Part shown: in pieces, positions 1 through 64,000 of the stretch
Position numbering within the stretch: the stretch's first letter is position 1
Layout of the letters: the number at the start of each line of letters is the position of its first letter
NCBI RefSeq assembly: GCF_037042905.1
Contig: NC_087251.1
Coordinates: 11,782,001 to 11,846,000, forward strand
Length of the DNA: 64,000 nt
Origin: Lytechinus pictus
Taxonomy: Eukaryota
Reading direction: 5' to 3'
Notes under the pieces: generated by a model
The model's database searches: none
The model's input: the letters and a program-made list of their open reading frames with translations, nothing else
What the model was told of the DNA's origin: nothing
Program-made: the position numbers and the translations under genes

Positions 1-1553
1 AAGCGATAGAGGCCCTACTGATTTCAAATTATCTTTTGCGAAGTCATCATGATTTCACGATATCGACGCCTTTAATCAGATTCAGTGGTTTATATCCTCT
101 AAATTTCGTGCGGTAAATATATCCAGATGGTTTAAGTAACTATCTTTTTCACTCTTAAAAACTTCTTGTATAATTTCCCTTCTTTTGCTTTTTTATTTTT
201 ACAATCTAGTTTATCGTGTTTATATCTCTTCACGTATAGTCTATTCGTCCATTACATACCCAAGACTATTATTTTAAACAAAGAATATAGCCCAAGAAAG
301 AGTAACAAATTTTATCAACACGACAGAAAATACATCACTTATATAGCGCGAAATAAACAGAATGTTTCTTTATGCGCCTTACAATAGAATACAAAAGAAT
401 ACAATTCATATTTTATATATTTCCATTTACAATTTTCTTTTCTATGTGCTCCTCCCAGTTGGGAAGAGCACTATTATCATCATATCATTACGTATAAATC
501 CCTGCTTGAGTCTACCCTCTATATCCCTCCCTCAGTCCACCCAGTTTTCTTCTCTTCTGTCTTTTATACACTGAATTCGTTATTATTGCGATCTTTATAT
601 CGAGCGGATTCGTTGTTTAAAGATAGATCTACCAACATAATGGCCTACTCTCAATCGAGAAACATCCAAATATTGACGAGGCTACGAGTGCCTGATAAAG
701 AGGGTTATATAACCAGATCGAATCAGTAAAGTAATCTAGTCTCAGTCTCGAAAATTTAAAGTGTATTTATCTCTGTCCGATTATTTATTTAATCTTTTTA
801 TGCATTTCAGTCTTATTTACTTCCTTTCTTTTTCCTTCTTTTTTGTTTTTATTCCCCCTTTCTATCTTCCTTTGCCATTTTTCCTTTTTCTTCCTTTCAC
901 ATTTTTTGTATCTTCCTCTCTCCCCGTCTTTCTTTTTTTTCTCTCATATATATTTTTTCTGCTCTTCTTTGGCTGTGTGATTGTATATCAAATGTAGTAC
1001 TAATTTTCTTATCCAATGAAAATGAATGTCAGTCATTTTTGTGTTATTAATTCGAACCTCTTTTTTTGACAAAATCTTATCCACGGAGCCTAAGAGTGGA
1101 ACAATTGCCTCATTGCCACCATGGCCTCGGTAATGTCAGGGCCAAGACCTCACTCAAATCAGTTTTAAATCTAGGGGCTTCTAAATCAGCCCTATAACCT
1201 TTGGCGGATATTTTTGTTTTCATTTTTTGTTTCTTCATGCGTTCCAAAAGTCATTTCGAGTTTGGAAACCCCCATTTGCAAGACAACCTCCATAAAAGTA
1301 CAAGAAACGCATCAACGGACCTTCCATCAATCCTCTAGCATTCTGTAGATGATCAAACGGTGTAACATCTACCAATCTGATATCAATTGTTATTTTTTCA
1401 TGCCTCACTGCATGTCTTGATACAAATAAAACTGTCTTTGTTGATCAAGTATTTGGGTTTGGAACATTAAGGAAACGGGATCTGTGCGGGTGGCGATACT
1501 GCATACGAATAAAGTTAAATCTGGTTCCTTTTTAAGAATGTTTTTATACAAAT

Positions 1554-1937
1554 TTAAAGAGGAAGTTTACGCTGATAATAAGTTGGTTTAATAAAAGCAG
1601 AAAAATTAGAGAAAATATTGGTGAAGGTTTGATGAAATTTGTATACAGAATAACAGAGTTATGAATATATTACAAGCATCCGGGCAAACATCTCCTCCAT
1701 GACATGTGATACAAATTCCCCCAATTTATTTCATGCCCCCTTCTGTAAGAGAAATCATTATTTTTCATCATAATCCAGTAAAAAATGGAAATTAATGGAA
1801 TTCATATTACATCCTATATGGGGAAGTCACAAATTAATACTTCAAAACTATTCTTTTTAATGGATTTTCATCATATCTTCACCGATATTTTCTTTACTGC
1901 TTTTATCAAAACCAACTTATCAGAGCTTCCCTTTCAA
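1554..1937. mobile_element. MITE with long imperfect TIRs (TTAA-AG type, Kolobok-like)
   Basis: TTAAAGAGGAAG..GATAATAAGTTGGTTTAATAAAAGCAG..ATATTGGTGAAG is mirrored by CTTCACCGATAT..CTGCTTTTATCAAAACCAACTTATC..CTTCCCTTT. Confidence 0.65.
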
Positions 1938-2097
1938 TACATCTCAATTGTTACAAGTATAACTGGCATACTATTAAAAACAAACCCTTTTCTTCTATCA
2001 TTATAAACCCCCAAGTCTATTCTATTCATAGCTCAAGGTGCATAGAGAGGTTGAAGTTTCGATGTCTTCAGGGAGGCTATTCCACATAGATTTTGTA

Positions 2098-2150
2098 ATA
2101 CTACTACTACTACTACTGCTACTACTACTATTACTACTACTACTACTAAT
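2098..2150. repeat. (CTA)n microsatellite, probably the tail of a reverse-oriented retroposon fragment (2150-2240)
   Basis: ~16 CTA units next to GGCTTTTATATAG..CTCAAAGCGCTTCACA. Confidence 0.8.
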
Positions 2151-3143
2151 TGGCTTTTATATAGAACTTTATCGATCTATGACTGCTCAAAGCGCTTCAC
2201 AATTGTTATTTCCTGGTCACTGGATTCATAGCTTTTAATATCAAATAAACTACAACTCTACTTTATGTCAAGAGTGTTGTGGCAGTGTTTATGTGCCACT
2301 TTTCAACCCTAGAACCCTGAAACATGTTTAGAAATAGATTTCTGCAAAATTACGTTTGCATTTCGTCAGAAGTAAAAGTAAACGTGTTTCAAATCAAACA
2401 TGAAAAATGGAAATAGTGGCGTTTGTAAAGACGTTTCTGTAGAAACATGTTAAAAGATGTTGAATAAACGTAACAGTGATTTGAATCATGATTCTATGAC
2501 GTCATTGTTCATGCTATACTACGCTTAGCCAATGGCATTCTTTGCTTTCACTTCACACATTAGCAGTATAAATTGTTGGGAAATTAATATTGCCCTTTCG
2601 CAATTAAACGCAATTTAGCATTGGCTAGGCTTGAAGTGAGGGAGGAACGGCATTGGAATGAGGGTTGACTAAACCCAGATTCAGAAGTAACCATAATTTA
2701 TGTTTGTGTTTTGAATCATGAGGTTGCATAAACACAATCCATTATCTCCCCAACATCACTCTAAAACTACTGAATGCTCAACACAGACACATAATAAACT
2801 CATGCTAAAAACTTGTTACATGAATTTCACATCATTTAAGTTTATATTTTCATATCTAACATAGAATGATGATTGGAAGCATACTAATTTGCTGCATAAA
2901 CAAAAGTACTACTTCACTTTAACATTTGATCATGTAATTTTCTACAGGACAAAGAAATCAATGTAGAGTAATATTTAAAATACATATATGAATTATATAT
3001 ATATCTATATATATATTTGCTAGCATGTTAATCCGGCAACAAAACTTTTGAGAAAAGGGCAGTTGGGAAAAGGATTAACTACAACTCAGCTATTGTAATT
3101 GCAATGCTTCTTTGTCTATCATCCATTTATGGGGAGGGGGGGG

Positions 3144-3415
3144 GGGCATCGTGGTCAAGGGGTTAGGACTCTTGTCTTTCAATCTGAGGGAAGTGGGTTT
3201 GATTCTAAGCCATGGCATGTTTTCCTTCAGCAAAAATTTTACCCACATTGTGCTGCACTCAACCCAGGTAAAGTCAATGGGTACCTGGTAGGAATTTATT
3301 CCTTGAAATGCAGCTGCTGTGCTGAAGCCAGGGTAATTATGCTGCACTACTGTAGAGTGCTTAGAGACTTCTGATAAAGTGTTATCAGCCATAAAAGCAA
3401 CTATTTTTTTTTTCT
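3144..3415 (+). mobile_element. tRNA-derived SINE
   Basis: A box TGGTCAAGGGG, B-box-like GGTTTGATTC, conserved core CTCAACCCAGGT..ATGGGTACC; a second partial copy lies in reverse at ~48660-48835. Confidence 0.8.
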
Positions 3416-4081
3416 TTCTTTCAAATACAAAGAAGTGATCAATTTTATGAAAAAGATTAAATAAGAAATATAATCTGGAATATCAGCCAATTTTCAGTCA
3501 GTGTTGTCACAACTACTATCAACGGGATAAGCTAATTCACTATCATAATTTGTATCTAATCAATTCTATTTGTTATTACATTATTTGACAGAATGCATTC
3601 ACATCCATGGGGAAATACAAAAAAAATATTGCACTTTTTCTAGTAATGAATTGTACATATGGAAATAAATGTCGAACTATACAGGTGAATGGATAGCCAT
3701 TAGTAATTACAGTTGAAATTCAGTATAACTATGTTTTTTTTAAACAATGTTCTTGTGTAATCTACATGTATTTGGGATATCAAAGTGACTGCATTTTGCA
3801 GTTTGGCCCAGTAACTTTTGATGTAGAGCCATAAAACTCATCTCACACAGAACTCATGAAAAGAAAAGAGCTGAAAAAATATACACATACTTTATCTTTG
3901 TTCCATTTCTTCATTTTGGGATCACAGTTTTTTTGTTTTGTTCAAAAGTGATTTGACTCATTTAACAATATTTCTGCTATCTTGACTTGTGCTGGTAAAA
4001 TATTGAATGGTATGCTCATTATTTACAAATATGTACATTTTGTATTATATGTTGTCTTACTAATGTGATAATAGCAATCCC

Positions 4082-4655
4082 TTAAAGGACAGTCCACTCC
4101 AACAAAAAGTTGATTTGAATAAAAAGAAAAAATCCAACAAGCATAACACTGAAAATTTCATCAAAATCGGATATAAAATAAGAAAGTTATCACATTTTAA
4201 AGTTTCGCTTAATTTCACAAAACAGTTATATGCACATCCTGGTCTGTATGCAAATGAGGAGACTGATGATGTCATCCACTCACTATTTCTTTTGTATTTT
4301 ATTATATGAAATATTCTAATTTTCTCCAAATTCCTCCCTGAACATGTGGAATTAGCATTAATACTATAGGGTTCAGTCAAGTTGGTCCTTTATGTCAAAT
4401 TTGTAAAAAGTGAAATATTGTATAATTCCAACAATAACAAACAAAAGAAATAGTGAGTGAGGGACATCATCGACTATCTCATTTGCATGTCACTCAGTTG
4501 TGCATATCACTGTTTTGTGAAAAATAATTGAAACTTTAAAATGTCAAAATTTCTTATTTTACATCCGATTTTGATGAAATTTTCAGTGTTATGCTAGTTT
4601 GATTTTTCTCTTTTTATTCAAATAAACATTTTTCTTGGGTGGACTTGATCTTTAA
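4082..4655. mobile_element. MITE, TTAA-flanked, ~120-bp TIRs (Kolobok-like); copy 1
   Basis: TTAA|AGGACAGTCCAC...GCATAACACTGAAAATTTCATCAAAATCGGAT is inverted at the right end, which ends GTGGACTTGATCT|TTAA. Confidence 0.8.
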
Positions 4656-5608
4656 TAATTCTGCTGTTTAATGGCATACAAGTAAGACAACAGACATCAA
4701 TATAATGAGGCCCTAGTACATGGAAATTACCAGGGGAATTTGATATACTTATTTTGAATTCTTTGTAATGTGTTAGTTTCATTCCTAAAGAAATGGATCT
4801 GAAATACAATCTTTAATTTGAATACACATCATTCACCACCATAATCTCTCGTTAAAAAAAAAGGTATATGCTCAAACATAAGAAATGTCCCCGTGGTAAA
4901 GTCATAAAGAGCTGTCCCAATTGGGATAACATTATAGTAAACTCTAAGTAAGGAGATAATGGCAAGATTAGTCTTCTTTAACTAAACACGAATGAGTACA
5001 AGGTCATATATTACCTCTCCATGGCATATACATGTTATGTAATATGAATTGAACTCGCTTCTTAGCTTTGTGTACTGGCCTTGTTTAAAAAAATTTGTCA
5101 TCAATGACAAAACAACACAAGTTTTTGAAAATGTTGCCCTTGGCCACTCAAATTGCAGGATTTCAGTAGCTTGTAACAAACATTATGAACAATTTAAAGT
5201 TGGGTCAGTAAATTGGGAGACCACTTTTCTACCTAATACTGCTTTGTTCACATTTTGCTATGATTGATTAGTCTTAATATCATTTTGAGGGGGGTACATT
5301 CACATTATTTACAACCATTATCAGATTTCATGAGTAGGGTATGATGGAGGACCAAAGACAAACCATACAGAGGCCATACAGAGATCATTCAAATATTGTA
5401 AAATGCCCCTGCGCTGAGTGTACGATAACCCTGTGCTGATCGCAGAATGCATGTATATGGTACGATGGTGATGCCCCGTGCTGATTGTATATTGCTCCTA
5501 TGACATGCCCTTATAACGTGTCTAAGGTCTTATGATTTTGAAAAATTTGTATAACTCCATGCTAATCATAGATCCTACAATGATCGTGAATCTGTGCAAA
5601 ATCACATG

Positions 5609-6087
5609 ATCATCATACACCACCCTTAGGTGATTGAACGATCATCATACACCACCCTTAGGTGATTGAACGATCATCATACACCACCCTTAGGTGATTG
5701 AACGATCATCATACACCACCCTTAGGTGATTGAATGATCATCATACACCACCCTTAGGTGATTGAATGATCATCATACACCACCCTTAGGTGATTGAACG
5801 ATCATCATACACCACCCTTAGGTGATTGAATGATCATCATACACCACCCTTAGGTGATTGAACGATCATCATACACCACCCTTAGGTGATTGAATGATCA
5901 TCATACACCACCCTTAGGTGATTGAACGATCATCATACACCACCCTTAGGTGATTGAATGATCATCATACACCACCCTTAGGTGATTGAACGATCATCAT
6001 ACACCACCCTTAGGTGATTGAATGATCATCATACACCACCCTTAGGTGATTGAACGATCATCATACACCACCCTTAGGTGATTGAAC
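5609..6087. repeat. Minisatellite, 32-bp unit x15
   Basis: ATCATCATACACCACCCTTAGGTGATTGAAYG repeated head to tail with no spacers. Confidence 0.97.
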
Positions 6088-6311
6088 AATCACCCTACAG
6101 GAACCTACAATGATCATAGACCAAATGTAAAATGGGGAATTAGCAAATGATCATACAATTAATCATTAACGATGGATAGTACACAATCAGCAATTCAATC
6201 ACTCATAAAAAGCAGTCCATATCAATCAATATGCTTTTACAGGACCCAAGGGTGCATTTGGTGTTGTAAACCATGTCAAATCCCTTAAACAACCTGCAGA
6301 ACCTTGGTTAT

Positions 6312-6733
6312 TTTTTCAACTATTTTGCTTGCCTGTACAGTAGACATCATGCTTTAAAAAGTTTAAGTAAATGCAGTCTCATGAAAAACAAGACCTTGGA
6401 ATCTTCATACTCACTGTGGTACTATCACTCAATGCCATACAAGAGCAAAATGACTCCAGTTGTCATATGAATCTAAATCTCTACTGTACTTCAGTCTTTC
6501 TGGGTAAGCTCTTCAAGCCTTATTCTTTCAACTATTTTGTGTGCCTGTAGCGAAGACAGCATGCTTTCAAAAGTTTAAGTAAATGCAGCCTTATCGGAGA
6601 ACAAGACCTCAGAATCTTCATACGCACTGTGGTACTATCACTCAATGCAATACTAAAAGATCAATGACTCCAGTTGTCATATGAATCTAAATCTCTACTG
6701 TACTTCAGTCTTTCTGGGTAAGCTCTTCAAGCC
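6312..6733. repeat. Tandem duplication of ~212 bp downstream of the ACTR10 stop
   Basis: TTCAACTATTTTG...AAGCTCTTCAAGCCT occurs twice, and the right-hand ~70 bp of the two copies is identical. Confidence 0.9.
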
Positions 6734-7024
6734 TGCTCTTCAGAAAGCTTGCACAGAAATAGGAAAATGCAACCTATATTGGAAAGGTTCTCCTTAGCCA
6801 GGGGGTTGCTAAATTTAGTTTCAATCTATACATTCATTCCCTGTGCCTTTGATTTCTTAAGGTGACTTGTATAAAACCAAAAGTTCCAAAGAGTATTTGT
6901 ACTTTTATTTCAAGGACCACAAGATCTTCTGTTCCTTCCTCGTCCTGGTGTCTTTTGATTTGCCAGCCACATCTCAAAAGAAAACACATATGCAGTCTTA
7001 AGAATTACAAGTGTCACTTCAATT

Positions 7025-7230
7025 TCATTTCTCTGGGGTGCCTTTGGCCTCACCATGTGGCTTCCGCAATCCTAGTGATTTTAATGGTGTCTTGTCCTTG
7101 GCAGCAGATTGCTCAACTTCTGTGACAGCTGGTAACAGAGAGCACCAGTCAGGGACAACCTCCGTCTGCAGGAAAACATCCCTTGTTAATGACCGGTAGC
7201 TCAGAACCTCCAAACCTCCAAATATGGCTC
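7025..7230 (-). CDS. ACTR10: ACTR10 last coding exon (GAIFGGLE...GTPEK*)
   Basis: CAG acceptor, TGA stop at 7027-7025. Confidence 0.94.
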
Positions 7231-10200
7231 CTGTCAAATGAACATATATATCAATAGTAATGATGGCGGATATCTCTTGTAAACAGAAGGTATCATACAT
7301 CTAATTTAGTATATACTAGATGGATTCTTGACTGCATGTATTCAAAAATTTTCCTCATTCAACGCCTAATAAACAAAGTAGTAAACATTTTGAAATAATG
7401 AGCTCTGTGTCCTGGACCATGTGAAGAATCATGTAATCAGACCAATGTCCCTCTTATATACATACATGAATCAGATTTGAAGTAAATACTAATGACTAGT
7501 TAGTCACAATAAACACAATTCATATGAAAATAAAATTATACGTTCATTAACTCTAAATGACATTTGAACTTGATCATGTGACCTAAGACTTGTGCAAGAT
7601 GATCAGTGATACTTATTATGTCCACATTTAATGAACTACATCCATAAACTTTTAGTTATGATGGAATTTCAACAAATACCCCCAACACGGCCAAAGTTCA
7701 TTGACCTTCGTGTGACCTGAAACTCACAGGATGTTCAATGATACCTGATGTCCAAGTATAATGAACTAAATCCATATACTATCAAAGTAATGATATTTCA
7801 AAAACTTAACCTTGGATAAGATTTTGTTGTTGACCCTAAATGAGCTCTGACCATGGTCATGTAACCTGAAACTTGCACAGGATTATTTTATGTCCAAGTT
7901 CCATGAACTAGATCCATAGACTTTAAAAGTTATGATGGCAATTTAACAAATACCCCAACATGGCTAAAGTTCATTGATTCTACATGACCTTTGATCTTGG
8001 TCGTGTGACCTGAAACTCAGGCAGAATGATCAGCGATAAAACATCACCCTTACAATTACATAAACTAGGTCCATATACTTTATGACGACATGTTAAAAAC
8101 TTATCCTTCGTGAAGATTTTATATTGATCCCCTAACATAGTGTTCATTGACCTTAAATTACCTTTGACCTTGGTCATGTGACCTAAAACTCAGGCAAGGT
8201 GTTTAGTAATACTTGATTACCTTAATGTCCAATTTCATGAACTAGGACCATATAACATGACATTTCGAAAACTTAACCTTGGGTAAGATTTCAATGTCGC
8301 AGCCGCCGCCACAGGAAAAGCGGTGTGTATAGTCTCGCTCTGCTATGCAGGCGAGACAAAAATGAGCGTTATACCATTATTGTGATTTTCATCACATTAT
8401 CATATCATTAATACATATTATCCTTGTTCACATGGAGGATAATAATGTTGTTAAAGAATTATAACATCATCATGGGATTGCCTAATTACCTCCTAGCCAT
8501 GCTGTAAAGTAGGCCTGAGCTGGTGGGGAATGTACTTTGAATGTCGAGATGGCTAGACAGTCCTTGTACTTGGGCTTAGTAAGAAGCTGCTTTAACTCAG
8601 CAAGAAGCCGATGGGAGAACCCTGGCAACAGAGAAGTGCCTCCAATGAAGACTAGGTTATCAGCAAGAGGTTTCCGCATGTCAATTGGACACTGTCAGAG
8701 ACACAAGAACAGATGGGAGAGATGTTTCATATGGTCAATCTCAGGGATAAATTCAATTGTTGGTAGGCTGTTATAACTTTATGCTTGTATCTCACAACAT
8801 AACCTGAGGGCAGTGCAGAAAAAGATATTATAATCGTATTGTCAGAAAAAAGTCTCCTGATTCCTAATGAGAACTCTTTAAGAACGACTGGCGAACCTTC
8901 TTACGCACTAAATAATCACCAACATTAAATGGTGAATATCATTTACCACAAGAAAGGATTACCAGTCATTCTTAAAGTCACTTTTAACTTACAGACAGCT
9001 TTATGAAACGGGATATCAGCACTTTTATAATGAAATGATCATAATAAATAACAATGCATCAGCTGTACATATTATTCCAGTCATCAAATTCTGGCTTGAC
9101 TTCACAATATGAATGTACTTTTTCCACTCCATGGGGAACATTAATGAGAGTCCAGACTTGACTAACCTTAAGTATAGAGTCTAAGACAAGCGTTGCAATA
9201 GACTGTTCATCACTATCCATTTCAAAGAGAACTTCACAAGCTATCTCTCTAGTTTTACCATCAATGGTCAACGTTCTACCTCCATTCAGTGGGTATTCAA
9301 CAGACGCAGCAGGGCTTGGCCACTGGGAAAGAAAAGGACACAAAATGAATTGAAGAACTTTTATTTGAAGGTTTAACTAATGCATGAATAGCTTTGACAA
9401 TAAATGAATTTTGTCTATAAAATGCATACGTTGGTATCAATAATGCCTGTAGTATTTTCATTCGTTAGATATAACACAAAAGAGCAATGAGCATAAACTG
9501 CAGTGCTAAAGGGCAAAATATTGTACTGGGAATCAAAACCTTGACTTTCATGTGCAAAGATCAGTCAGCTCTTTAAATCATCTGATTGGATGGGCTCTTT
9601 AAACTAGTTTGGTGATTTCTACATGATAGAACGTCTCCATTATAATCACTATACAAGATATTCAGTCCTGTTTCATAAAAACTGTTATAAATAGCAAAGG
9701 CCAGAATTAACAAATTCTCTCTCTGCACATTAATCCTTTTTCCAGCTTTTAACCCCTTAATGGGACCAAATTTCACAAAACAGGATCCAGGGAAACATTT
9801 AATAAATGAAGCAACTTGTAGGAGTTACAAGCTGCTATTAAAAATCCTGGCATGTGATTGAATGAGAGCAGTTTTGTCAGTGAAAATTGCTGACAAGATG
9901 CTTCATGGAACAGAGCCTAGGTGTTTTCACCTACCTTACTATCATCTCCCTGGAGTATACTCTGTTGAATGGATGTTGCTCTCTCCATATTGGTCATGAA
10001 ACACGTCCTTACTGTATGCAAATACAATTGATAATGATTTGTAAAGTCATCAATGTGGTTGGTAATTGGTGTAAAAATCAAACGAAAAATGCATACTGTG
10101 TATTACATTTTTTCAACATAATGATTAAGAAATTGATGATAATGGAAAGCAGTTGATCCATTAAGACTGTGGAAGGATTTTTAAACAAAATTTGCCATTC

Positions 10201-13200
10201 CGTATGCATTCTAAGTGCAGACCAATTACTCTGAACATGAAAAAAACAGCTATTTTGATGCCCGGGATTTCTATTTTTGGCACAAAATCGTGATGAAAGT
10301 TGGCATGCAACTCATTACTTTTTCACAGAAAGTAGACTTTTATAAACTGGATTACATCTTAGTTATATGACCTTTTATTGATGATGGCAATTTGAGACAG
10401 ATTTGTTATCTGAAATGAAACATATCAGCCCCTCCCATTTTTTCACAATATCATAAGAAGTGAAATGTATCATATATTCCTTCAAATATGTCTATGTCAC
10501 AAGATTTCAATACCACCACTCTCTTGATATCTTGTAGTCCTTCCACAGATTATGTTTACTTACCTTTGATATCTTCTAAGACATCAGCTGGAATGCTGTC
10601 CATGACAGAAGACAAAGGTTTATGTTCTTCTCCATTCTCCCTAATTGTCCCTGTCTCCTTTAGCTGCCTTTCCAGGTTCCTGAAAGAAAGAAAAAAATAT
10701 CCATGATATTAATGGTCCAGTTAATTCATAAAGTGCTTGAATCAGTGCTCATTGAGTACTATATAGAGCAGTTTCAGAAGATGTTACAGTGGAAGGCATA
10801 ATAATGGAAAGGCTGTACATTAGACTGTAAAGACACTGATTCATCAGGGTTTGATGCACATGTTTCATTGTTTGTCCTCTAACATGTCTGCTTGTGGGAA
10901 CTCTCTTTTACCCACATTCTAATTAGCAATTACCTCTTTATACAAATCATGTCCCTGCAGTGTACACCCTGAGACGATGCCCCCCTACCCTGACCCGGAT
11001 GACTGAAACCGGCATTGTGTGTTCACTTACCCCTCCCTTGTATTATAATCAAAGGTTATTTTACAGAGGAAAACATCGTGTACCTCAGACAGAACATTAA
11101 ATTGGGGCCCAACGTAGAGGAGAGTCACCGATTTTGCATTTTAAGGGGCCCGTTGCATATTAGAGTTTAAATCAAACGCACTGCTAAAAATCATAAGCAA
11201 CTTAATAATCCAAAAGCATGCCTTCGAAACTTGTGCTTGATATTTTGACTTGCGTTTAAATGCAACTCTTTCTGCAACAGGCCCCAAAACCCGCTGCACT
11301 AATCGTATAAGAGTAGGGGGAACATGGTGTAGTGGTCCACCTCTACACCCCAATCAGTTACAACTAGAGAGACCAACAGGTCAGTGATGCAGTTTGCTAT
11401 TCACCTCCAAGGCACAGGTGACACCAAACAAAATAATGATAAAAAGAGCTGAGGAATATAGCAATTCCTCTCAAGATGGTTGCTCACTTACTCATGGATT
11501 GCTTTGCCACCGAGAGGTAATGACTCTACAGCCTTGATGATTGGGTAGCCTTCATAAATGTGAATAAATCATATTGTGTCAAGGAGAAATTGACATTCAT
11601 AGACTCTATGCCGATAAGGTTATCAGTTATGCACAACTTCATATGGTCAAGAATGTTATATTGTCTGCTTTATAAAAAAAAAAGCTTTATTAAAAGCTTA
11701 AAGTCTGTTGATTATCTATCTTGCATCAAATAATTGAAATTACATTGATGTCATAAAAACAATAGTTTTCAAAACCACTAAGTTACAAATTTATTAGCAA
11801 GCACTCATTATCAGCTAATTTTAAATTCAAGATGGATTTTATCTAAGGGTGATAATTAAAAACAATTATACAGAGTTTTATCTCATATTACATTCATGGC
11901 TTGAATATGAAGTGATTCCTGCATCTCGTAGCTGATCACTCCACCATATAAAAACAATACACATTGTCAAAAAGGATATTGGAAGAACAGTTGTTTCATT
12001 GTAGCCAGCATCAAGGACCAGTGCTGTATTGATCCCAAGTGTGAAGAGTGTGGTGAGATGTGATGGAGCAAATAATATTGAGGGCACCTGAAGTATCAAG
12101 AAGAATTATATCTACCATTCATGATTTAAGTTCAAATAACATCTACATGTTTTAAGTTATTTCAACATCATGATAAACTCAATTTGATTCATTCAATATG
12201 TAACATAACATGATAACTTTATGTTGCTGCCTAGACAACCACTTTAACTTTGTTTTCTTTTTCATCACTGTAGTGAAGACCACTTAATGCACACAGCAGG
12301 AATGTCAAAGAACTTGTAAATTACCATGCAATGTTTCCTAACAAAATCTAAATATTCATTTTTTTTTTTAAATTGAATACATTTTTATGTTTGTATTATA
12401 AGAGTATTTTTATTTTTTTAAAATTCTTTCCAATTATAATGAACGTACCCTGTCATGGTGTTCATGCATGTCAATATTACATTAAAAAAAGTTATCAAAT
12501 GTGATCTGGCTACACCATGACTCCTTAGTTGATTATGAAATGTTGTCAAATGCAGCATTTGTGAACAACAAATTGTAAAAAAAAATGGGCAGGGACATAA
12601 TAGAATGAGAAAAGTACATACCTCATATCTTTTGAAAAAGACTTTAGCAAGGGTTTGTCTGAACTGTGTAGGGCACAAGACAGATTCACAAACAACCACA
12701 CGGCGGTCTCTTGGATTTACTAATAAGTGCCTGAAATAGAACATAATATTGATAATTATTATTTAGATGTAGGATTTCAGAGGCGCAGATATTTTTTGAC
12801 GTCTTGCGAGGTTGTTTCAAAGAGACAAAATATTAAAACTGATTTTTAACGTGCATGCCTATGAAAACCATGAATATGAATATTTTGTCCCACCAACAAG
12901 CTTATCATTGGTTAATCAATGATCGTGCACATTAAGATATTGTTACGTCACAATAAAATTGCATTGCGTATTAGTTGCCAGGAGGTGTGGTAAAGGAGCG
13001 TCAATTTATTGAATTCAAATGCGCTTGCACTATACGCTAGCGCATCTTTACTTTATTACAGAGATTTCTTTTTTTTTCAAATGACAATACTCAGGCGCCA
13101 TGCTTATGATTTACAGGATTGCCATATATGATGGTTACTAAAAACATTTTTGTTTGTTTGCTTCATTACTTAATGTTTAGATTTGTGGGGGTATCTAAAT

Positions 13201-16200
13201 AATAATAATAATATTGGATGACCAATTTTTGTGGGATGCGTAGAAATATTGTTACTTGCTGAAGAACAATATTGGATTTGTCTCTGACTCATCCAATATT
13301 GTTCTTTAGCTTGTACAATACTTCTTCGCATCCCACTCAAGGCCATCTAATATTCTCATCAACATTAAGTTTCCATTTGAAACACATATTTCTCATATCT
13401 GATATCAAACTCTGAAAATATCTAAAGTGGAAGGAGAGGAAATTTAAGAATAAATTAGATATAATCAACCAAATCATAAACTGAACAAAAAGAGAGTCCC
13501 TCCTGATAAACATATTAAATCTATAAAAAGTTTCAAGCAAAATGATTCAGCAGAAGTGTTTCTTCTTGGAAAGACTAACTTCTGTGTTAACATGAAATTT
13601 ACTCATCAAGTCATTCCTGAGCAAGGAGAACACATTAAAGTAGAAATTGTTCATACCACCACAAGAGTTAAGTTTAGCATTTCAATACCAAATTTAAAAA
13701 GGCAGAATATTAGAAATTTCCCTTCAAGTTGTGTTCATTGAACCACACTAAACATTCACAGAAAAGAAGTTGACAACTTAATTTCTTAAGTGGCTATAGT
13801 GAATATTGAGAAATGACGATTTTGCCTTTGGTGCATGCTCACTAATGCATGACTAGAAAGCTCATTTTTAGTCAAAGAAGTTGGTCATTAACGGAAGGGA
13901 AATTTCTACCAACTCACATTACTCCAAAACTTTTCATTGATAAGAAATGCCATTTTTGCTTAAGGGTAATATATTTTATTTGTCATGTCTTTATCAATTC
14001 CATCATAGTGAAATATCAGTATTTTGTAGAGAGAGAGAAAAAAAGGATAATTGATACAAAAGCCCTACACATTAAAAAACAAGGTACATACAAATTATTA
14101 TGTACATAGAAATGGTAACAAGATAGGCGATTTATAATTATCATTTATGAGTTTATCCCTACATGAAAAATTATGAAATTTTAAAAAATTTGAAAATAGG
14201 AAATTTCTATTTGTCTAAAGACTAAAAATTTAACTGTTCAGGGGGTGTTTCACAAACAATTAGGTATGACTTAAGAAGCAAGCTCAAATGCCAATGCACA
14301 CATGATAGGTAATCTTATTAATACACGGTAGTACGCATCCTCATCTAGGATGATTTGACCAATGCGGTGACGCCTTTTATTCCGCACCCAATTGGAAAGG
14401 TAAAAAAGAAAATCAAAGAATAAGAACAAAGAAAGTTTGAGAAAAATCAGACAAATAATGAGAAAGTTATGAGCATTCAAATATTGCAATCACTAATGCC
14501 ATGGAGATCCCCCATTGGCAATGCGACAAGTATGTGTGATGTCACATGTGAACAACTTTCCCTTTGATAGACTAGAAATTACCCCAAAAATGTTTCTTTT
14601 TGCTTTTTCTTATGGTGATACAAACTCTTTATCCATGATAAATTCTTTAAAAATCTGTATTACATGCCCTCCTATAAAAAGAACACATGATCTACTGATA
14701 GATGTGATGAAAGAGGCAGTTTAAGTGAAATATATACTAAAGTAATGGGGAGAGTTGTTCACAAGTGACATCATACATCTTTGTCGCATTGCCAATGTGA
14801 GGATCTCCATAGCATTAGTGATCGCAATATTCAATTGCTCATAACTTTCTCATTATTTGTCTGATTTTTCTCAAAATTTTGTTGATCTGTTTCTTTGATT
14901 TTTCTGTTTTCACACAAGCTATCTTGTTTCAAAGGTTTCATTTTCCTTTAAGTGCGATCCTAAGTCACACTTACTGTACATGTATATATTTGTGAAACAC
15001 CTCCCAGGTACATTGAACATATATTTTGGCAATATGTGCATGCATAATGTATGAAAATTTGAAATTCATCTTTTTACATTCTTTGAATTAAAAATAAATC
15101 AAGTCACCTAAAGTATATATGGTGAAGAAATTCTACTAATGCATCATACAGCTCTTCTGTATTGGTGTAGTCCCAGATATGGACAATCTTATCTGTCTTG
15201 GAGAGTTTGATTTTACTTGGTATCGTTGCTCTTGGACTGGTTTCACCAGCAAAACCCACTCTGATGAGGAAAACAGACAAGAAAAATATGATGAACAGCA
15301 AATTAATTAACAAAATGAATAATTGTGTCAGACATAAATTGACATGTAAGGCCAAGTAAAAAAAGAAAATAGTTGATTGTCCGGGTTTTTGAGAGCAGTG
15401 ATGAGGGAGGTCCTTGTTGAAAATAGACAGGAGCGATGACCGATTCCGCCCACATGCTCTCGCAACTGCCTAAAACTGCCAATTACCGAGCGACTCCCAA
15501 CATGAAAATCGCTCCCGTCCGCGCCCGTCCAGTCTCCAATAACGACTGCATAGTAGTCAGACAGCCAGGCCAGAGCAGCTGCAGTTTTTTTCTTTCATGC
15601 ATCGTCGCGTTCGTACTTGTAACTGAGTGGATTTTTTAGAATCACGGGCGCATTGCTTCAGAAAAATGCGTATCGAGTTTCAAACTCTCGATATCCGGGG
15701 TACTATTTTTCAAAATGCTGCATGGCACCGGCACCAGGCCTTGCCGTATAACTTTGATAGTAAAAAAAAAATCCTTTTTTACTAGATTAGTTTTGCAGAT
15801 ATCCTAAATTTGCATGAAATGAAGAAATTCAGTTTTTTTTAATGTTATTAGTATTTTTCGGAGACTCAACTTCTTAAATCTGAACTAAGCCACTTGGTGT
15901 TTTGGAAATATGGTGCAGATCAAGCAATTTTAAGACCGAAATTAGGATTTTCAGTGGGGATTTTTGGTAACAGTCAATGTCTGAGTGTATACATGTATTG
16001 GCGCTAATGGAGTTTCATACCCGCCTGTGTTGCGGTGATGATTGACTGAGCTGTGTGTTGCAGTGATGATTGACTGAGAGCTGTGCCATGTTCAGTGGAT
16101 GTGCTTGGGTAGGCATAGCTTAGCTTGAGAAACAGTTGACATGTTGATGTTAGCAGTCAGGCCGTGATACATTCAATATTTCATAAAATAATTTTCAAGT

Positions 16201-19200
16201 GAGTTTTTATCAAAAAGTAATTGTGACAAGAATTCCTCCGAATAAAAATTCTGTTCAAATTTGATAAACTTCACCCTATTCAATTTGATAGACAAAATTG
16301 TACAAGTTAGAACGTCCAGTTAATTTAATATAGACTACGATACGTGATACAAACAATAATGATAAACATCTAGATCTAGAGTTCTACATAATCAACTATA
16401 CATAAGTTAAGTACATGTAAATGAACAACAATAAATTAAATAATTTAATAATTAGATTTAATAATGCACCTATCAATTGTAAGATGCACCCCCGACCCCC
16501 GGGAATGGTGCGTCATGGTAGGGTCATTTACCAACAAATTAGTGACGCAGGGTACCGTCATGGAAATATTTGGTCCGTCACAGTTTGAGGATTGGGGTTC
16601 GTCAATGTCAGTCATTTTACCTGGGTGCGTCATGATGCCTCAGTGATACAAAAATTACAATATATTTTATATATCTTTCGTTATGAACTCCAGTTCTCCC
16701 AGAAGAAATATAATTGACGAATTATTCCAACAACGTCGGAAAGGAAAATAAAACAGAGTTGAAGTTGGTATCATCTCAGATTAGTTGATGTGTCAGGACA
16801 TGTTTTAAAATTGTTTTGAGGAGCTAACGAGTTAAAATATATTTCATGTACCTTTCGTTATGACCTCTTTTTCTCCGTTTACTGGCCTTACACTAACTTC
16901 CCTTTGTGTCTGCCTACTTCTTTTCTTTCATCCCCTTCACTAACTTGATTGGTCTTTTCTTCTCACTAATGCCCCTTTTGTCTCCTTGTTTCTAGTGTTG
17001 CTTTAGCTTGTCTGTGGTCTATATTATGGTTGTTCCACTTTACATGTTTGTCATTTTGCCTCCGACGAAGATTCTGCTAGGATCGAAAGCTTAGGCCCCT
17101 TTTGACTTTCTAAGAAATATTAAAGACGCATTTTCTCGAAAATGTTAGGAACGTAGATAAAACAAAATAGAAGTTGGAAACATCTTAGATTAGTTGGCGA
17201 TCTATCAGGACATGTTTTAAAATTGTTTTGAACGGCTAACAAGTTAAAATATATTTTATATATCTTTCGTTATGAACTCCCGTTCTCCCAGAAGAAATAT
17301 AATTGACAAATTATTCCAACAACGTCGGAAAGGAAAATAAAACAGAATTGAAGTAGGTAACATCTCAGATTAGTTGGCGATCTATCAGGACATGTTTTAA
17401 AATTGTTTTGAGGAGCTAACGAGTTAAAATATATTTCATATACCTTTCGTTATGACCCCTTTTTCTCTGTTAAGAAATATTACAGACGCATTTTCTCGAA
17501 AATGTTGGAAACGTAAATAAAACAAAACAGAAGTTGGAAACATCTGAGATAAGTTGGCGATCTATCAGAGCATTTTTTAAAATTGTTTTGAACGGCTAAC
17601 TAGTTAAAATATTTTATATATTTTATATATCTTTCATTATGAACTCCCGTTCTCCCAGAAGAAATATAATTGACAAATTATTACAACAACATCGGAGAGG
17701 AAAATAAAACAGAATTGAAGTTGGTAACATCTCAGATTAGTTGGCAATCTATCAGGACATGTTTTAAAATTGTTTTGAGGAGCTAATGAGTTAAAATATA
17801 TTTCATATACCTTTCGTTATTACTCCTTTTTTTCCGTTCATAAATATTAAAGACGCATTTTCTCGAAAATGTTGGAAACGTAAATAAAACAAAACAGAAG
17901 TTGGAAACATCTTAGATTAGTTGGCGATCTATCAGGACATGTTTTTAAATTGTTTTGAACGGCTAACGTGTTAAAATATATTTTAAATATCTTTCGTTAT
18001 GAACTCCCGTTCTCCCAGAAGAAATATAATTGACGAATTATTCCAACAACATCGGAAAGGAAAATAAAACAGAATTGAAGTTGGTAACATCTCAGATTAG
18101 TTGGCGATCTATCAGGACATGTTTTAAAATTGTTTTGAGGAGCTAACGAGTTAAAATATATTTCATATACCTTTCGTTATTTTTAATTTTTAAAATCGAA
18201 TCTGACATTTTACTCTGACGAAGGTGCGTCAGGGAGACGGTCATGGTTGGTCAAAATCTTGAACTGGTGCGTCACTTTTTTCTTTCTTGGCAGGGTCATT
18301 GTATTAAGTAAAGGTGCGTCATTGTTAAGAAACACATGTGCGTCATGGTACCACAAAATCTAGACAGGAATAACCGTTGTTTCTGGGGATTTATTCAACA
18401 ATTTCTGACATTTTACTATCATCCCCATTCACCGACAGTAGTGTGTTAGTGCGAGCCTGCATGTGTAATCATTTCTTCCAATTCGGGCGACCGGGTTTTG
18501 TCTATATATTTTATTTTTTTTACATTCTAAATGACATTGTTTTATCTTGAACGAAGGCCCACTATTTTCGTTAGACTCTAATCTTTCTTTTGATACTATA
18601 AATATTGCAAGAAAATATACGTTACCGATGATTTATTCCTTATTTTTTGAATTTTTCTGCCGGAGAGGAAAAATGGCAACCGTGTGTTGCTGCCCTCTAC
18701 GTTCAACGAGTTGTGCTTTTATCAAGGCTTTCCGATCAGAATCAATGCGAGTGACAAGTTCCGAACGCACGCACATCTACAAGCGCAATGCATTGGCAAA
18801 AATCGTGATATATAGCGACTGGTAAATACGTCTGTAATGATGATGACGTCATCCAAGATGGCATCTTACGTTGGCCAACGAAAGGATCGAAGATGAGTAT
18901 GTTTTGATCATCATTTGAAAGGTAACTGCGGTCTAAGGTACAATATTTCTGAATTTTATATATTTTTTCATAAATTTGATGTCATTTATTTTTTTTATAA
19001 TGTGACATTTTATGTACAAAAAAACAATCTGAAAATCGGGTTTCCGCCGAATGTTAGATCTAACGTTACTGCTTATACGTTGTCTGTACGTACGGGCCTC
19101 CAAGCTCATCAGTCTATGTATTGGTGAGTGAGCCAACTTTTACAAAGAGCTAATAGAAAGTGTAGAATCAAACTCACTCCCTGCCTTGATATGTTTACAA

Positions 19201-22200
19201 GAAACATGGTTCACTGATTTCAATATATTAGCAATTCCAGATTTCATCCCAGTAATAGAAAATAGAGGCCAAGGAGGAAGAGGAGGAATTGCAATATATG
19301 TGCAACAAACAGTTACTTTCAAAGAAGTTAATTTCCCTCAAATCAAGGAATATCAAAGAATTGACATTTTCACTTATGACAAGGTCATTTCATTAATCAA
19401 TTATTATAATCCCTGTCAAAAGATAGAATTGCGCGATTTAGAAGATTTGATTGAAAATTGTTCAAAAAACATAATAATTACAGGTGATTTCAATTCACAC
19501 AACCCTCTGTGGGGTAGCATAAAGTGAGATAGTAATGGGACATTAGTTGAAAACTTTATAACAAATTATGATTTAGTAGTATTGAATGATGGGACACCTA
19601 CAAGAATGGACATCCATACAGGGACAAGGTCTTGCCTAGACTTAACAATTGCTTCGAAGGAAATTGCCAGCAAACTAAAATGGAACGTGCTAGAAAATTA
19701 CGGGAGTGATCACAATGTCATCAAGTGCTCACTGCACGAAATAGAATATGTAGATCATAATATCAATCCTCATGAAAAGAATTGGTCCTTCAAGCATGTA
19801 AACTGGGAAATATATCGGGAAAAAATGAAACATAAATTTAGTAAAATAAAGATATTACAATTTTCACACGATCAGAATATTCAAGATAAATACAATTTGA
19901 TTTTGCAGATAATTAACGAAGTGGCAGAAGAAACCCTTCGCAAAGCGGGCCAAAATCGAAAAGCCAAAAACCCAGTTCCTTGGTGGACACTAGAATACTA
20001 AGAAGCAATTAAAGAAATAAATAAATATAGAAATCGATTAAATAGACATTTTAGAAAGGAGGACTTGGAAATGTATAGGAAAAAGAAAGCATATGCCCCA
20101 AAAATAAAGAGACGAACACAAAAGGAATACTGGTTAAATTACTGTCAGTCTTTGAGGAGAAAATCCAACTTAGGAAAAGTATGGGAAATGGTAAAAGGAC
20201 TACAAAATGGTTCTGTCTCAAAACATATATTTCCCAATTTATTAACAGAAAACAATACACCAGTAGCTAATGCTCAAGAAAAGGCAGAATTGGTTGCTAA
20301 GGCTTTTAAAAACGATAGACAATCGATTAGACAATGACGAGATTATTAGAAGAAATTCATTTGAAAATTAAATACAAAATACGATCAAAGAAAGCTGCTC
20401 TTCTGAATCACCTCTTGATGATGAATTTACATAGATGAATTAACAAGCGCTGTTAAAGAAATTAAAAATTCTGCAGCAGGAATAGATGGTATCAAATCAA
20501 TTATGATACAACACCTACCGAAAATAGCTCTTCAGTTCATATTAGTTTTAGTAAACAATATTTGGAAATCCTCAATTCTACCCTCAGATTGGCATTATTC
20601 TACCCAGATCCCTGTACTTAAACCAGGTAAAGACCCAACAAACCCTTCTTCATATCGACCTATTTCCTTGACATCAACTTTCTCCAAACTGATGGAAAGA
20701 ATGGTTAAAATAGACTTGTATGGTTCATGGAGCGATGCAGTATCCTGACACCAACACAGGCAGGATTTAGAAAAAATAGAAGTTCTTTAGATCAGCTCCT
20801 TAGATTAGAAACGGACATACAGAAAGGATTAGCTAACAAGGAGTATGTACTAGTTATTTTCATTGACCTTGAAAAGGCATACGACCTTTTATAAATGGAG
20901 AAAGGGAATAGTATTTAAATGTCATCAAGCTGGTATAAAAGGAAAAATGTAACAGTGGATTAATTCATTTTTACAAGATCGATATTGCAAGGTAAAAATT
21001 AATGGCCAGTTATCTTCACAATTTGTTCTGGAAAATGGAACGCCCCAAGGTAGTGTTATTAGTCCAATTTTGTTCAATTTAATGTTGAATGATCTAAAAC
21101 TGATAGAAAAATCTGTAAAAATCTCTATGTATGCCGATGATATTGCCGTATGGTGCTCAGGCAGAAATCTTGACTTTTTACAAAAGAAAATGCAGAAAGC
21201 TATAAAAGAAATTGAACAGTGGTGCTCAACCTGGAGTATGATTATTTCTCCTCAAAAGTCTGCTGTTATGATTTTTACCAATAGGCAGCATATAGAGGTA
21301 AATATTAAGGTTAAAGATAACTCTATACCACAATACAAAGAATATAAGTTTCTGGGTATTTGGTTTGATGTGAAACTCACCTGGAAAAAGCACATCGATT
21401 ATATAAAACTCAAATGTTCAAAAAGAATCAATTTGTTACAGTGTATAGCAGGAACAAGTTGGGGGAATAATAAAACAATTTTTTATATAATATACAAAGG
21501 TCTTATTAGATCCATATTAGACTACGGATGTGAGTTATACGACTCGGCTAGCCTTTCGCTAAAACAAGAATTAGATTCAGTCCAATATCAGTCACTGAAA
21601 ATAATAACTGGTGCAGTATATTACCCTGCCGTTGAAGCACTACAGGTAGAATGTGGTGAAAGACCTTTACAACTAAGAAGAGAACTGTCTGTTGACAAAT
21701 ACATGTTTTATCTTTTAACAAACAGAGATAGTCATCATCCTACTTTAGAAATTATTGAACCTTCCTGGTATATTGATCAATTTACTTGGAAATCAGGTCG
21801 TGGACCCTTTGTAGTCAGAGCATGTAAGCCAAATGAAGAGATCCAAATTGAACAACTAAGCCAAAGAATATTACGAGAACCTTTTTGGTCATATGAAATA
21901 CCTAATATTTCTTACTATATCCATAAGATTATCAATAAACAACGTAACTTAGTACAAGATATGAAAAACTGTGTCTCAGAAAGGATATATACAAGATGGA
22001 AAGGTTACTTAAATTTCTACACTGATGGATCAAAACAAGAAGACAAGAGAACCGGCTCTGCTTTTTATATACCAGAACTGGATATTAAAAGATTCTATAG
22101 ATTAAATTCTGTAAGTATAATGAGAGCCGAATTAACAGCAATGGTAATGGCACTTGATTGGCTAGGAGCGTCCGTAACGTTGGGGAAGTACAATAAGAAA

Positions 22201-25200
22201 CAAGATGGCGGCGTAAACATCGGGCAAGTCTCTTCCGTCTTTTCACAATATTTTTTCATTTTTTTAAAATGAATTCTTGTTTAAAGATAACAACGAGAGC
22301 GTAGAAATGTCGGAAATGAAGTTTTATCCCATGAACATGATTTAGGTCTAGATCTTTTAGAAGGAAAGTAGAAATCTCGGGGGTGAAAGTTTCAGGTTTT
22401 GGCTTCCTTTGTGTGGGTCTATGAGATAGAAGCCCTGGCTTCGTATGAGAGTAACCTTACGTTAGTAAATGATTTTTACTCTCTAGAAGCCGCCTGGCTA
22501 GGACAAACTGCGATGCGAAACCATGCGCTGAAGCCTGAATCTGAATCATGAAAAAAAAATGGCTCTCGAAAACTGAAGTGAAAATGGCTCTGGTAAAATG
22601 AAAATGGCTCTCATTTTTTTTTTCAAAATGGCTCCCTAAACATGCTAAAAATAAAAAGTTATCTCAACACGACAATGCGTTATCCCACTCCCAGTATGGT
22701 TGAAAGTACCCCTTATCGACCACCTAATCTTCTAAGCATCGTATCTGCGAAAATATTCATCAATTGTACCCAGTTTTCGTCTCATTTGTGCAGAAAATTG
22801 AGCAGATCAGATTCCCATGTTTCGCTCGGCGACTCCGATTCAATCCGCGTACATATCGACGAACAACGAATACGACGATTTTACATTTGCTTATTTGCAC
22901 CCGTCTTTTGAAACCGACCACCCGCGATACATTAAGTTTACGGCCGATTCTTGTCGCGGTGGCGAAATATTTTTACTCTTCCAAATCAGTTCTATGATGT
23001 CAACATGCTAAATGATCGTCTCACTACTTCCACTGCGAGCTCCGGCACATGATTCGACGATTGACGACGGGTATTTGTTCTTAAGCGGTTTCCTATCGGA
23101 TTTCTTGGTTTTTCAGCGGGGTTTGGGTCTGGTCAATACAATTTTGATTAATTCTAGTAAATTTTTACTTTTTGTTCCTTCCTTTTTTCTCGTAAAATCG
23201 ATTCATACTGTTTCTATGGACACTGCGCCTACTCTCCCGCGCGTATCGTTTGTAATACGCAATAATTTTAACGCGCGCAAGGTGGTCGGTTTCAAAAGAG
23301 GTGGTCGATATGTGGTACTGGTAGTAGGTATGTGCGAATACGGGCGCATCGCGAGCGCTGGTTTTGGCTGCACGGTTTTCGCGCGGGTTTTGCTGCAAGT
23401 GGCATCGCCTCTGTCTGGGCGGCTCATCGAAAATGGGGTTTCATGCACATGCGCACATAGTTGATGCAATCTCGTGCCTTGATACAGACAGTTGAAAATG
23501 TGCTCTTTCTGTACATATAAGTTTCAATGTGGATACTCGCCTGTGAAGTGTGGATATCGGAGCTTGAAAGTTCATCAAATTTTTGGATGCGCAAATGATC
23601 GAAATTTTTTTATGGTAAGTAGAACTACGATCCAATTATGTATCTAAATTGTTTTAGAATATATTCAAATCTACAAAAAATGTCAAATCAAAAGATTCTA
23701 TCGTGGAGCAGTCCAGATATAAGCGAAGCGAGCTACCCTTGTCACAGCCGGTCTCTCAGCAGTCGAGCTGCCCGATGCGGTGGGCTCCCGACGGTCTTTC
23801 GGCAGTCAAGCTACCGGTACCCGATGCGGAGGGCTTGGTGACGGGAGTGGTCGATAGTGAGTCGTTCATGCTGGATTGAACTGGATCTAAATTGTTCACT
23901 TGATAATATTGTGCCTTTTTCTGAAAACGTCTGTCATTATACCGTAGATTGTTATTCTGATATTGATTTAATTGATTTAATATTGATTTAAATATATACA
24001 TTTTGTCACAAAAACATTCTTTCCTCCTAAGGTTATAGAGTCAACATGAACATGTTTTACTTTGATTGTTCAATCATGTTTTATCATTTGGAAACTGGAT
24101 TATTTTGGAAGTGGAATATTAATGTTGACTTATTAAATTAAAATGCAAAATCTATAGTGTTTTTTTTTTTCTTTTGTAGAAAAAAAAATATTTTGAAACT
24201 TTTCAATCATGTTTCATTATTTTGAGACTGGATTTGCTTTTGAAAGGGGAATATCATAAATGTTGACTTTTTAATTAAAATGCAAAAATTATGTTTATTT
24301 TTTAGTTTCTTTTTTTATATATTTTTTAAATATTTTTTTTTGGTCATATTTCAATATTTGGAGACTGGATTTGCTTTTGAAAGGAGAATATCTTAAATGT
24401 GATTTTTTTATTAAAATGCACGAACTAGATGTTGTTTATTTTTTGTTGTTGTAATTTTTTCACTCTTATGAGAAAATACATGAAAACTCAGAGGAAAGGA
24501 TATTTCATTTCCAGATGGGTCTAACTCCTGTATTTATGTTTTCTTTATTATTAATTGTACTATTTATTTTTTTATTCACTTTTCTTTTTTTAGGGGTGCA
24601 GGTGGGGGTTGTGTTTTGAATTGGAAAATGGGGATGGGATTGGTACAAGTTTTTGTGTCACTTTTGTTTCTCTTGTTTTTAGTGCTTGTTTGGAGCTTTG
24701 ATGTCTGTTTTGTTGTTGTTTAAAGCTTTGTTATATATTTTTACTGGTTGTTTTTTGTTTTGTTTTAAAAGAAATAGACCACTCTTTTCCTTTTCTTTTG
24801 GCTTCGACTAATAATTTGAATTTATTTTTCTTTAAAAAGAGAGCTCAAACAGGGCCTTTGTAATACAATGTATGTATACAAATCTAAGAAATTGACAACT
24901 GATAGAATATATTAAAACTTCATTTTCGTCCTTCTTGATACTTGAAATAAATTGCATACAATTCTACATACATATTTTACACTCAGCTGCTCATTCCTTC
25001 TAAAAAAATGTAATCACATGTCCATTGTCTCTCAAATCAAAAGCTACATATTATAACAAATTGTTGAAACAATAGAATACATAAGGAATTGGTGAAACAA
25101 TCAAATACATCAGAAAAAAACACACATATTTTTATTTGGTCATACAAAGTACAAAAGAAATTTTTTATATGTAAAAAAGGACCCCCGTACATACAAAATT

Positions 25201-28200
25201 ACAATACTAAGTTGAAAAAGAGCTTGTAATTTATATCAGAAAAACAATGAAATACATTAGAAATTACAAAAACAATACTTTAGACAAATTTATTAGGAAA
25301 TTATCTACATGATGATGTTTTGATGCCAACTAAATTATATTAATTATCTATCATAATCACCTTCATTTGGCAAAATAAAGAGGCGAGTAATTGTGATTTT
25401 CTGTTTGCATAATTAATTAGAATTAATTAGAAGAAATTATTTTAAACAGAATAAGAAAGATTACAAGATGAATTGATGCACATCAATTGAGCCTTCTCTC
25501 ACCTTTTCATTGATACCTAAATTACTTCATAGGGCTAAAAAACAAAGAAGTTAGAGCCTGTTGAAGACTTGGGTTCAAAATGGTCACAAAATGGTCACAA
25601 AAATCGGTGCTGTACTCCATTGACTTTACATTAAGACAATGACCACAAATTTGGATGAATATGTGCGACTTAAACTGGAATAACATTATAATTTCTTGAT
25701 GAAAATTAAAGTTCTTGGTATCATTTTAAAGGTCTTTTTAAGAGCTTTCAAGTGATACCAAATTTATTCATATTTGATGATTTTCATTTTTTTTGTCACA
25801 TACCTACTGGTAGTCTCACCATACGACAATAGTACCGGTAATAATAGTATACACCAGTCACCAGACGTGCAGACGGTGGACTGTAATCAGTAGAGGCGCA
25901 CGGCCAATATGGGAGACTCTCTCCAATAGGGGAGACAATCTCCCACATTGGAGACTTGCTTTGCAAAAGGACAAAAGAAACAACACCAACAAAAGCATGA
26001 TTTTTTCCACCCAAAATTTTGTCTCACTGAGGTCAGAAGCCCATTTGTTTTGTGTGTGATTGACAACAAAAATCCTTATCAAAACAAAAGTAGATGGTGA
26101 ATTTTTAAAGTAGACGGTGAAAAGGGGTAATTTTTCATGAGGAATCTGCTAATCACATTTTTATTTGCCGCCAAGGTAATCCTTTTGCAGCAAATGTAAA
26201 CAAAGGAAATTGGTATCCAAAACTGGAGACTGTCTCTGAAATTGGATACCCAAATTCTTTACAAAAGTCTCTGATATTGGAGATAATCTCCCACATTGGA
26301 GACAGTCTCCAATATTGGCCGTGCGCCTCTACTGGTAATACTGTTTCCAGAAGAAGAAGGAGAACACTGTCTCCAACTTCATTTGACATAGAACTAGATA
26401 ATGTTGTAAATCGGATCAAAAATCAGATCGAAAATCGGATCGGCAGTTAAGCTTCTAAAATCGAAATCGAATCGAAAATCGAATCGGCGATGTTTAAAAA
26501 CAAAGGAATACATCAAAATGTTGTTCGCGGTCGCGCGCATCTTCCTGACAAAGTCACAAAGACGAATGCATTGGAATGGAAGTCGCCAACATGCGCGATC
26601 GTTTGGAACATGTTTTAAAGCCAGGGGTTTTGAGGTGTTATTGCTTTAAAATAAACCGAGTGATTTTTATTAGAAAGATAAACGAAAGACGCATCTTCCG
26701 AGCAAAGGCGCAAAGGAAAATAAAATGAAAATATTTCTCATAGATCACAGGTTAATGAACGATCGGCGGGACATCTTTTAGAAGTATTTTTAGGTGCTAG
26801 CGATTTAGAATTATTGGAATGATCTCTTACGACGCATCATCTTAAAGTCGCAAGTGCAATTAAAATGAAGTAGACGACGCAAGCACGCACGATGATTTGA
26901 AATATGTTATTAAAATGTTTTGGGTAGCTAGCGTTTTCAAATCAATTTGAAGTTCACGGCGGGGTCCGCTATCACCACGAGGTTGAAGAGAAGATGTCTA
27001 TCATCATAAAGGGGGTAAGAGAGTAGCGCAGTGAGCTCCGTCGGTAATACGACCTTTCAAAGTTCACGGCGGCTTCCGCTATCACCACGAGGTTGAAAAT
27101 AAAATGAATATCATCATAAACGATGTAAGAGTAACGCAATAAGCTCCGTCAGTAGCACGATCTTTAAAAGTTCACGGCGGGGTCCGCTATCACCACGAGG
27201 TTGAAAATAAAATGTAAATCATCATAAACGATGTAAGAGAGTAACGCAATGAGCTCCGTCAATAGTACGACCTTTCAAAGTTCACGGCGGGGTCCGCTAT
27301 CACCACGAGGTTGAAAATAAAATGAATATCATCATAAACGTTGTAAGAGAGTAACGCAATAAGCTCCGTCAGTAGCACGATCTTTAAAAGTTCACGGCGG
27401 GGTCCGCCATCACCACGAGGTTGAAAATAAAATGTAAATCATCATAAACGATGTAAGAGAGTAACGCAATGAGCTCCGTCAATAGTACGACCTTTCAAAG
27501 TTCACGGCGGGGTCCGCTATCACCACGAGGTTGAAAATAAAATGTAAATCATCATAAACGATGTAAGAGAGTAACGAAATGAGCTCCGTCGGTAATACGA
27601 CCTTTCAAAGTTCACGGCGGCATCCGCTATCACCACGAGGTTGAAAATAAAATGTATATCATCATAAACGATGTAAGAGAGTAACGCAATAAGCTCCGTC
27701 AGTAGCACGATCTTTAAACGTTCACGGCGGGGTCCGCTATCACCACGAGGTTGAAAATAAAATGTAAATCATCATAAACGATGTAAGAGAGTAACGCAAT
27801 GAGCTCCGTCAATAGTACGACCTTTCAAAGTTCACGGCGGCATCCGCTATCACCACGAGGTTGAAAATAAAATGTATATCATCATAAACGATGTAAGAGA
27901 GTAACGCAATAAGCTCCGTCAATAGTACAGTCTTTAAAAGTTTCTGGCGGGGTCCGCTATCACCACGAGGTTGAAGAGAAGATTTATATCATTATAAACG
28001 ATGTAAGAGAGTAGCGCAGTGAGCTCCGTCGGTAATACGACCTTTCAAAGTTCACGGCGGCTTCCGCTATCACCACGAGGTTGAAAATAAAATGAATATC
28101 ATCATAAACGATGTAAGAGAGTAACGCAATAAGCTCCGTCAGTAGCACGATCTTTAAAAGTTCACGGCGGGGTCCGCTATCACCACGAGGTTGAAAATAA

Positions 28201-30647
28201 AATGTAAATCATCATAAACGATGTAAGAGAGTAACGCAATGAGCTCCGTCAATAGTACGACCTTTCAAAGTTCACGGCGGGGTCCGCTATCACCACGAGG
28301 TTGAAAATAAAATGTAAATCATCATAAACGATGTAAGAGAGTAACGCAATGAGCTCCGTCAATAGTACGACCTTTCAAAGTTCACGGCGGCATCCGCTAT
28401 CACCACGAGGTTGAAAATAAAATGTATATCATCATAAACGATGTAAGAGAGTAACGCAATAAGCTCCGTCAGTAGCACGATCTTTAAAAGTTCACGGCGG
28501 GGTCCGCTATCACCACGAGGTTGAAAATAAAATGTAAATCATCATAAACGATGTAAGAGAGTAACGCAATGAGCTCCGTCAATAGTACGACCTTTCAAAG
28601 TTCACGGCGGCATCCGCTATCACCACGAGGTTGAAAATAAAATGTATATCATCATAAACGATGTAAGAGAGTAACGCAATAAGCTCCGTCAATAGTACAG
28701 TCTTTAAAAGTTTCTGGCGGGGTCCGCTATCACCACGAGGTTGAAGAGAAGATTTATATCATTATAAACGATGTAAGAGAGTAGCGCAGTGAGCTCCGTC
28801 GGTAATACGACCTTTCAAAGTTCACGGCGGCATCCGCTATCACCACGAGGTTGAAAATAAAATGAATATCATCATAAATGATGTAAGAGAGTAACGCAAT
28901 AAGCTCCGTCAATAGTACAGTCTTTAAAAGTTTCTGGCGGGGTCCGCTATCACCACGAGGTTGAAGAGAAGATTTATATCATTATAAACGATGTAAGAGA
29001 GTAGCGCAGTGAGCTCCGTCGGTAATACGACCTTTCAAAGTTCACGGCGGCTTCCGCTATCACCACGAGGTTGAAAATAAAATGAATATCATCATAAACG
29101 ATGTAAGAGAGCAACGCAATAAGCTCCGTCAATAGTACGATCTTTAAAAGTTCACGGCGGGGTCCGCTATCACCACGAGGTTGAAAATAAAATGTAAATC
29201 ATCATAAACGATGTAAGAGAGTAACGCAATGAGCTCCGTCAATAGTACGACCTTTCAAAGTTCACGGCGGCATCCGCTATCACCACGAGGTTGAAAATAA
29301 AATGTATATCATCATAAACGATGTAAGAGAGTAACGCAATAAGCTCCGTCAATAGTACAGTCTTTAAAAGTTTCTGGCGGGGTCCGCTATCACCACGAGG
29401 TTGAAGAGAAGATTTATATCATTATAAACGATGTAAGAGAGTAGCGCAGTGAGCTCCGTCGGTAATACGACCTTACAAAGTTCACGGCGGCTTCCGCTAT
29501 CACCACGAGGTTGAAAATAAAATGAATATCATCATAAATGATGTAAGAGAGTAACGCAATAAGCTCCGTCAATAGTACAGTCTTTAAAAGTTTCTGGCGG
29601 GGTCCGCTATCACCACGAGGTTGAAGAGAAGATTTATATCATTATAAACGATGTAAGAGAGTAGCGTAGTGAGCTCCGTCGGTAATACGACCTTTCAAAG
29701 TTCACGGCGGCTTCCGCTATCACCACGAGGTTGAAAATAAAATGAATATCATCATAAACGATGTAAGAGAGCAACGCAATAAGCTCCGTCAATAGTACAG
29801 TCTTTAAAAGTTAATGGCGGTGTCCGCTATCACCACGAGGTTGAAGAGAAGATTTATATCATTATAAAGGGGGTAAGAGAGTAGCGCAGTGAGCTCCGTC
29901 GGTAATACGACCTTTCAAAGTTCACGGCGGCATCCGCTATCACCACGAGGTTGAAAATAAAATGTATATAATCATAAACGATGTAAGAGAGTAACGCAGT
30001 GAGCTCCGTCGGTAATACGACCTTTCAAAGTTCACGGCGGCATCCGCTATCACCATGAGTTGGAAGAGAAGATATCTATCCCCTTAAACATTGCCATAGA
30101 TAATACCGCGACTTTCTCCCTGAATAATGCGACCTGTAAATAGCTAGCACCTCAAAAACAATCTTGAAATATGTTCTGAGCGATCACGCACTGTAACCAG
30201 ATCTACGCCGATTTTTTATTTTCGATTTTTTCCTTCAAGCCAAGGGGCATGATCGAAGATCGGCAAGTGATTGCCGATTGTGGTGAAATCGAATGGAATC
30301 GGTTACAAGCTTAGAACTAGATCTAGGCTTAACTCAGTTTATTCCCAAGGCAATAGACACGCCCATTTATCGGCGAGAGCTAGAGTCGACCGCGTCGATG
30401 AGGCATCGACGCGAGCCGTCCGTCGCGGCATAGCCCGGCGCGGCGGTTGTTCCGATCACCGTCAATCGTCAGTCTGAGTCTGACTGAGACAGAGTCAATG
30501 CAGTCCCACTCCCAAAACACATATATTCAAGTTTCTTAACATCAGAATACAAAATATATCAAAATCTCACTTTGTATATGCAGCACCTATGTCAAAGATA
30601 GCAGCTGTCTTCTCTACCCCAACGCTGAGACCCTCAAAAAGTGGCAT
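7025..30647 (-). CDS. ACTR10: Actin-related protein 10 (dynactin Arp11/ACTR10), full spliced CDS, 423 aa
   Basis: complement(join(7025..7230,8490..8691,9167..9322,9935..10011,10564..10679,11492..11559,11980..12087,12622..12730,15108..15260,30571..30647)) = 1272 nt, all phases consistent. The translation [36 protein letters not shown]...[20 protein letters not shown]...AWLGGAIFG...PDWCSL is collinear with vertebrate ACTR10 as I recall it. Confidence 0.96.
7530..8362 (-). mobile_element. Truncated, more diverged copy of the 58327-59520 element in the last ACTR10 intron
   Basis: Same GGTCATGTGACCTGAAACTC repeats and the same end AGTCTCGCTCTGCTATGCAGGCGAGACAAAAA. Confidence 0.75.
8490..8691 (-). 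CDS. ACTR10: ACTR10 exon 9 ([18 protein letters not shown]...AWLG)
   Basis: CAG acceptor, G|GTAATT donor; actin-fold IGGTS motif. Confidence 0.95.
9167..9322 (-). CDS. ACTR10: ACTR10 exon 8 ([12 protein letters not shown]...LDSILK)
   Basis: CCCAG acceptor, AAG|GTTAGT donor. Confidence 0.94.
9935..10011 (-). CDS. ACTR10: ACTR10 exon 7 ([12 protein letters not shown]...DDSK)
   Basis: CAG acceptor, AAG|GTAGGT donor; conserved RTCF motif. Confidence 0.9.
10564..10679 (-). CDS. ACTR10: ACTR10 exon 6 (NLERQLKE...VLEDIK)
   Basis: TTTCAG acceptor, G|GTAAGT donor. Confidence 0.92.
11492..11559 (-). CDS. ACTR10: ACTR10 exon 5 ([22 protein letters not shown])
   Basis: AC acceptor, GA|GTAAGT donor. 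Confidence 0.93.
11560..11979 (-). other. U12-type (minor spliceosome) AT-AC intron of ACTR10
   Basis: 5' site ATATCCTTT, branch site TTCTCCTTGAC (11588-11578), 3' site ...TTCAC; removal joins VLP|IYEG in frame. Confidence 0.92.
11980..12087 (-). CDS. ACTR10: ACTR10 exon 4 ([11 protein letters not shown]...ETTVLP)
   Basis: CAG acceptor; followed by the U12 donor ATATCCTTT. Confidence 0.93.
12622..12730 (-). CDS. ACTR10: ACTR10 exon 3 ([20 protein letters not shown]...KRYE)
   Basis: TTTCAG acceptor, GAG|GTATGT donor. Confidence 0.95.
14241..15005. mobile_element. Small MITE (GGGGTGTTTCACAAA TIRs) containing a nested fold-back MITE at ~14400-14950
   Basis: Outer TIRs at 14241 and ~14990-15005; inner arms are ~150-bp near-perfect inverted repeats ending CCTTTAA. 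Confidence 0.7.
15108..15260 (-). CDS. ACTR10: ACTR10 exon 2 ([15 protein letters not shown]...LHHIYFR)
   Basis: CAG acceptor, AG|GTGAC donor. Confidence 0.94.
16660..18180. repeat. Tandem array, 180-bp unit, alternating A/B variants (360-bp dimer), ~7-8 units
   Basis: GGACATGTTTT-type motif at ~16797, 17209, 17389, 17569, 17756, 17936 and 18116. Confidence 0.93.
16880..17110 (+). mobile_element. Penelope-like pseudo-LTR fragment with a minimal hammerhead ribozyme motif (17058-17096), inserted in a satellite unit
   Basis: The 230-bp block is absent from sibling repeat units and contains GCCT-CCGACGAA-GATTCT(GCT)AGGATC-GAAAGCTT-AGGC. Confidence 0.6.
19135..22166 (+). mobile_element. Decayed non-LTR retrotransposon ORF2 (APE endonuclease + RT + RNase H; I-group/Nimb-like)
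   Basis: ICLQETW, GDFNSH and GSDH (APE); [37 protein letters not shown] and YADD at 21130-21141 (RT); FYTDGSK and SIMRAEL (RNase H). It has in-frame stops (19525, 19999, 20335) and frameshifts and is truncated at both ends. Confidence 0.92.
24065..24430. repeat. Three diverged ~140-bp tandem units
   Basis: TTCAAT..GA.ACTGGATT..GAATAT..AATGT..ATTAAAATGCA at ~24068, 24202 and 24350. Confidence 0.7.
25888..26334. mobile_element. MITE with 23-bp TIRs and 5-bp TSD (GTAAT); copy 1
   Basis: CAGTAGAGGCGCACGGCCAATAT...ATATTGGCCGTGCGCCTCTACTG, flanked by GTAAT on both sides. Confidence 0.88.
26400..30311. mobile_element. Putative non-autonomous DNA transposon (Mutator-like TSD length) carrying the 110-bp satellite
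   Basis: 11-bp direct repeat TAGAACTAGAT at 26389-26399 and 30312-30322; termini ATGTTGTAA / TTACAAGCT; inverted subterminal motifs. Confidence 0.55.
26950..30070. repeat. Tandem satellite, 110-bp unit, ~28 copies
   Basis: TTCACGGCGGGGTCCGCTATCACCACGAGGTTGAAAATAAAATG... recurs every 110 bp, with several recurrent variants. Confidence 0.97.
30571..30647 (-). CDS. ACTR10: ACTR10 coding exon 1 ([26 protein letters not shown])
   Basis: ATG at 30647, donor AA|GTGAG; not in the ORF track. Confidence 0.93.
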
Positions 30648-31677
30648 TTTTTCAATGAAAGTTTCCCGACAGTGCAGCAGTCCGAGGTAAAATACGTGAG
30701 ATTTTTAATCACACACGAGTACGAGTACGACGTACGAGTGTAAAGTCACGTACCGATCGACACGTACGCATGATCCTTCAACGTCCTAGCTTCAACACAA
30801 GCTGTTGTACAAAACGTAATCGCGCATGGTATTAAATAGTCTTTTTTTAAAGCCATATCTGATCGATATGAATAAAAAGAAAAATATTTTAATGGTTTTA
30901 CTTCCAAAATTGTTTCGAAAAATAATGTTATGTTTATAGTAAGATATTTATCAATATAAATTTAGGTATGTAGTATTTCAATAAAAACTGTACGATTATT
31001 GATTCCAAATTTCACTCAGCAATCTCGGTTTGCTATTAAGACTACATACCGTATACCCAGTTGTTGTGTGTCCGGACAGGTTGTGTGTCCGGACGATCAA
31101 TTTTAGACATAGAAAGTCATTTTTAGACTTAGAAAGTCATTTGGAAAAAATTACAAGCGAAGTTTCATCAATTTTTAGTACAAAATGTTAGGAAATATTA
31201 TAAAGAACAAAAGAGAAGATGATTAATAAGTATTGAATTCATATTTTTAGTGTAATCCAAAGACAAAAAAGAAGGCTTCAAAAATATAAAGTGTCCGGAC
31301 ACCCGACCCCGGCCCCCCATCCTACTTACCTCCGAAAATGTACCAGAGAGAGTGAAGCGATACCAAGACCAAGTGCAGCTTACCGCCGGAGATTCCCGAC
31401 CCGAGTTCATCGAGAGACCGTTACCATAAATATCGGTGCGCTTTCGGTGGACGCGGACATGGACTCGACCTCCGACGTATCTATGCCTGCAACCCGACAG
31501 TCGCGATCCGATGGTAAAGTTCAGTGGTAATAGACAAGAAGAAGATATCCTTGTCATGTCAAGCCAGTCGATTATCCTACATTGTCACTGACTGAGACTG
31601 AGTGAGAAGGCTGAAATTTGGGGTGACGCTGAATTCAAGACAGGATAGTCAGCTAGGAAACACAGTGCACAGGGACA
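30648..31677. promoter_or_regulatory. Putative bidirectional promoter / 5' UTR region shared by ACTR10 and the CIROP-like gene
   Basis: Start codons diverge 1030 bp apart; CpG-rich patches at ~30660-30830 and ~31290-31570 in otherwise CpG-poor DNA. TSSs cannot be determined. Confidence 0.6.
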
Positions 31678-31900
31678 ATGGATATGAAATTGAAAAAGAT
31701 TAAGACTTGCAAGAACTCAAGTACAAAATTAACTAGACTCTCTCTGATATTGATAACTTTAAGTTTAGTTTTTCTACAAATATGCATGAAAATTCTTGCT
31801 GCATCTCCATCATCTGCTCCAAATTCAAGCCGTTGTATATTTGATGAAGTTCAAAAGCATCAAAACATTGAGACAACTCTTCTAAACTATCGGGTTCCTG
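31678..31900 (+). CDS. CIROP: M8 protease exon 1 (signal/anchor, RCIFDEVQK prodomain)
   Basis: ATG at 31678 (alternative 31684), donor G|GTGAGT. Confidence 0.82.
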
Positions 31901-34900
31901 GTGAGTATAGCGCAGTGCCCTGTTGTAAAAGAATTCAAATGACCACAAACTTGACATCTGCACTAGTCTATTGTCCAATAGACATAGTTACTTTACATGT
32001 ATATTCATTAAAGAATCTGACTCAAATTGGTGAAAAAAACAATTGATGTAATGGCCTCACTACTCACAACTGCACAATGCAGTTTAGTCTTTAGAATTGA
32101 TTTTTGGTCAAAAATTATATAGGCCTATCTAGAATCTTCCAGATCAAGGTCTAGATCTAGGTCTATCTCTACCCAGACCCAGTTACTTATTAATATCTGA
32201 ACAAGTGAACATAGTATTTTCATTCTGGATGTCAGAAAAAGTTTAAGATTTGGTTAAAAGCAATTTTTCATAAATAATAATTATTGGACAATGCTAGAGA
32301 GTGCAGGCACAATTATCTATGCTTTTTTATTTATAAATATCTTGTGAAATCATGAGGAAGAATTTTTCATTTTTTCAGGTAAAGGAGGACATTTGTACTT
32401 CTTTATTTTTCATGCCAAATGATGCAAATATAAATTGTGTAGGTACTACATGTAAGTGTTCTTAGTCAGTAGAGGCGCACGGCCAATATGGGAGACTCTC
32501 TCCAATAGGGGAGACAATCTCCCACATTGGAGACTTGCTTTGCAAAAGGACAAAAGAAACAACACCAACAAAAGCATGATTTTTTCCACCTAAAATTTTG
32601 TCTCACTGAGGTCAGAAGCCCATTTGTTTTGTGTGTGATTGACAACAAAAATCCTTATCAATTCAAAAGTTGACGGTGAATATTTAAAGTAGACGGTGAA
32701 AAGGGGTAATTTTTCATGAGGAATCTGCTTATCTCTCTCTTGTATCCTTCCTCCGTTAAGGTCGGAGATCGCTGGTAACAGTTGAAAAATGTAGACACTT
32801 CCTAAGAGTTGTTAGAGCTGGTGAAGTTGCTGAGGAGTTTTCGGCAGGTTGTGTGAAGGTTGCGAATGAAATATAAAATAAGTGTGTGGAGCTGGGTTTT
32901 GGTGTCATTACTGTGGTGCACAGGGGGAAGAAAGAGAACACATTCTAGGAAACACTGAGGGTCTGAATCAAAGAAGCCTGCAAATCACATTTTTATTTGC
33001 CGCCAAGGTAATCCTTTTGCAGCAAATGTAAACAAAGGAAATTGGACTCCAAAACTGGAGACTGTCTCTGAAATTGGATACCCAAATTCTTTACAAAAGT
33101 CTCTGATATTGGAGATAATCTCCCACATTGGAGACAGTCTCCAATATTGGCCGTGTGCCTCTACTGTTAGTAGAGGTGTGACAAAGTGAAAAGTTATTGT
33201 GCTAGGTCAAACACTTTCATGGTTTTATTCTGGTTGAAAGTTAATTATAATGTTCTGTGAATCATTCAAAATTAATGTTGGACATGATCTGTTGAGAGTC
33301 TATGAGGACTATCCATAGTGTGTGTTTTTTGTTGTTTTGTACCTGTACATGTACAAACATACATTTTAGTGTGTGTGTGTGTGTGTATTTGAGTTTTGTC
33401 AGACGTGTATCAATCAGATTATTTACGTCTGGGACCGACCTTTAACGTCACCCTCCGAAAGACGTGACCAGGGCTCAAACCTCTGCATCAATTTGTAACT
33501 TCCACACAGCTTGGATTACAGGCGCATGCCACAACTCCCAGTTAGGCCTATATCAATTATCAGAAATTAATTATTAGGGTTTTTTTTAAGTTCAGTGACT
33601 CCACACACTTAACCCAAATAACTTGAGTAATAGAAAAATTAACCTCAGAATATAAACCAATGTTAAAAGTAACTTCTTTAGTCTTTACCTGTCCTTACCT
33701 TCTGTAAATTTTCTAAACAGTTGGTGTAAGTGCAAAATCAAAAAGGTCATTGGAAGGAGATATCTACCAGCCTATCAGAGTGAAGACTTTTGTTCAGAAT
33801 GTGGAACATCTTAAAGACTCAGTGCAGGTCGAGAAGCTTGAGACCATCATGGCTGGTGCAACATCTGTTATTCAAAAACTGCTGTCAGGTATGGGGATAG
33901 AGAAACAATGCCACCATTCAAATTTATGCATATTGTTTAAAAAAAGTTGGTTCTTGACAACCTCAAAGATTGTCAGATGCTCGTGAGCTGTAGAAACAAG
34001 AAATGTGTACCAACTGGATTTGAAGAATTGAAGTGCATTTACTTTTCTAGGGTAAAGGAATCCAGGAATGAACATAACCAAGAAATTTACTAATTTATGA
34101 ATCAGTAGTGTATTGAAACTCCCCTCGTGAGCCAACATAATTCTGCTTTTTCTTAATATTTGATAAGTTCTTATTTTGGGCAGATACTTTGGCTTATTTT
34201 GATTTTGCTTAATCAGTACTATGCATACACATTTCTAAGTGGTTGCTATTTATGGTGATTTTTATTCAGCATTTTTTAAAGTTAAACTTTATGTAACAAA
34301 TAGGGATGACATTTAAAAAAATATTGATGAAGAAGTTAAAACTACACTTGATATAATATAACCTCTGAAAATAGAATTCGTACACTTCTGCAGTGCATAT
34401 GAATTTGAACTTTCAGGTGACAAAATTATTGATAAGGCACAAATAAAATCATATCAATTGTTCACTCTTATACTGTGTCTGAATTCTTAAAGATATGTTT
34501 TCTATTCTTGATTTGTATTTATTCATTGTATCTAACCAGTTTTTCCTGTTGAAGGCCCAATGGTAATTGATAGATCTGAAACAGCTTGTAGAACTACATA
34601 TAATGGTGGACAGAATGATGGAAAGTAAGTCCCTTGCTCTAAAAAAATGTAGATGACATTTGACTCAATACAAAGTATCATCATCTAGAGGAGTTTCATT
34701 AGGAACTACATGTATCGTGATGAATGTGCCATTGAGTGAACATCTGTTTATTTTTCCAGAAATATGTACTGTAGGATCAGTCAGTAGGCATATATTTTAT
34801 ATTTGTATATATAGTAATATAAATGATATGTTTCTAGAATGTTACCTCAAGGTAATAAGGCAGAAAGTGTACTACTTGAAGTTTTGATTTTTACTTTTGG

Positions 34901-37900
34901 TCATATTGGTGATGATTGCTTATATTTTAACCCGCATAGAGAAGTAATTGTTAGATACCATTTGTTTGTGTGTGTGGGGGGGGGGCATGTGGAAGGGAGG
35001 GTGAGGCTTGTGACATGAGTCCTGTTGGCTGTTGCATAATAGTTAATTTTATGGTAAATTTGCAAATTAATGGTAACTACCATGGCAACACTGCTCAACA
35101 GCCAATCAAAATTAAAGATTCTATGAAAGCTACAACTCAATGGCAAAGTAAGCAACTCTTTTTTATGTAATAGGCCCATGTTAGTTTAATCAAAGGCCTG
35201 GGATATTTATGTGCCCATTTCCAATTTTTACATTTGTTTTGTGGTGTAATATCGAAATATACATTTTAGAAAAGTTGCTTTATCTTTGAAAATGTTGAAA
35301 TTTAAGGCCTGTAATGATGCTTTTCTTAATGGTATTCTATTTATAATAATCAACTCATATTATTGTAAATTTGTATTATTTCAGGTGTGCAGAAATTTCA
35401 CCAAATTATAGAGAGCAGTGTCTAGATAATTTTGAGGTAAGGATTTTGCTCTCCAAAAGAATTCTTTGACATACATGTATATGATGATCAATCAAATAAA
35501 ATTTAGGATCGATCCTTAAGTTGAAAGTGAAAATGATTTTCTATTTTGTTCATATATGCATCCAGTGCATAGATTAAATTTCTGTAAATATTTGAACATT
35601 GTTAATCAATTAACCAGGCCTGTAGTAAATACAAAATATTGCATTAATACTGCTTTACTGTATTTAAGAACCACAGTTCAGTTTTATTGACATTTACATG
35701 TTTATTGTTTATTTGTTGACAGATTCCTGCTGATCATCTAGGTGGTCTGTGGACATGGGATGCTGTTAACCCAGAGCCTTCAGTCACCCATTATGAGGAA
35801 GGATCCGGCATTCCTAATTCTGATATCGTGATCTATGTTAAGGCTGAGCATACTGAGCGTTGTGATTCAGGGGTGAGTCATTGTTCAGGCATCTTATGAA
35901 CTGTTTCTAGGACACTTTCCGTACTATATATCCATGATAAATGTACTCTCACTTTATTAGACTTAAATGAATATTATGATATTTCAATAGATATAATTTT
36001 AAATGAAGCAATACTGACTTTCAAATGTCAATAAATGTAACAGATGCATAAACAATGCATTCAGTAATTCACTGAAAAGGTTCATCTGATTGGTATGATG
36101 GCATAATTAAATGCAATAAATAATTTCCCAGCTTGATTAAAGGGGGAAGCAAGAAGGAATATTGTATCAATGAGGCTCATTTTTAATTTTTTAACAGTGG
36201 AGAAATATTTTGATAATGTTTTTTTTTACCCTTGATTTTATTGATAGGATGTGTTTGCGTATGCCTCCTACTGCAAGCAGGATCAGTTTCTCAGACCTAT
36301 TGCTGGAGTGATCAATTTTTGTCCCAACCCTCTACTGAGTGGAGAATATGATCAAGATAAGTTTACCCTGGTAAGTCATACAAATTGATTTTCATTAGGA
36401 GTGTTGCAAGAAGGTGTTTGTTATGGATTGCAAATAATGATGAAAGTTAATATCTAATGCAGATTTACAATTGATCAATCAGTTTTAATTACCGTTATAG
36501 TTAATCAATATGTAATTTGTGCTGTAAGAAGCCAACATATAATCAATCGATAGACTTTAGATTAATTTTTTTGCCTAAAATATATTTCAATTCATTGCAA
36601 AGGTCTTGCTATGCTCCCTATTTCTAATTCAATTGAAAAGTTGACTTAATAGTTACATGTAGTATGTAGATGAGCCTTAGATTGCACAAGTTTGTACAAA
36701 TTTACTCCATTTAAACACATTCATGTAATGGCAATTAACAATTTGGATAGCAACATTAGAATATACCTCTGGTATAGCTTTGAGGAAATATCTAAATGGC
36801 ACTTTAATGGAAGTGTGATGTCACAGACATAATGTTGATTGCTTGAACAAATGACTTCGTAAAACATCTCACATGATAGTGATGCCTGTTTTGACTTTCT
36901 ACTGATTTTCTCCATTTTTTTAAGTTAGAGCGTATAATGAACAGTGTTCATGGCATCCTTTGAAGTGCATTAGTAGTTTCTTTAATAAATAGTCTTTCAG
37001 TTAAATGTAAATCATTTGTGAAGTGCTGAAGTATTGTTATATGTGGTATGTTTGATTATGGATAAATGGGTTATACCCTAATTAATAATTTCAATTACCT
37101 CAAATTAATAAAATTTCCAAATGGGCTTGCATTTCTGTCCAATTCAGCTTGCCTTGCATGAGGTATTTCATGTCCTTGGATTTTCTACAAGTCTTTTTGA
37201 CCAGTTTCAAGAATGCAGTGTATTTGGTAAGTTACATTTACTCTTAGTAAATTAGCTATATGCAACTTAGAGACCGTCTGTAAAAAAATTGTATACAGGC
37301 ACATCCCCACATATTGTTTGAAACTGCTGCTTTCTTGTCATCTTATTGATTCATTTTTAAGGGGATGGGGTGGGGCAGAGCATGGAGAGTTGATGGTCTT
37401 CACTGAATTTCCATAACTGATGTTGAAAGTGTACATCACATAATGTACACCTGGATCTTTTATGAGGATTAAAAAATGAGAAAAGATAAATATTTTTAGC
37501 TTATAAATAAACACAATTATCAGATGATTGATATGAAATGAAAGAGAGAGGGGGGGGGGGGGGTGGAAATAAAACAATAATGTACTGTGTTTTGATGGGG
37601 TGGGTTCTCATCCCACCGCTGCCACTAGTTGTAAGGTGTAAAATTATAAGTGTAGTCAGGGGTAGAAATGATATAAGTTCACAGCAGCAAACAGAAATCA
37701 ATCAGCCAAAGGGAAAATAAGTGAAACTGTAGAGGATGCAAATCAATTGAACAGAAACCGAAGAAGTCTGGTTGTGCTCTAATTTAATATGTGGGCTAAT
37801 TTGCCCCAGCTCAACTCAGAATCATAGTATAATTTACAAAAATATTTAAATTAGAAATAACAACCAACAAAACGAAAGAGAATGGAAGGATCAAACTAAA

Positions 37901-40900
37901 ATGTAAGAACTCAATTCATAAGATAAACCAATGAGGAGATGAAGATGATGAAGATGTCTGGGTGATTATATGGGAATAGAAACTAAGGAGTCAGGTGAGG
38001 AATGTAATGAGTGGAACACCTGAATAGAAAAGGAATGAAGATGACAAAAGAGAATCAGAAGAATGGAATTCAATGTGGAGAAGGATGAATGGCAACTGAA
38101 TATCATTTAACTCAACCTTAGTTCAGACTGCAAGGGCAGTGCAGAAAAGAAATGCAAATGAACTCAAGTCTCGACTGAACAGAAATGTAAAACAGCTGAA
38201 GAAAGCACAATTTAAAGGAAATAAACATAAGAAATTGACAAAATAAGCATCCTACAATAATTTGAAATATAACTGACATAGTTTTTCTTTATAAGGTGAG
38301 GTGTATGAATACTTATTGATGAGCACTAGTTGAAGAAATATTTTGTTTTGTTAATATCCATTTGCATTATGTTGTTTGTTTTCTGTAGAAGGTGAACTAC
38401 AGTGTGAGACCAGGGATGATGTAGTGAGAGTAGATGCTATGGGACAGTCAAGACTTCACACCCCAGCAGTTGTGGCTGCATCTCAGGCTCATTTTGGATG
38501 CTTTGAAGAGGAAGAAAGAGGTGTTCCTCTTGAAAATTTGGTAAGAAAATAATGACTTATGTACAATGAGTTCTTCCTTTGAAAATTTGGGAAATATTTG
38601 ATGAGTGTCTTTTCTAAAAGACTTCACACTTCTGAGATACACATCCCAAACCTATCTTTTCTATTATGTTGCTGCAATGCAGTGGGCTCTTATGGCAGAT
38701 GCTACTGTTTTAAGAAAACAGAAATTACATGATTCAACCACAGGAAGCAATTGTCCCTCAATAAATTTTCAAGTGATTGCAGGGGAACCAACACACACAT
38801 GAAGGAAAAGAAAAAAAACCAAGAGTATAGAAAAGATGTTTTGGTCATGTAACTACGCAATACCCTTATTTATAAAATTAAAACGTACCTTTCATGTTTT
38901 TAAAATGTTGATCACCCCCCCCCCCCCCCCCCCCGTCCCTCAATCAAATTTAAAATCCAATTACCCTGATGCAGTGTATTTTGGACTTTATTCATGAGCA
39001 TTGAAACTTTTATTTGTATCCCTGTACGTTGTGATGCAGTTAATTTTTCTCTTATTTGCAGGGTGGAGAAGGTCTCTCATCTCACTGGGAAACAAGATAC
39101 ATGTATGGATCGGTCATGGCTCCTGCAATCCTACAGGTATAAACTCACATATCATTTCTTCATTATTGATATCTTGAAGCCATACTCAGTAAATGAAAGG
39201 CTTTGAAAGATATGGATGTAGATATGGATGATTTAAGTTCTGACATCATTTAGTTTAGCTAACCAGACATTGGGAAATAATGGAATACAGAGTGAATCCA
39301 GAATATGCTGAAAATTTGCAACACAGCACAAGTTAGAACATGTTGTATTATTTTTGTTAGAAATGGTTCCCTCTAAATGATACACAGCCATGCTTAACTC
39401 ATTTCTTGCATAATCATTGGGTTCATACAAATACTTTGGTTGTCATTTTGTTGGATTATGTTTAAATTCATTTTCATAGCTTTAATTACCACAACTAGAA
39501 TTTATATTTAATGGCCCAAAATTTTGTTTATTATTCTGTATTATATCGCCAGGAAGTATAACCTTGTGTTTCCATCTAACATGATATTTTACAGAATAAG
39601 TATTTGAAATAAAATGATTCCAAGGATTAATCAGATACAGCCCGACCTCTCTTATCCGGCCTCCCCTTATCTAGCCTCCCCTTATCTGGATCTCTCTATT
39701 ATCCCGACGCACACTTGCAGAGATTTCTTTTTTTTTTCAATCTAGTACGTGGCCTTGGGGAAATGAGATTTCAATCTAAACTCAAAATTCCTAAGCAAAC
39801 TCACTTTCATTACATACATTTTCCAAGATGGTCTACCTACAAACACCCTATATTTTATGAAAATATCTTACCCAAATCAGCAAAAGAAATTAGAAAGGAT
39901 AATTTTCCAGGAAATCAGGGCACAGCACAACCATTTAATCATGTTCTCTTTTTTTTCATGAAAAAAACAACACATGTGTCACTAGCTAGCGCTAGGCCTC
40001 GATACGGACAGCGCCATCTATCATGTTTGAGCCTACAGTCATAACAATGGCTGACTTTGCGAAGCTGCGATGCTCGCCGCGATGATCCAATTTTAAAACT
40101 TAGTTTCATCAAGTCATTCTCTTTTGAGGTATGCTCGATGTATACCTCGATCATTTCAGCAGGTAAATTATCCAAGAGTTTGGGTATTAACCAATTGATT
40201 TCATTTTCGTAAAAATGCCTATAATTTGCACTGACACTGCAGTGAATACTGTCTGTGTACGCCCACTACAATAGATTACGTGTAGCTACCATATGGAGGC
40301 AGCTGCATGTATTTAACATTGGGTCTTCCAGATCCGGATAAATCTCTTAATTATCAAGATTGCTGCTGGTCCCAACATGTCTGGATAAGAGAGTTTGGAC
40401 TGTATAAATGGAATCATATGCTAAAAGGCACAGTGGGGTCACTCACCCACAGAGGGGGACGCGTATGACCGTTACCACAAATGCAAGTAACCCCCTATTG
40501 CGGTCAATTTCAAGGACATTTTGTGAAATTTACCCCCCTATTTTCACGCAAAACAAGGACAAAATGTTACCTTGAAACACCCCTATTTACCATATTTCAA
40601 GGACAGGGCATTTATACCCTTTCCTCATAAGAGGAGATTGCAACACAGGCATCAGAGTGCTCAGTCCTTAAAGATGACCAAGAGCCATGTCATACTGATA
40701 CAATAATCCAAAAGAACTTTTATTTTTCTTGAAAATGAAGAAAAAGTAGAATTCTTTGTAAAAATAAATGTAGAGTTGTCCACAGAGCATGATCAGTTAG
40801 TATGCACTCCTTATCCCCGACCATTCACCATACAGCGAAAGGTAGGGGATGGGACTAGAGGTATGTGAGGCGTAGTCATACTAAGAATTCTCACTAAAAA

Positions 40901-43900
40901 TTTAAAAATAAGAGAGTTTGACTTTCCAGTCTTTCTCCCCGAACCAGGGACACTTACCTCTCTGATGGGATATTTCCATCTATATATTAGTACTTTTACG
41001 ATTAAGACTAGTAACTTAGATGTAGATATAGACTAAAGATAAAATTCTGCCTCCACCCATTGGTGGCGCCATCCCTGCAATTAACCGCCTATGGCCTATA
41101 GGGTGGGCTAAGGTTTCTGCCGCCGAAAGCTCCAGCGGCGCAGGTCCTTATCTTTGGCTAGGGTATTGTGTAGGGTAGTCCCATATGCTAAATTTTATGC
41201 ACTGTTTTAAGTAGATATTAAATGGATTTCCTTTAAAAATAACATGGAACAACTTGTTTAAAGATAATTTAACCTTGACAGTCATAGTAAATCACTCTTT
41301 TCAACACGTTGAGGTACTTTGTGCAAAACATAATTACACAAAACTTAAAAAAATGCAAAGTTTCTCTCTTATCAAACACTTTTTTCGACATTATTTTGGA
41401 AGCCAATGTATGCAAAATAACAGAAGATATATTGACAAAAGGGCACCTTTAAATGTTAAAATACTCACATTGGCGTCTAGAAAATATGTCCATGAGTTGA
41501 AAGTGTCGAAGTATTTAATCACGAAATGTGAGAAAACGTGTAATTTATTAAAATTGCTGGAGGTATGCACCTAGCAGAAGATCACAAGTGCAGAAAATTT
41601 GCCAGAGGGAACTAATTGGGACTCCTTGAAATATCTGACCAATCAGAGCACACTTCCGGTTTCGTCACTCTGTTTGTTTATTTACTACTCTGACATTGAT
41701 ATGAGCGCACCCTCTGCGGCTGGTGCATCGGCGACAGGTTCGGGGATTTTTCTTCCCGTGACCGTGTTTCTCCCCTTTTTCCTGACCCCTATTTCCATCA
41801 GATCGAGGACGGTGAGCACCCCTATTTTCATTACTTCGAGGAGTGTTCTGTACGCGGACGTTCCATGAAATTGACCTCTTTTCCTGCGATTTTGGTAACG
41901 GTCATGCAGTCCCCAAGTCACATTGAGTGACCCCACCAGGCTAAAAGGGTAGAACTGACTATACAGTATTATGATATACTTGCACTCTTTGTTAAAATTT
42001 GATTTTATACCTTTCATTTAGTGAATACATTGATTGAATGAGTAGAAATCCAGTCAGTTTAAATACTGAAATGAGTTCTTGTCACAAAGAACCACCTACA
42101 CCTATACACAGAGGTGGGACTGTTACTTGTGATGCCACATGTGACTGTAGTCCCATGTACTCATATCTGTGCAGTGCTTAAAGTGAGAATTTCATCATGA
42201 TTGAGTCACTCTGCTATAATATTTGAGAATCAATATCATAAATAGCACACTTTTTTACTTATTGTACTAAATAAGACTTTAATTCTCACTAAATACCTCA
42301 GCATTTCTCAAAGTATTTGTCTTTATTTCCAAATTTAAGGCGCACAAAGGAATGGTAGGCCTATATATTAACATGATTTGTGAATAATGTGACTCAGAAT
42401 TAAAACAAATATATGAAATCAATACCATATTTTTTTTAGGCACACTCAACCTTCCTTGATAATATGACCCTGGCTGTGTTTGAGGATTCGGGTTGGTACA
42501 AAGTAAATTATGAATATGCTGGGGACTTTCTCTGGGGTAAAGGCCAAGGATGTGAGTTTGGAACGGTTGAGTACTGCTCTACAAACTTCACCCAGTTCTT
42601 CTGTAATAATAGGTTGGTAGAGAACATATTGGTGATGATATATATTCTATAAACAATTATTTAATATTTTCAGTTCATTAGAACGAAGGAGGCATTATAA
42701 AAGTAATATATTCAAAGGATTTCGCTTTCTTGTACATAGCTCATGAATATTCATGAGTTTATTGAAAATAATGCATATCATGATTTACCATATTTGATAG
42801 TAAGATGAATCACTTCTGTAGCAAAACTATTTTAGTATTAATGCAGTATTGCATTGTAATGTTAAATCGCCTCTTCGGGTATTCATTATGCAAATTAAGC
42901 TACATGTAGTGTATATGAATGAGCTCATTTGCATAATTTATGCACAAAGTATGATTTCTGTTGTTAGACTTTTGTAGAAGCCTCATCGCTGCAGTTTTTT
43001 TCACATAGTTTTGTCAGTTTTCAATGTTTAGTTATATTCTGCATAATTTTATATCATAATCACTAATTATGTACCAAATAAAGTGACTATCTTATATATT
43101 AACTGTATAATGGGTACACACACATGGGAATGATACATATAGTCCATGATCCATAATGTGATTTCACTCAGAAGATTTGTTATCCAAGTTACACACAGAG
43201 GACGTAGTTTCTCATCACTGACTTGGGGGAAAGTCCCTGGACCCATTAGTAGAGAGTACTGCATAATGATGATGTTATGTCTGTTTAGTCTGTGGTCCTC
43301 TCTCATGGGCTAAGAGGTCGTTAGGACTGAGCCTGAGGATAGACTAGGCATTTGTCAAAGCACAGTCATGCAAATACCACTTCTGCTGGTAACAGAATAG
43401 GGCTCACTCTCTGAGTATATTCTTTTTGTAGCATATTCTTTCAATATGCATGTACAATCGGGAGAGCAAGGATTTACTCGGGGAGGGGGGGGGGGGTGAG
43501 GAGGGGGCAAAAGTTGAGACATGTTCAAGAGACACTTTAAGTATGTTATTTGCACCAAATGTTTTTAAAGATGAAACTGCAATAACAAACCTTTTGAACA
43601 ATATCATAATTTTTATTTCATGTATCTCAGTGTCTCAGGCTGTGACTACCTAGGGCTAAACAAGGCTACATGTACCACAAATACCTATCTAGATGGATGT
43701 AAGATTTATTGGCCAGAAACTGAGAATCAGTGTGTGTTTTCTTCCGTTGATGGGAGTCTCAATAGGACGGGTGAAGTAACTGGACCTGAGAGCAAATGTT
43801 TCTTGTCAAATTCATTTTTGGAGGTGAGAATATATGTTTTTCTTTTTTAATTAGGTGATCTGTCTGTTGACAGATCACCTCTTATGTTTCTACAAAATAT

Positions 43901-46900
43901 TTTTATTATTTGTTTTTATTATTTAATTTTCTTTATCCACCCTTTACTTGTTCCACCAAAATCAACAAAAGTCCTTCATCAGTTTTCATCAAAATTTCAT
44001 CAGTTATGCAGACTTATCACTTATCAAGGTCAAAATGTCATCGTGACATCTACGCCCCATTTTGTAAAATGACATTATCAATCCTATCTTCATCATCAAT
44101 TTTTAAAGATTAACAATATTTACATCACATGAACTTCAGGTCAAGGGTCAACAGTCCATGTCACCAAAGGTCATGTACAGGTCACGACGTGCATGTGCAT
44201 CAAAATTTTAAAATGCTCAAAATCACTTTTTGATCAAAGTAGAGTTTGTTTCAGGTCATTTAAAGCATCTCAGGACTTTGCGCGCTCAAACGTTTTTTGG
44301 GCGTGTTCTCACGCATAACTCCGTAACGCAAAGTGAAATCGTCAATTTCTTTACGTCAATGCGTTGATTATGAAATTCTTAACAATTTTATAGCTTAGTC
44401 AACCTACAACCAGTAATAAAGGAATAAGCTTCCATCAAAGTTTGCATCCCGCGCACTCACAATAGGCCAAATATGTACCAAAACATGTCCATAGAAAATT
44501 CAATAGACCAGTAATTCTTCAGATCCGTTGACCCCCAAATTTTCTGTCATATTGGAATAAAGTATGAACCGTAGATATGATTCCATGCCTCATTTGACCC
44601 TCAGTTTTATCATGATGTCATCAAAATGGCATTGGAATGCAAAATTTCAATTTTTGTTTTCAAAATTATGCAAATATGACTATAATTCAGTAAATATCGG
44701 CCTTTTTTCGCCCAGTTTTTCGATATATTGTACCTAGGGTCATACTCTTTCCAAATAATTTTTTTACTACTCATTTACATAAATTGATCATCCTCAAAAA
44801 TGACAATTTATAGGAGCATATCGCTATAATAATCTTCCACTTTCTCAATTCAATTTGAGATTATTTTCATTCTTTGCAAGATAAGTCTATGAGAAACCTT
44901 GTGGTCGAATGGATAGCGTGTCCACCTTGTAAAGCTAGGGTCCTTGGTTCGAAACTCACTTAACTTTTTTTTTTATTACTTTTTTTGTGTGCTCATATTG
45001 CATGTAATCCCTATTAGTAAGGGTTTTTTTTTCTTCTCAGACCTGGATTCTACATTCATGTATTTCGTCAATATTATGTTCACTATTTCTTGTCGTCTTT
45101 TGCGAAATTAGAATTGACATTCTCTATTAAAACAACCTTTTCACATAACTCTCTTATTACCTGTCTTTCAACAGTGTTTAACTTGTTTGTTCATTAATAA
45201 AAGTCCTCTTACTATCATGATGATCATATTTATCTGCATTAACAAGGTGATCTTGATCGAAAATAAGATTGTGACCATGATCATTAGAATCACAGACAGA
45301 TCACCTAATTTATCCCCATGACAAATTAAAATTCTAGTTATTATTTCTATTTTTATTTTTTGTCTCTCTTGCTTTTGAAAAGATATTACTATTATTATTT
45401 TTGCTGTTGTTAACCTTTTTTCAGGATTTTTTTACAAGGTTTCTTAAAAGTAATTTATTAGGATGTTTATAATGTACTTGTATGTGAAGTTTCAACTGTG
45501 TGGAAGCCCTCATGAATAAAGAGATTGACAAAAGCAAAAATGATGATAAATGTTGCATTCAAGTACCTTGAACCTTGAAGAGGTAATAATACCATTAATA
45601 GAGCAGCTCTTTCCAGGCTAAATTGATGTGGGATGTAATGTGACAATATGTGGTACAATTGTTTTATGTACAATAAATATGATTAATCATTGACAAAATA
45701 CATGATCACTAGTCAACTGATCAAAACTACTTTGGATTAAATATTGCAAGGGGCTGATATTGTGACCCATTTATCTTAATCCTGGTGTTTACCTCTGTAA
45801 ATCCAGGGATCATGTACCCCGGGAGATCTAGAAGGCAGATGTTATGCAACAAGATGTGGAAATTCTTCTGAGACATATGAAATCCGTCTCTTAGACTCAG
45901 ATTGGATTCCATGCCCTGCAGATACAAGTATTCAGGTAAGTACAAAATGTTCTCAAATCAGTGAAATATGTTTTGTACCTATGTGTAAGTGCTATGAGAT
46001 GTTCATAGAGGTGCTATAGTCCAGTGGATTGGTCTCCATACTATACACCATAAGGTACTGGGTTCAAATCTCACTTTGCCAAGATGATTAATCAATGATT
46101 GTCCAACTACCAGGGGTAATTAATGGGGATCTGGCATATTTCAACCTGTCTTCTGAATTGCAAAGGGTTCATGATTTTTTCAGAGCTGTATGAGAATGGC
46201 ATATTATTAATAATCTTAAACTTGTTTATTCCCAAGTACATATAACTTGTTGATTTTTTTTAACTTAAGAATATGAAGATAAAAGAATAAACATATTAAT
46301 TTGTGTTTGGATTTATAAGCCATACTAGTTTTAGTAATCTTTACCAATGACATTACATGTTTGCTGGATATATATTGTTAAACAAATTGAATCATTATTT
46401 CAGACTATATTGATCATAACAGACACAGTGAAAATCAACCAAAAACATGACTGATGGACAGAATTAAACAGATTTAATTGGATTATCTCATGGGGATTGG
46501 TCTACACGATTCTGTCAGTCAACCATTTTGAATTGTAAATTTTACTAAATATAAAATAGAATATATGATGTAAACAATTAATGCACTTATACTTTTCAAT
46601 CACCTCAATAAAAAAGGAACATAAATCCAGAGGTAAGCTATTTGACTGTATTTTTAATTGAATTATCATTCACTTGCACATTGCACATCTTCATTGTTTT
46701 TTTCTTTTTTTTTGCAGCTACAACGCTTTGTGAGTGGTCATGTGAAAGTGAAAAATTTCTCTTTTTATTTCCCAAAGGGCTTATGGGGGGGGGGGGATTA
46801 TTTCTCAGTACTACATTTGGTATTATGATTCATCAACACAAAATTTTCGTCATTTATTGTTTTTTTGGCAAATTTGCTTGTCTTTGTTTTATTTTCTGCT

Positions 46901-49900
46901 ATTTCAATGATATGGCCTGATTGAAAAAAAATACTGGTATGTTGCTTTTTACACCTTTATTGTTATGGATTTTTATACTGCATTGTGTTTTTTGCATCTT
47001 TTATATGGTCTTTCATTTTTATTTCATTTTCATTTCATTTTATTTTCCACAAATCAATCAAAATACAAAAAACATATAACTCATTCCGAAATAGTATGCA
47101 TAATGACAATATAAATGCAGATTCAAAGTGGATGGACCTAAAGTAAAGCAAAAGCTTGTTGTGGATAGGCCCTTAACAAATAAGTAATGTGTAATCATTG
47201 ATAGCTAAAAATAGTTGCAGAAAAAATAGAAGAAAAAAACAGCAACAAAAAATTTGCTCTATGAAGAAATGAGGTGATATTAGATCATTGCACTGTATCT
47301 TTTTTAAAAACGCAAATGGATGTCTAGTCAAAATTAGAAAAGTGCTATGGCCCTGTAGCTCGAGTCGTATACATTGTAGTTAATGAAGAAAAGAGAATTT
47401 AATTCAAAATGAAATGAGCAATTTGGTTTTGGGTTGCATACCTGCAAACTGTCCTTTCATGTATTAGATAGGAATATTCCTATTTTGGAGAAAAGACAAT
47501 TATTTTAACCTATTTTGATCTCATTGGAAAATTTTCTGTACCGGTAGTTTTAATATGAAATTGTGAATGTTCCGATTTCTAAGTAATGTTTCCAATTTCT
47601 AGGTAATTTGTTTTACTGTCAGGGTTGGCAGGTATGACATTGCAATAGAATGTTAATAGTATTTTATAGTACATGCCAGCTGATAGAAGCTATTATCTGT
47701 TTGGTAGTAAAAAAAAATTTTTGGGGTTGAATAACTTGCTGCCATCATTGCCGGAGATTCTTGTTGTGTGTGTGTCTGGATGTCCAGGTGTGCAGGCAAA
47801 ATGTAGTGTACTATCGCTAATTTTTTTTTTACTGATGTAGCCATGACAACCTGTGTGATGTTTCATAAGTTAGACATGACTAAACACATGTCTTTAAGCA
47901 TGACTGCTGACCCTTTCAAATTCTAAATAATTATGATTCCTGCAGCTAAACGTGAAATCTATTTCTTATACATTAAAATTATTATTTTGACAAGTGTCTG
48001 AATGGAATATTCTATATTTTTCCCAAAGTTTAAGTTAGAGTTATTGGATTCCACCCCATCAGCCTTTTGCACAATATGTTTGCAATGCACAAGGAACCCA
48101 CCACAGTATTTCATTATACTTTCAAGTCTTGCACTTCTTTGAGACCAAATTTGCAACATTCGGGCACATGGTTCTTGAATTACATAACATTCTGTACTTG
48201 CTCATTGGACCCTAACTTTTTTCTTTTTGGGGGGGGGGGGTACTTAAAGTGCCCCCTTCTTTGTGAGATGGGTCCAAATAACCTTTCTTAGAATAGAAAC
48301 ATTTGTATGTATGTTGCAAGTATTTCATGTTTGCAATGATGATAATACTAGCAAAGCATAATGATAAATGATTATTGTCATTATGATTGTTTTTTATCAG
48401 GTTGTTTCTTCGAATTTTTTCATAGGTACCTGGTTATGAAGGCGAGGTTCAATGTCCTTCTGTGGAAGTTGTATGTAAGAACCATTCCTCTCTCGTAAGT
48501 CTGGTCGACCCACCCTGTCTGACCTGTTCTACGACTACTACTTCTGCTTCTTCTATATCAACAACTCAAAGTAAGTCATTATATGTGCATGTGTATGGTC
48601 AACTTGATTTTAAATTTACAGTTTTGTTAATAACTGGGCAATAATGATAATAATCATACTTGCTTATATAGGAACAATCACTTTAGCAGAAGTCTCAAAG
48701 TGCTCAACAATAAGTAGCATAAACAGCATGCAGCATGATTACCCTGGCTTTACCAGCTGTTATGCACTCTGCATTTCACGGAATAAAGCCCTGCCTGCTC
48801 CCAATTAACCTTATCTAGGTTGAGTACAGCACATTATTGTTGAAATTTTGTTAGCAGTATATCTAATAATTCATCTAAATAAAGTCAAACCTTCAGCATT
48901 CACGTGTAGAGGAGAGCAACCTGTCTATAAAGACTGCATGTACAGGCTTGGCCTCCCTGTGAATAATATTCCACATATATATAGAAACACATAGAAACCA
49001 AACCACAAAGACCACTTGCCCACAAAGACTGCTATTCTTGTGTCCCTTAGCAGTTAGATGGTTTTTATATCAAGTTTCACTGTATATGTCATGCATATGA
49101 GTTCATTGTGTGATCTATCATCACTCGAGTTGAGGCTCTGTTCTATCCATTGCACGAAGCCGTTAGACCAAGTGCAATGGGTTGAACACAGCCACAACGA
49201 GAGTGGATAGGTCGCATAATGGACAAATGAAGGCATGCATCATTTGGTTTATACAATCACTCTTCTGGATTGTGTTATTTGACACAATAGAAGAAAAAAA
49301 AAGCGTATGGAATTAAAATATATTTGCCTTTGTCTGGCAATTAATTTTCTCTGAGAACATGATTATTTTTCCCCCATGTAGGCTACATGTACATTGTATG
49401 AAAGCAGTTAATTGTTTTCATTCTTTTGTAACACACTTTGATACATGAATCTGCGTGCGCACAGTCAGCCTTGTTGATGCGCATACTTCGTTGCACGCAA
49501 ACACACACACATACAAAATGTACGTAGACACACACATGCTCAGTGGTGCACACTAAGGGAGAGACCTCAACCATGCAATTTAAAAATATAAGATGCACGG
49601 TCGCCGTGCAATGGAAAATAGAGTTTGCATGTTGCACAAAATAGATCATATATTGAATGGCTTTCAACCAATCAAATGACAAGAATCTTTGTATGAATTG
49701 TATTATACCCTTTAGTATTAACCTACCCCTCTTTCTCTCTCTCTCTTCCTCTCAGCTACCCGAGGTGAAGTTCATGATGAAGTTAATTTCTCATTAGAGT
49801 TCAATGACCTTTCTTACTCAGAGGTCAATGAAGGGTCAGAGGTCATTGCCTTCAAAGCTGTTTTGATTGAGTGTATTGCAGATACTGTTCTGCTTCCTCA

Positions 49901-51933
49901 GTGAGTACTATTCTATTAATGTACATACCTCTATATTTTGTTTCTATATATATATTTTTTTTCATTCGATAGATATGCTATCAATAAAAGACTGAGATTC
50001 ATGAAGTAGTGAATCCAAATTTTAAGTCTGATTTTGTTGCTATGACCGGGTGTAGATGAACAAACACTTGTTAACATATGTGACTTTAAAAGATTCAAAA
50101 GTTTTCCTGTTTTTTTTTTTTTTCATCTGCAGGAATCATATTGAAATTCTGGACATTATTGCTGGAAGTGTGAAAGTCTTTGTCAGCATTAAACCTGAAC
50201 GTGGGGACTCCCAAGGTAATTATGATTCATTAATCTTAATAAGCTGGTCGGTTTTATTATTTCTTGACAATTTTTTTTTTGGGGGGTACATATTATCACA
50301 TATTCTTTAAATTAGCATCAATGATATTTCTCTTTCTGAATGGGATGTATTTAGGCAATTTTTTTTCTACTCCTGCTAGAAAAATCATGATTTCTATTTT
50401 CTTTTCAGTGTCACCGGAGGATGCATACAGCAGTCTCTCTGAGTTGGTGATATCAGGAGAATTCAGTATTGAATATAATGACAACAATTATACTGCTTCT
50501 GCTATCAAGTGAGTATGGGAAAAGGGCCTTGAGCATTTAGTCAAAATTGAAATTTGTGACATAGAAATCTCATTTATTATTATTATTATCATAATTATTC
50601 ATTATTTATTTATTGATATTAGTAATAGTAGTACTGTTTGTAGAAGTAGTATTAGTATTAAATTTCATTTCTTTTCATTTCATTTATTAAATTCAACCAT
50701 TTAAAAAACAAGATAAATATACAGTAATATTCAAAGAACAATACAATACAAAATAAAAAATGGTTAGGAAGCCCGAAGAAGCAGAGCTTGTAAATAGCGC
50801 TCCCTATACATGACATAGTAAACAAATATATCAGGCTTTGAGAAAGTATAGTGGAATTATTTATCCGAGGTTGATCTGGCAATTACTGTTTTTCCCGAGG
50901 GGCGAAGCCCCGAGGGAAATATAGTAGTTTTGCCAGATATATTTGTTTTATATCCTACTTTTAATCATTTATAACCAAAATCTATGCGCTGAGCTTGGAA
51001 AGTCCGGTTACTTGCGTTGAATTACCTACTTTTCTCTGAGCCACCGCGCTCAGCGGAACGCAGATTAGTGCCTGCGCCGACGCATCACGGGACTTGCCCG
51101 GGAGAGAGAGCTCGCTGGCCGGTGCGCCCGAGAGTTTAGCTAAATATCCAGTTTTCTGAAAGAATGACGTCAGAATATTGGTATAGCGAAAAATATATCG
51201 AGGTCTGACGTCACGCAACATCATAGTTGAAATATAGATGGTCACGTGATGCTATTTGAACCAATCACTATACAGGATTCAATCTAGGTAGGATATAATA
51301 GTAAATATGAGTAGGAAGTAGTAGTATTTGTAGTAGTAGTAGAAGTGGTAATAGTAGTGGTAGTAGTGTAGTAGCAGCACCAGCAGCAGCACCAGCAGCA
51401 GCACCAGCAGCAGCAGCAGCAGCAGTACCACCAGCAGCAGCACCACCAGCAGCACCAGCACCACCAGCAGCACCAGCAGCAGTAGTAGTTGTTGTTGTTG
51501 TTAAAGCGAGTTGCATTTTAGGAAAGGCAGGATTTCTGTTATATTTCTATACAGAACTCCATCATTACCAATTTTGTTTTTTTTTATGAGATATATTTCC
51601 AATAAAATTTGGATGGTTTCTGAATATTAATATTTTTTTCCCTCCAGGCTAATATCTGTCAGCACCCAGACCCCTACCCAATCCTCAACCGCTGTGGCCC
51701 CTCCATCACGCAAATCCCCTATCTCACCCCTCACCATCGTCATGCTATCCATCTTGGGGGCGCTCTTCGTGACAACCTTCTTATCTGTCTGTTTGTGGAA
51801 GAACAAGAAGACATCCACAACAATAGCCCCCACCCCGAGGCCGACAGCCAGGGAGGGGGCATTACCAGGGGAAGCCTACATAGTCAGAAAGGGGGAGCGC
51901 CGATCAAGGAGTGATAACACACCAACGAGATGA
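31678..51933 (+). CDS. CIROP: Leishmanolysin-family (peptidase M8) type I membrane zinc metalloprotease, CIROP/LMLN2-like, ~786 aa
   Basis: join(31678..31900,33721..33888,34540..34624,35385..35436,35723..35872,36248..36370,37148..37226,38389..38540,39062..39136,42440..42612,43631..43823,45807..45935,48426..48570,49756..49900,50133..50215,50409..50508,51648..51933) = 2361 nt, all GT-AG and in phase. It has a hydrophobic N-terminus, RCIFD prodomain Cys, HEVFHVLGFS, SHWE..GSVM (third His and Met-turn), TLAVFEDSGWY, a Cys-rich region and a C-terminal TM helix. The M8 family call is secure; the CIROP rather than LMLN assignment rests on remembered similarity. Confidence 0.85.
32467..33166. mobile_element. 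Same MITE, copy 2, 5-bp TSD (TTAGT), with an extra ~250-bp internal segment
   Basis: Near-identical to 25888-26334 apart from 32730-32982; TTAGT on both sides. Confidence 0.88.
33369..33542 (-). mobile_element. SINE-like element with 7SL RNA (Alu-domain)-like head and (CA)n tail
   Basis: Minus strand reads ACTGGGAGTTGTGGCATGCGCCTGTAATCCAAGCTGTGTGGAAG..GGTTTGAGCCC..GTCTTTCGGAGGGTGACGTTAAAGGTCGGTCCC..(CA)9. Confidence 0.7.
33721..33888 (+). CDS. CIROP: M8 protease exon 2 (KSKR site, YQPIRV)
   Basis: ACAG acceptor, G|GTATG donor. Confidence 0.88.
34540..34624 (+). CDS. CIROP: M8 protease exon 3 (VFPVEGPMVIDRSETACR...)
   Basis: CCAG acceptor, AA|GTAAGT donor. Confidence 0.87.
35385..35436 (+). 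CDS. CIROP: M8 protease exon 4 (CAEISPNYREQCLDNFE)
   Basis: TTTCAG acceptor, GAG|GTAAG donor. Confidence 0.86.
35723..35872 (+). CDS. CIROP: M8 protease exon 5 (IPADHLGG...DIVIYVKAEHTERC)
   Basis: ACAG acceptor, GGG|GTGAGT donor. Confidence 0.9.
36248..36370 (+). CDS. CIROP: M8 protease exon 6 (FAYASYCKQDQFLRPIAGVINFCP)
   Basis: TAG acceptor, CTG|GTAAGT donor; typical M8 AYA..C..D..RP.AG.IN.CP motif. Confidence 0.93.
37148..37226 (+). CDS. CIROP: M8 protease exon 7 (LALHEVFHVLGFS, zinc-binding HExxH)
   Basis: TTCAG acceptor, G|GTAAG donor. Confidence 0.94.
38389..38540 (+). CDS. CIROP: M8 protease exon 8 (...RLHTPAVVAASQAHFGC...GVPLEN)
   Basis: TAG acceptor (TAGAAG tandem NAGNAG), TTG|GTAAG donor. 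Confidence 0.92.
39062..39136 (+). CDS. CIROP: M8 protease exon 9 (GGEGLSSHWETRYMYGSVMAP)
   Basis: GCAG acceptor, CAG|GTAT donor; third zinc His and Met-turn. Confidence 0.93.
39638..40402. mobile_element. Tc1/mariner (pogo/Tigger-like) MITE
   Basis: TA|CAGCCCGACCTCTCTTATCCGG ... CTGGATAAGAGAGTTTGGACTG|TA. Confidence 0.75.
40433..41937. mobile_element. Unclassified non-autonomous DNA element with long imperfect TIRs
   Basis: GTGGGGTCACTCA..GGGGAC..ATGACCGTTACCA..GGTCAATTTCA versus TGAAATTGACC..TGGTAACGGTCAT..GTCCCC..TGAGTGACCCCAC. Confidence 0.7.
42440..42612 (+). CDS. CIROP: M8 protease exon 10 (TLAVFEDSGWYKVNY...WGKGQGCEF)
   Basis: TTTAG acceptor, AG|GTTGGT donor. Confidence 0.93.
43631..43823 (+). 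CDS. CIROP: M8 protease exon 11 (GCDYLGLNKATC...ESKCFLSN)
   Basis: CTCAG acceptor, GAG|GTGAG donor. Confidence 0.91.
43849..45338 (+). mobile_element. Second Helentron/Helitron-like non-autonomous family, with an internal tRNA-like segment
   Basis: 5' AATTAGGTGATCTGTCTGT with local hairpin partner GACAGATCACCT; 3' subterminal IR ACAGACAGATCACCTAATT; ends ATTCTAG|T. Confidence 0.65.
45807..45935 (+). CDS. CIROP: M8 protease exon 12 (EGRCYATRC...WIPCP)
   Basis: CCAG acceptor, CAG|GTAAG donor. Confidence 0.91.
46010..46200 (+). mobile_element. Degenerate tRNA-derived SINE
   Basis: TAGTCCAGTGG A box, GGTTCAAATC B box, and a CCAGGGGTAA..ATGGG core-like segment. Confidence 0.45.
48426..48570 (+). 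CDS. CIROP: M8 protease exon 13 (VPGYEGEVQCP + S/T-rich linker)
   Basis: CATAG acceptor, A|GTAAGT donor. Confidence 0.89.
48660..48835 (-). mobile_element. 3' fragment of the same SINE family as 3144-3415
   Basis: Reverse complement shares TGTGCTG.ACTCAACC.AG and AAGCCAGGGTAAT.ATGCTGCA..GAGACTTCTG.TAAAGT. Confidence 0.7.
49756..49900 (+). CDS. CIROP: M8 protease exon 14 (SEA-like domain, N part)
   Basis: Long CT tract plus CAG acceptor, CA|GTGAGT donor, phase fits. Confidence 0.85.
50133..50215 (+). CDS. CIROP: M8 protease exon 15 (IEILDIIAGSVKVFV)
   Basis: T tract plus GCAG acceptor, G|GTAAT donor. Confidence 0.86.
50409..50508 (+). CDS. CIROP: M8 protease exon 16 (SPEDAYSSLSELV...ASAIK)
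   Basis: TTTCAG acceptor, AA|GTGAGT donor. Confidence 0.86.
50820..51300 (+). mobile_element. Hairpin-bearing non-autonomous element (Crypton-like architecture)
   Basis: Long hairpin ATCTGGCAATTACT..TTTCCCGAGGGGCGAAGCCCCGAGGGAAA..AGTTTTGCCAGAT; internal TATATCCTAC paired with terminal GTAGGATATA. Confidence 0.45.
51300..51502. repeat. Compound microsatellite (TAG)n/(CAG/CAC)n/(GTT)n
   Basis: Directly visible; intronic. Confidence 0.9.
51648..51933 (+). CDS. CIROP: M8 protease last exon (S/T/P stalk, TM helix LTIVMLSILGALFVTTFLSVCLW, basic stop-transfer, tail)
   Basis: CCAG acceptor, TGA at 51931-51933. Confidence 0.88.
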
Positions 51934-54900
51934 TTTGCTTTCATTGTGATTTCTCCTTGGGACGGTTTTCTACCTCTGTCTTTATGTAGAGTACTAGATG
52001 GCTACTACATGTGGTGTGCTTTGTCATCTTGAATTCATCTTTATTTTTCTACCTTCCTATTTAGATTGATTAGAAGATGGTCTTAAATAATATATTTTCA
52101 TCCCAAGACCGACACCTATGGGGAGAGGGCATTACCAGAACTGGCATTGCATATTTGTAAGAGGAGATTGCTTAACAAAGAAAAGGTATTTTTATTAAAG
52201 TATTGAATTGATTATAAGTGAGAGTGGGAAATAAAACAGAGATATACAACCAAGTTGTGCAATATATGTACATTTGCATGTACTTTGTATGAAATTTTTA
52301 AATGTCATTCATTGTTAAAAAAAAACCAAGATATTAAATCATATCTCATGGATATTCTGTAATAAGTAGCAAATTGCATCTTAGTAATGCATCCCCTTTT
52401 TTAAAACTAAACTTGCATCAGTATTACAATATGTTTAGGCATTATCCTGGTTTAAGTCACCACTCCATTCACTGCCGTTTATTTTGTCAGCGGCGGTGAC
52501 TTCTTTCCTCTCCCATTGACTTTGTACACAATGAGCGCACACACACTGACACACACGAGAAGAGAGATGACTTATTTCAGGATAAGGCCCATGTTTATAG
52601 AAAAATCAGTATTATGAAAATAAATGGGTCAAGGGAAAAGTTTTAATAAACCAACACCAATTTTTCTTCAAAGTTTTTTCAATAGATTTTTTTTAGTGTG
52701 CCATCATGTTATTCAATATTTTTCTATAGCTTTTAGTAGCACTTTAATGTGATTATTATCCTAAATATAAACAAATAATTGTTTTTTTATCATTAAAAAT
52801 ACCTCCAATGTACTATTGAAAGGTTACATTCTTGGATGTGATAGGCTGATGACTTAGAAGCATTTCTACAAAGCTATTTGCTCAAAAACTTATGTGTAAC
52901 TTTATATGCCATGTTTATTTGCTAATAACACATAGGCCTACAGTATACAAATAGCAAATAGGCATGAGTGCGATGGTGCGAGATTTCGCATGAGGTGAAA
53001 GAAAGATGCTCTATTCAACAAGGCGAAATCTCGCACCATTGCACGAATAAGAATATTCACTATTTGTGTTGTAAAACGCCTCGGAATTCAGCGAAAATAT
53101 GAAAAAACAAGTTTTTCCCTGTAGTAATCTATGAAAAGGGAGCAAAAATATTGAAAGCGAAAAGCAAAATCTCACAAGCGCACATGACTTTGGGCAGCAT
53201 TGCGCATTTAGCCAGCAGGCTTATACACGTATTGCACCTTTATTTTAACTGAGCGCAATGAATTAAATCATATTGTGACGTCACCTCCTTAAGCCGTGCA
53301 ACGGTACATTTTGGATGGTACGTCTTGTGTGCAACGGTACAAATGTTTGGCATTCAGCCTCCCATTTGCTCGCATTCAACAAGCTAAGTAGACGTTGTAC
53401 AATGTAACTCATGAAATATATTCATATACTAGGGAAAAACACATAAATATTCTTATTTTAGTACTAGTAAGAGCATACTCATTTGTTTAAAATCCAGTTT
53501 TGATTTTGTGTGCTTATTTAAGATATATCTTCAAACTACATGTATTTTTTTTCGACTCCATGTAGGTTCTAGGATTATTAAAAGGAATGTAACTCTTGTA
53601 TGAATACAAGACTGTCGTCCATGAATGAACACTTCCATTTTATGAAACAGTATTGGATCGTCTTTCACAAAGCATGATTATCAATGATAAGCTACAAATT
53701 AATGTTATAATGTACTAAAATTCCATAATTTAATTGGTTAAGAGCAGATTTATCAGCTTTTTTTCTTTAACAGGTCACAGCGGTAAACATTACCTATATT
53801 TATTGAATATGAGGCCAAGAATCTTGTATGTTTATGATTTCAACATAATTACCATTTCATTTTAAATCATGAAAAATAATCTAATTGTGTTTCCATGTTT
53901 CTTGTAACAGTTTACTATTTTTGTATTGTATATTTGCCACCATATAATTCCCCATTCACAAAAACTGATGATTGATTTATCTTGTTTTAGTTTTTGTTTT
54001 TGTTTTGAAGATTTGAATCTTAAATGGTTGTTTTTCTGATAAATTCTCAGGCTTGGCTGCTCCTTTGGTTTCCCATTGTATTCACAAATTTAATAGAATT
54101 TTTTAATTGTAAAGGCCAAATATTAAGACAATCATATCTTAAGATCCATTGTCTGATGATATCAGTTTGTTGTGTGAATCATGAATTAAATCTGTATCCC
54201 AGGATTTCTTATTGATTTGTTAATGATTTATGTTGTTGATAGGGCTGAATGATAATTGCTGAAAACTACACTATGCATTGTATACCATTTGCTGATAACT
54301 AGTAAGCTTTGTATATTTTAAAGTATTTTTAGATTTGTATTATGATAAAAACTTGCTGTGCTTCATACATTTTATGGATCTATTAACAGTATTTTTAGAT
54401 ATTTATTATGATAAACCATGCTGTGCTTTGTACATAATTGATGAATTATAGAGATATGTACATAAGAAATTATGTATTGTATATTTGTTTGGTGATCTTT
54501 TTTGTGATTCCAGTTTTCATTTTTTTTGTTTATTTTTTTAATTAAATTTGTTTATTGAATCTGAGTTTGAATACATCTCATTACCATATTTTTAAAAGAT
54601 TAACAATGATGATGATATTTTTATTTGAATCTGATCAGAATGTATTTCTATATATTGGATAAGATTTTTTTTAAATTTATTTTTCATTGAATTTGAGTTC
54701 AAATACATCTCATTATTTATTAGCAGATGATGAAAATATAATTTTCTTTGTATTTTAAGAGAATCTGATTAGATTGTGCTGCTATACTGGATACAGGGTA
54801 TGTGAGCTGATATACCTTTAATTTTTTTATAACTAGAGTAGCTAATGGGATTAGGGTTCAGTCCCCCCCCCCCCCCCTCTAAAAAGTGTATATGAAGGTC

Positions 54901-55349
54901 TAAAGGAAAATTGAAATGTACTTGTGCAGAACCTGTTGCATCAAAGTCATAAGTCTGGTTTACGTGGCTATTGTGATGTTGAATTCATAAGGTCAAGCGC
55001 TAATTTTTTTTATATTGCTTAAAAGTATACAGTTAAATCTCCAAAAGTCCTTATACATGTATTTCTATATTTCTGTTTTTGCTAAAAATATATGTATATA
55101 TTTCATTTTTGGAAATTATGAAATGAGAGTTTAGGTTTGTGAAAGCATGGCATCTACATGTTATATACTTTTTAAAAGTGAAAGTAGAAACTGAATGTTT
55201 GGTTGTGCAGTAGTTTTTTTTTATTTTTTTTTAAATTTCTTCTTGAAGGGTACTGATTATGTTCAGCCTTGTTTGTATTGTGTATAATAAGTACACTAAT
55301 GTTATTGAAAAGTTGAAATTCCAGCATTTTTGTTGGAGATAAAAACTTT

Positions 55350-55606
55350 AAGAACATACCAACTACTAAAAGAGCACATTGACCCATTTTTGTGTCGCCT
55401 TATTAAGAAAATACCAAGGACTAAGTGGGCATTTTGACCTTTTTATGTCACCTTAACGAGATATACTAAGTACTTAAAAATAACACCTTGATCTTTTTGT
55501 GTGTGTGTCACCTTGTTAAGAACACCTTGATCTTTTTTTAGTGTCACCTTATCAAGCATATACCAAGTACTAAAAGAACACCTTGATCATTATTTACGTC
55601 ACCTTG
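55350..55606. repeat. Degenerate ~60-bp minisatellite, 4-5 units
   Basis: GTCACCTT..AAG..ATACCAAGTACTAA..CAC.TTGA recurs. Confidence 0.7.
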
Positions 55607-57379
55607 TGTAACAAATTGTCAAGTTTTGAATAATCTCACAGACTCGAGTGTGAGTGTGTGTATTTAACTCTTCTAAAGTTTATGTGTAGTTGATATATAT
55701 ATATATATAATATTGTGGATAATAAGCGCAACTGTTGAAATGTAGGAGTAGATGGAAAATGATACATGTGAATTATTTCTTAGGCTCACAAAATGCTTAG
55801 GGATATCTTGTGTCTGTGATATAGTATTTTTTTTTTTTTAAATGAGCTTAATTGCTAGCAACAGCAAAATTGTTTGGTGAGGTTATTAAACCTTGCATTT
55901 GGTTTTGAAACATCCATCCAATTGCACACTCATTCAATGCACAAGGTTGTTATGATATAATGTTTTCTTCTGTTAGTTAGTACTCCCTGAGTGGTGAAAT
56001 AAGGTTGGCAATGTTTGGCTTATTTTCTCTTGTTCTTGGGGATGAATGCTTGATTTTTTTTCTACTCAGTTTCTATTATCATATAACTTGGCTCTAAAGT
56101 AAATTGAATCCTTTTATTTCTACATTAAAAAGAGATTGTTTGGCAACAATTCAGGCCAACTTTACTTTGTACCAATATAGGGCCCAAACAAAAATATGCT
56201 CAATTTAAATGTAAAGAAATGGGTGTCACATTATCAACCAAAAGTGACCCACCGAATGTCAAAAATGGTGGCTGATGATCTCATGCTGTGAATTTTTTTA
56301 ATTTGTCCTGATAATGATATATGCAATCGTTTTTTATGCTATCCTAGATGGGTACAGTCCGGAATATTTAAACTGTGTGTAATGTGTAATTCACCACTTC
56401 TTCATTTGTTGTAAACATATGGGCTTAATGAATTTCAATTCAATTGTTAAATACCTAGTTAAAAGGTATTTCAGTCACCTGTTTTTTTATTAATAATTAC
56501 AATTTTGTGAATGTAAATTTTTGGTAAAATACACTGTAGGACGGGTAAAGCTGTCATTGTCTATGCAATTTACTTTTTGGTTGCGAGGTACAATATCACA
56601 GGTGATATGAATTGGGATGTGATGGGGAAATATGTACAGAAAATTTGTATAAATTTGAAAGTTATCCTTTCTAGATAGAATGAAAAATTATCAAGTTTTA
56701 GAGCATATCATATATTTACTTGTGTGTGTGGCCTACTGTCAGTCTCTTACATGTGATGTTAGACTTAAAAAAATGTTCTTTGTTCATGTAGTTTTATAAC
56801 ATTAATATTTTTGTACAATAATATTATAATGCAATAAATCTATGTGGATATGATGAGCAATTACACTATTTCAGTTGAATTTCATATTCTGATTTTGAAT
56901 TTTACAGATTATTAATTAATCCCTGTTACACAAAGCCTAGTAATTGATTGAAGGGCTGATTGATTGCATTGATTGTATGTGCAATCATTCATAAAACTCA
57001 ACTGTATGATCAATTACTGATGTGTTACAGGGACCCAGATACCATTAGCCAATGCAATATGTATACAAACTTGTTAAGTGCATCAAGTTTGCAATGGATA
57101 TGATAAATGAATTAAGACATTTATGATGGGTCATGACAATTTCCTACAAAAGAAATTAAATACATCTATCAATCACTTAACAAAAATTTTAAAAATAGAA
57201 AGGAAAGCTGTGGAAGCTAGATCTGCATAGTTTGGCCTTCCATTGGTGAGATAATGTAAAAACTATTTTCAGACCATTTTTTGTGAAATATTCTACTTAT
57301 CCCTTCTTGGAATTGTTTTATAAGTTGAATTGGGCTGTGGTCCCAAGACACTTAACTTAGGCAGAATTCACTGTTTATT

Positions 57380-57960
57380 CAAAAGGAAAAGTCCACCTAA
57401 AAATAATTATTTGAATAAAATGAGAAACATCCAACAAGCGTAACACTGAAAATTTCATCAAAATCGGATGTAAAATGAGAAAGTTATATTTTGAAGTTTC
57501 GCTTAATGTCACAAAACTTTTATATACACATCCTGGTTGGTATGCAAATGAGATGACTGATGATGTCATCCACTCACTATTTCTTTTGAAATTTATTATG
57601 ATATATTCTATTTTTCTCTTTATTGTCCTGTGAAACAAAGTTATGTTCCTCTCTGAACATGTAGAATTACCATTATTTTAACATTTTATGGCACAGTCAA
57701 GTTGGTCCTTATTGCCTTATCAGTAAAAAATGAAGTATTGTATTCAAACAATAAAAAAACTGAAGAAATAGTGAGGGACATCATTGACTCTCTAATTTGC
57801 ATATCACCAAGTTGTGCCTGTTTTGTGAAAAATAAGCGAAACTTGAAAATTTTATAACTTATTTTACATTTTTTTAAATGAAATATTTTGGTGTTGTGCG
57901 TGCTTTATTTTTCTCTGTATATTCAAATCAACATTTTTGGGGGATGGACTTGACCTTTAA
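57380..57960. mobile_element. Second copy of the 4082-4655 MITE family
   Basis: Collinear similarity including GACTGATGATGTCATCCACTCACTATTTCTTTTG; ends GGACTTGACCT|TTAA. Confidence 0.8.
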
Positions 57961-59600
57961 CCCTTATCAAACGGGGGGGGGGTGTCAATTTGACCCCACC
58001 CTCTTGACAAATTTTGCCACTACGCCACCACGCGAATTTTTTTTTACTGCGCCGCTCGCATTTAACTTTCAAGTCTTGCGCATCTTTTGAGACCAAATTT
58101 GAGATGCCAGGGTACACAGTTCCGAAATTACGCAACATTTTGTAAGTGCATGTCAGACCCAAACTTGCTCAAAAACATGATTCCGTGTACAAAGTCAATG
58201 CAAATTGTGTTTTTCAACCAAAAATCATAAATGTATGATTATTTTTACTTTTGTTGGTTTGAATAGATTTATTTTATGCTATTTAAGATCGCAAAAGGGT
58301 CCCCGACAAAGTTCATCGGAAAAAAATAAACAAGTGGAACGCCTCTGGCAGTCTCGCCTGCATTACGCGATTTTAATATCGCAGCAGTGCTAACTTTGAA
58401 AACTACTATAAAATAATCATTCACAAAAACACCATTCATATAATGACATAATACCACGTTCATTGACCATAAATGACATTTGAATGGTGACTTAAGACTT
58501 GTCAACTACACCCATGTCCACATTTCTTTCACTCTATCTATAAACTTTCAAAGTTATGATGGCAATTCAACAATTACCCCAACATGGCCTAAGTTTATTG
58601 ACCTTAACTGACCTTTGACCTTGGTTTTGTGTCCTGAAACTCACAGGGGATGTTCAGTGATACTTGATTACTCTTATATCCCAAGTTTTATGAACTAGAT
58701 CCATAAACTTTCAGAGTTACGATGGTAATTCAACAAATACCCCCAACACGGCCGAAGTTCATTGACCTTTAATGACCTTTTGACCTTTGACCATGGTCAT
58801 GTGACCTGAAACTCGTACAGGATGTTCAGTGATACTTGATTACTCTTATGTCCAAGTTTTATGAACTAGATCCGTAAACTTTCAGAGTTAGGATGGTAAT
58901 TTAACAAATACCCCCAACACGGCCAAAGTTCATTGACCTTAAATGACCATTGACCATGGTCATGTGACCTGAAACTCGCACAGGATATTCAGTGGGACTT
59001 AATTAACCTAATGTCCAAGTTTCATGAACTAGATCTATAAATTTTCAAAGTTATGATGGTAATTCAACAAATACCCCCAACTTGACCAAAGTTCATTGAC
59101 CCTAAATGACCTTTGACCTTGGTCATGTGACCTGAAACTCAGGCAGGATGTTCACTAATACTTGATTAACATTATGCCCAAGTTTCATGAACTAGGTCCA
59201 TATACTTTCTAAGTTATGATGTCATTTCTAAAACTTAACCTTCGGTTAAGATTTTGAAAATAATTCTCCCAACATGGTCAAAGTTCATTGACCCTAAATG
59301 ACCTTTGACCTTGGTCATGTGACCTGAAACTCAGGCAGGATGTTTGGTAATACTTGATTAACCTTATGTCCAAGTTTCATGAACTAGGTCCATAGACTTT
59401 CTAAGTTATGTCATTTCAAAAACTTAACCTTAGGTTAAGATTTGATGTTGACGCCGCCGCCACCGCCGCCGTCGGAAAAGCGGCGCCTAGTCTCGCTCTG
59501 CTATGCAGGCGAGACAAAAACAAAGGTATGAAAAAACAAAGAAATACATACAAATTTATAAAACAATAAAATACATGTAGCGCAGTTAAAGCAGGGTTAA
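57957..59600. mobile_element. piggyBac-like MITE (TTAA|CCCT...AGGG|TTAA) interrupted by the HINE
   Basis: TTAACCCT at 57957 and AGGGTTAA ending 59600; a related internal fragment lies at ~48120-48165. Confidence 0.55.
58327..59520 (-). mobile_element. Helentron-associated (HINE/DINE-1-like) non-autonomous element with ~163-bp internal tandem repeats
   Basis: Subterminal IRs GTCTCGCCTGCAT (58351) / ATGCAGGCGAGAC (59503), a terminal hairpin GTCTCGCTCTGCTATGCAGGCGAGAC, an A/T-run insertion site, and central repeats. Confidence 0.7.
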
Positions 59601-62600
59601 TAATTCTTAATAAAAAAATGAATACACCATCCAAGACAATACCTATTGTATTCTAGTTTATTCCATCTCTTCTACAACAGAAAAGTAGTCATGACCAATG
59701 GGGAAAAAATCACAAAAAACATTTCTTCTCTTTTCACTCATCTCTCTCTCTCTTCTACTATATACAAATTCTCAATGAGTTTTATGAATTGATAGACAAT
59801 TATAGACTACTACACTGACTCCTTGATACTGATAAAAGAATCACTGTACAGCTCAGAACGAGGAATATCTACACAAGACAAATAAACAAGATAAGCAAAG
59901 AAAATGGTCCATTCAGACACAACACAGTAAATGGTTTGTAACTTGCAAGTGACAAATGTGCTGAATTATAAAAGATATCTGTTAAGGCCAGAACACACCA
60001 TACTATTGATTTGCAACCCAATAGCAATAAATTATTGTAAAATTTAATGAGGATATTGAGACATGAAACATCTTACTGTTTAAAAATCATTGTACGAATA
60101 CTTATGTTCACATCTGAGACTATGCTACCATCCTTATTAGAATATAAGCAAACTGAATATTTAGTCGTAATGACATCGTAGGAATCGTACGATTGGCTAC
60201 GATTGGAACCCAATTGGGATTTTACTTCAAAACTTAACGCAATCATAAAATATGGTTGAATTAATATTCTTACAGTTAATTTGAACCTCAAATAAAAAGA
60301 TACTTTTCATTCATGTTCTCAGAAAATGAGCAAAATGCGATTTGTTCTAAAATTGGATCGTGAACCATTTGTAAAGTGTGCGGTGGCATTTAAGCACTTA
60401 CAGACGTTGCCCATATATGAAAGCAAACCATTATTATAATTCATAAAGTTCAAACCATGATCTGAATATTTATGGCATTCCTTTGTATTACTTAGCAATG
60501 GATATCAACTGGCTAGAGTATTCATACCTTATTGCTGAAGCAATTTACGAAAATTTACTGTGATATGTAAGATTGGACCTTTCTACCAGGCCTCCAAGTA
60601 GGTTGTGCAATAACAGACTTGATACACTATGCAATACAACAAAAAACGTGGAATACATGGATACTTGCATATCTGGGTACCCTACTATGTGAATAAATAC
60701 TACCAGATGTTATGCATCAATGCATTCAAAATCCTAGACATTTAAAATGCTGTTACATCTTGTTTTCTCAACATTATTTTCAAACAAATCAGAAGTTGTC
60801 CCTTTAAGAAGAAGGCTCTACACATAACAAGTATACAGGGCCACGTAATGGTGTCCCAAGTCAAATAAATCTTATACACAGTAAATTGATCTAGTCAAGT
60901 AGTTTTCCCACTACACAATAAACTCAACACTTTCCACAAACTAACTTTTTGGTATCGAATTCAGTAAAAGGGCACAATATGTGCAAATAAATAGACAGTA
61001 ATAGAATAATAAGTGTTGATTGAGAGGTTGGGCTATCTTTATTGATCTTATGCAATTAAAATACCAATCTCCCAAATTACAATATAAAATTTCATGTAAT
61101 ATCACTTTTTAGGGCCAAAGATAGGTACTTTTTAAAGAACACACCCCCCTTCCCCCATCTTCACCTCTTCAGCAAATTACTTCTTGTAAACAAAAAGAGA
61201 AATGAAAGAGGGCATGTTTTCATTGAGGCTTCTTTTGTAAGTTACAATATTTACAAGCAGTACTGGTCATGGCACCCGAAAAGCTTTTTTGCGCTGCTCA
61301 TTGTATAATTGATTTTCAGTCTTGATTGTACACTGTGGTCAATGCAATCACTCATGAAAATTTGTTCTGCGATCAATTGCTAAGCATTGTGTCACTACGC
61401 CCTCAAGGTAGGTATTGACCATTTCCATCACTTACTTACAAATTTGAAATATCCAATTATGATATACTTTAAAGCAATTCATCACGTCCTTGGTGACATT
61501 CTCTTTTTTCTTTATTTACCTGGCCTAACACTGTAAAGCACATGTAGACATTTTTAAGCTGGAATATCGGAAAAGACTTTTTTCATTTTTTTTTATCAAC
61601 ACAAGAATTTTTCTAATGATGATGTCATGAGAGTCCACTGATCTAAGAGCCAGATCTTAGTATATGTATCTACCTATATGCAACTACAACCATATCAACA
61701 TTTTATCTCTGAATACTATTCATACACCACCAGTACATATACCTTAAGTATAGTACTTAATAACAAGGTAATACACATACATGATCATTTTGGCATTACT
61801 CTTATTTTCATAAACAATTTTGAAACATTAATAATTGTTCAAAAATAATCAAAGTACAATAGTTTAATCTAGCACTACTGCTCTGCTTCTACATAATTAT
61901 ACAACATGCGTATTCTAATTTTTTTTTATACTTTACATTATTAGTTTTCACCAAGGCAAAGTCTGATTAGTACATCATTAAAGCATTATTGCAGATACTG
62001 CTAAAGGCATACATGTACTTTAAAAATCTTACACAACGATTTCAGATACAATACAAAGTATTTCTCAATATTGTTAGTTGGTACTTGTACATCTAGAGAA
62101 CATGTTAAGTCTTGATTAAATAATTTATTAACTGATTGAGTATATGATTTTTCAAATAAATGAATGCCTTTGTCAAAGGCAGTACACCTTTTACAACTGC
62201 AAATCCTCTCAGTTCAAGAGTAAATGATACATGATCATTGCAAACAGGTAACAATAAAATGGATATTAACATGCAGATATGTCTTTTTAATGAGAGGTTT
62301 ATAAAATCTCTCATTGCAAATTTGAAAACATTCCAAATGACTGATATGTATATCTAGAAGTACACTGACACCCATTATTATATGTAATATTTCAACATTA
62401 GGCATGTCAATGAGGGGGGGGGGGGTGTCAGACATAGAGTTAAAGTCATGTATAAGGTTTTATGACAGCACAGTAGTGCCATTCAATTAAATATGATCCA
62501 ACCTTAAGAGTGGTGTGTTCTAATTGCTCGCAACTAACGAAATAAGTGCAACTTTAATTTACACTCAACTCTGTGACCCCCCTCCCCTCCCCCAACCTGT

Positions 62601-63283
62601 TGTAGTCTACAATGCAAGACATCCCAATACAAATAAAAATGTCTGCAAGTGAGACTACAACAGAAAAGGGAGAAAACGGGTTTAGGGTTCCATTCCACTG
62701 GCAATATACAAAATACAAAAACCAAATTCCATCATATATGTATCTGCACCTTCTACATCTTATACAAAATGTTCAAATTTAATTTACAGACTAATCAAGA
62801 ATTAAGTACAGTTCTAAAAAGCATCAACTTAGAAACAAAGTCAACGATGATAATAATGCTCATGAATAGTATTATGCTGACCAATTTCTCTTAATATACA
62901 AGAGATAGACATTTCAAAAATACAAATCAATAAATTTTGCTCAATTCAAATTTTGTTACCGGATACATATTACAAATAAGCAGTCATAATCATATCACCT
63001 GAAATGCAAATTAAAGTTATATTATCATGATTGTCCATACATACACATAGAAAAAATGAAAACAAACATTGCCCCAATTTTTCTTTTAAGAATTACAATG
63101 ACTAAATCAATTCATTAAACATGTAGAGTAATTCAAAAACATATCTCTCTTCGTAAAAACTCTAGATGTGTGAGCTAACATGTCATTACACTCGCTGATA
63201 AAGCTTAAGTTTCAGAAAATATAAATCATAACCATCATTTTCTTCCCCAATCAATGACGAAGTCTCGCTTTTAAATTAAGTAA

Positions 63284-64000
63284 GAACTAGAATTTTAATT
63301 TGTCTTGAGGACGAATTAGGTGATCTGTCTGTCATTCTCATGATCACGATCTAATTTTTGATCATTATAACCATGTCAATGCAGATCAATATGATCATCA
63401 TGATAATAAACGGACTTTTATTATCGAAAGAACATATTAAATGCAGCTGAAAGACACAAAATTAGGCTGTGTAAAAGATCTTGTTTTATTCGAGAATGCC
63501 AAATGCAATTTCGCAAGTGACTACACGAAATAATGTTGTCGGAATCCATGAATGTAGAATCAAGTTTTGAGAAAAATCAGTACTACTAGAGGTTACACAC
63601 AAATACCTGAACAAAAAAAAAAAAACATTGTCAAGTGAGTTTCGAACCAAAGACCTTCGCATTGCAAGACAGGTGCGCTATCCATTAGACCACAAAGCTT
63701 CTCATACTCTTATCGTTCAAAGAATGAATATTATCTCAAATTGACTTATGACAGTGAAAATTGGCATTGTGATATGCCTCTATAAATTCTTTATTTTGAG
63801 GATAAATAATTAATATAAATGGAAATTTTTGAAAATATTTAGTAAGAGGATAGGCTCAGCTACAATATGTCGAAATCTGGGCGAAAAATGACCAACAACT
63901 ACGGAGTTATTGTCATATTTGCAAAATTATTAAAACGTCATAAAACAAAAATGGAAAATTTTAGTTCCGACGCCATTTTGATGACGTCATGATAAAATTT
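63284..64000 (-). mobile_element. Diverged copy of the 43849-45338 family, running off the window edge
   Basis: CTAGAATTTTAATTTGTC..AATTAGGTGATCTGTCTGT and the downstream sequence match the reverse complement of ~45338-44600. Confidence 0.7.

Follow-up and report, generated by a model that had tools for sequence, protein, structure and literature searches.

The minus strand of positions 33369 to 33542 in the window, the whole 64,000-nucleotide stretch of Lytechinus pictus DNA that was analysed, carries a single copy, about 175 bases long and read directly from the sequence, of an interspersed repeat. This repeat, likely a SINE, is real and multi-copy, is very likely headed by 7SL RNA, and has an architecture unlike that of the described 7SL SINEs. 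Its modules are listed in Table 1. An earlier reading made from the sequence alone (the sequence-only reading) had proposed a 7SL-headed chimeric SINE here. Its place, strand, head, B-box-like 11-mer, body and dinucleotide tail were all recovered, the tail being (AC)9 on the minus strand, and its interpretation gains support from a multi-copy family with a sharp 5' edge at which the match to SRP RNA begins. We lean slightly towards the fuller reading that this is the first 7SL-derived SINE of an invertebrate, with a new architecture: a transcribed element that would combine the minimal, 46-nt SRP9/14-binding domain of the host 7SL RNA with a tRNA-type box B, would be mobilised by a non-L1 LINE via its stem-loop tail, would correspond in nature to the engineered SA46 RNA and add a third type of head to the Deu SINEs, and would be annotated nowhere as 7SL-derived.

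SINEs derived from 7SL are described as extremely rare, being known from supraprimates, hagfish and the shrew mole only (2026, PMC13023118), and the hagfish family was presented as the first evident SINE1 outside Euarchontoglires (Kojima 2020, PMC7245038). The known 7SL SINEs all come from about the same central deletion (PMC13023118). In the literature searched, we found no 7SL SINE of an invertebrate; most subscription papers and the Repbase Reports lie outside the coverage of that search. An echinoderm 7SL SINE, if true, would shift the origin of such elements outside the vertebrates and break the same-deletion rule. It also touches the open question whether the Alu domain is retained because of its promoter or because SRP9/14 gives access to the ribosome, since a 46-nt domain with a box B from elsewhere separates the promoter role from the SRP9/14 role.

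Table 1. Features of the element and its surroundings, in window coordinates.
Feature	Position	Strand	Basis
Presumed first intron of leishmanolysin-like (M8 peptidase) gene	31901..33720	+	splice sites, RNA depth, M8 match
Family 5' boundary	33543/33544	-	loose read-contig ends
Head: 7SL/SRP RNA Alu 5' domain, model positions 1-45 plus one inserted base	33497..33542	-	Rfam RF00017
Presumed box A	inside head, 33497..33542	-	within SRP match
Linker and tRNA-type box B (33481-33471)	33469..33496	-	sits in predicted weak hairpin
Body: opening 37 columns of Deu (Nin) conserved SINE domain	33432..33468	-	by-eye alignment
Tail: stem-loop with 7-bp arms (33431-33425 and 33406-33400), then A/C-rich end	33387..33431	-	inverted repeat, folding
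(AC)9 3' microsatellite	33369..33386	-	sequence

A stretch of 901 bases was compared with 4,227 Rfam families using cmscan. Metazoa_SRP was found at 33542-33477 with a score of 20.8 bits and E=0.0038, which was the lowest E-value among 15 rows and the only one flagged significant, and position 1 of the SRP model fell on base 33542. The Rfam covariance check that the sequence-only reading had proposed thus returned a significant match, and one that starts at the 5' boundary of the family. When the whole window was scanned, the SRP match had E=0.27 and was one of two rows with E<=1, the other being RNase MRP. The score is far under the Metazoa_SRP gathering score of 70 bits, because about 46 of the 299 model positions align. 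Whereas a functional SRP RNA gene (RF00017) is about 300 nt long, includes the S domain and scores above 70 bits, about 248 model positions are skipped here. The 3' strand of 7SL was not recovered by cmscan, whose alignment covers about 48 positions plus no more than four letters at the very 3' end. By a count made by eye, the head agrees with the Rfam consensus in 27 of the first 35 columns and in 32 of 46 overall; the figure previously given for the first 35, namely 28, had come from a hand alignment and comes down accordingly. A control stretch of equal size (2900-3800) yielded six cmscan rows, none of which is an SRP or a tRNA row. It contains a repeat that we take to be the remnant of a tRNA-headed SINE.

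SINE1 elements have a 7SL-derived 5' part (Kojima 2020, PMC7245038), and the RF00017 match, the compensated pairs and the family majority letters, which are described below, all point to such a part. SINEBase asks for 60% identity over at least 60 nt to tRNA, 5S or 7SL RNA (PMC3531059), and the head shows 70% over the shorter length of 46 columns, a comparison made against the Rfam SRP consensus that the host 7SL could extend. Taken alone, the SRP match is modest, and it is the family data that give it weight. The first 46 bases were likely copied from 7SL RNA, as in human Alu, and the template would have been the host's own 7SL gene.

Of the 14 model pairs, 11 form in this copy when it is read in the Rfam register. 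Two pairs of the closing helix, 1-45 and 3-43, carry double-sided changes relative to the consensus (G-C to A-U and C-G to U-A). Compensatory changes had been claimed before for the second hairpin; they do occur, as these two pairs, but they belong to the closing helix. Pair 7-20 is regained with the majority letter of the family, and pair 11-16 is non-standard in the Rfam consensus as well. The turn that the head has in common with Alu-type heads is what we take to be the UGU turn. Five loop-loop pairs, which we placed according to the SRP tertiary fold, are all allowed in the head. With these pairs included, 16 of 19 pairs form, a count that was equalled in 35 of 200,000 shuffles and in 14 of 127,904 48-mers of the window, and which depends on the cmscan alignment and carries no P value. 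Energy folding of the head of this copy gave z +0.59, 138 of 200 shuffles being equally good, and its lowest-energy fold differs from the Alu fold.

Four of 24 sequencing runs were aligned to positions 33180-33780 at 80% likeness, giving 2,778 records for X8 (contigs, probably DNA), 81 for X1 (contigs), 2,248 for X21 (raw RNA) and 1,649 for X24 (raw RNA). Depth was restricted to 33390-33557, a few single-locus records excepted. The (AC)9 run was masked as a repeat in this alignment, and its presence is known from one copy alone. The summed X8 depth was 0.81-0.98 million in the four bins covering 33432-33515 and 37.4 in the unique flank, so that the ratio is 21,600-26,300; summed contig depth does not equal copy number, and since a base may be counted as many as 31 times where contigs overlap, the floor of our copy number bracket, about 700-26,000, lies near 700. 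The sequence-only reading had named single-copy status as an observation that would speak against a SINE, and the 2,778 aligning X8 contigs speak for a multi-copy element instead. Repetition is among the properties by which SINEBase recognises SINEs (PMC3531059), and it was gauged here indirectly via the contig count and the depth ratio. With regard to size and dispersal, which are treated in the same source (PMC3531059), the element is short (<1 kb) and non-tandem, and has unlike 5' flanks in at least 48 contigs. It is absent from the 24 tandem-repeat rows of the window. No second copy was found within the 64-kb window using blastn and nhmmer, and exact-pattern scans of viral, metagenome and prokaryote genome contigs gave 0 loci each.

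The 5' boundary of the family was derived from these contigs. At least 29 and at least 19 X8 contigs depart at 33543 and 33544, respectively, with an agreement of 0.40 and 0.42 among the rows listed, and this low agreement indicates that the contigs run into different flanks. Because the contigs diverge at these bases, the start of the family lies no more than two bases away from SRP model position 1 (33542), and the read-derived boundary and the model position were each found independently. At head positions 33536, 33527 and 33504, 87, 96 and 99% of the X8 depth differs from this copy, and at all three the majority letter is the Rfam letter, so that the match rises to 35 of 46; three further head variants, at 33507, 33522 and 33531, are minority letters. 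Copies differ by up to 20%, and there are variants with shared indels. One X8 contig (record 16) spans the head from 33515 and continues through the unique flank up to 33780, which confirms the insertion from a second sample. No continuation into 7SL was recognised by eye among the 24 loose-end rows listed (277 more rows exist), and no empty site was present among the two joints listed. At the junctions of this copy, no TSD longer than about 4 bases was found. Longer direct matches were considered as TSDs and set aside, since those listed are A-runs located 34-42 bases off the junctions. A LINE sharing the tail of the element was not found within the window by blastn or nhmmer.

The B-box-like segment that follows the head is present as had been read, and is of the tRNA type. 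At 33477, 97% of the X8 depth differs from this copy, which gives the GTTCGA form of box B. Together with the ten bases that follow it, box B agrees by eye at 16 of 21 positions with BivaMD-SINE1, a tRNA-headed Deu SINE, and 6 of its 11 letters are those of box B in human 7SL as given in PMC7245038 (also by eye). Judged from these letters, linker and box B are likely the remnant of the T-arm of an older tRNA-headed SINE. The hairpin in which box B sits folded no better than shuffles (z -0.93). The body agrees by eye with the start of the Deu domain of AmnSINE1 in 27 of 37 columns, or 28 when the majority letter at 33453 is used (PMC7245038, Fig. S4). This likeness concerns the 5' end of the domain, 37 columns, whereas the published invertebrate Deu/Nin domains measure 70-120 bp (PMC4824008). 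The body had been read as Deu/Meta-type, and of this the Deu part stands (27 of 37 columns), but the Meta part does not, as no likeness to the Meta consensus of the same figure was seen by eye (PMC7245038, Fig. S4). Membership in the MetaSINEs, which have a 66-bp Meta domain behind the head, was likewise rejected, the matching stretch being found in BivaMD-SINE1 and absent from BivaMeta-SINE1. The tail stem-loop folded with z -3.46, only 1 of 200 shuffles being as good. Most RNA reads carry five extra bases behind 33416 (1,492 of 1,845 and 634 of 984). The tail is presumed to be a LINE recognition signal.

With regard to its surroundings, the element probably lies in the first intron of a leishmanolysin-like gene, whose exons we take to form one gene. 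Splicing from a GT donor at 31901 to an AG acceptor at 33720 would connect two open frames without a shift of phase, RNA depth begins near 33720, and a later exon (42440-42649) matches Peptidase_M8. The element is antisense in this putative intron, about 180 bases ahead of the acceptor. The window also holds an exon that shows 97% identity to actin-related protein 10 of Lytechinus variegatus, 84% to that of Diadema and 66% to that of frog (4 matches, 34 candidates), and this exon by itself points to a Lytechinus sea urchin as the likely host.

In X21, 2,248 of 8.7 million reads align to the element, corresponding to 258 per million, and the strand ratio is 15-21:1 in all 7 bins, whereas X24 gave 128 reads per million at a strand ratio of 1.1-1.3:1. 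If the usual library-orientation rule holds, the X21 RNA is the sense strand of the element; the orientation of this library is without a control gene, and X21 and X8 carry different organism labels. In the bin spanning the 5' boundary, X21 depth is down to about 1; 143 molecules have their ends at 33526, 33530 and 33532, and X24 shows a pile of 13 at 33530. The DNA run also dips about threefold in the head, so part of the drop in RNA may stem from the alignment or a filter. At least one read-through locus contributes, as 62 reads are loose at 33507. The X21 pattern would fit discrete transcripts that begin at the first base and lose 10-17 bases during cDNA making. Both boxes of a SINE promoter are present, accompanied by the strand bias of 15-21:1 in a run of uncontrolled orientation. 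The bias in X21 and the ends near the 5' boundary are as expected for Pol III transcripts, and the family may be transcribed by Pol III.

Repeat nature, 5' boundary, SRP match, order of the modules and one-strand bias in one RNA run were observed directly. To account for them, we consider it probable that the element is a chimeric SINE, produced by a template switch in which a LINE reverse transcriptase passed from an older tRNA-headed Deu SINE onto 7SL RNA. This swap would replace the 5' half of the tRNA head with the 7SL domain. A 7SL box A and a box B left over from the tRNA head would then make up a complete internal Pol III promoter, by which Pol III would transcribe the copies from their first base. 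The head is predicted to fold as the three-way Alu junction and to bind SRP9/14, which would carry the RNA to ribosomes that translate a putative partner LINE. The protein of this LINE would recognise the 3' stem-loop and the (AC)n end, and target-primed reverse transcription would bring the element to new sites. The addition of a 5S rRNA head to a tRNA-headed Deu SINE is a known precedent for the gain of an RNA-gene head (PMC4758252), and 7SL nucleotides 1-46 have been reported to associate with SRP9/14 and to support retrotransposition in HeLa cells (PMC11760393, preprint).

The origin of box B is the point at which a different history has to be weighed. All of the first ~80 bases could come from 7SL, in which case its own box B would have moved closer through the loss of about 14 bases and acquired a tRNA-like form by mutation, as in Alu, and there would have been no tRNA SINE head. 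The order and rough spacing of the boxes fit this, box B lying here at 62-72 and in human 7SL at 76-86, with box A at 6-15 (PMC7245038), and so does the agreement of 6 of 11 letters with the human 7SL box B. However, the cmscan alignment stops at about position 48, while box B and the next ten bases fit a tRNA-headed Deu SINE better (16 of 21) and continue directly into the Deu segment, and we therefore regard an all-7SL head as unlikely. We give still less credence to the view that the element is an ordinary SINE2 with a decayed tRNA head, and that its likeness to 7SL is due to chance and a common box A. Neither ARAGORN nor Rfam called a tRNA, which means little because the control stretch gave none either. 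The anticodon arm is absent, by eye, at the spacing of a tRNA, the majority letters go towards SRP at 3 of 3 positions, compensation is seen at two closing pairs, and the first 30 bases agree at 28 positions with a 7SL-derived head already published. Against these observations stand the tRNA-like box B, the low Rfam score and the fact that the named sea-urchin SINEs are, in the sources available, catalogued as tRNA-derived.

It is also conceivable that the copies are passive 7SL retrocopies or host small-RNA genes rather than a self-propagating SINE, for which the strong one-strand RNA signal could be adduced, as well as the TSD not found at this copy and the empty site absent from the two joints listed. 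Yet the 7SL-like part comprises only 46 bases, the remainder including a Deu body, a tail with a stem-loop and a terminal microsatellite, and the divergence between copies of up to 20% and the variants with shared indels also argue against it, which makes it very improbable. The Alu-like head might finally bring to mind contamination with primate Alu or a misassembly. This is next to inconceivable, as an X8 contig joins the head (33515) to unique flank up to 33780, the family occurs in 4 of 4 runs with two organism labels, and body and tail are not those of Alu.

Compared with known systems, the chimeric SINE proposed here comes close in composition to hagfish SINE1-1_EBu (Eptatretus burgeri), which likewise has a 7SL-derived head on parts of an older tRNA SINE and a microsatellite end (PMC7245038). 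Of the first 30 bases, 26 are equal in the two elements, or 28 when the majority letters are used (by eye). However, SINE1-1_EBu keeps 7SL nucleotides 1-96, its own box B and the 7SL 3' strand, whereas the element keeps about 46 bases and has a tRNA-type box B (PMC7245038). The tail of SINE1-1_EBu is RTE-derived and its TSDs measure about 17 bp, whereas the element carries a different tail behind a Deu segment, and a TSD was not found at this copy (PMC7245038). Because nothing beyond the head is common to the two by eye, the element likely has an origin independent of hagfish SINE1, and because no downstream sequence is in common, the likeness of the heads would reflect conservation of 7SL rather than kinship.

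Alu, B1 and Tu of Euarchontoglires and Urop of the shrew mole have the same 5' Alu domain, box A and pairing loops (PMC7245038, PMC13023118). In these families a central deletion of about 183 nt has left both 7SL ends in place, whereas the element is without the 3' strand, and they end in poly(A), Alu and B1 being mobilised by L1, whereas the element ends in a stem-loop and (AC)n (PMC7245038, PMC13023118). In SINEs of the Alu/B1/Urop/Ebu1-1 type, both 7SL strands rebuild the whole Alu domain; here, box B and Deu follow the head. The element appears to work like a SINE1 and has the head by which Kojima recognises one, yet we set it apart from the Alu/Urop/hagfish type because its 7SL match falls short of the 60 nt used by SINEBase and the 3' strand is absent.

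Its likeness to the opening of the Deu domain brings the element near AmnSINE1, EbuSINE1, BivaMD-SINE1 and sea-urchin SINE2-3_SP (DeuSINE/Nin; PMC4824008, PMC4758252, PMC7245038 Fig. S4). The Deu SINE heads listed in the available parts of these sources are tRNA or 5S rRNA, whereas the head of the element is 7SL-like (PMC4824008, PMC4758252). Of the 120-bp Nin core, just the 5' third would be retained in the element, SINE2-3_SP having been compared by its description. SINE2-1_SP to SINE2-8_SP and SURF1 of Repbase come from the same animal group; those that are described are tRNA-derived, and they are known here by name only. One of these families may share the body and tail of the element. A similar repeat is presumably present in Strongylocentrotus. 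The family may be in Repbase under a SINE2 name, the sea-urchin SINEs having been compared by description only. Those sea-urchin SINEs for which the accessible text names a head are tRNA-derived (PMC3531059, PMC4824008, PMC5804259, PMC3747384, PMC4494074, PMC5786205, PMC3637797), and SINE2-5_SP and SINE2-7_SP were not mentioned in the literature searched.

The boundary of the head, finally, is that of SA46, an engineered minimal Alu domain consisting of 7SL nucleotides 1-46, which is reported to reach about 86% of the retrotransposition of Alu (PMC11760393). SA46 is without a full Pol III promoter, is driven by CMV and uses L1 ORF2p, whereas the element would gain its box B from the body (PMC11760393). 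By this analogy, the element appears to be a natural counterpart of SA46.

Among other copies of the candidate 7SL-headed SINE, two kinds of variant were found. A 7-base duplication inside box B, at window positions 33473–33477, occurred in the aligned sequences of both RNA read sets, X21 and X24, and of X8, a set of contigs that are probably DNA. The duplication counts were 494 and 295 of ~1,600 reads in X21 and 101 and 40 of ~1,050 reads in X24, while X8 yielded 4 and 9 contigs, numbers that are not comparable with those of reads. This box B variant may represent a strongly transcribed subfamily. Variants of the head were seen at 33503–33508 among the loose ends listed (points where other copies leave the aligned stretch), with a second loop that is about 2 bases longer, and some of these longer-loop variants carry the SRP-type A at head position 36. 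The head variants suggest at least two SINE subfamilies. The listed loose ends also showed that the upstream flanks of other copies, at 33543–33544, are A-rich on the element's strand, with a weak consensus (agreement ~0.4), and a possible reading is that the SINE has a target preference for such sites.

Genes and repeats in the window around the SINE
Feature	Position	Strand	Details
Short repeat, copy 1	3233–3420		69% alike to copy 2
Actin-related protein 10 gene exons	~8400–15600	-	
Broken non-LTR retrotransposon	19132–22272	+	endonuclease and reverse transcriptase matches, RNase H match weak; several frames
MITE-like element, copy 1	25884–26340		97% identical to copy 2; inverted ends of 70 bases
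Tandem array	26950–30059		110-base units, n=28, 87% matches
MITE-like element, copy 2	32463–33172		
RNase MRP RNA gene	43162–43419	+	RF00030, 139 bits, E=4e-39
Short repeat, copy 2	48640–48849		

A T run follows the RNase MRP RNA gene, which has exons presumed to belong to the M8 peptidase gene on either side of it, in the same orientation. The exons of the actin-related protein 10 gene served to assign the host to the sea urchins. Copy 2 of the MITE-like element shares a presumed intron with the SINE, and its middle is longer than that of copy 1. No tail resembling that of the SINE was found within the window next to the non-LTR retrotransposon. Copy 1 of the short repeat lies within the stretch that was used as control region, and we take this repeat to be a CORE-type sea-urchin SINE resembling SURF1.
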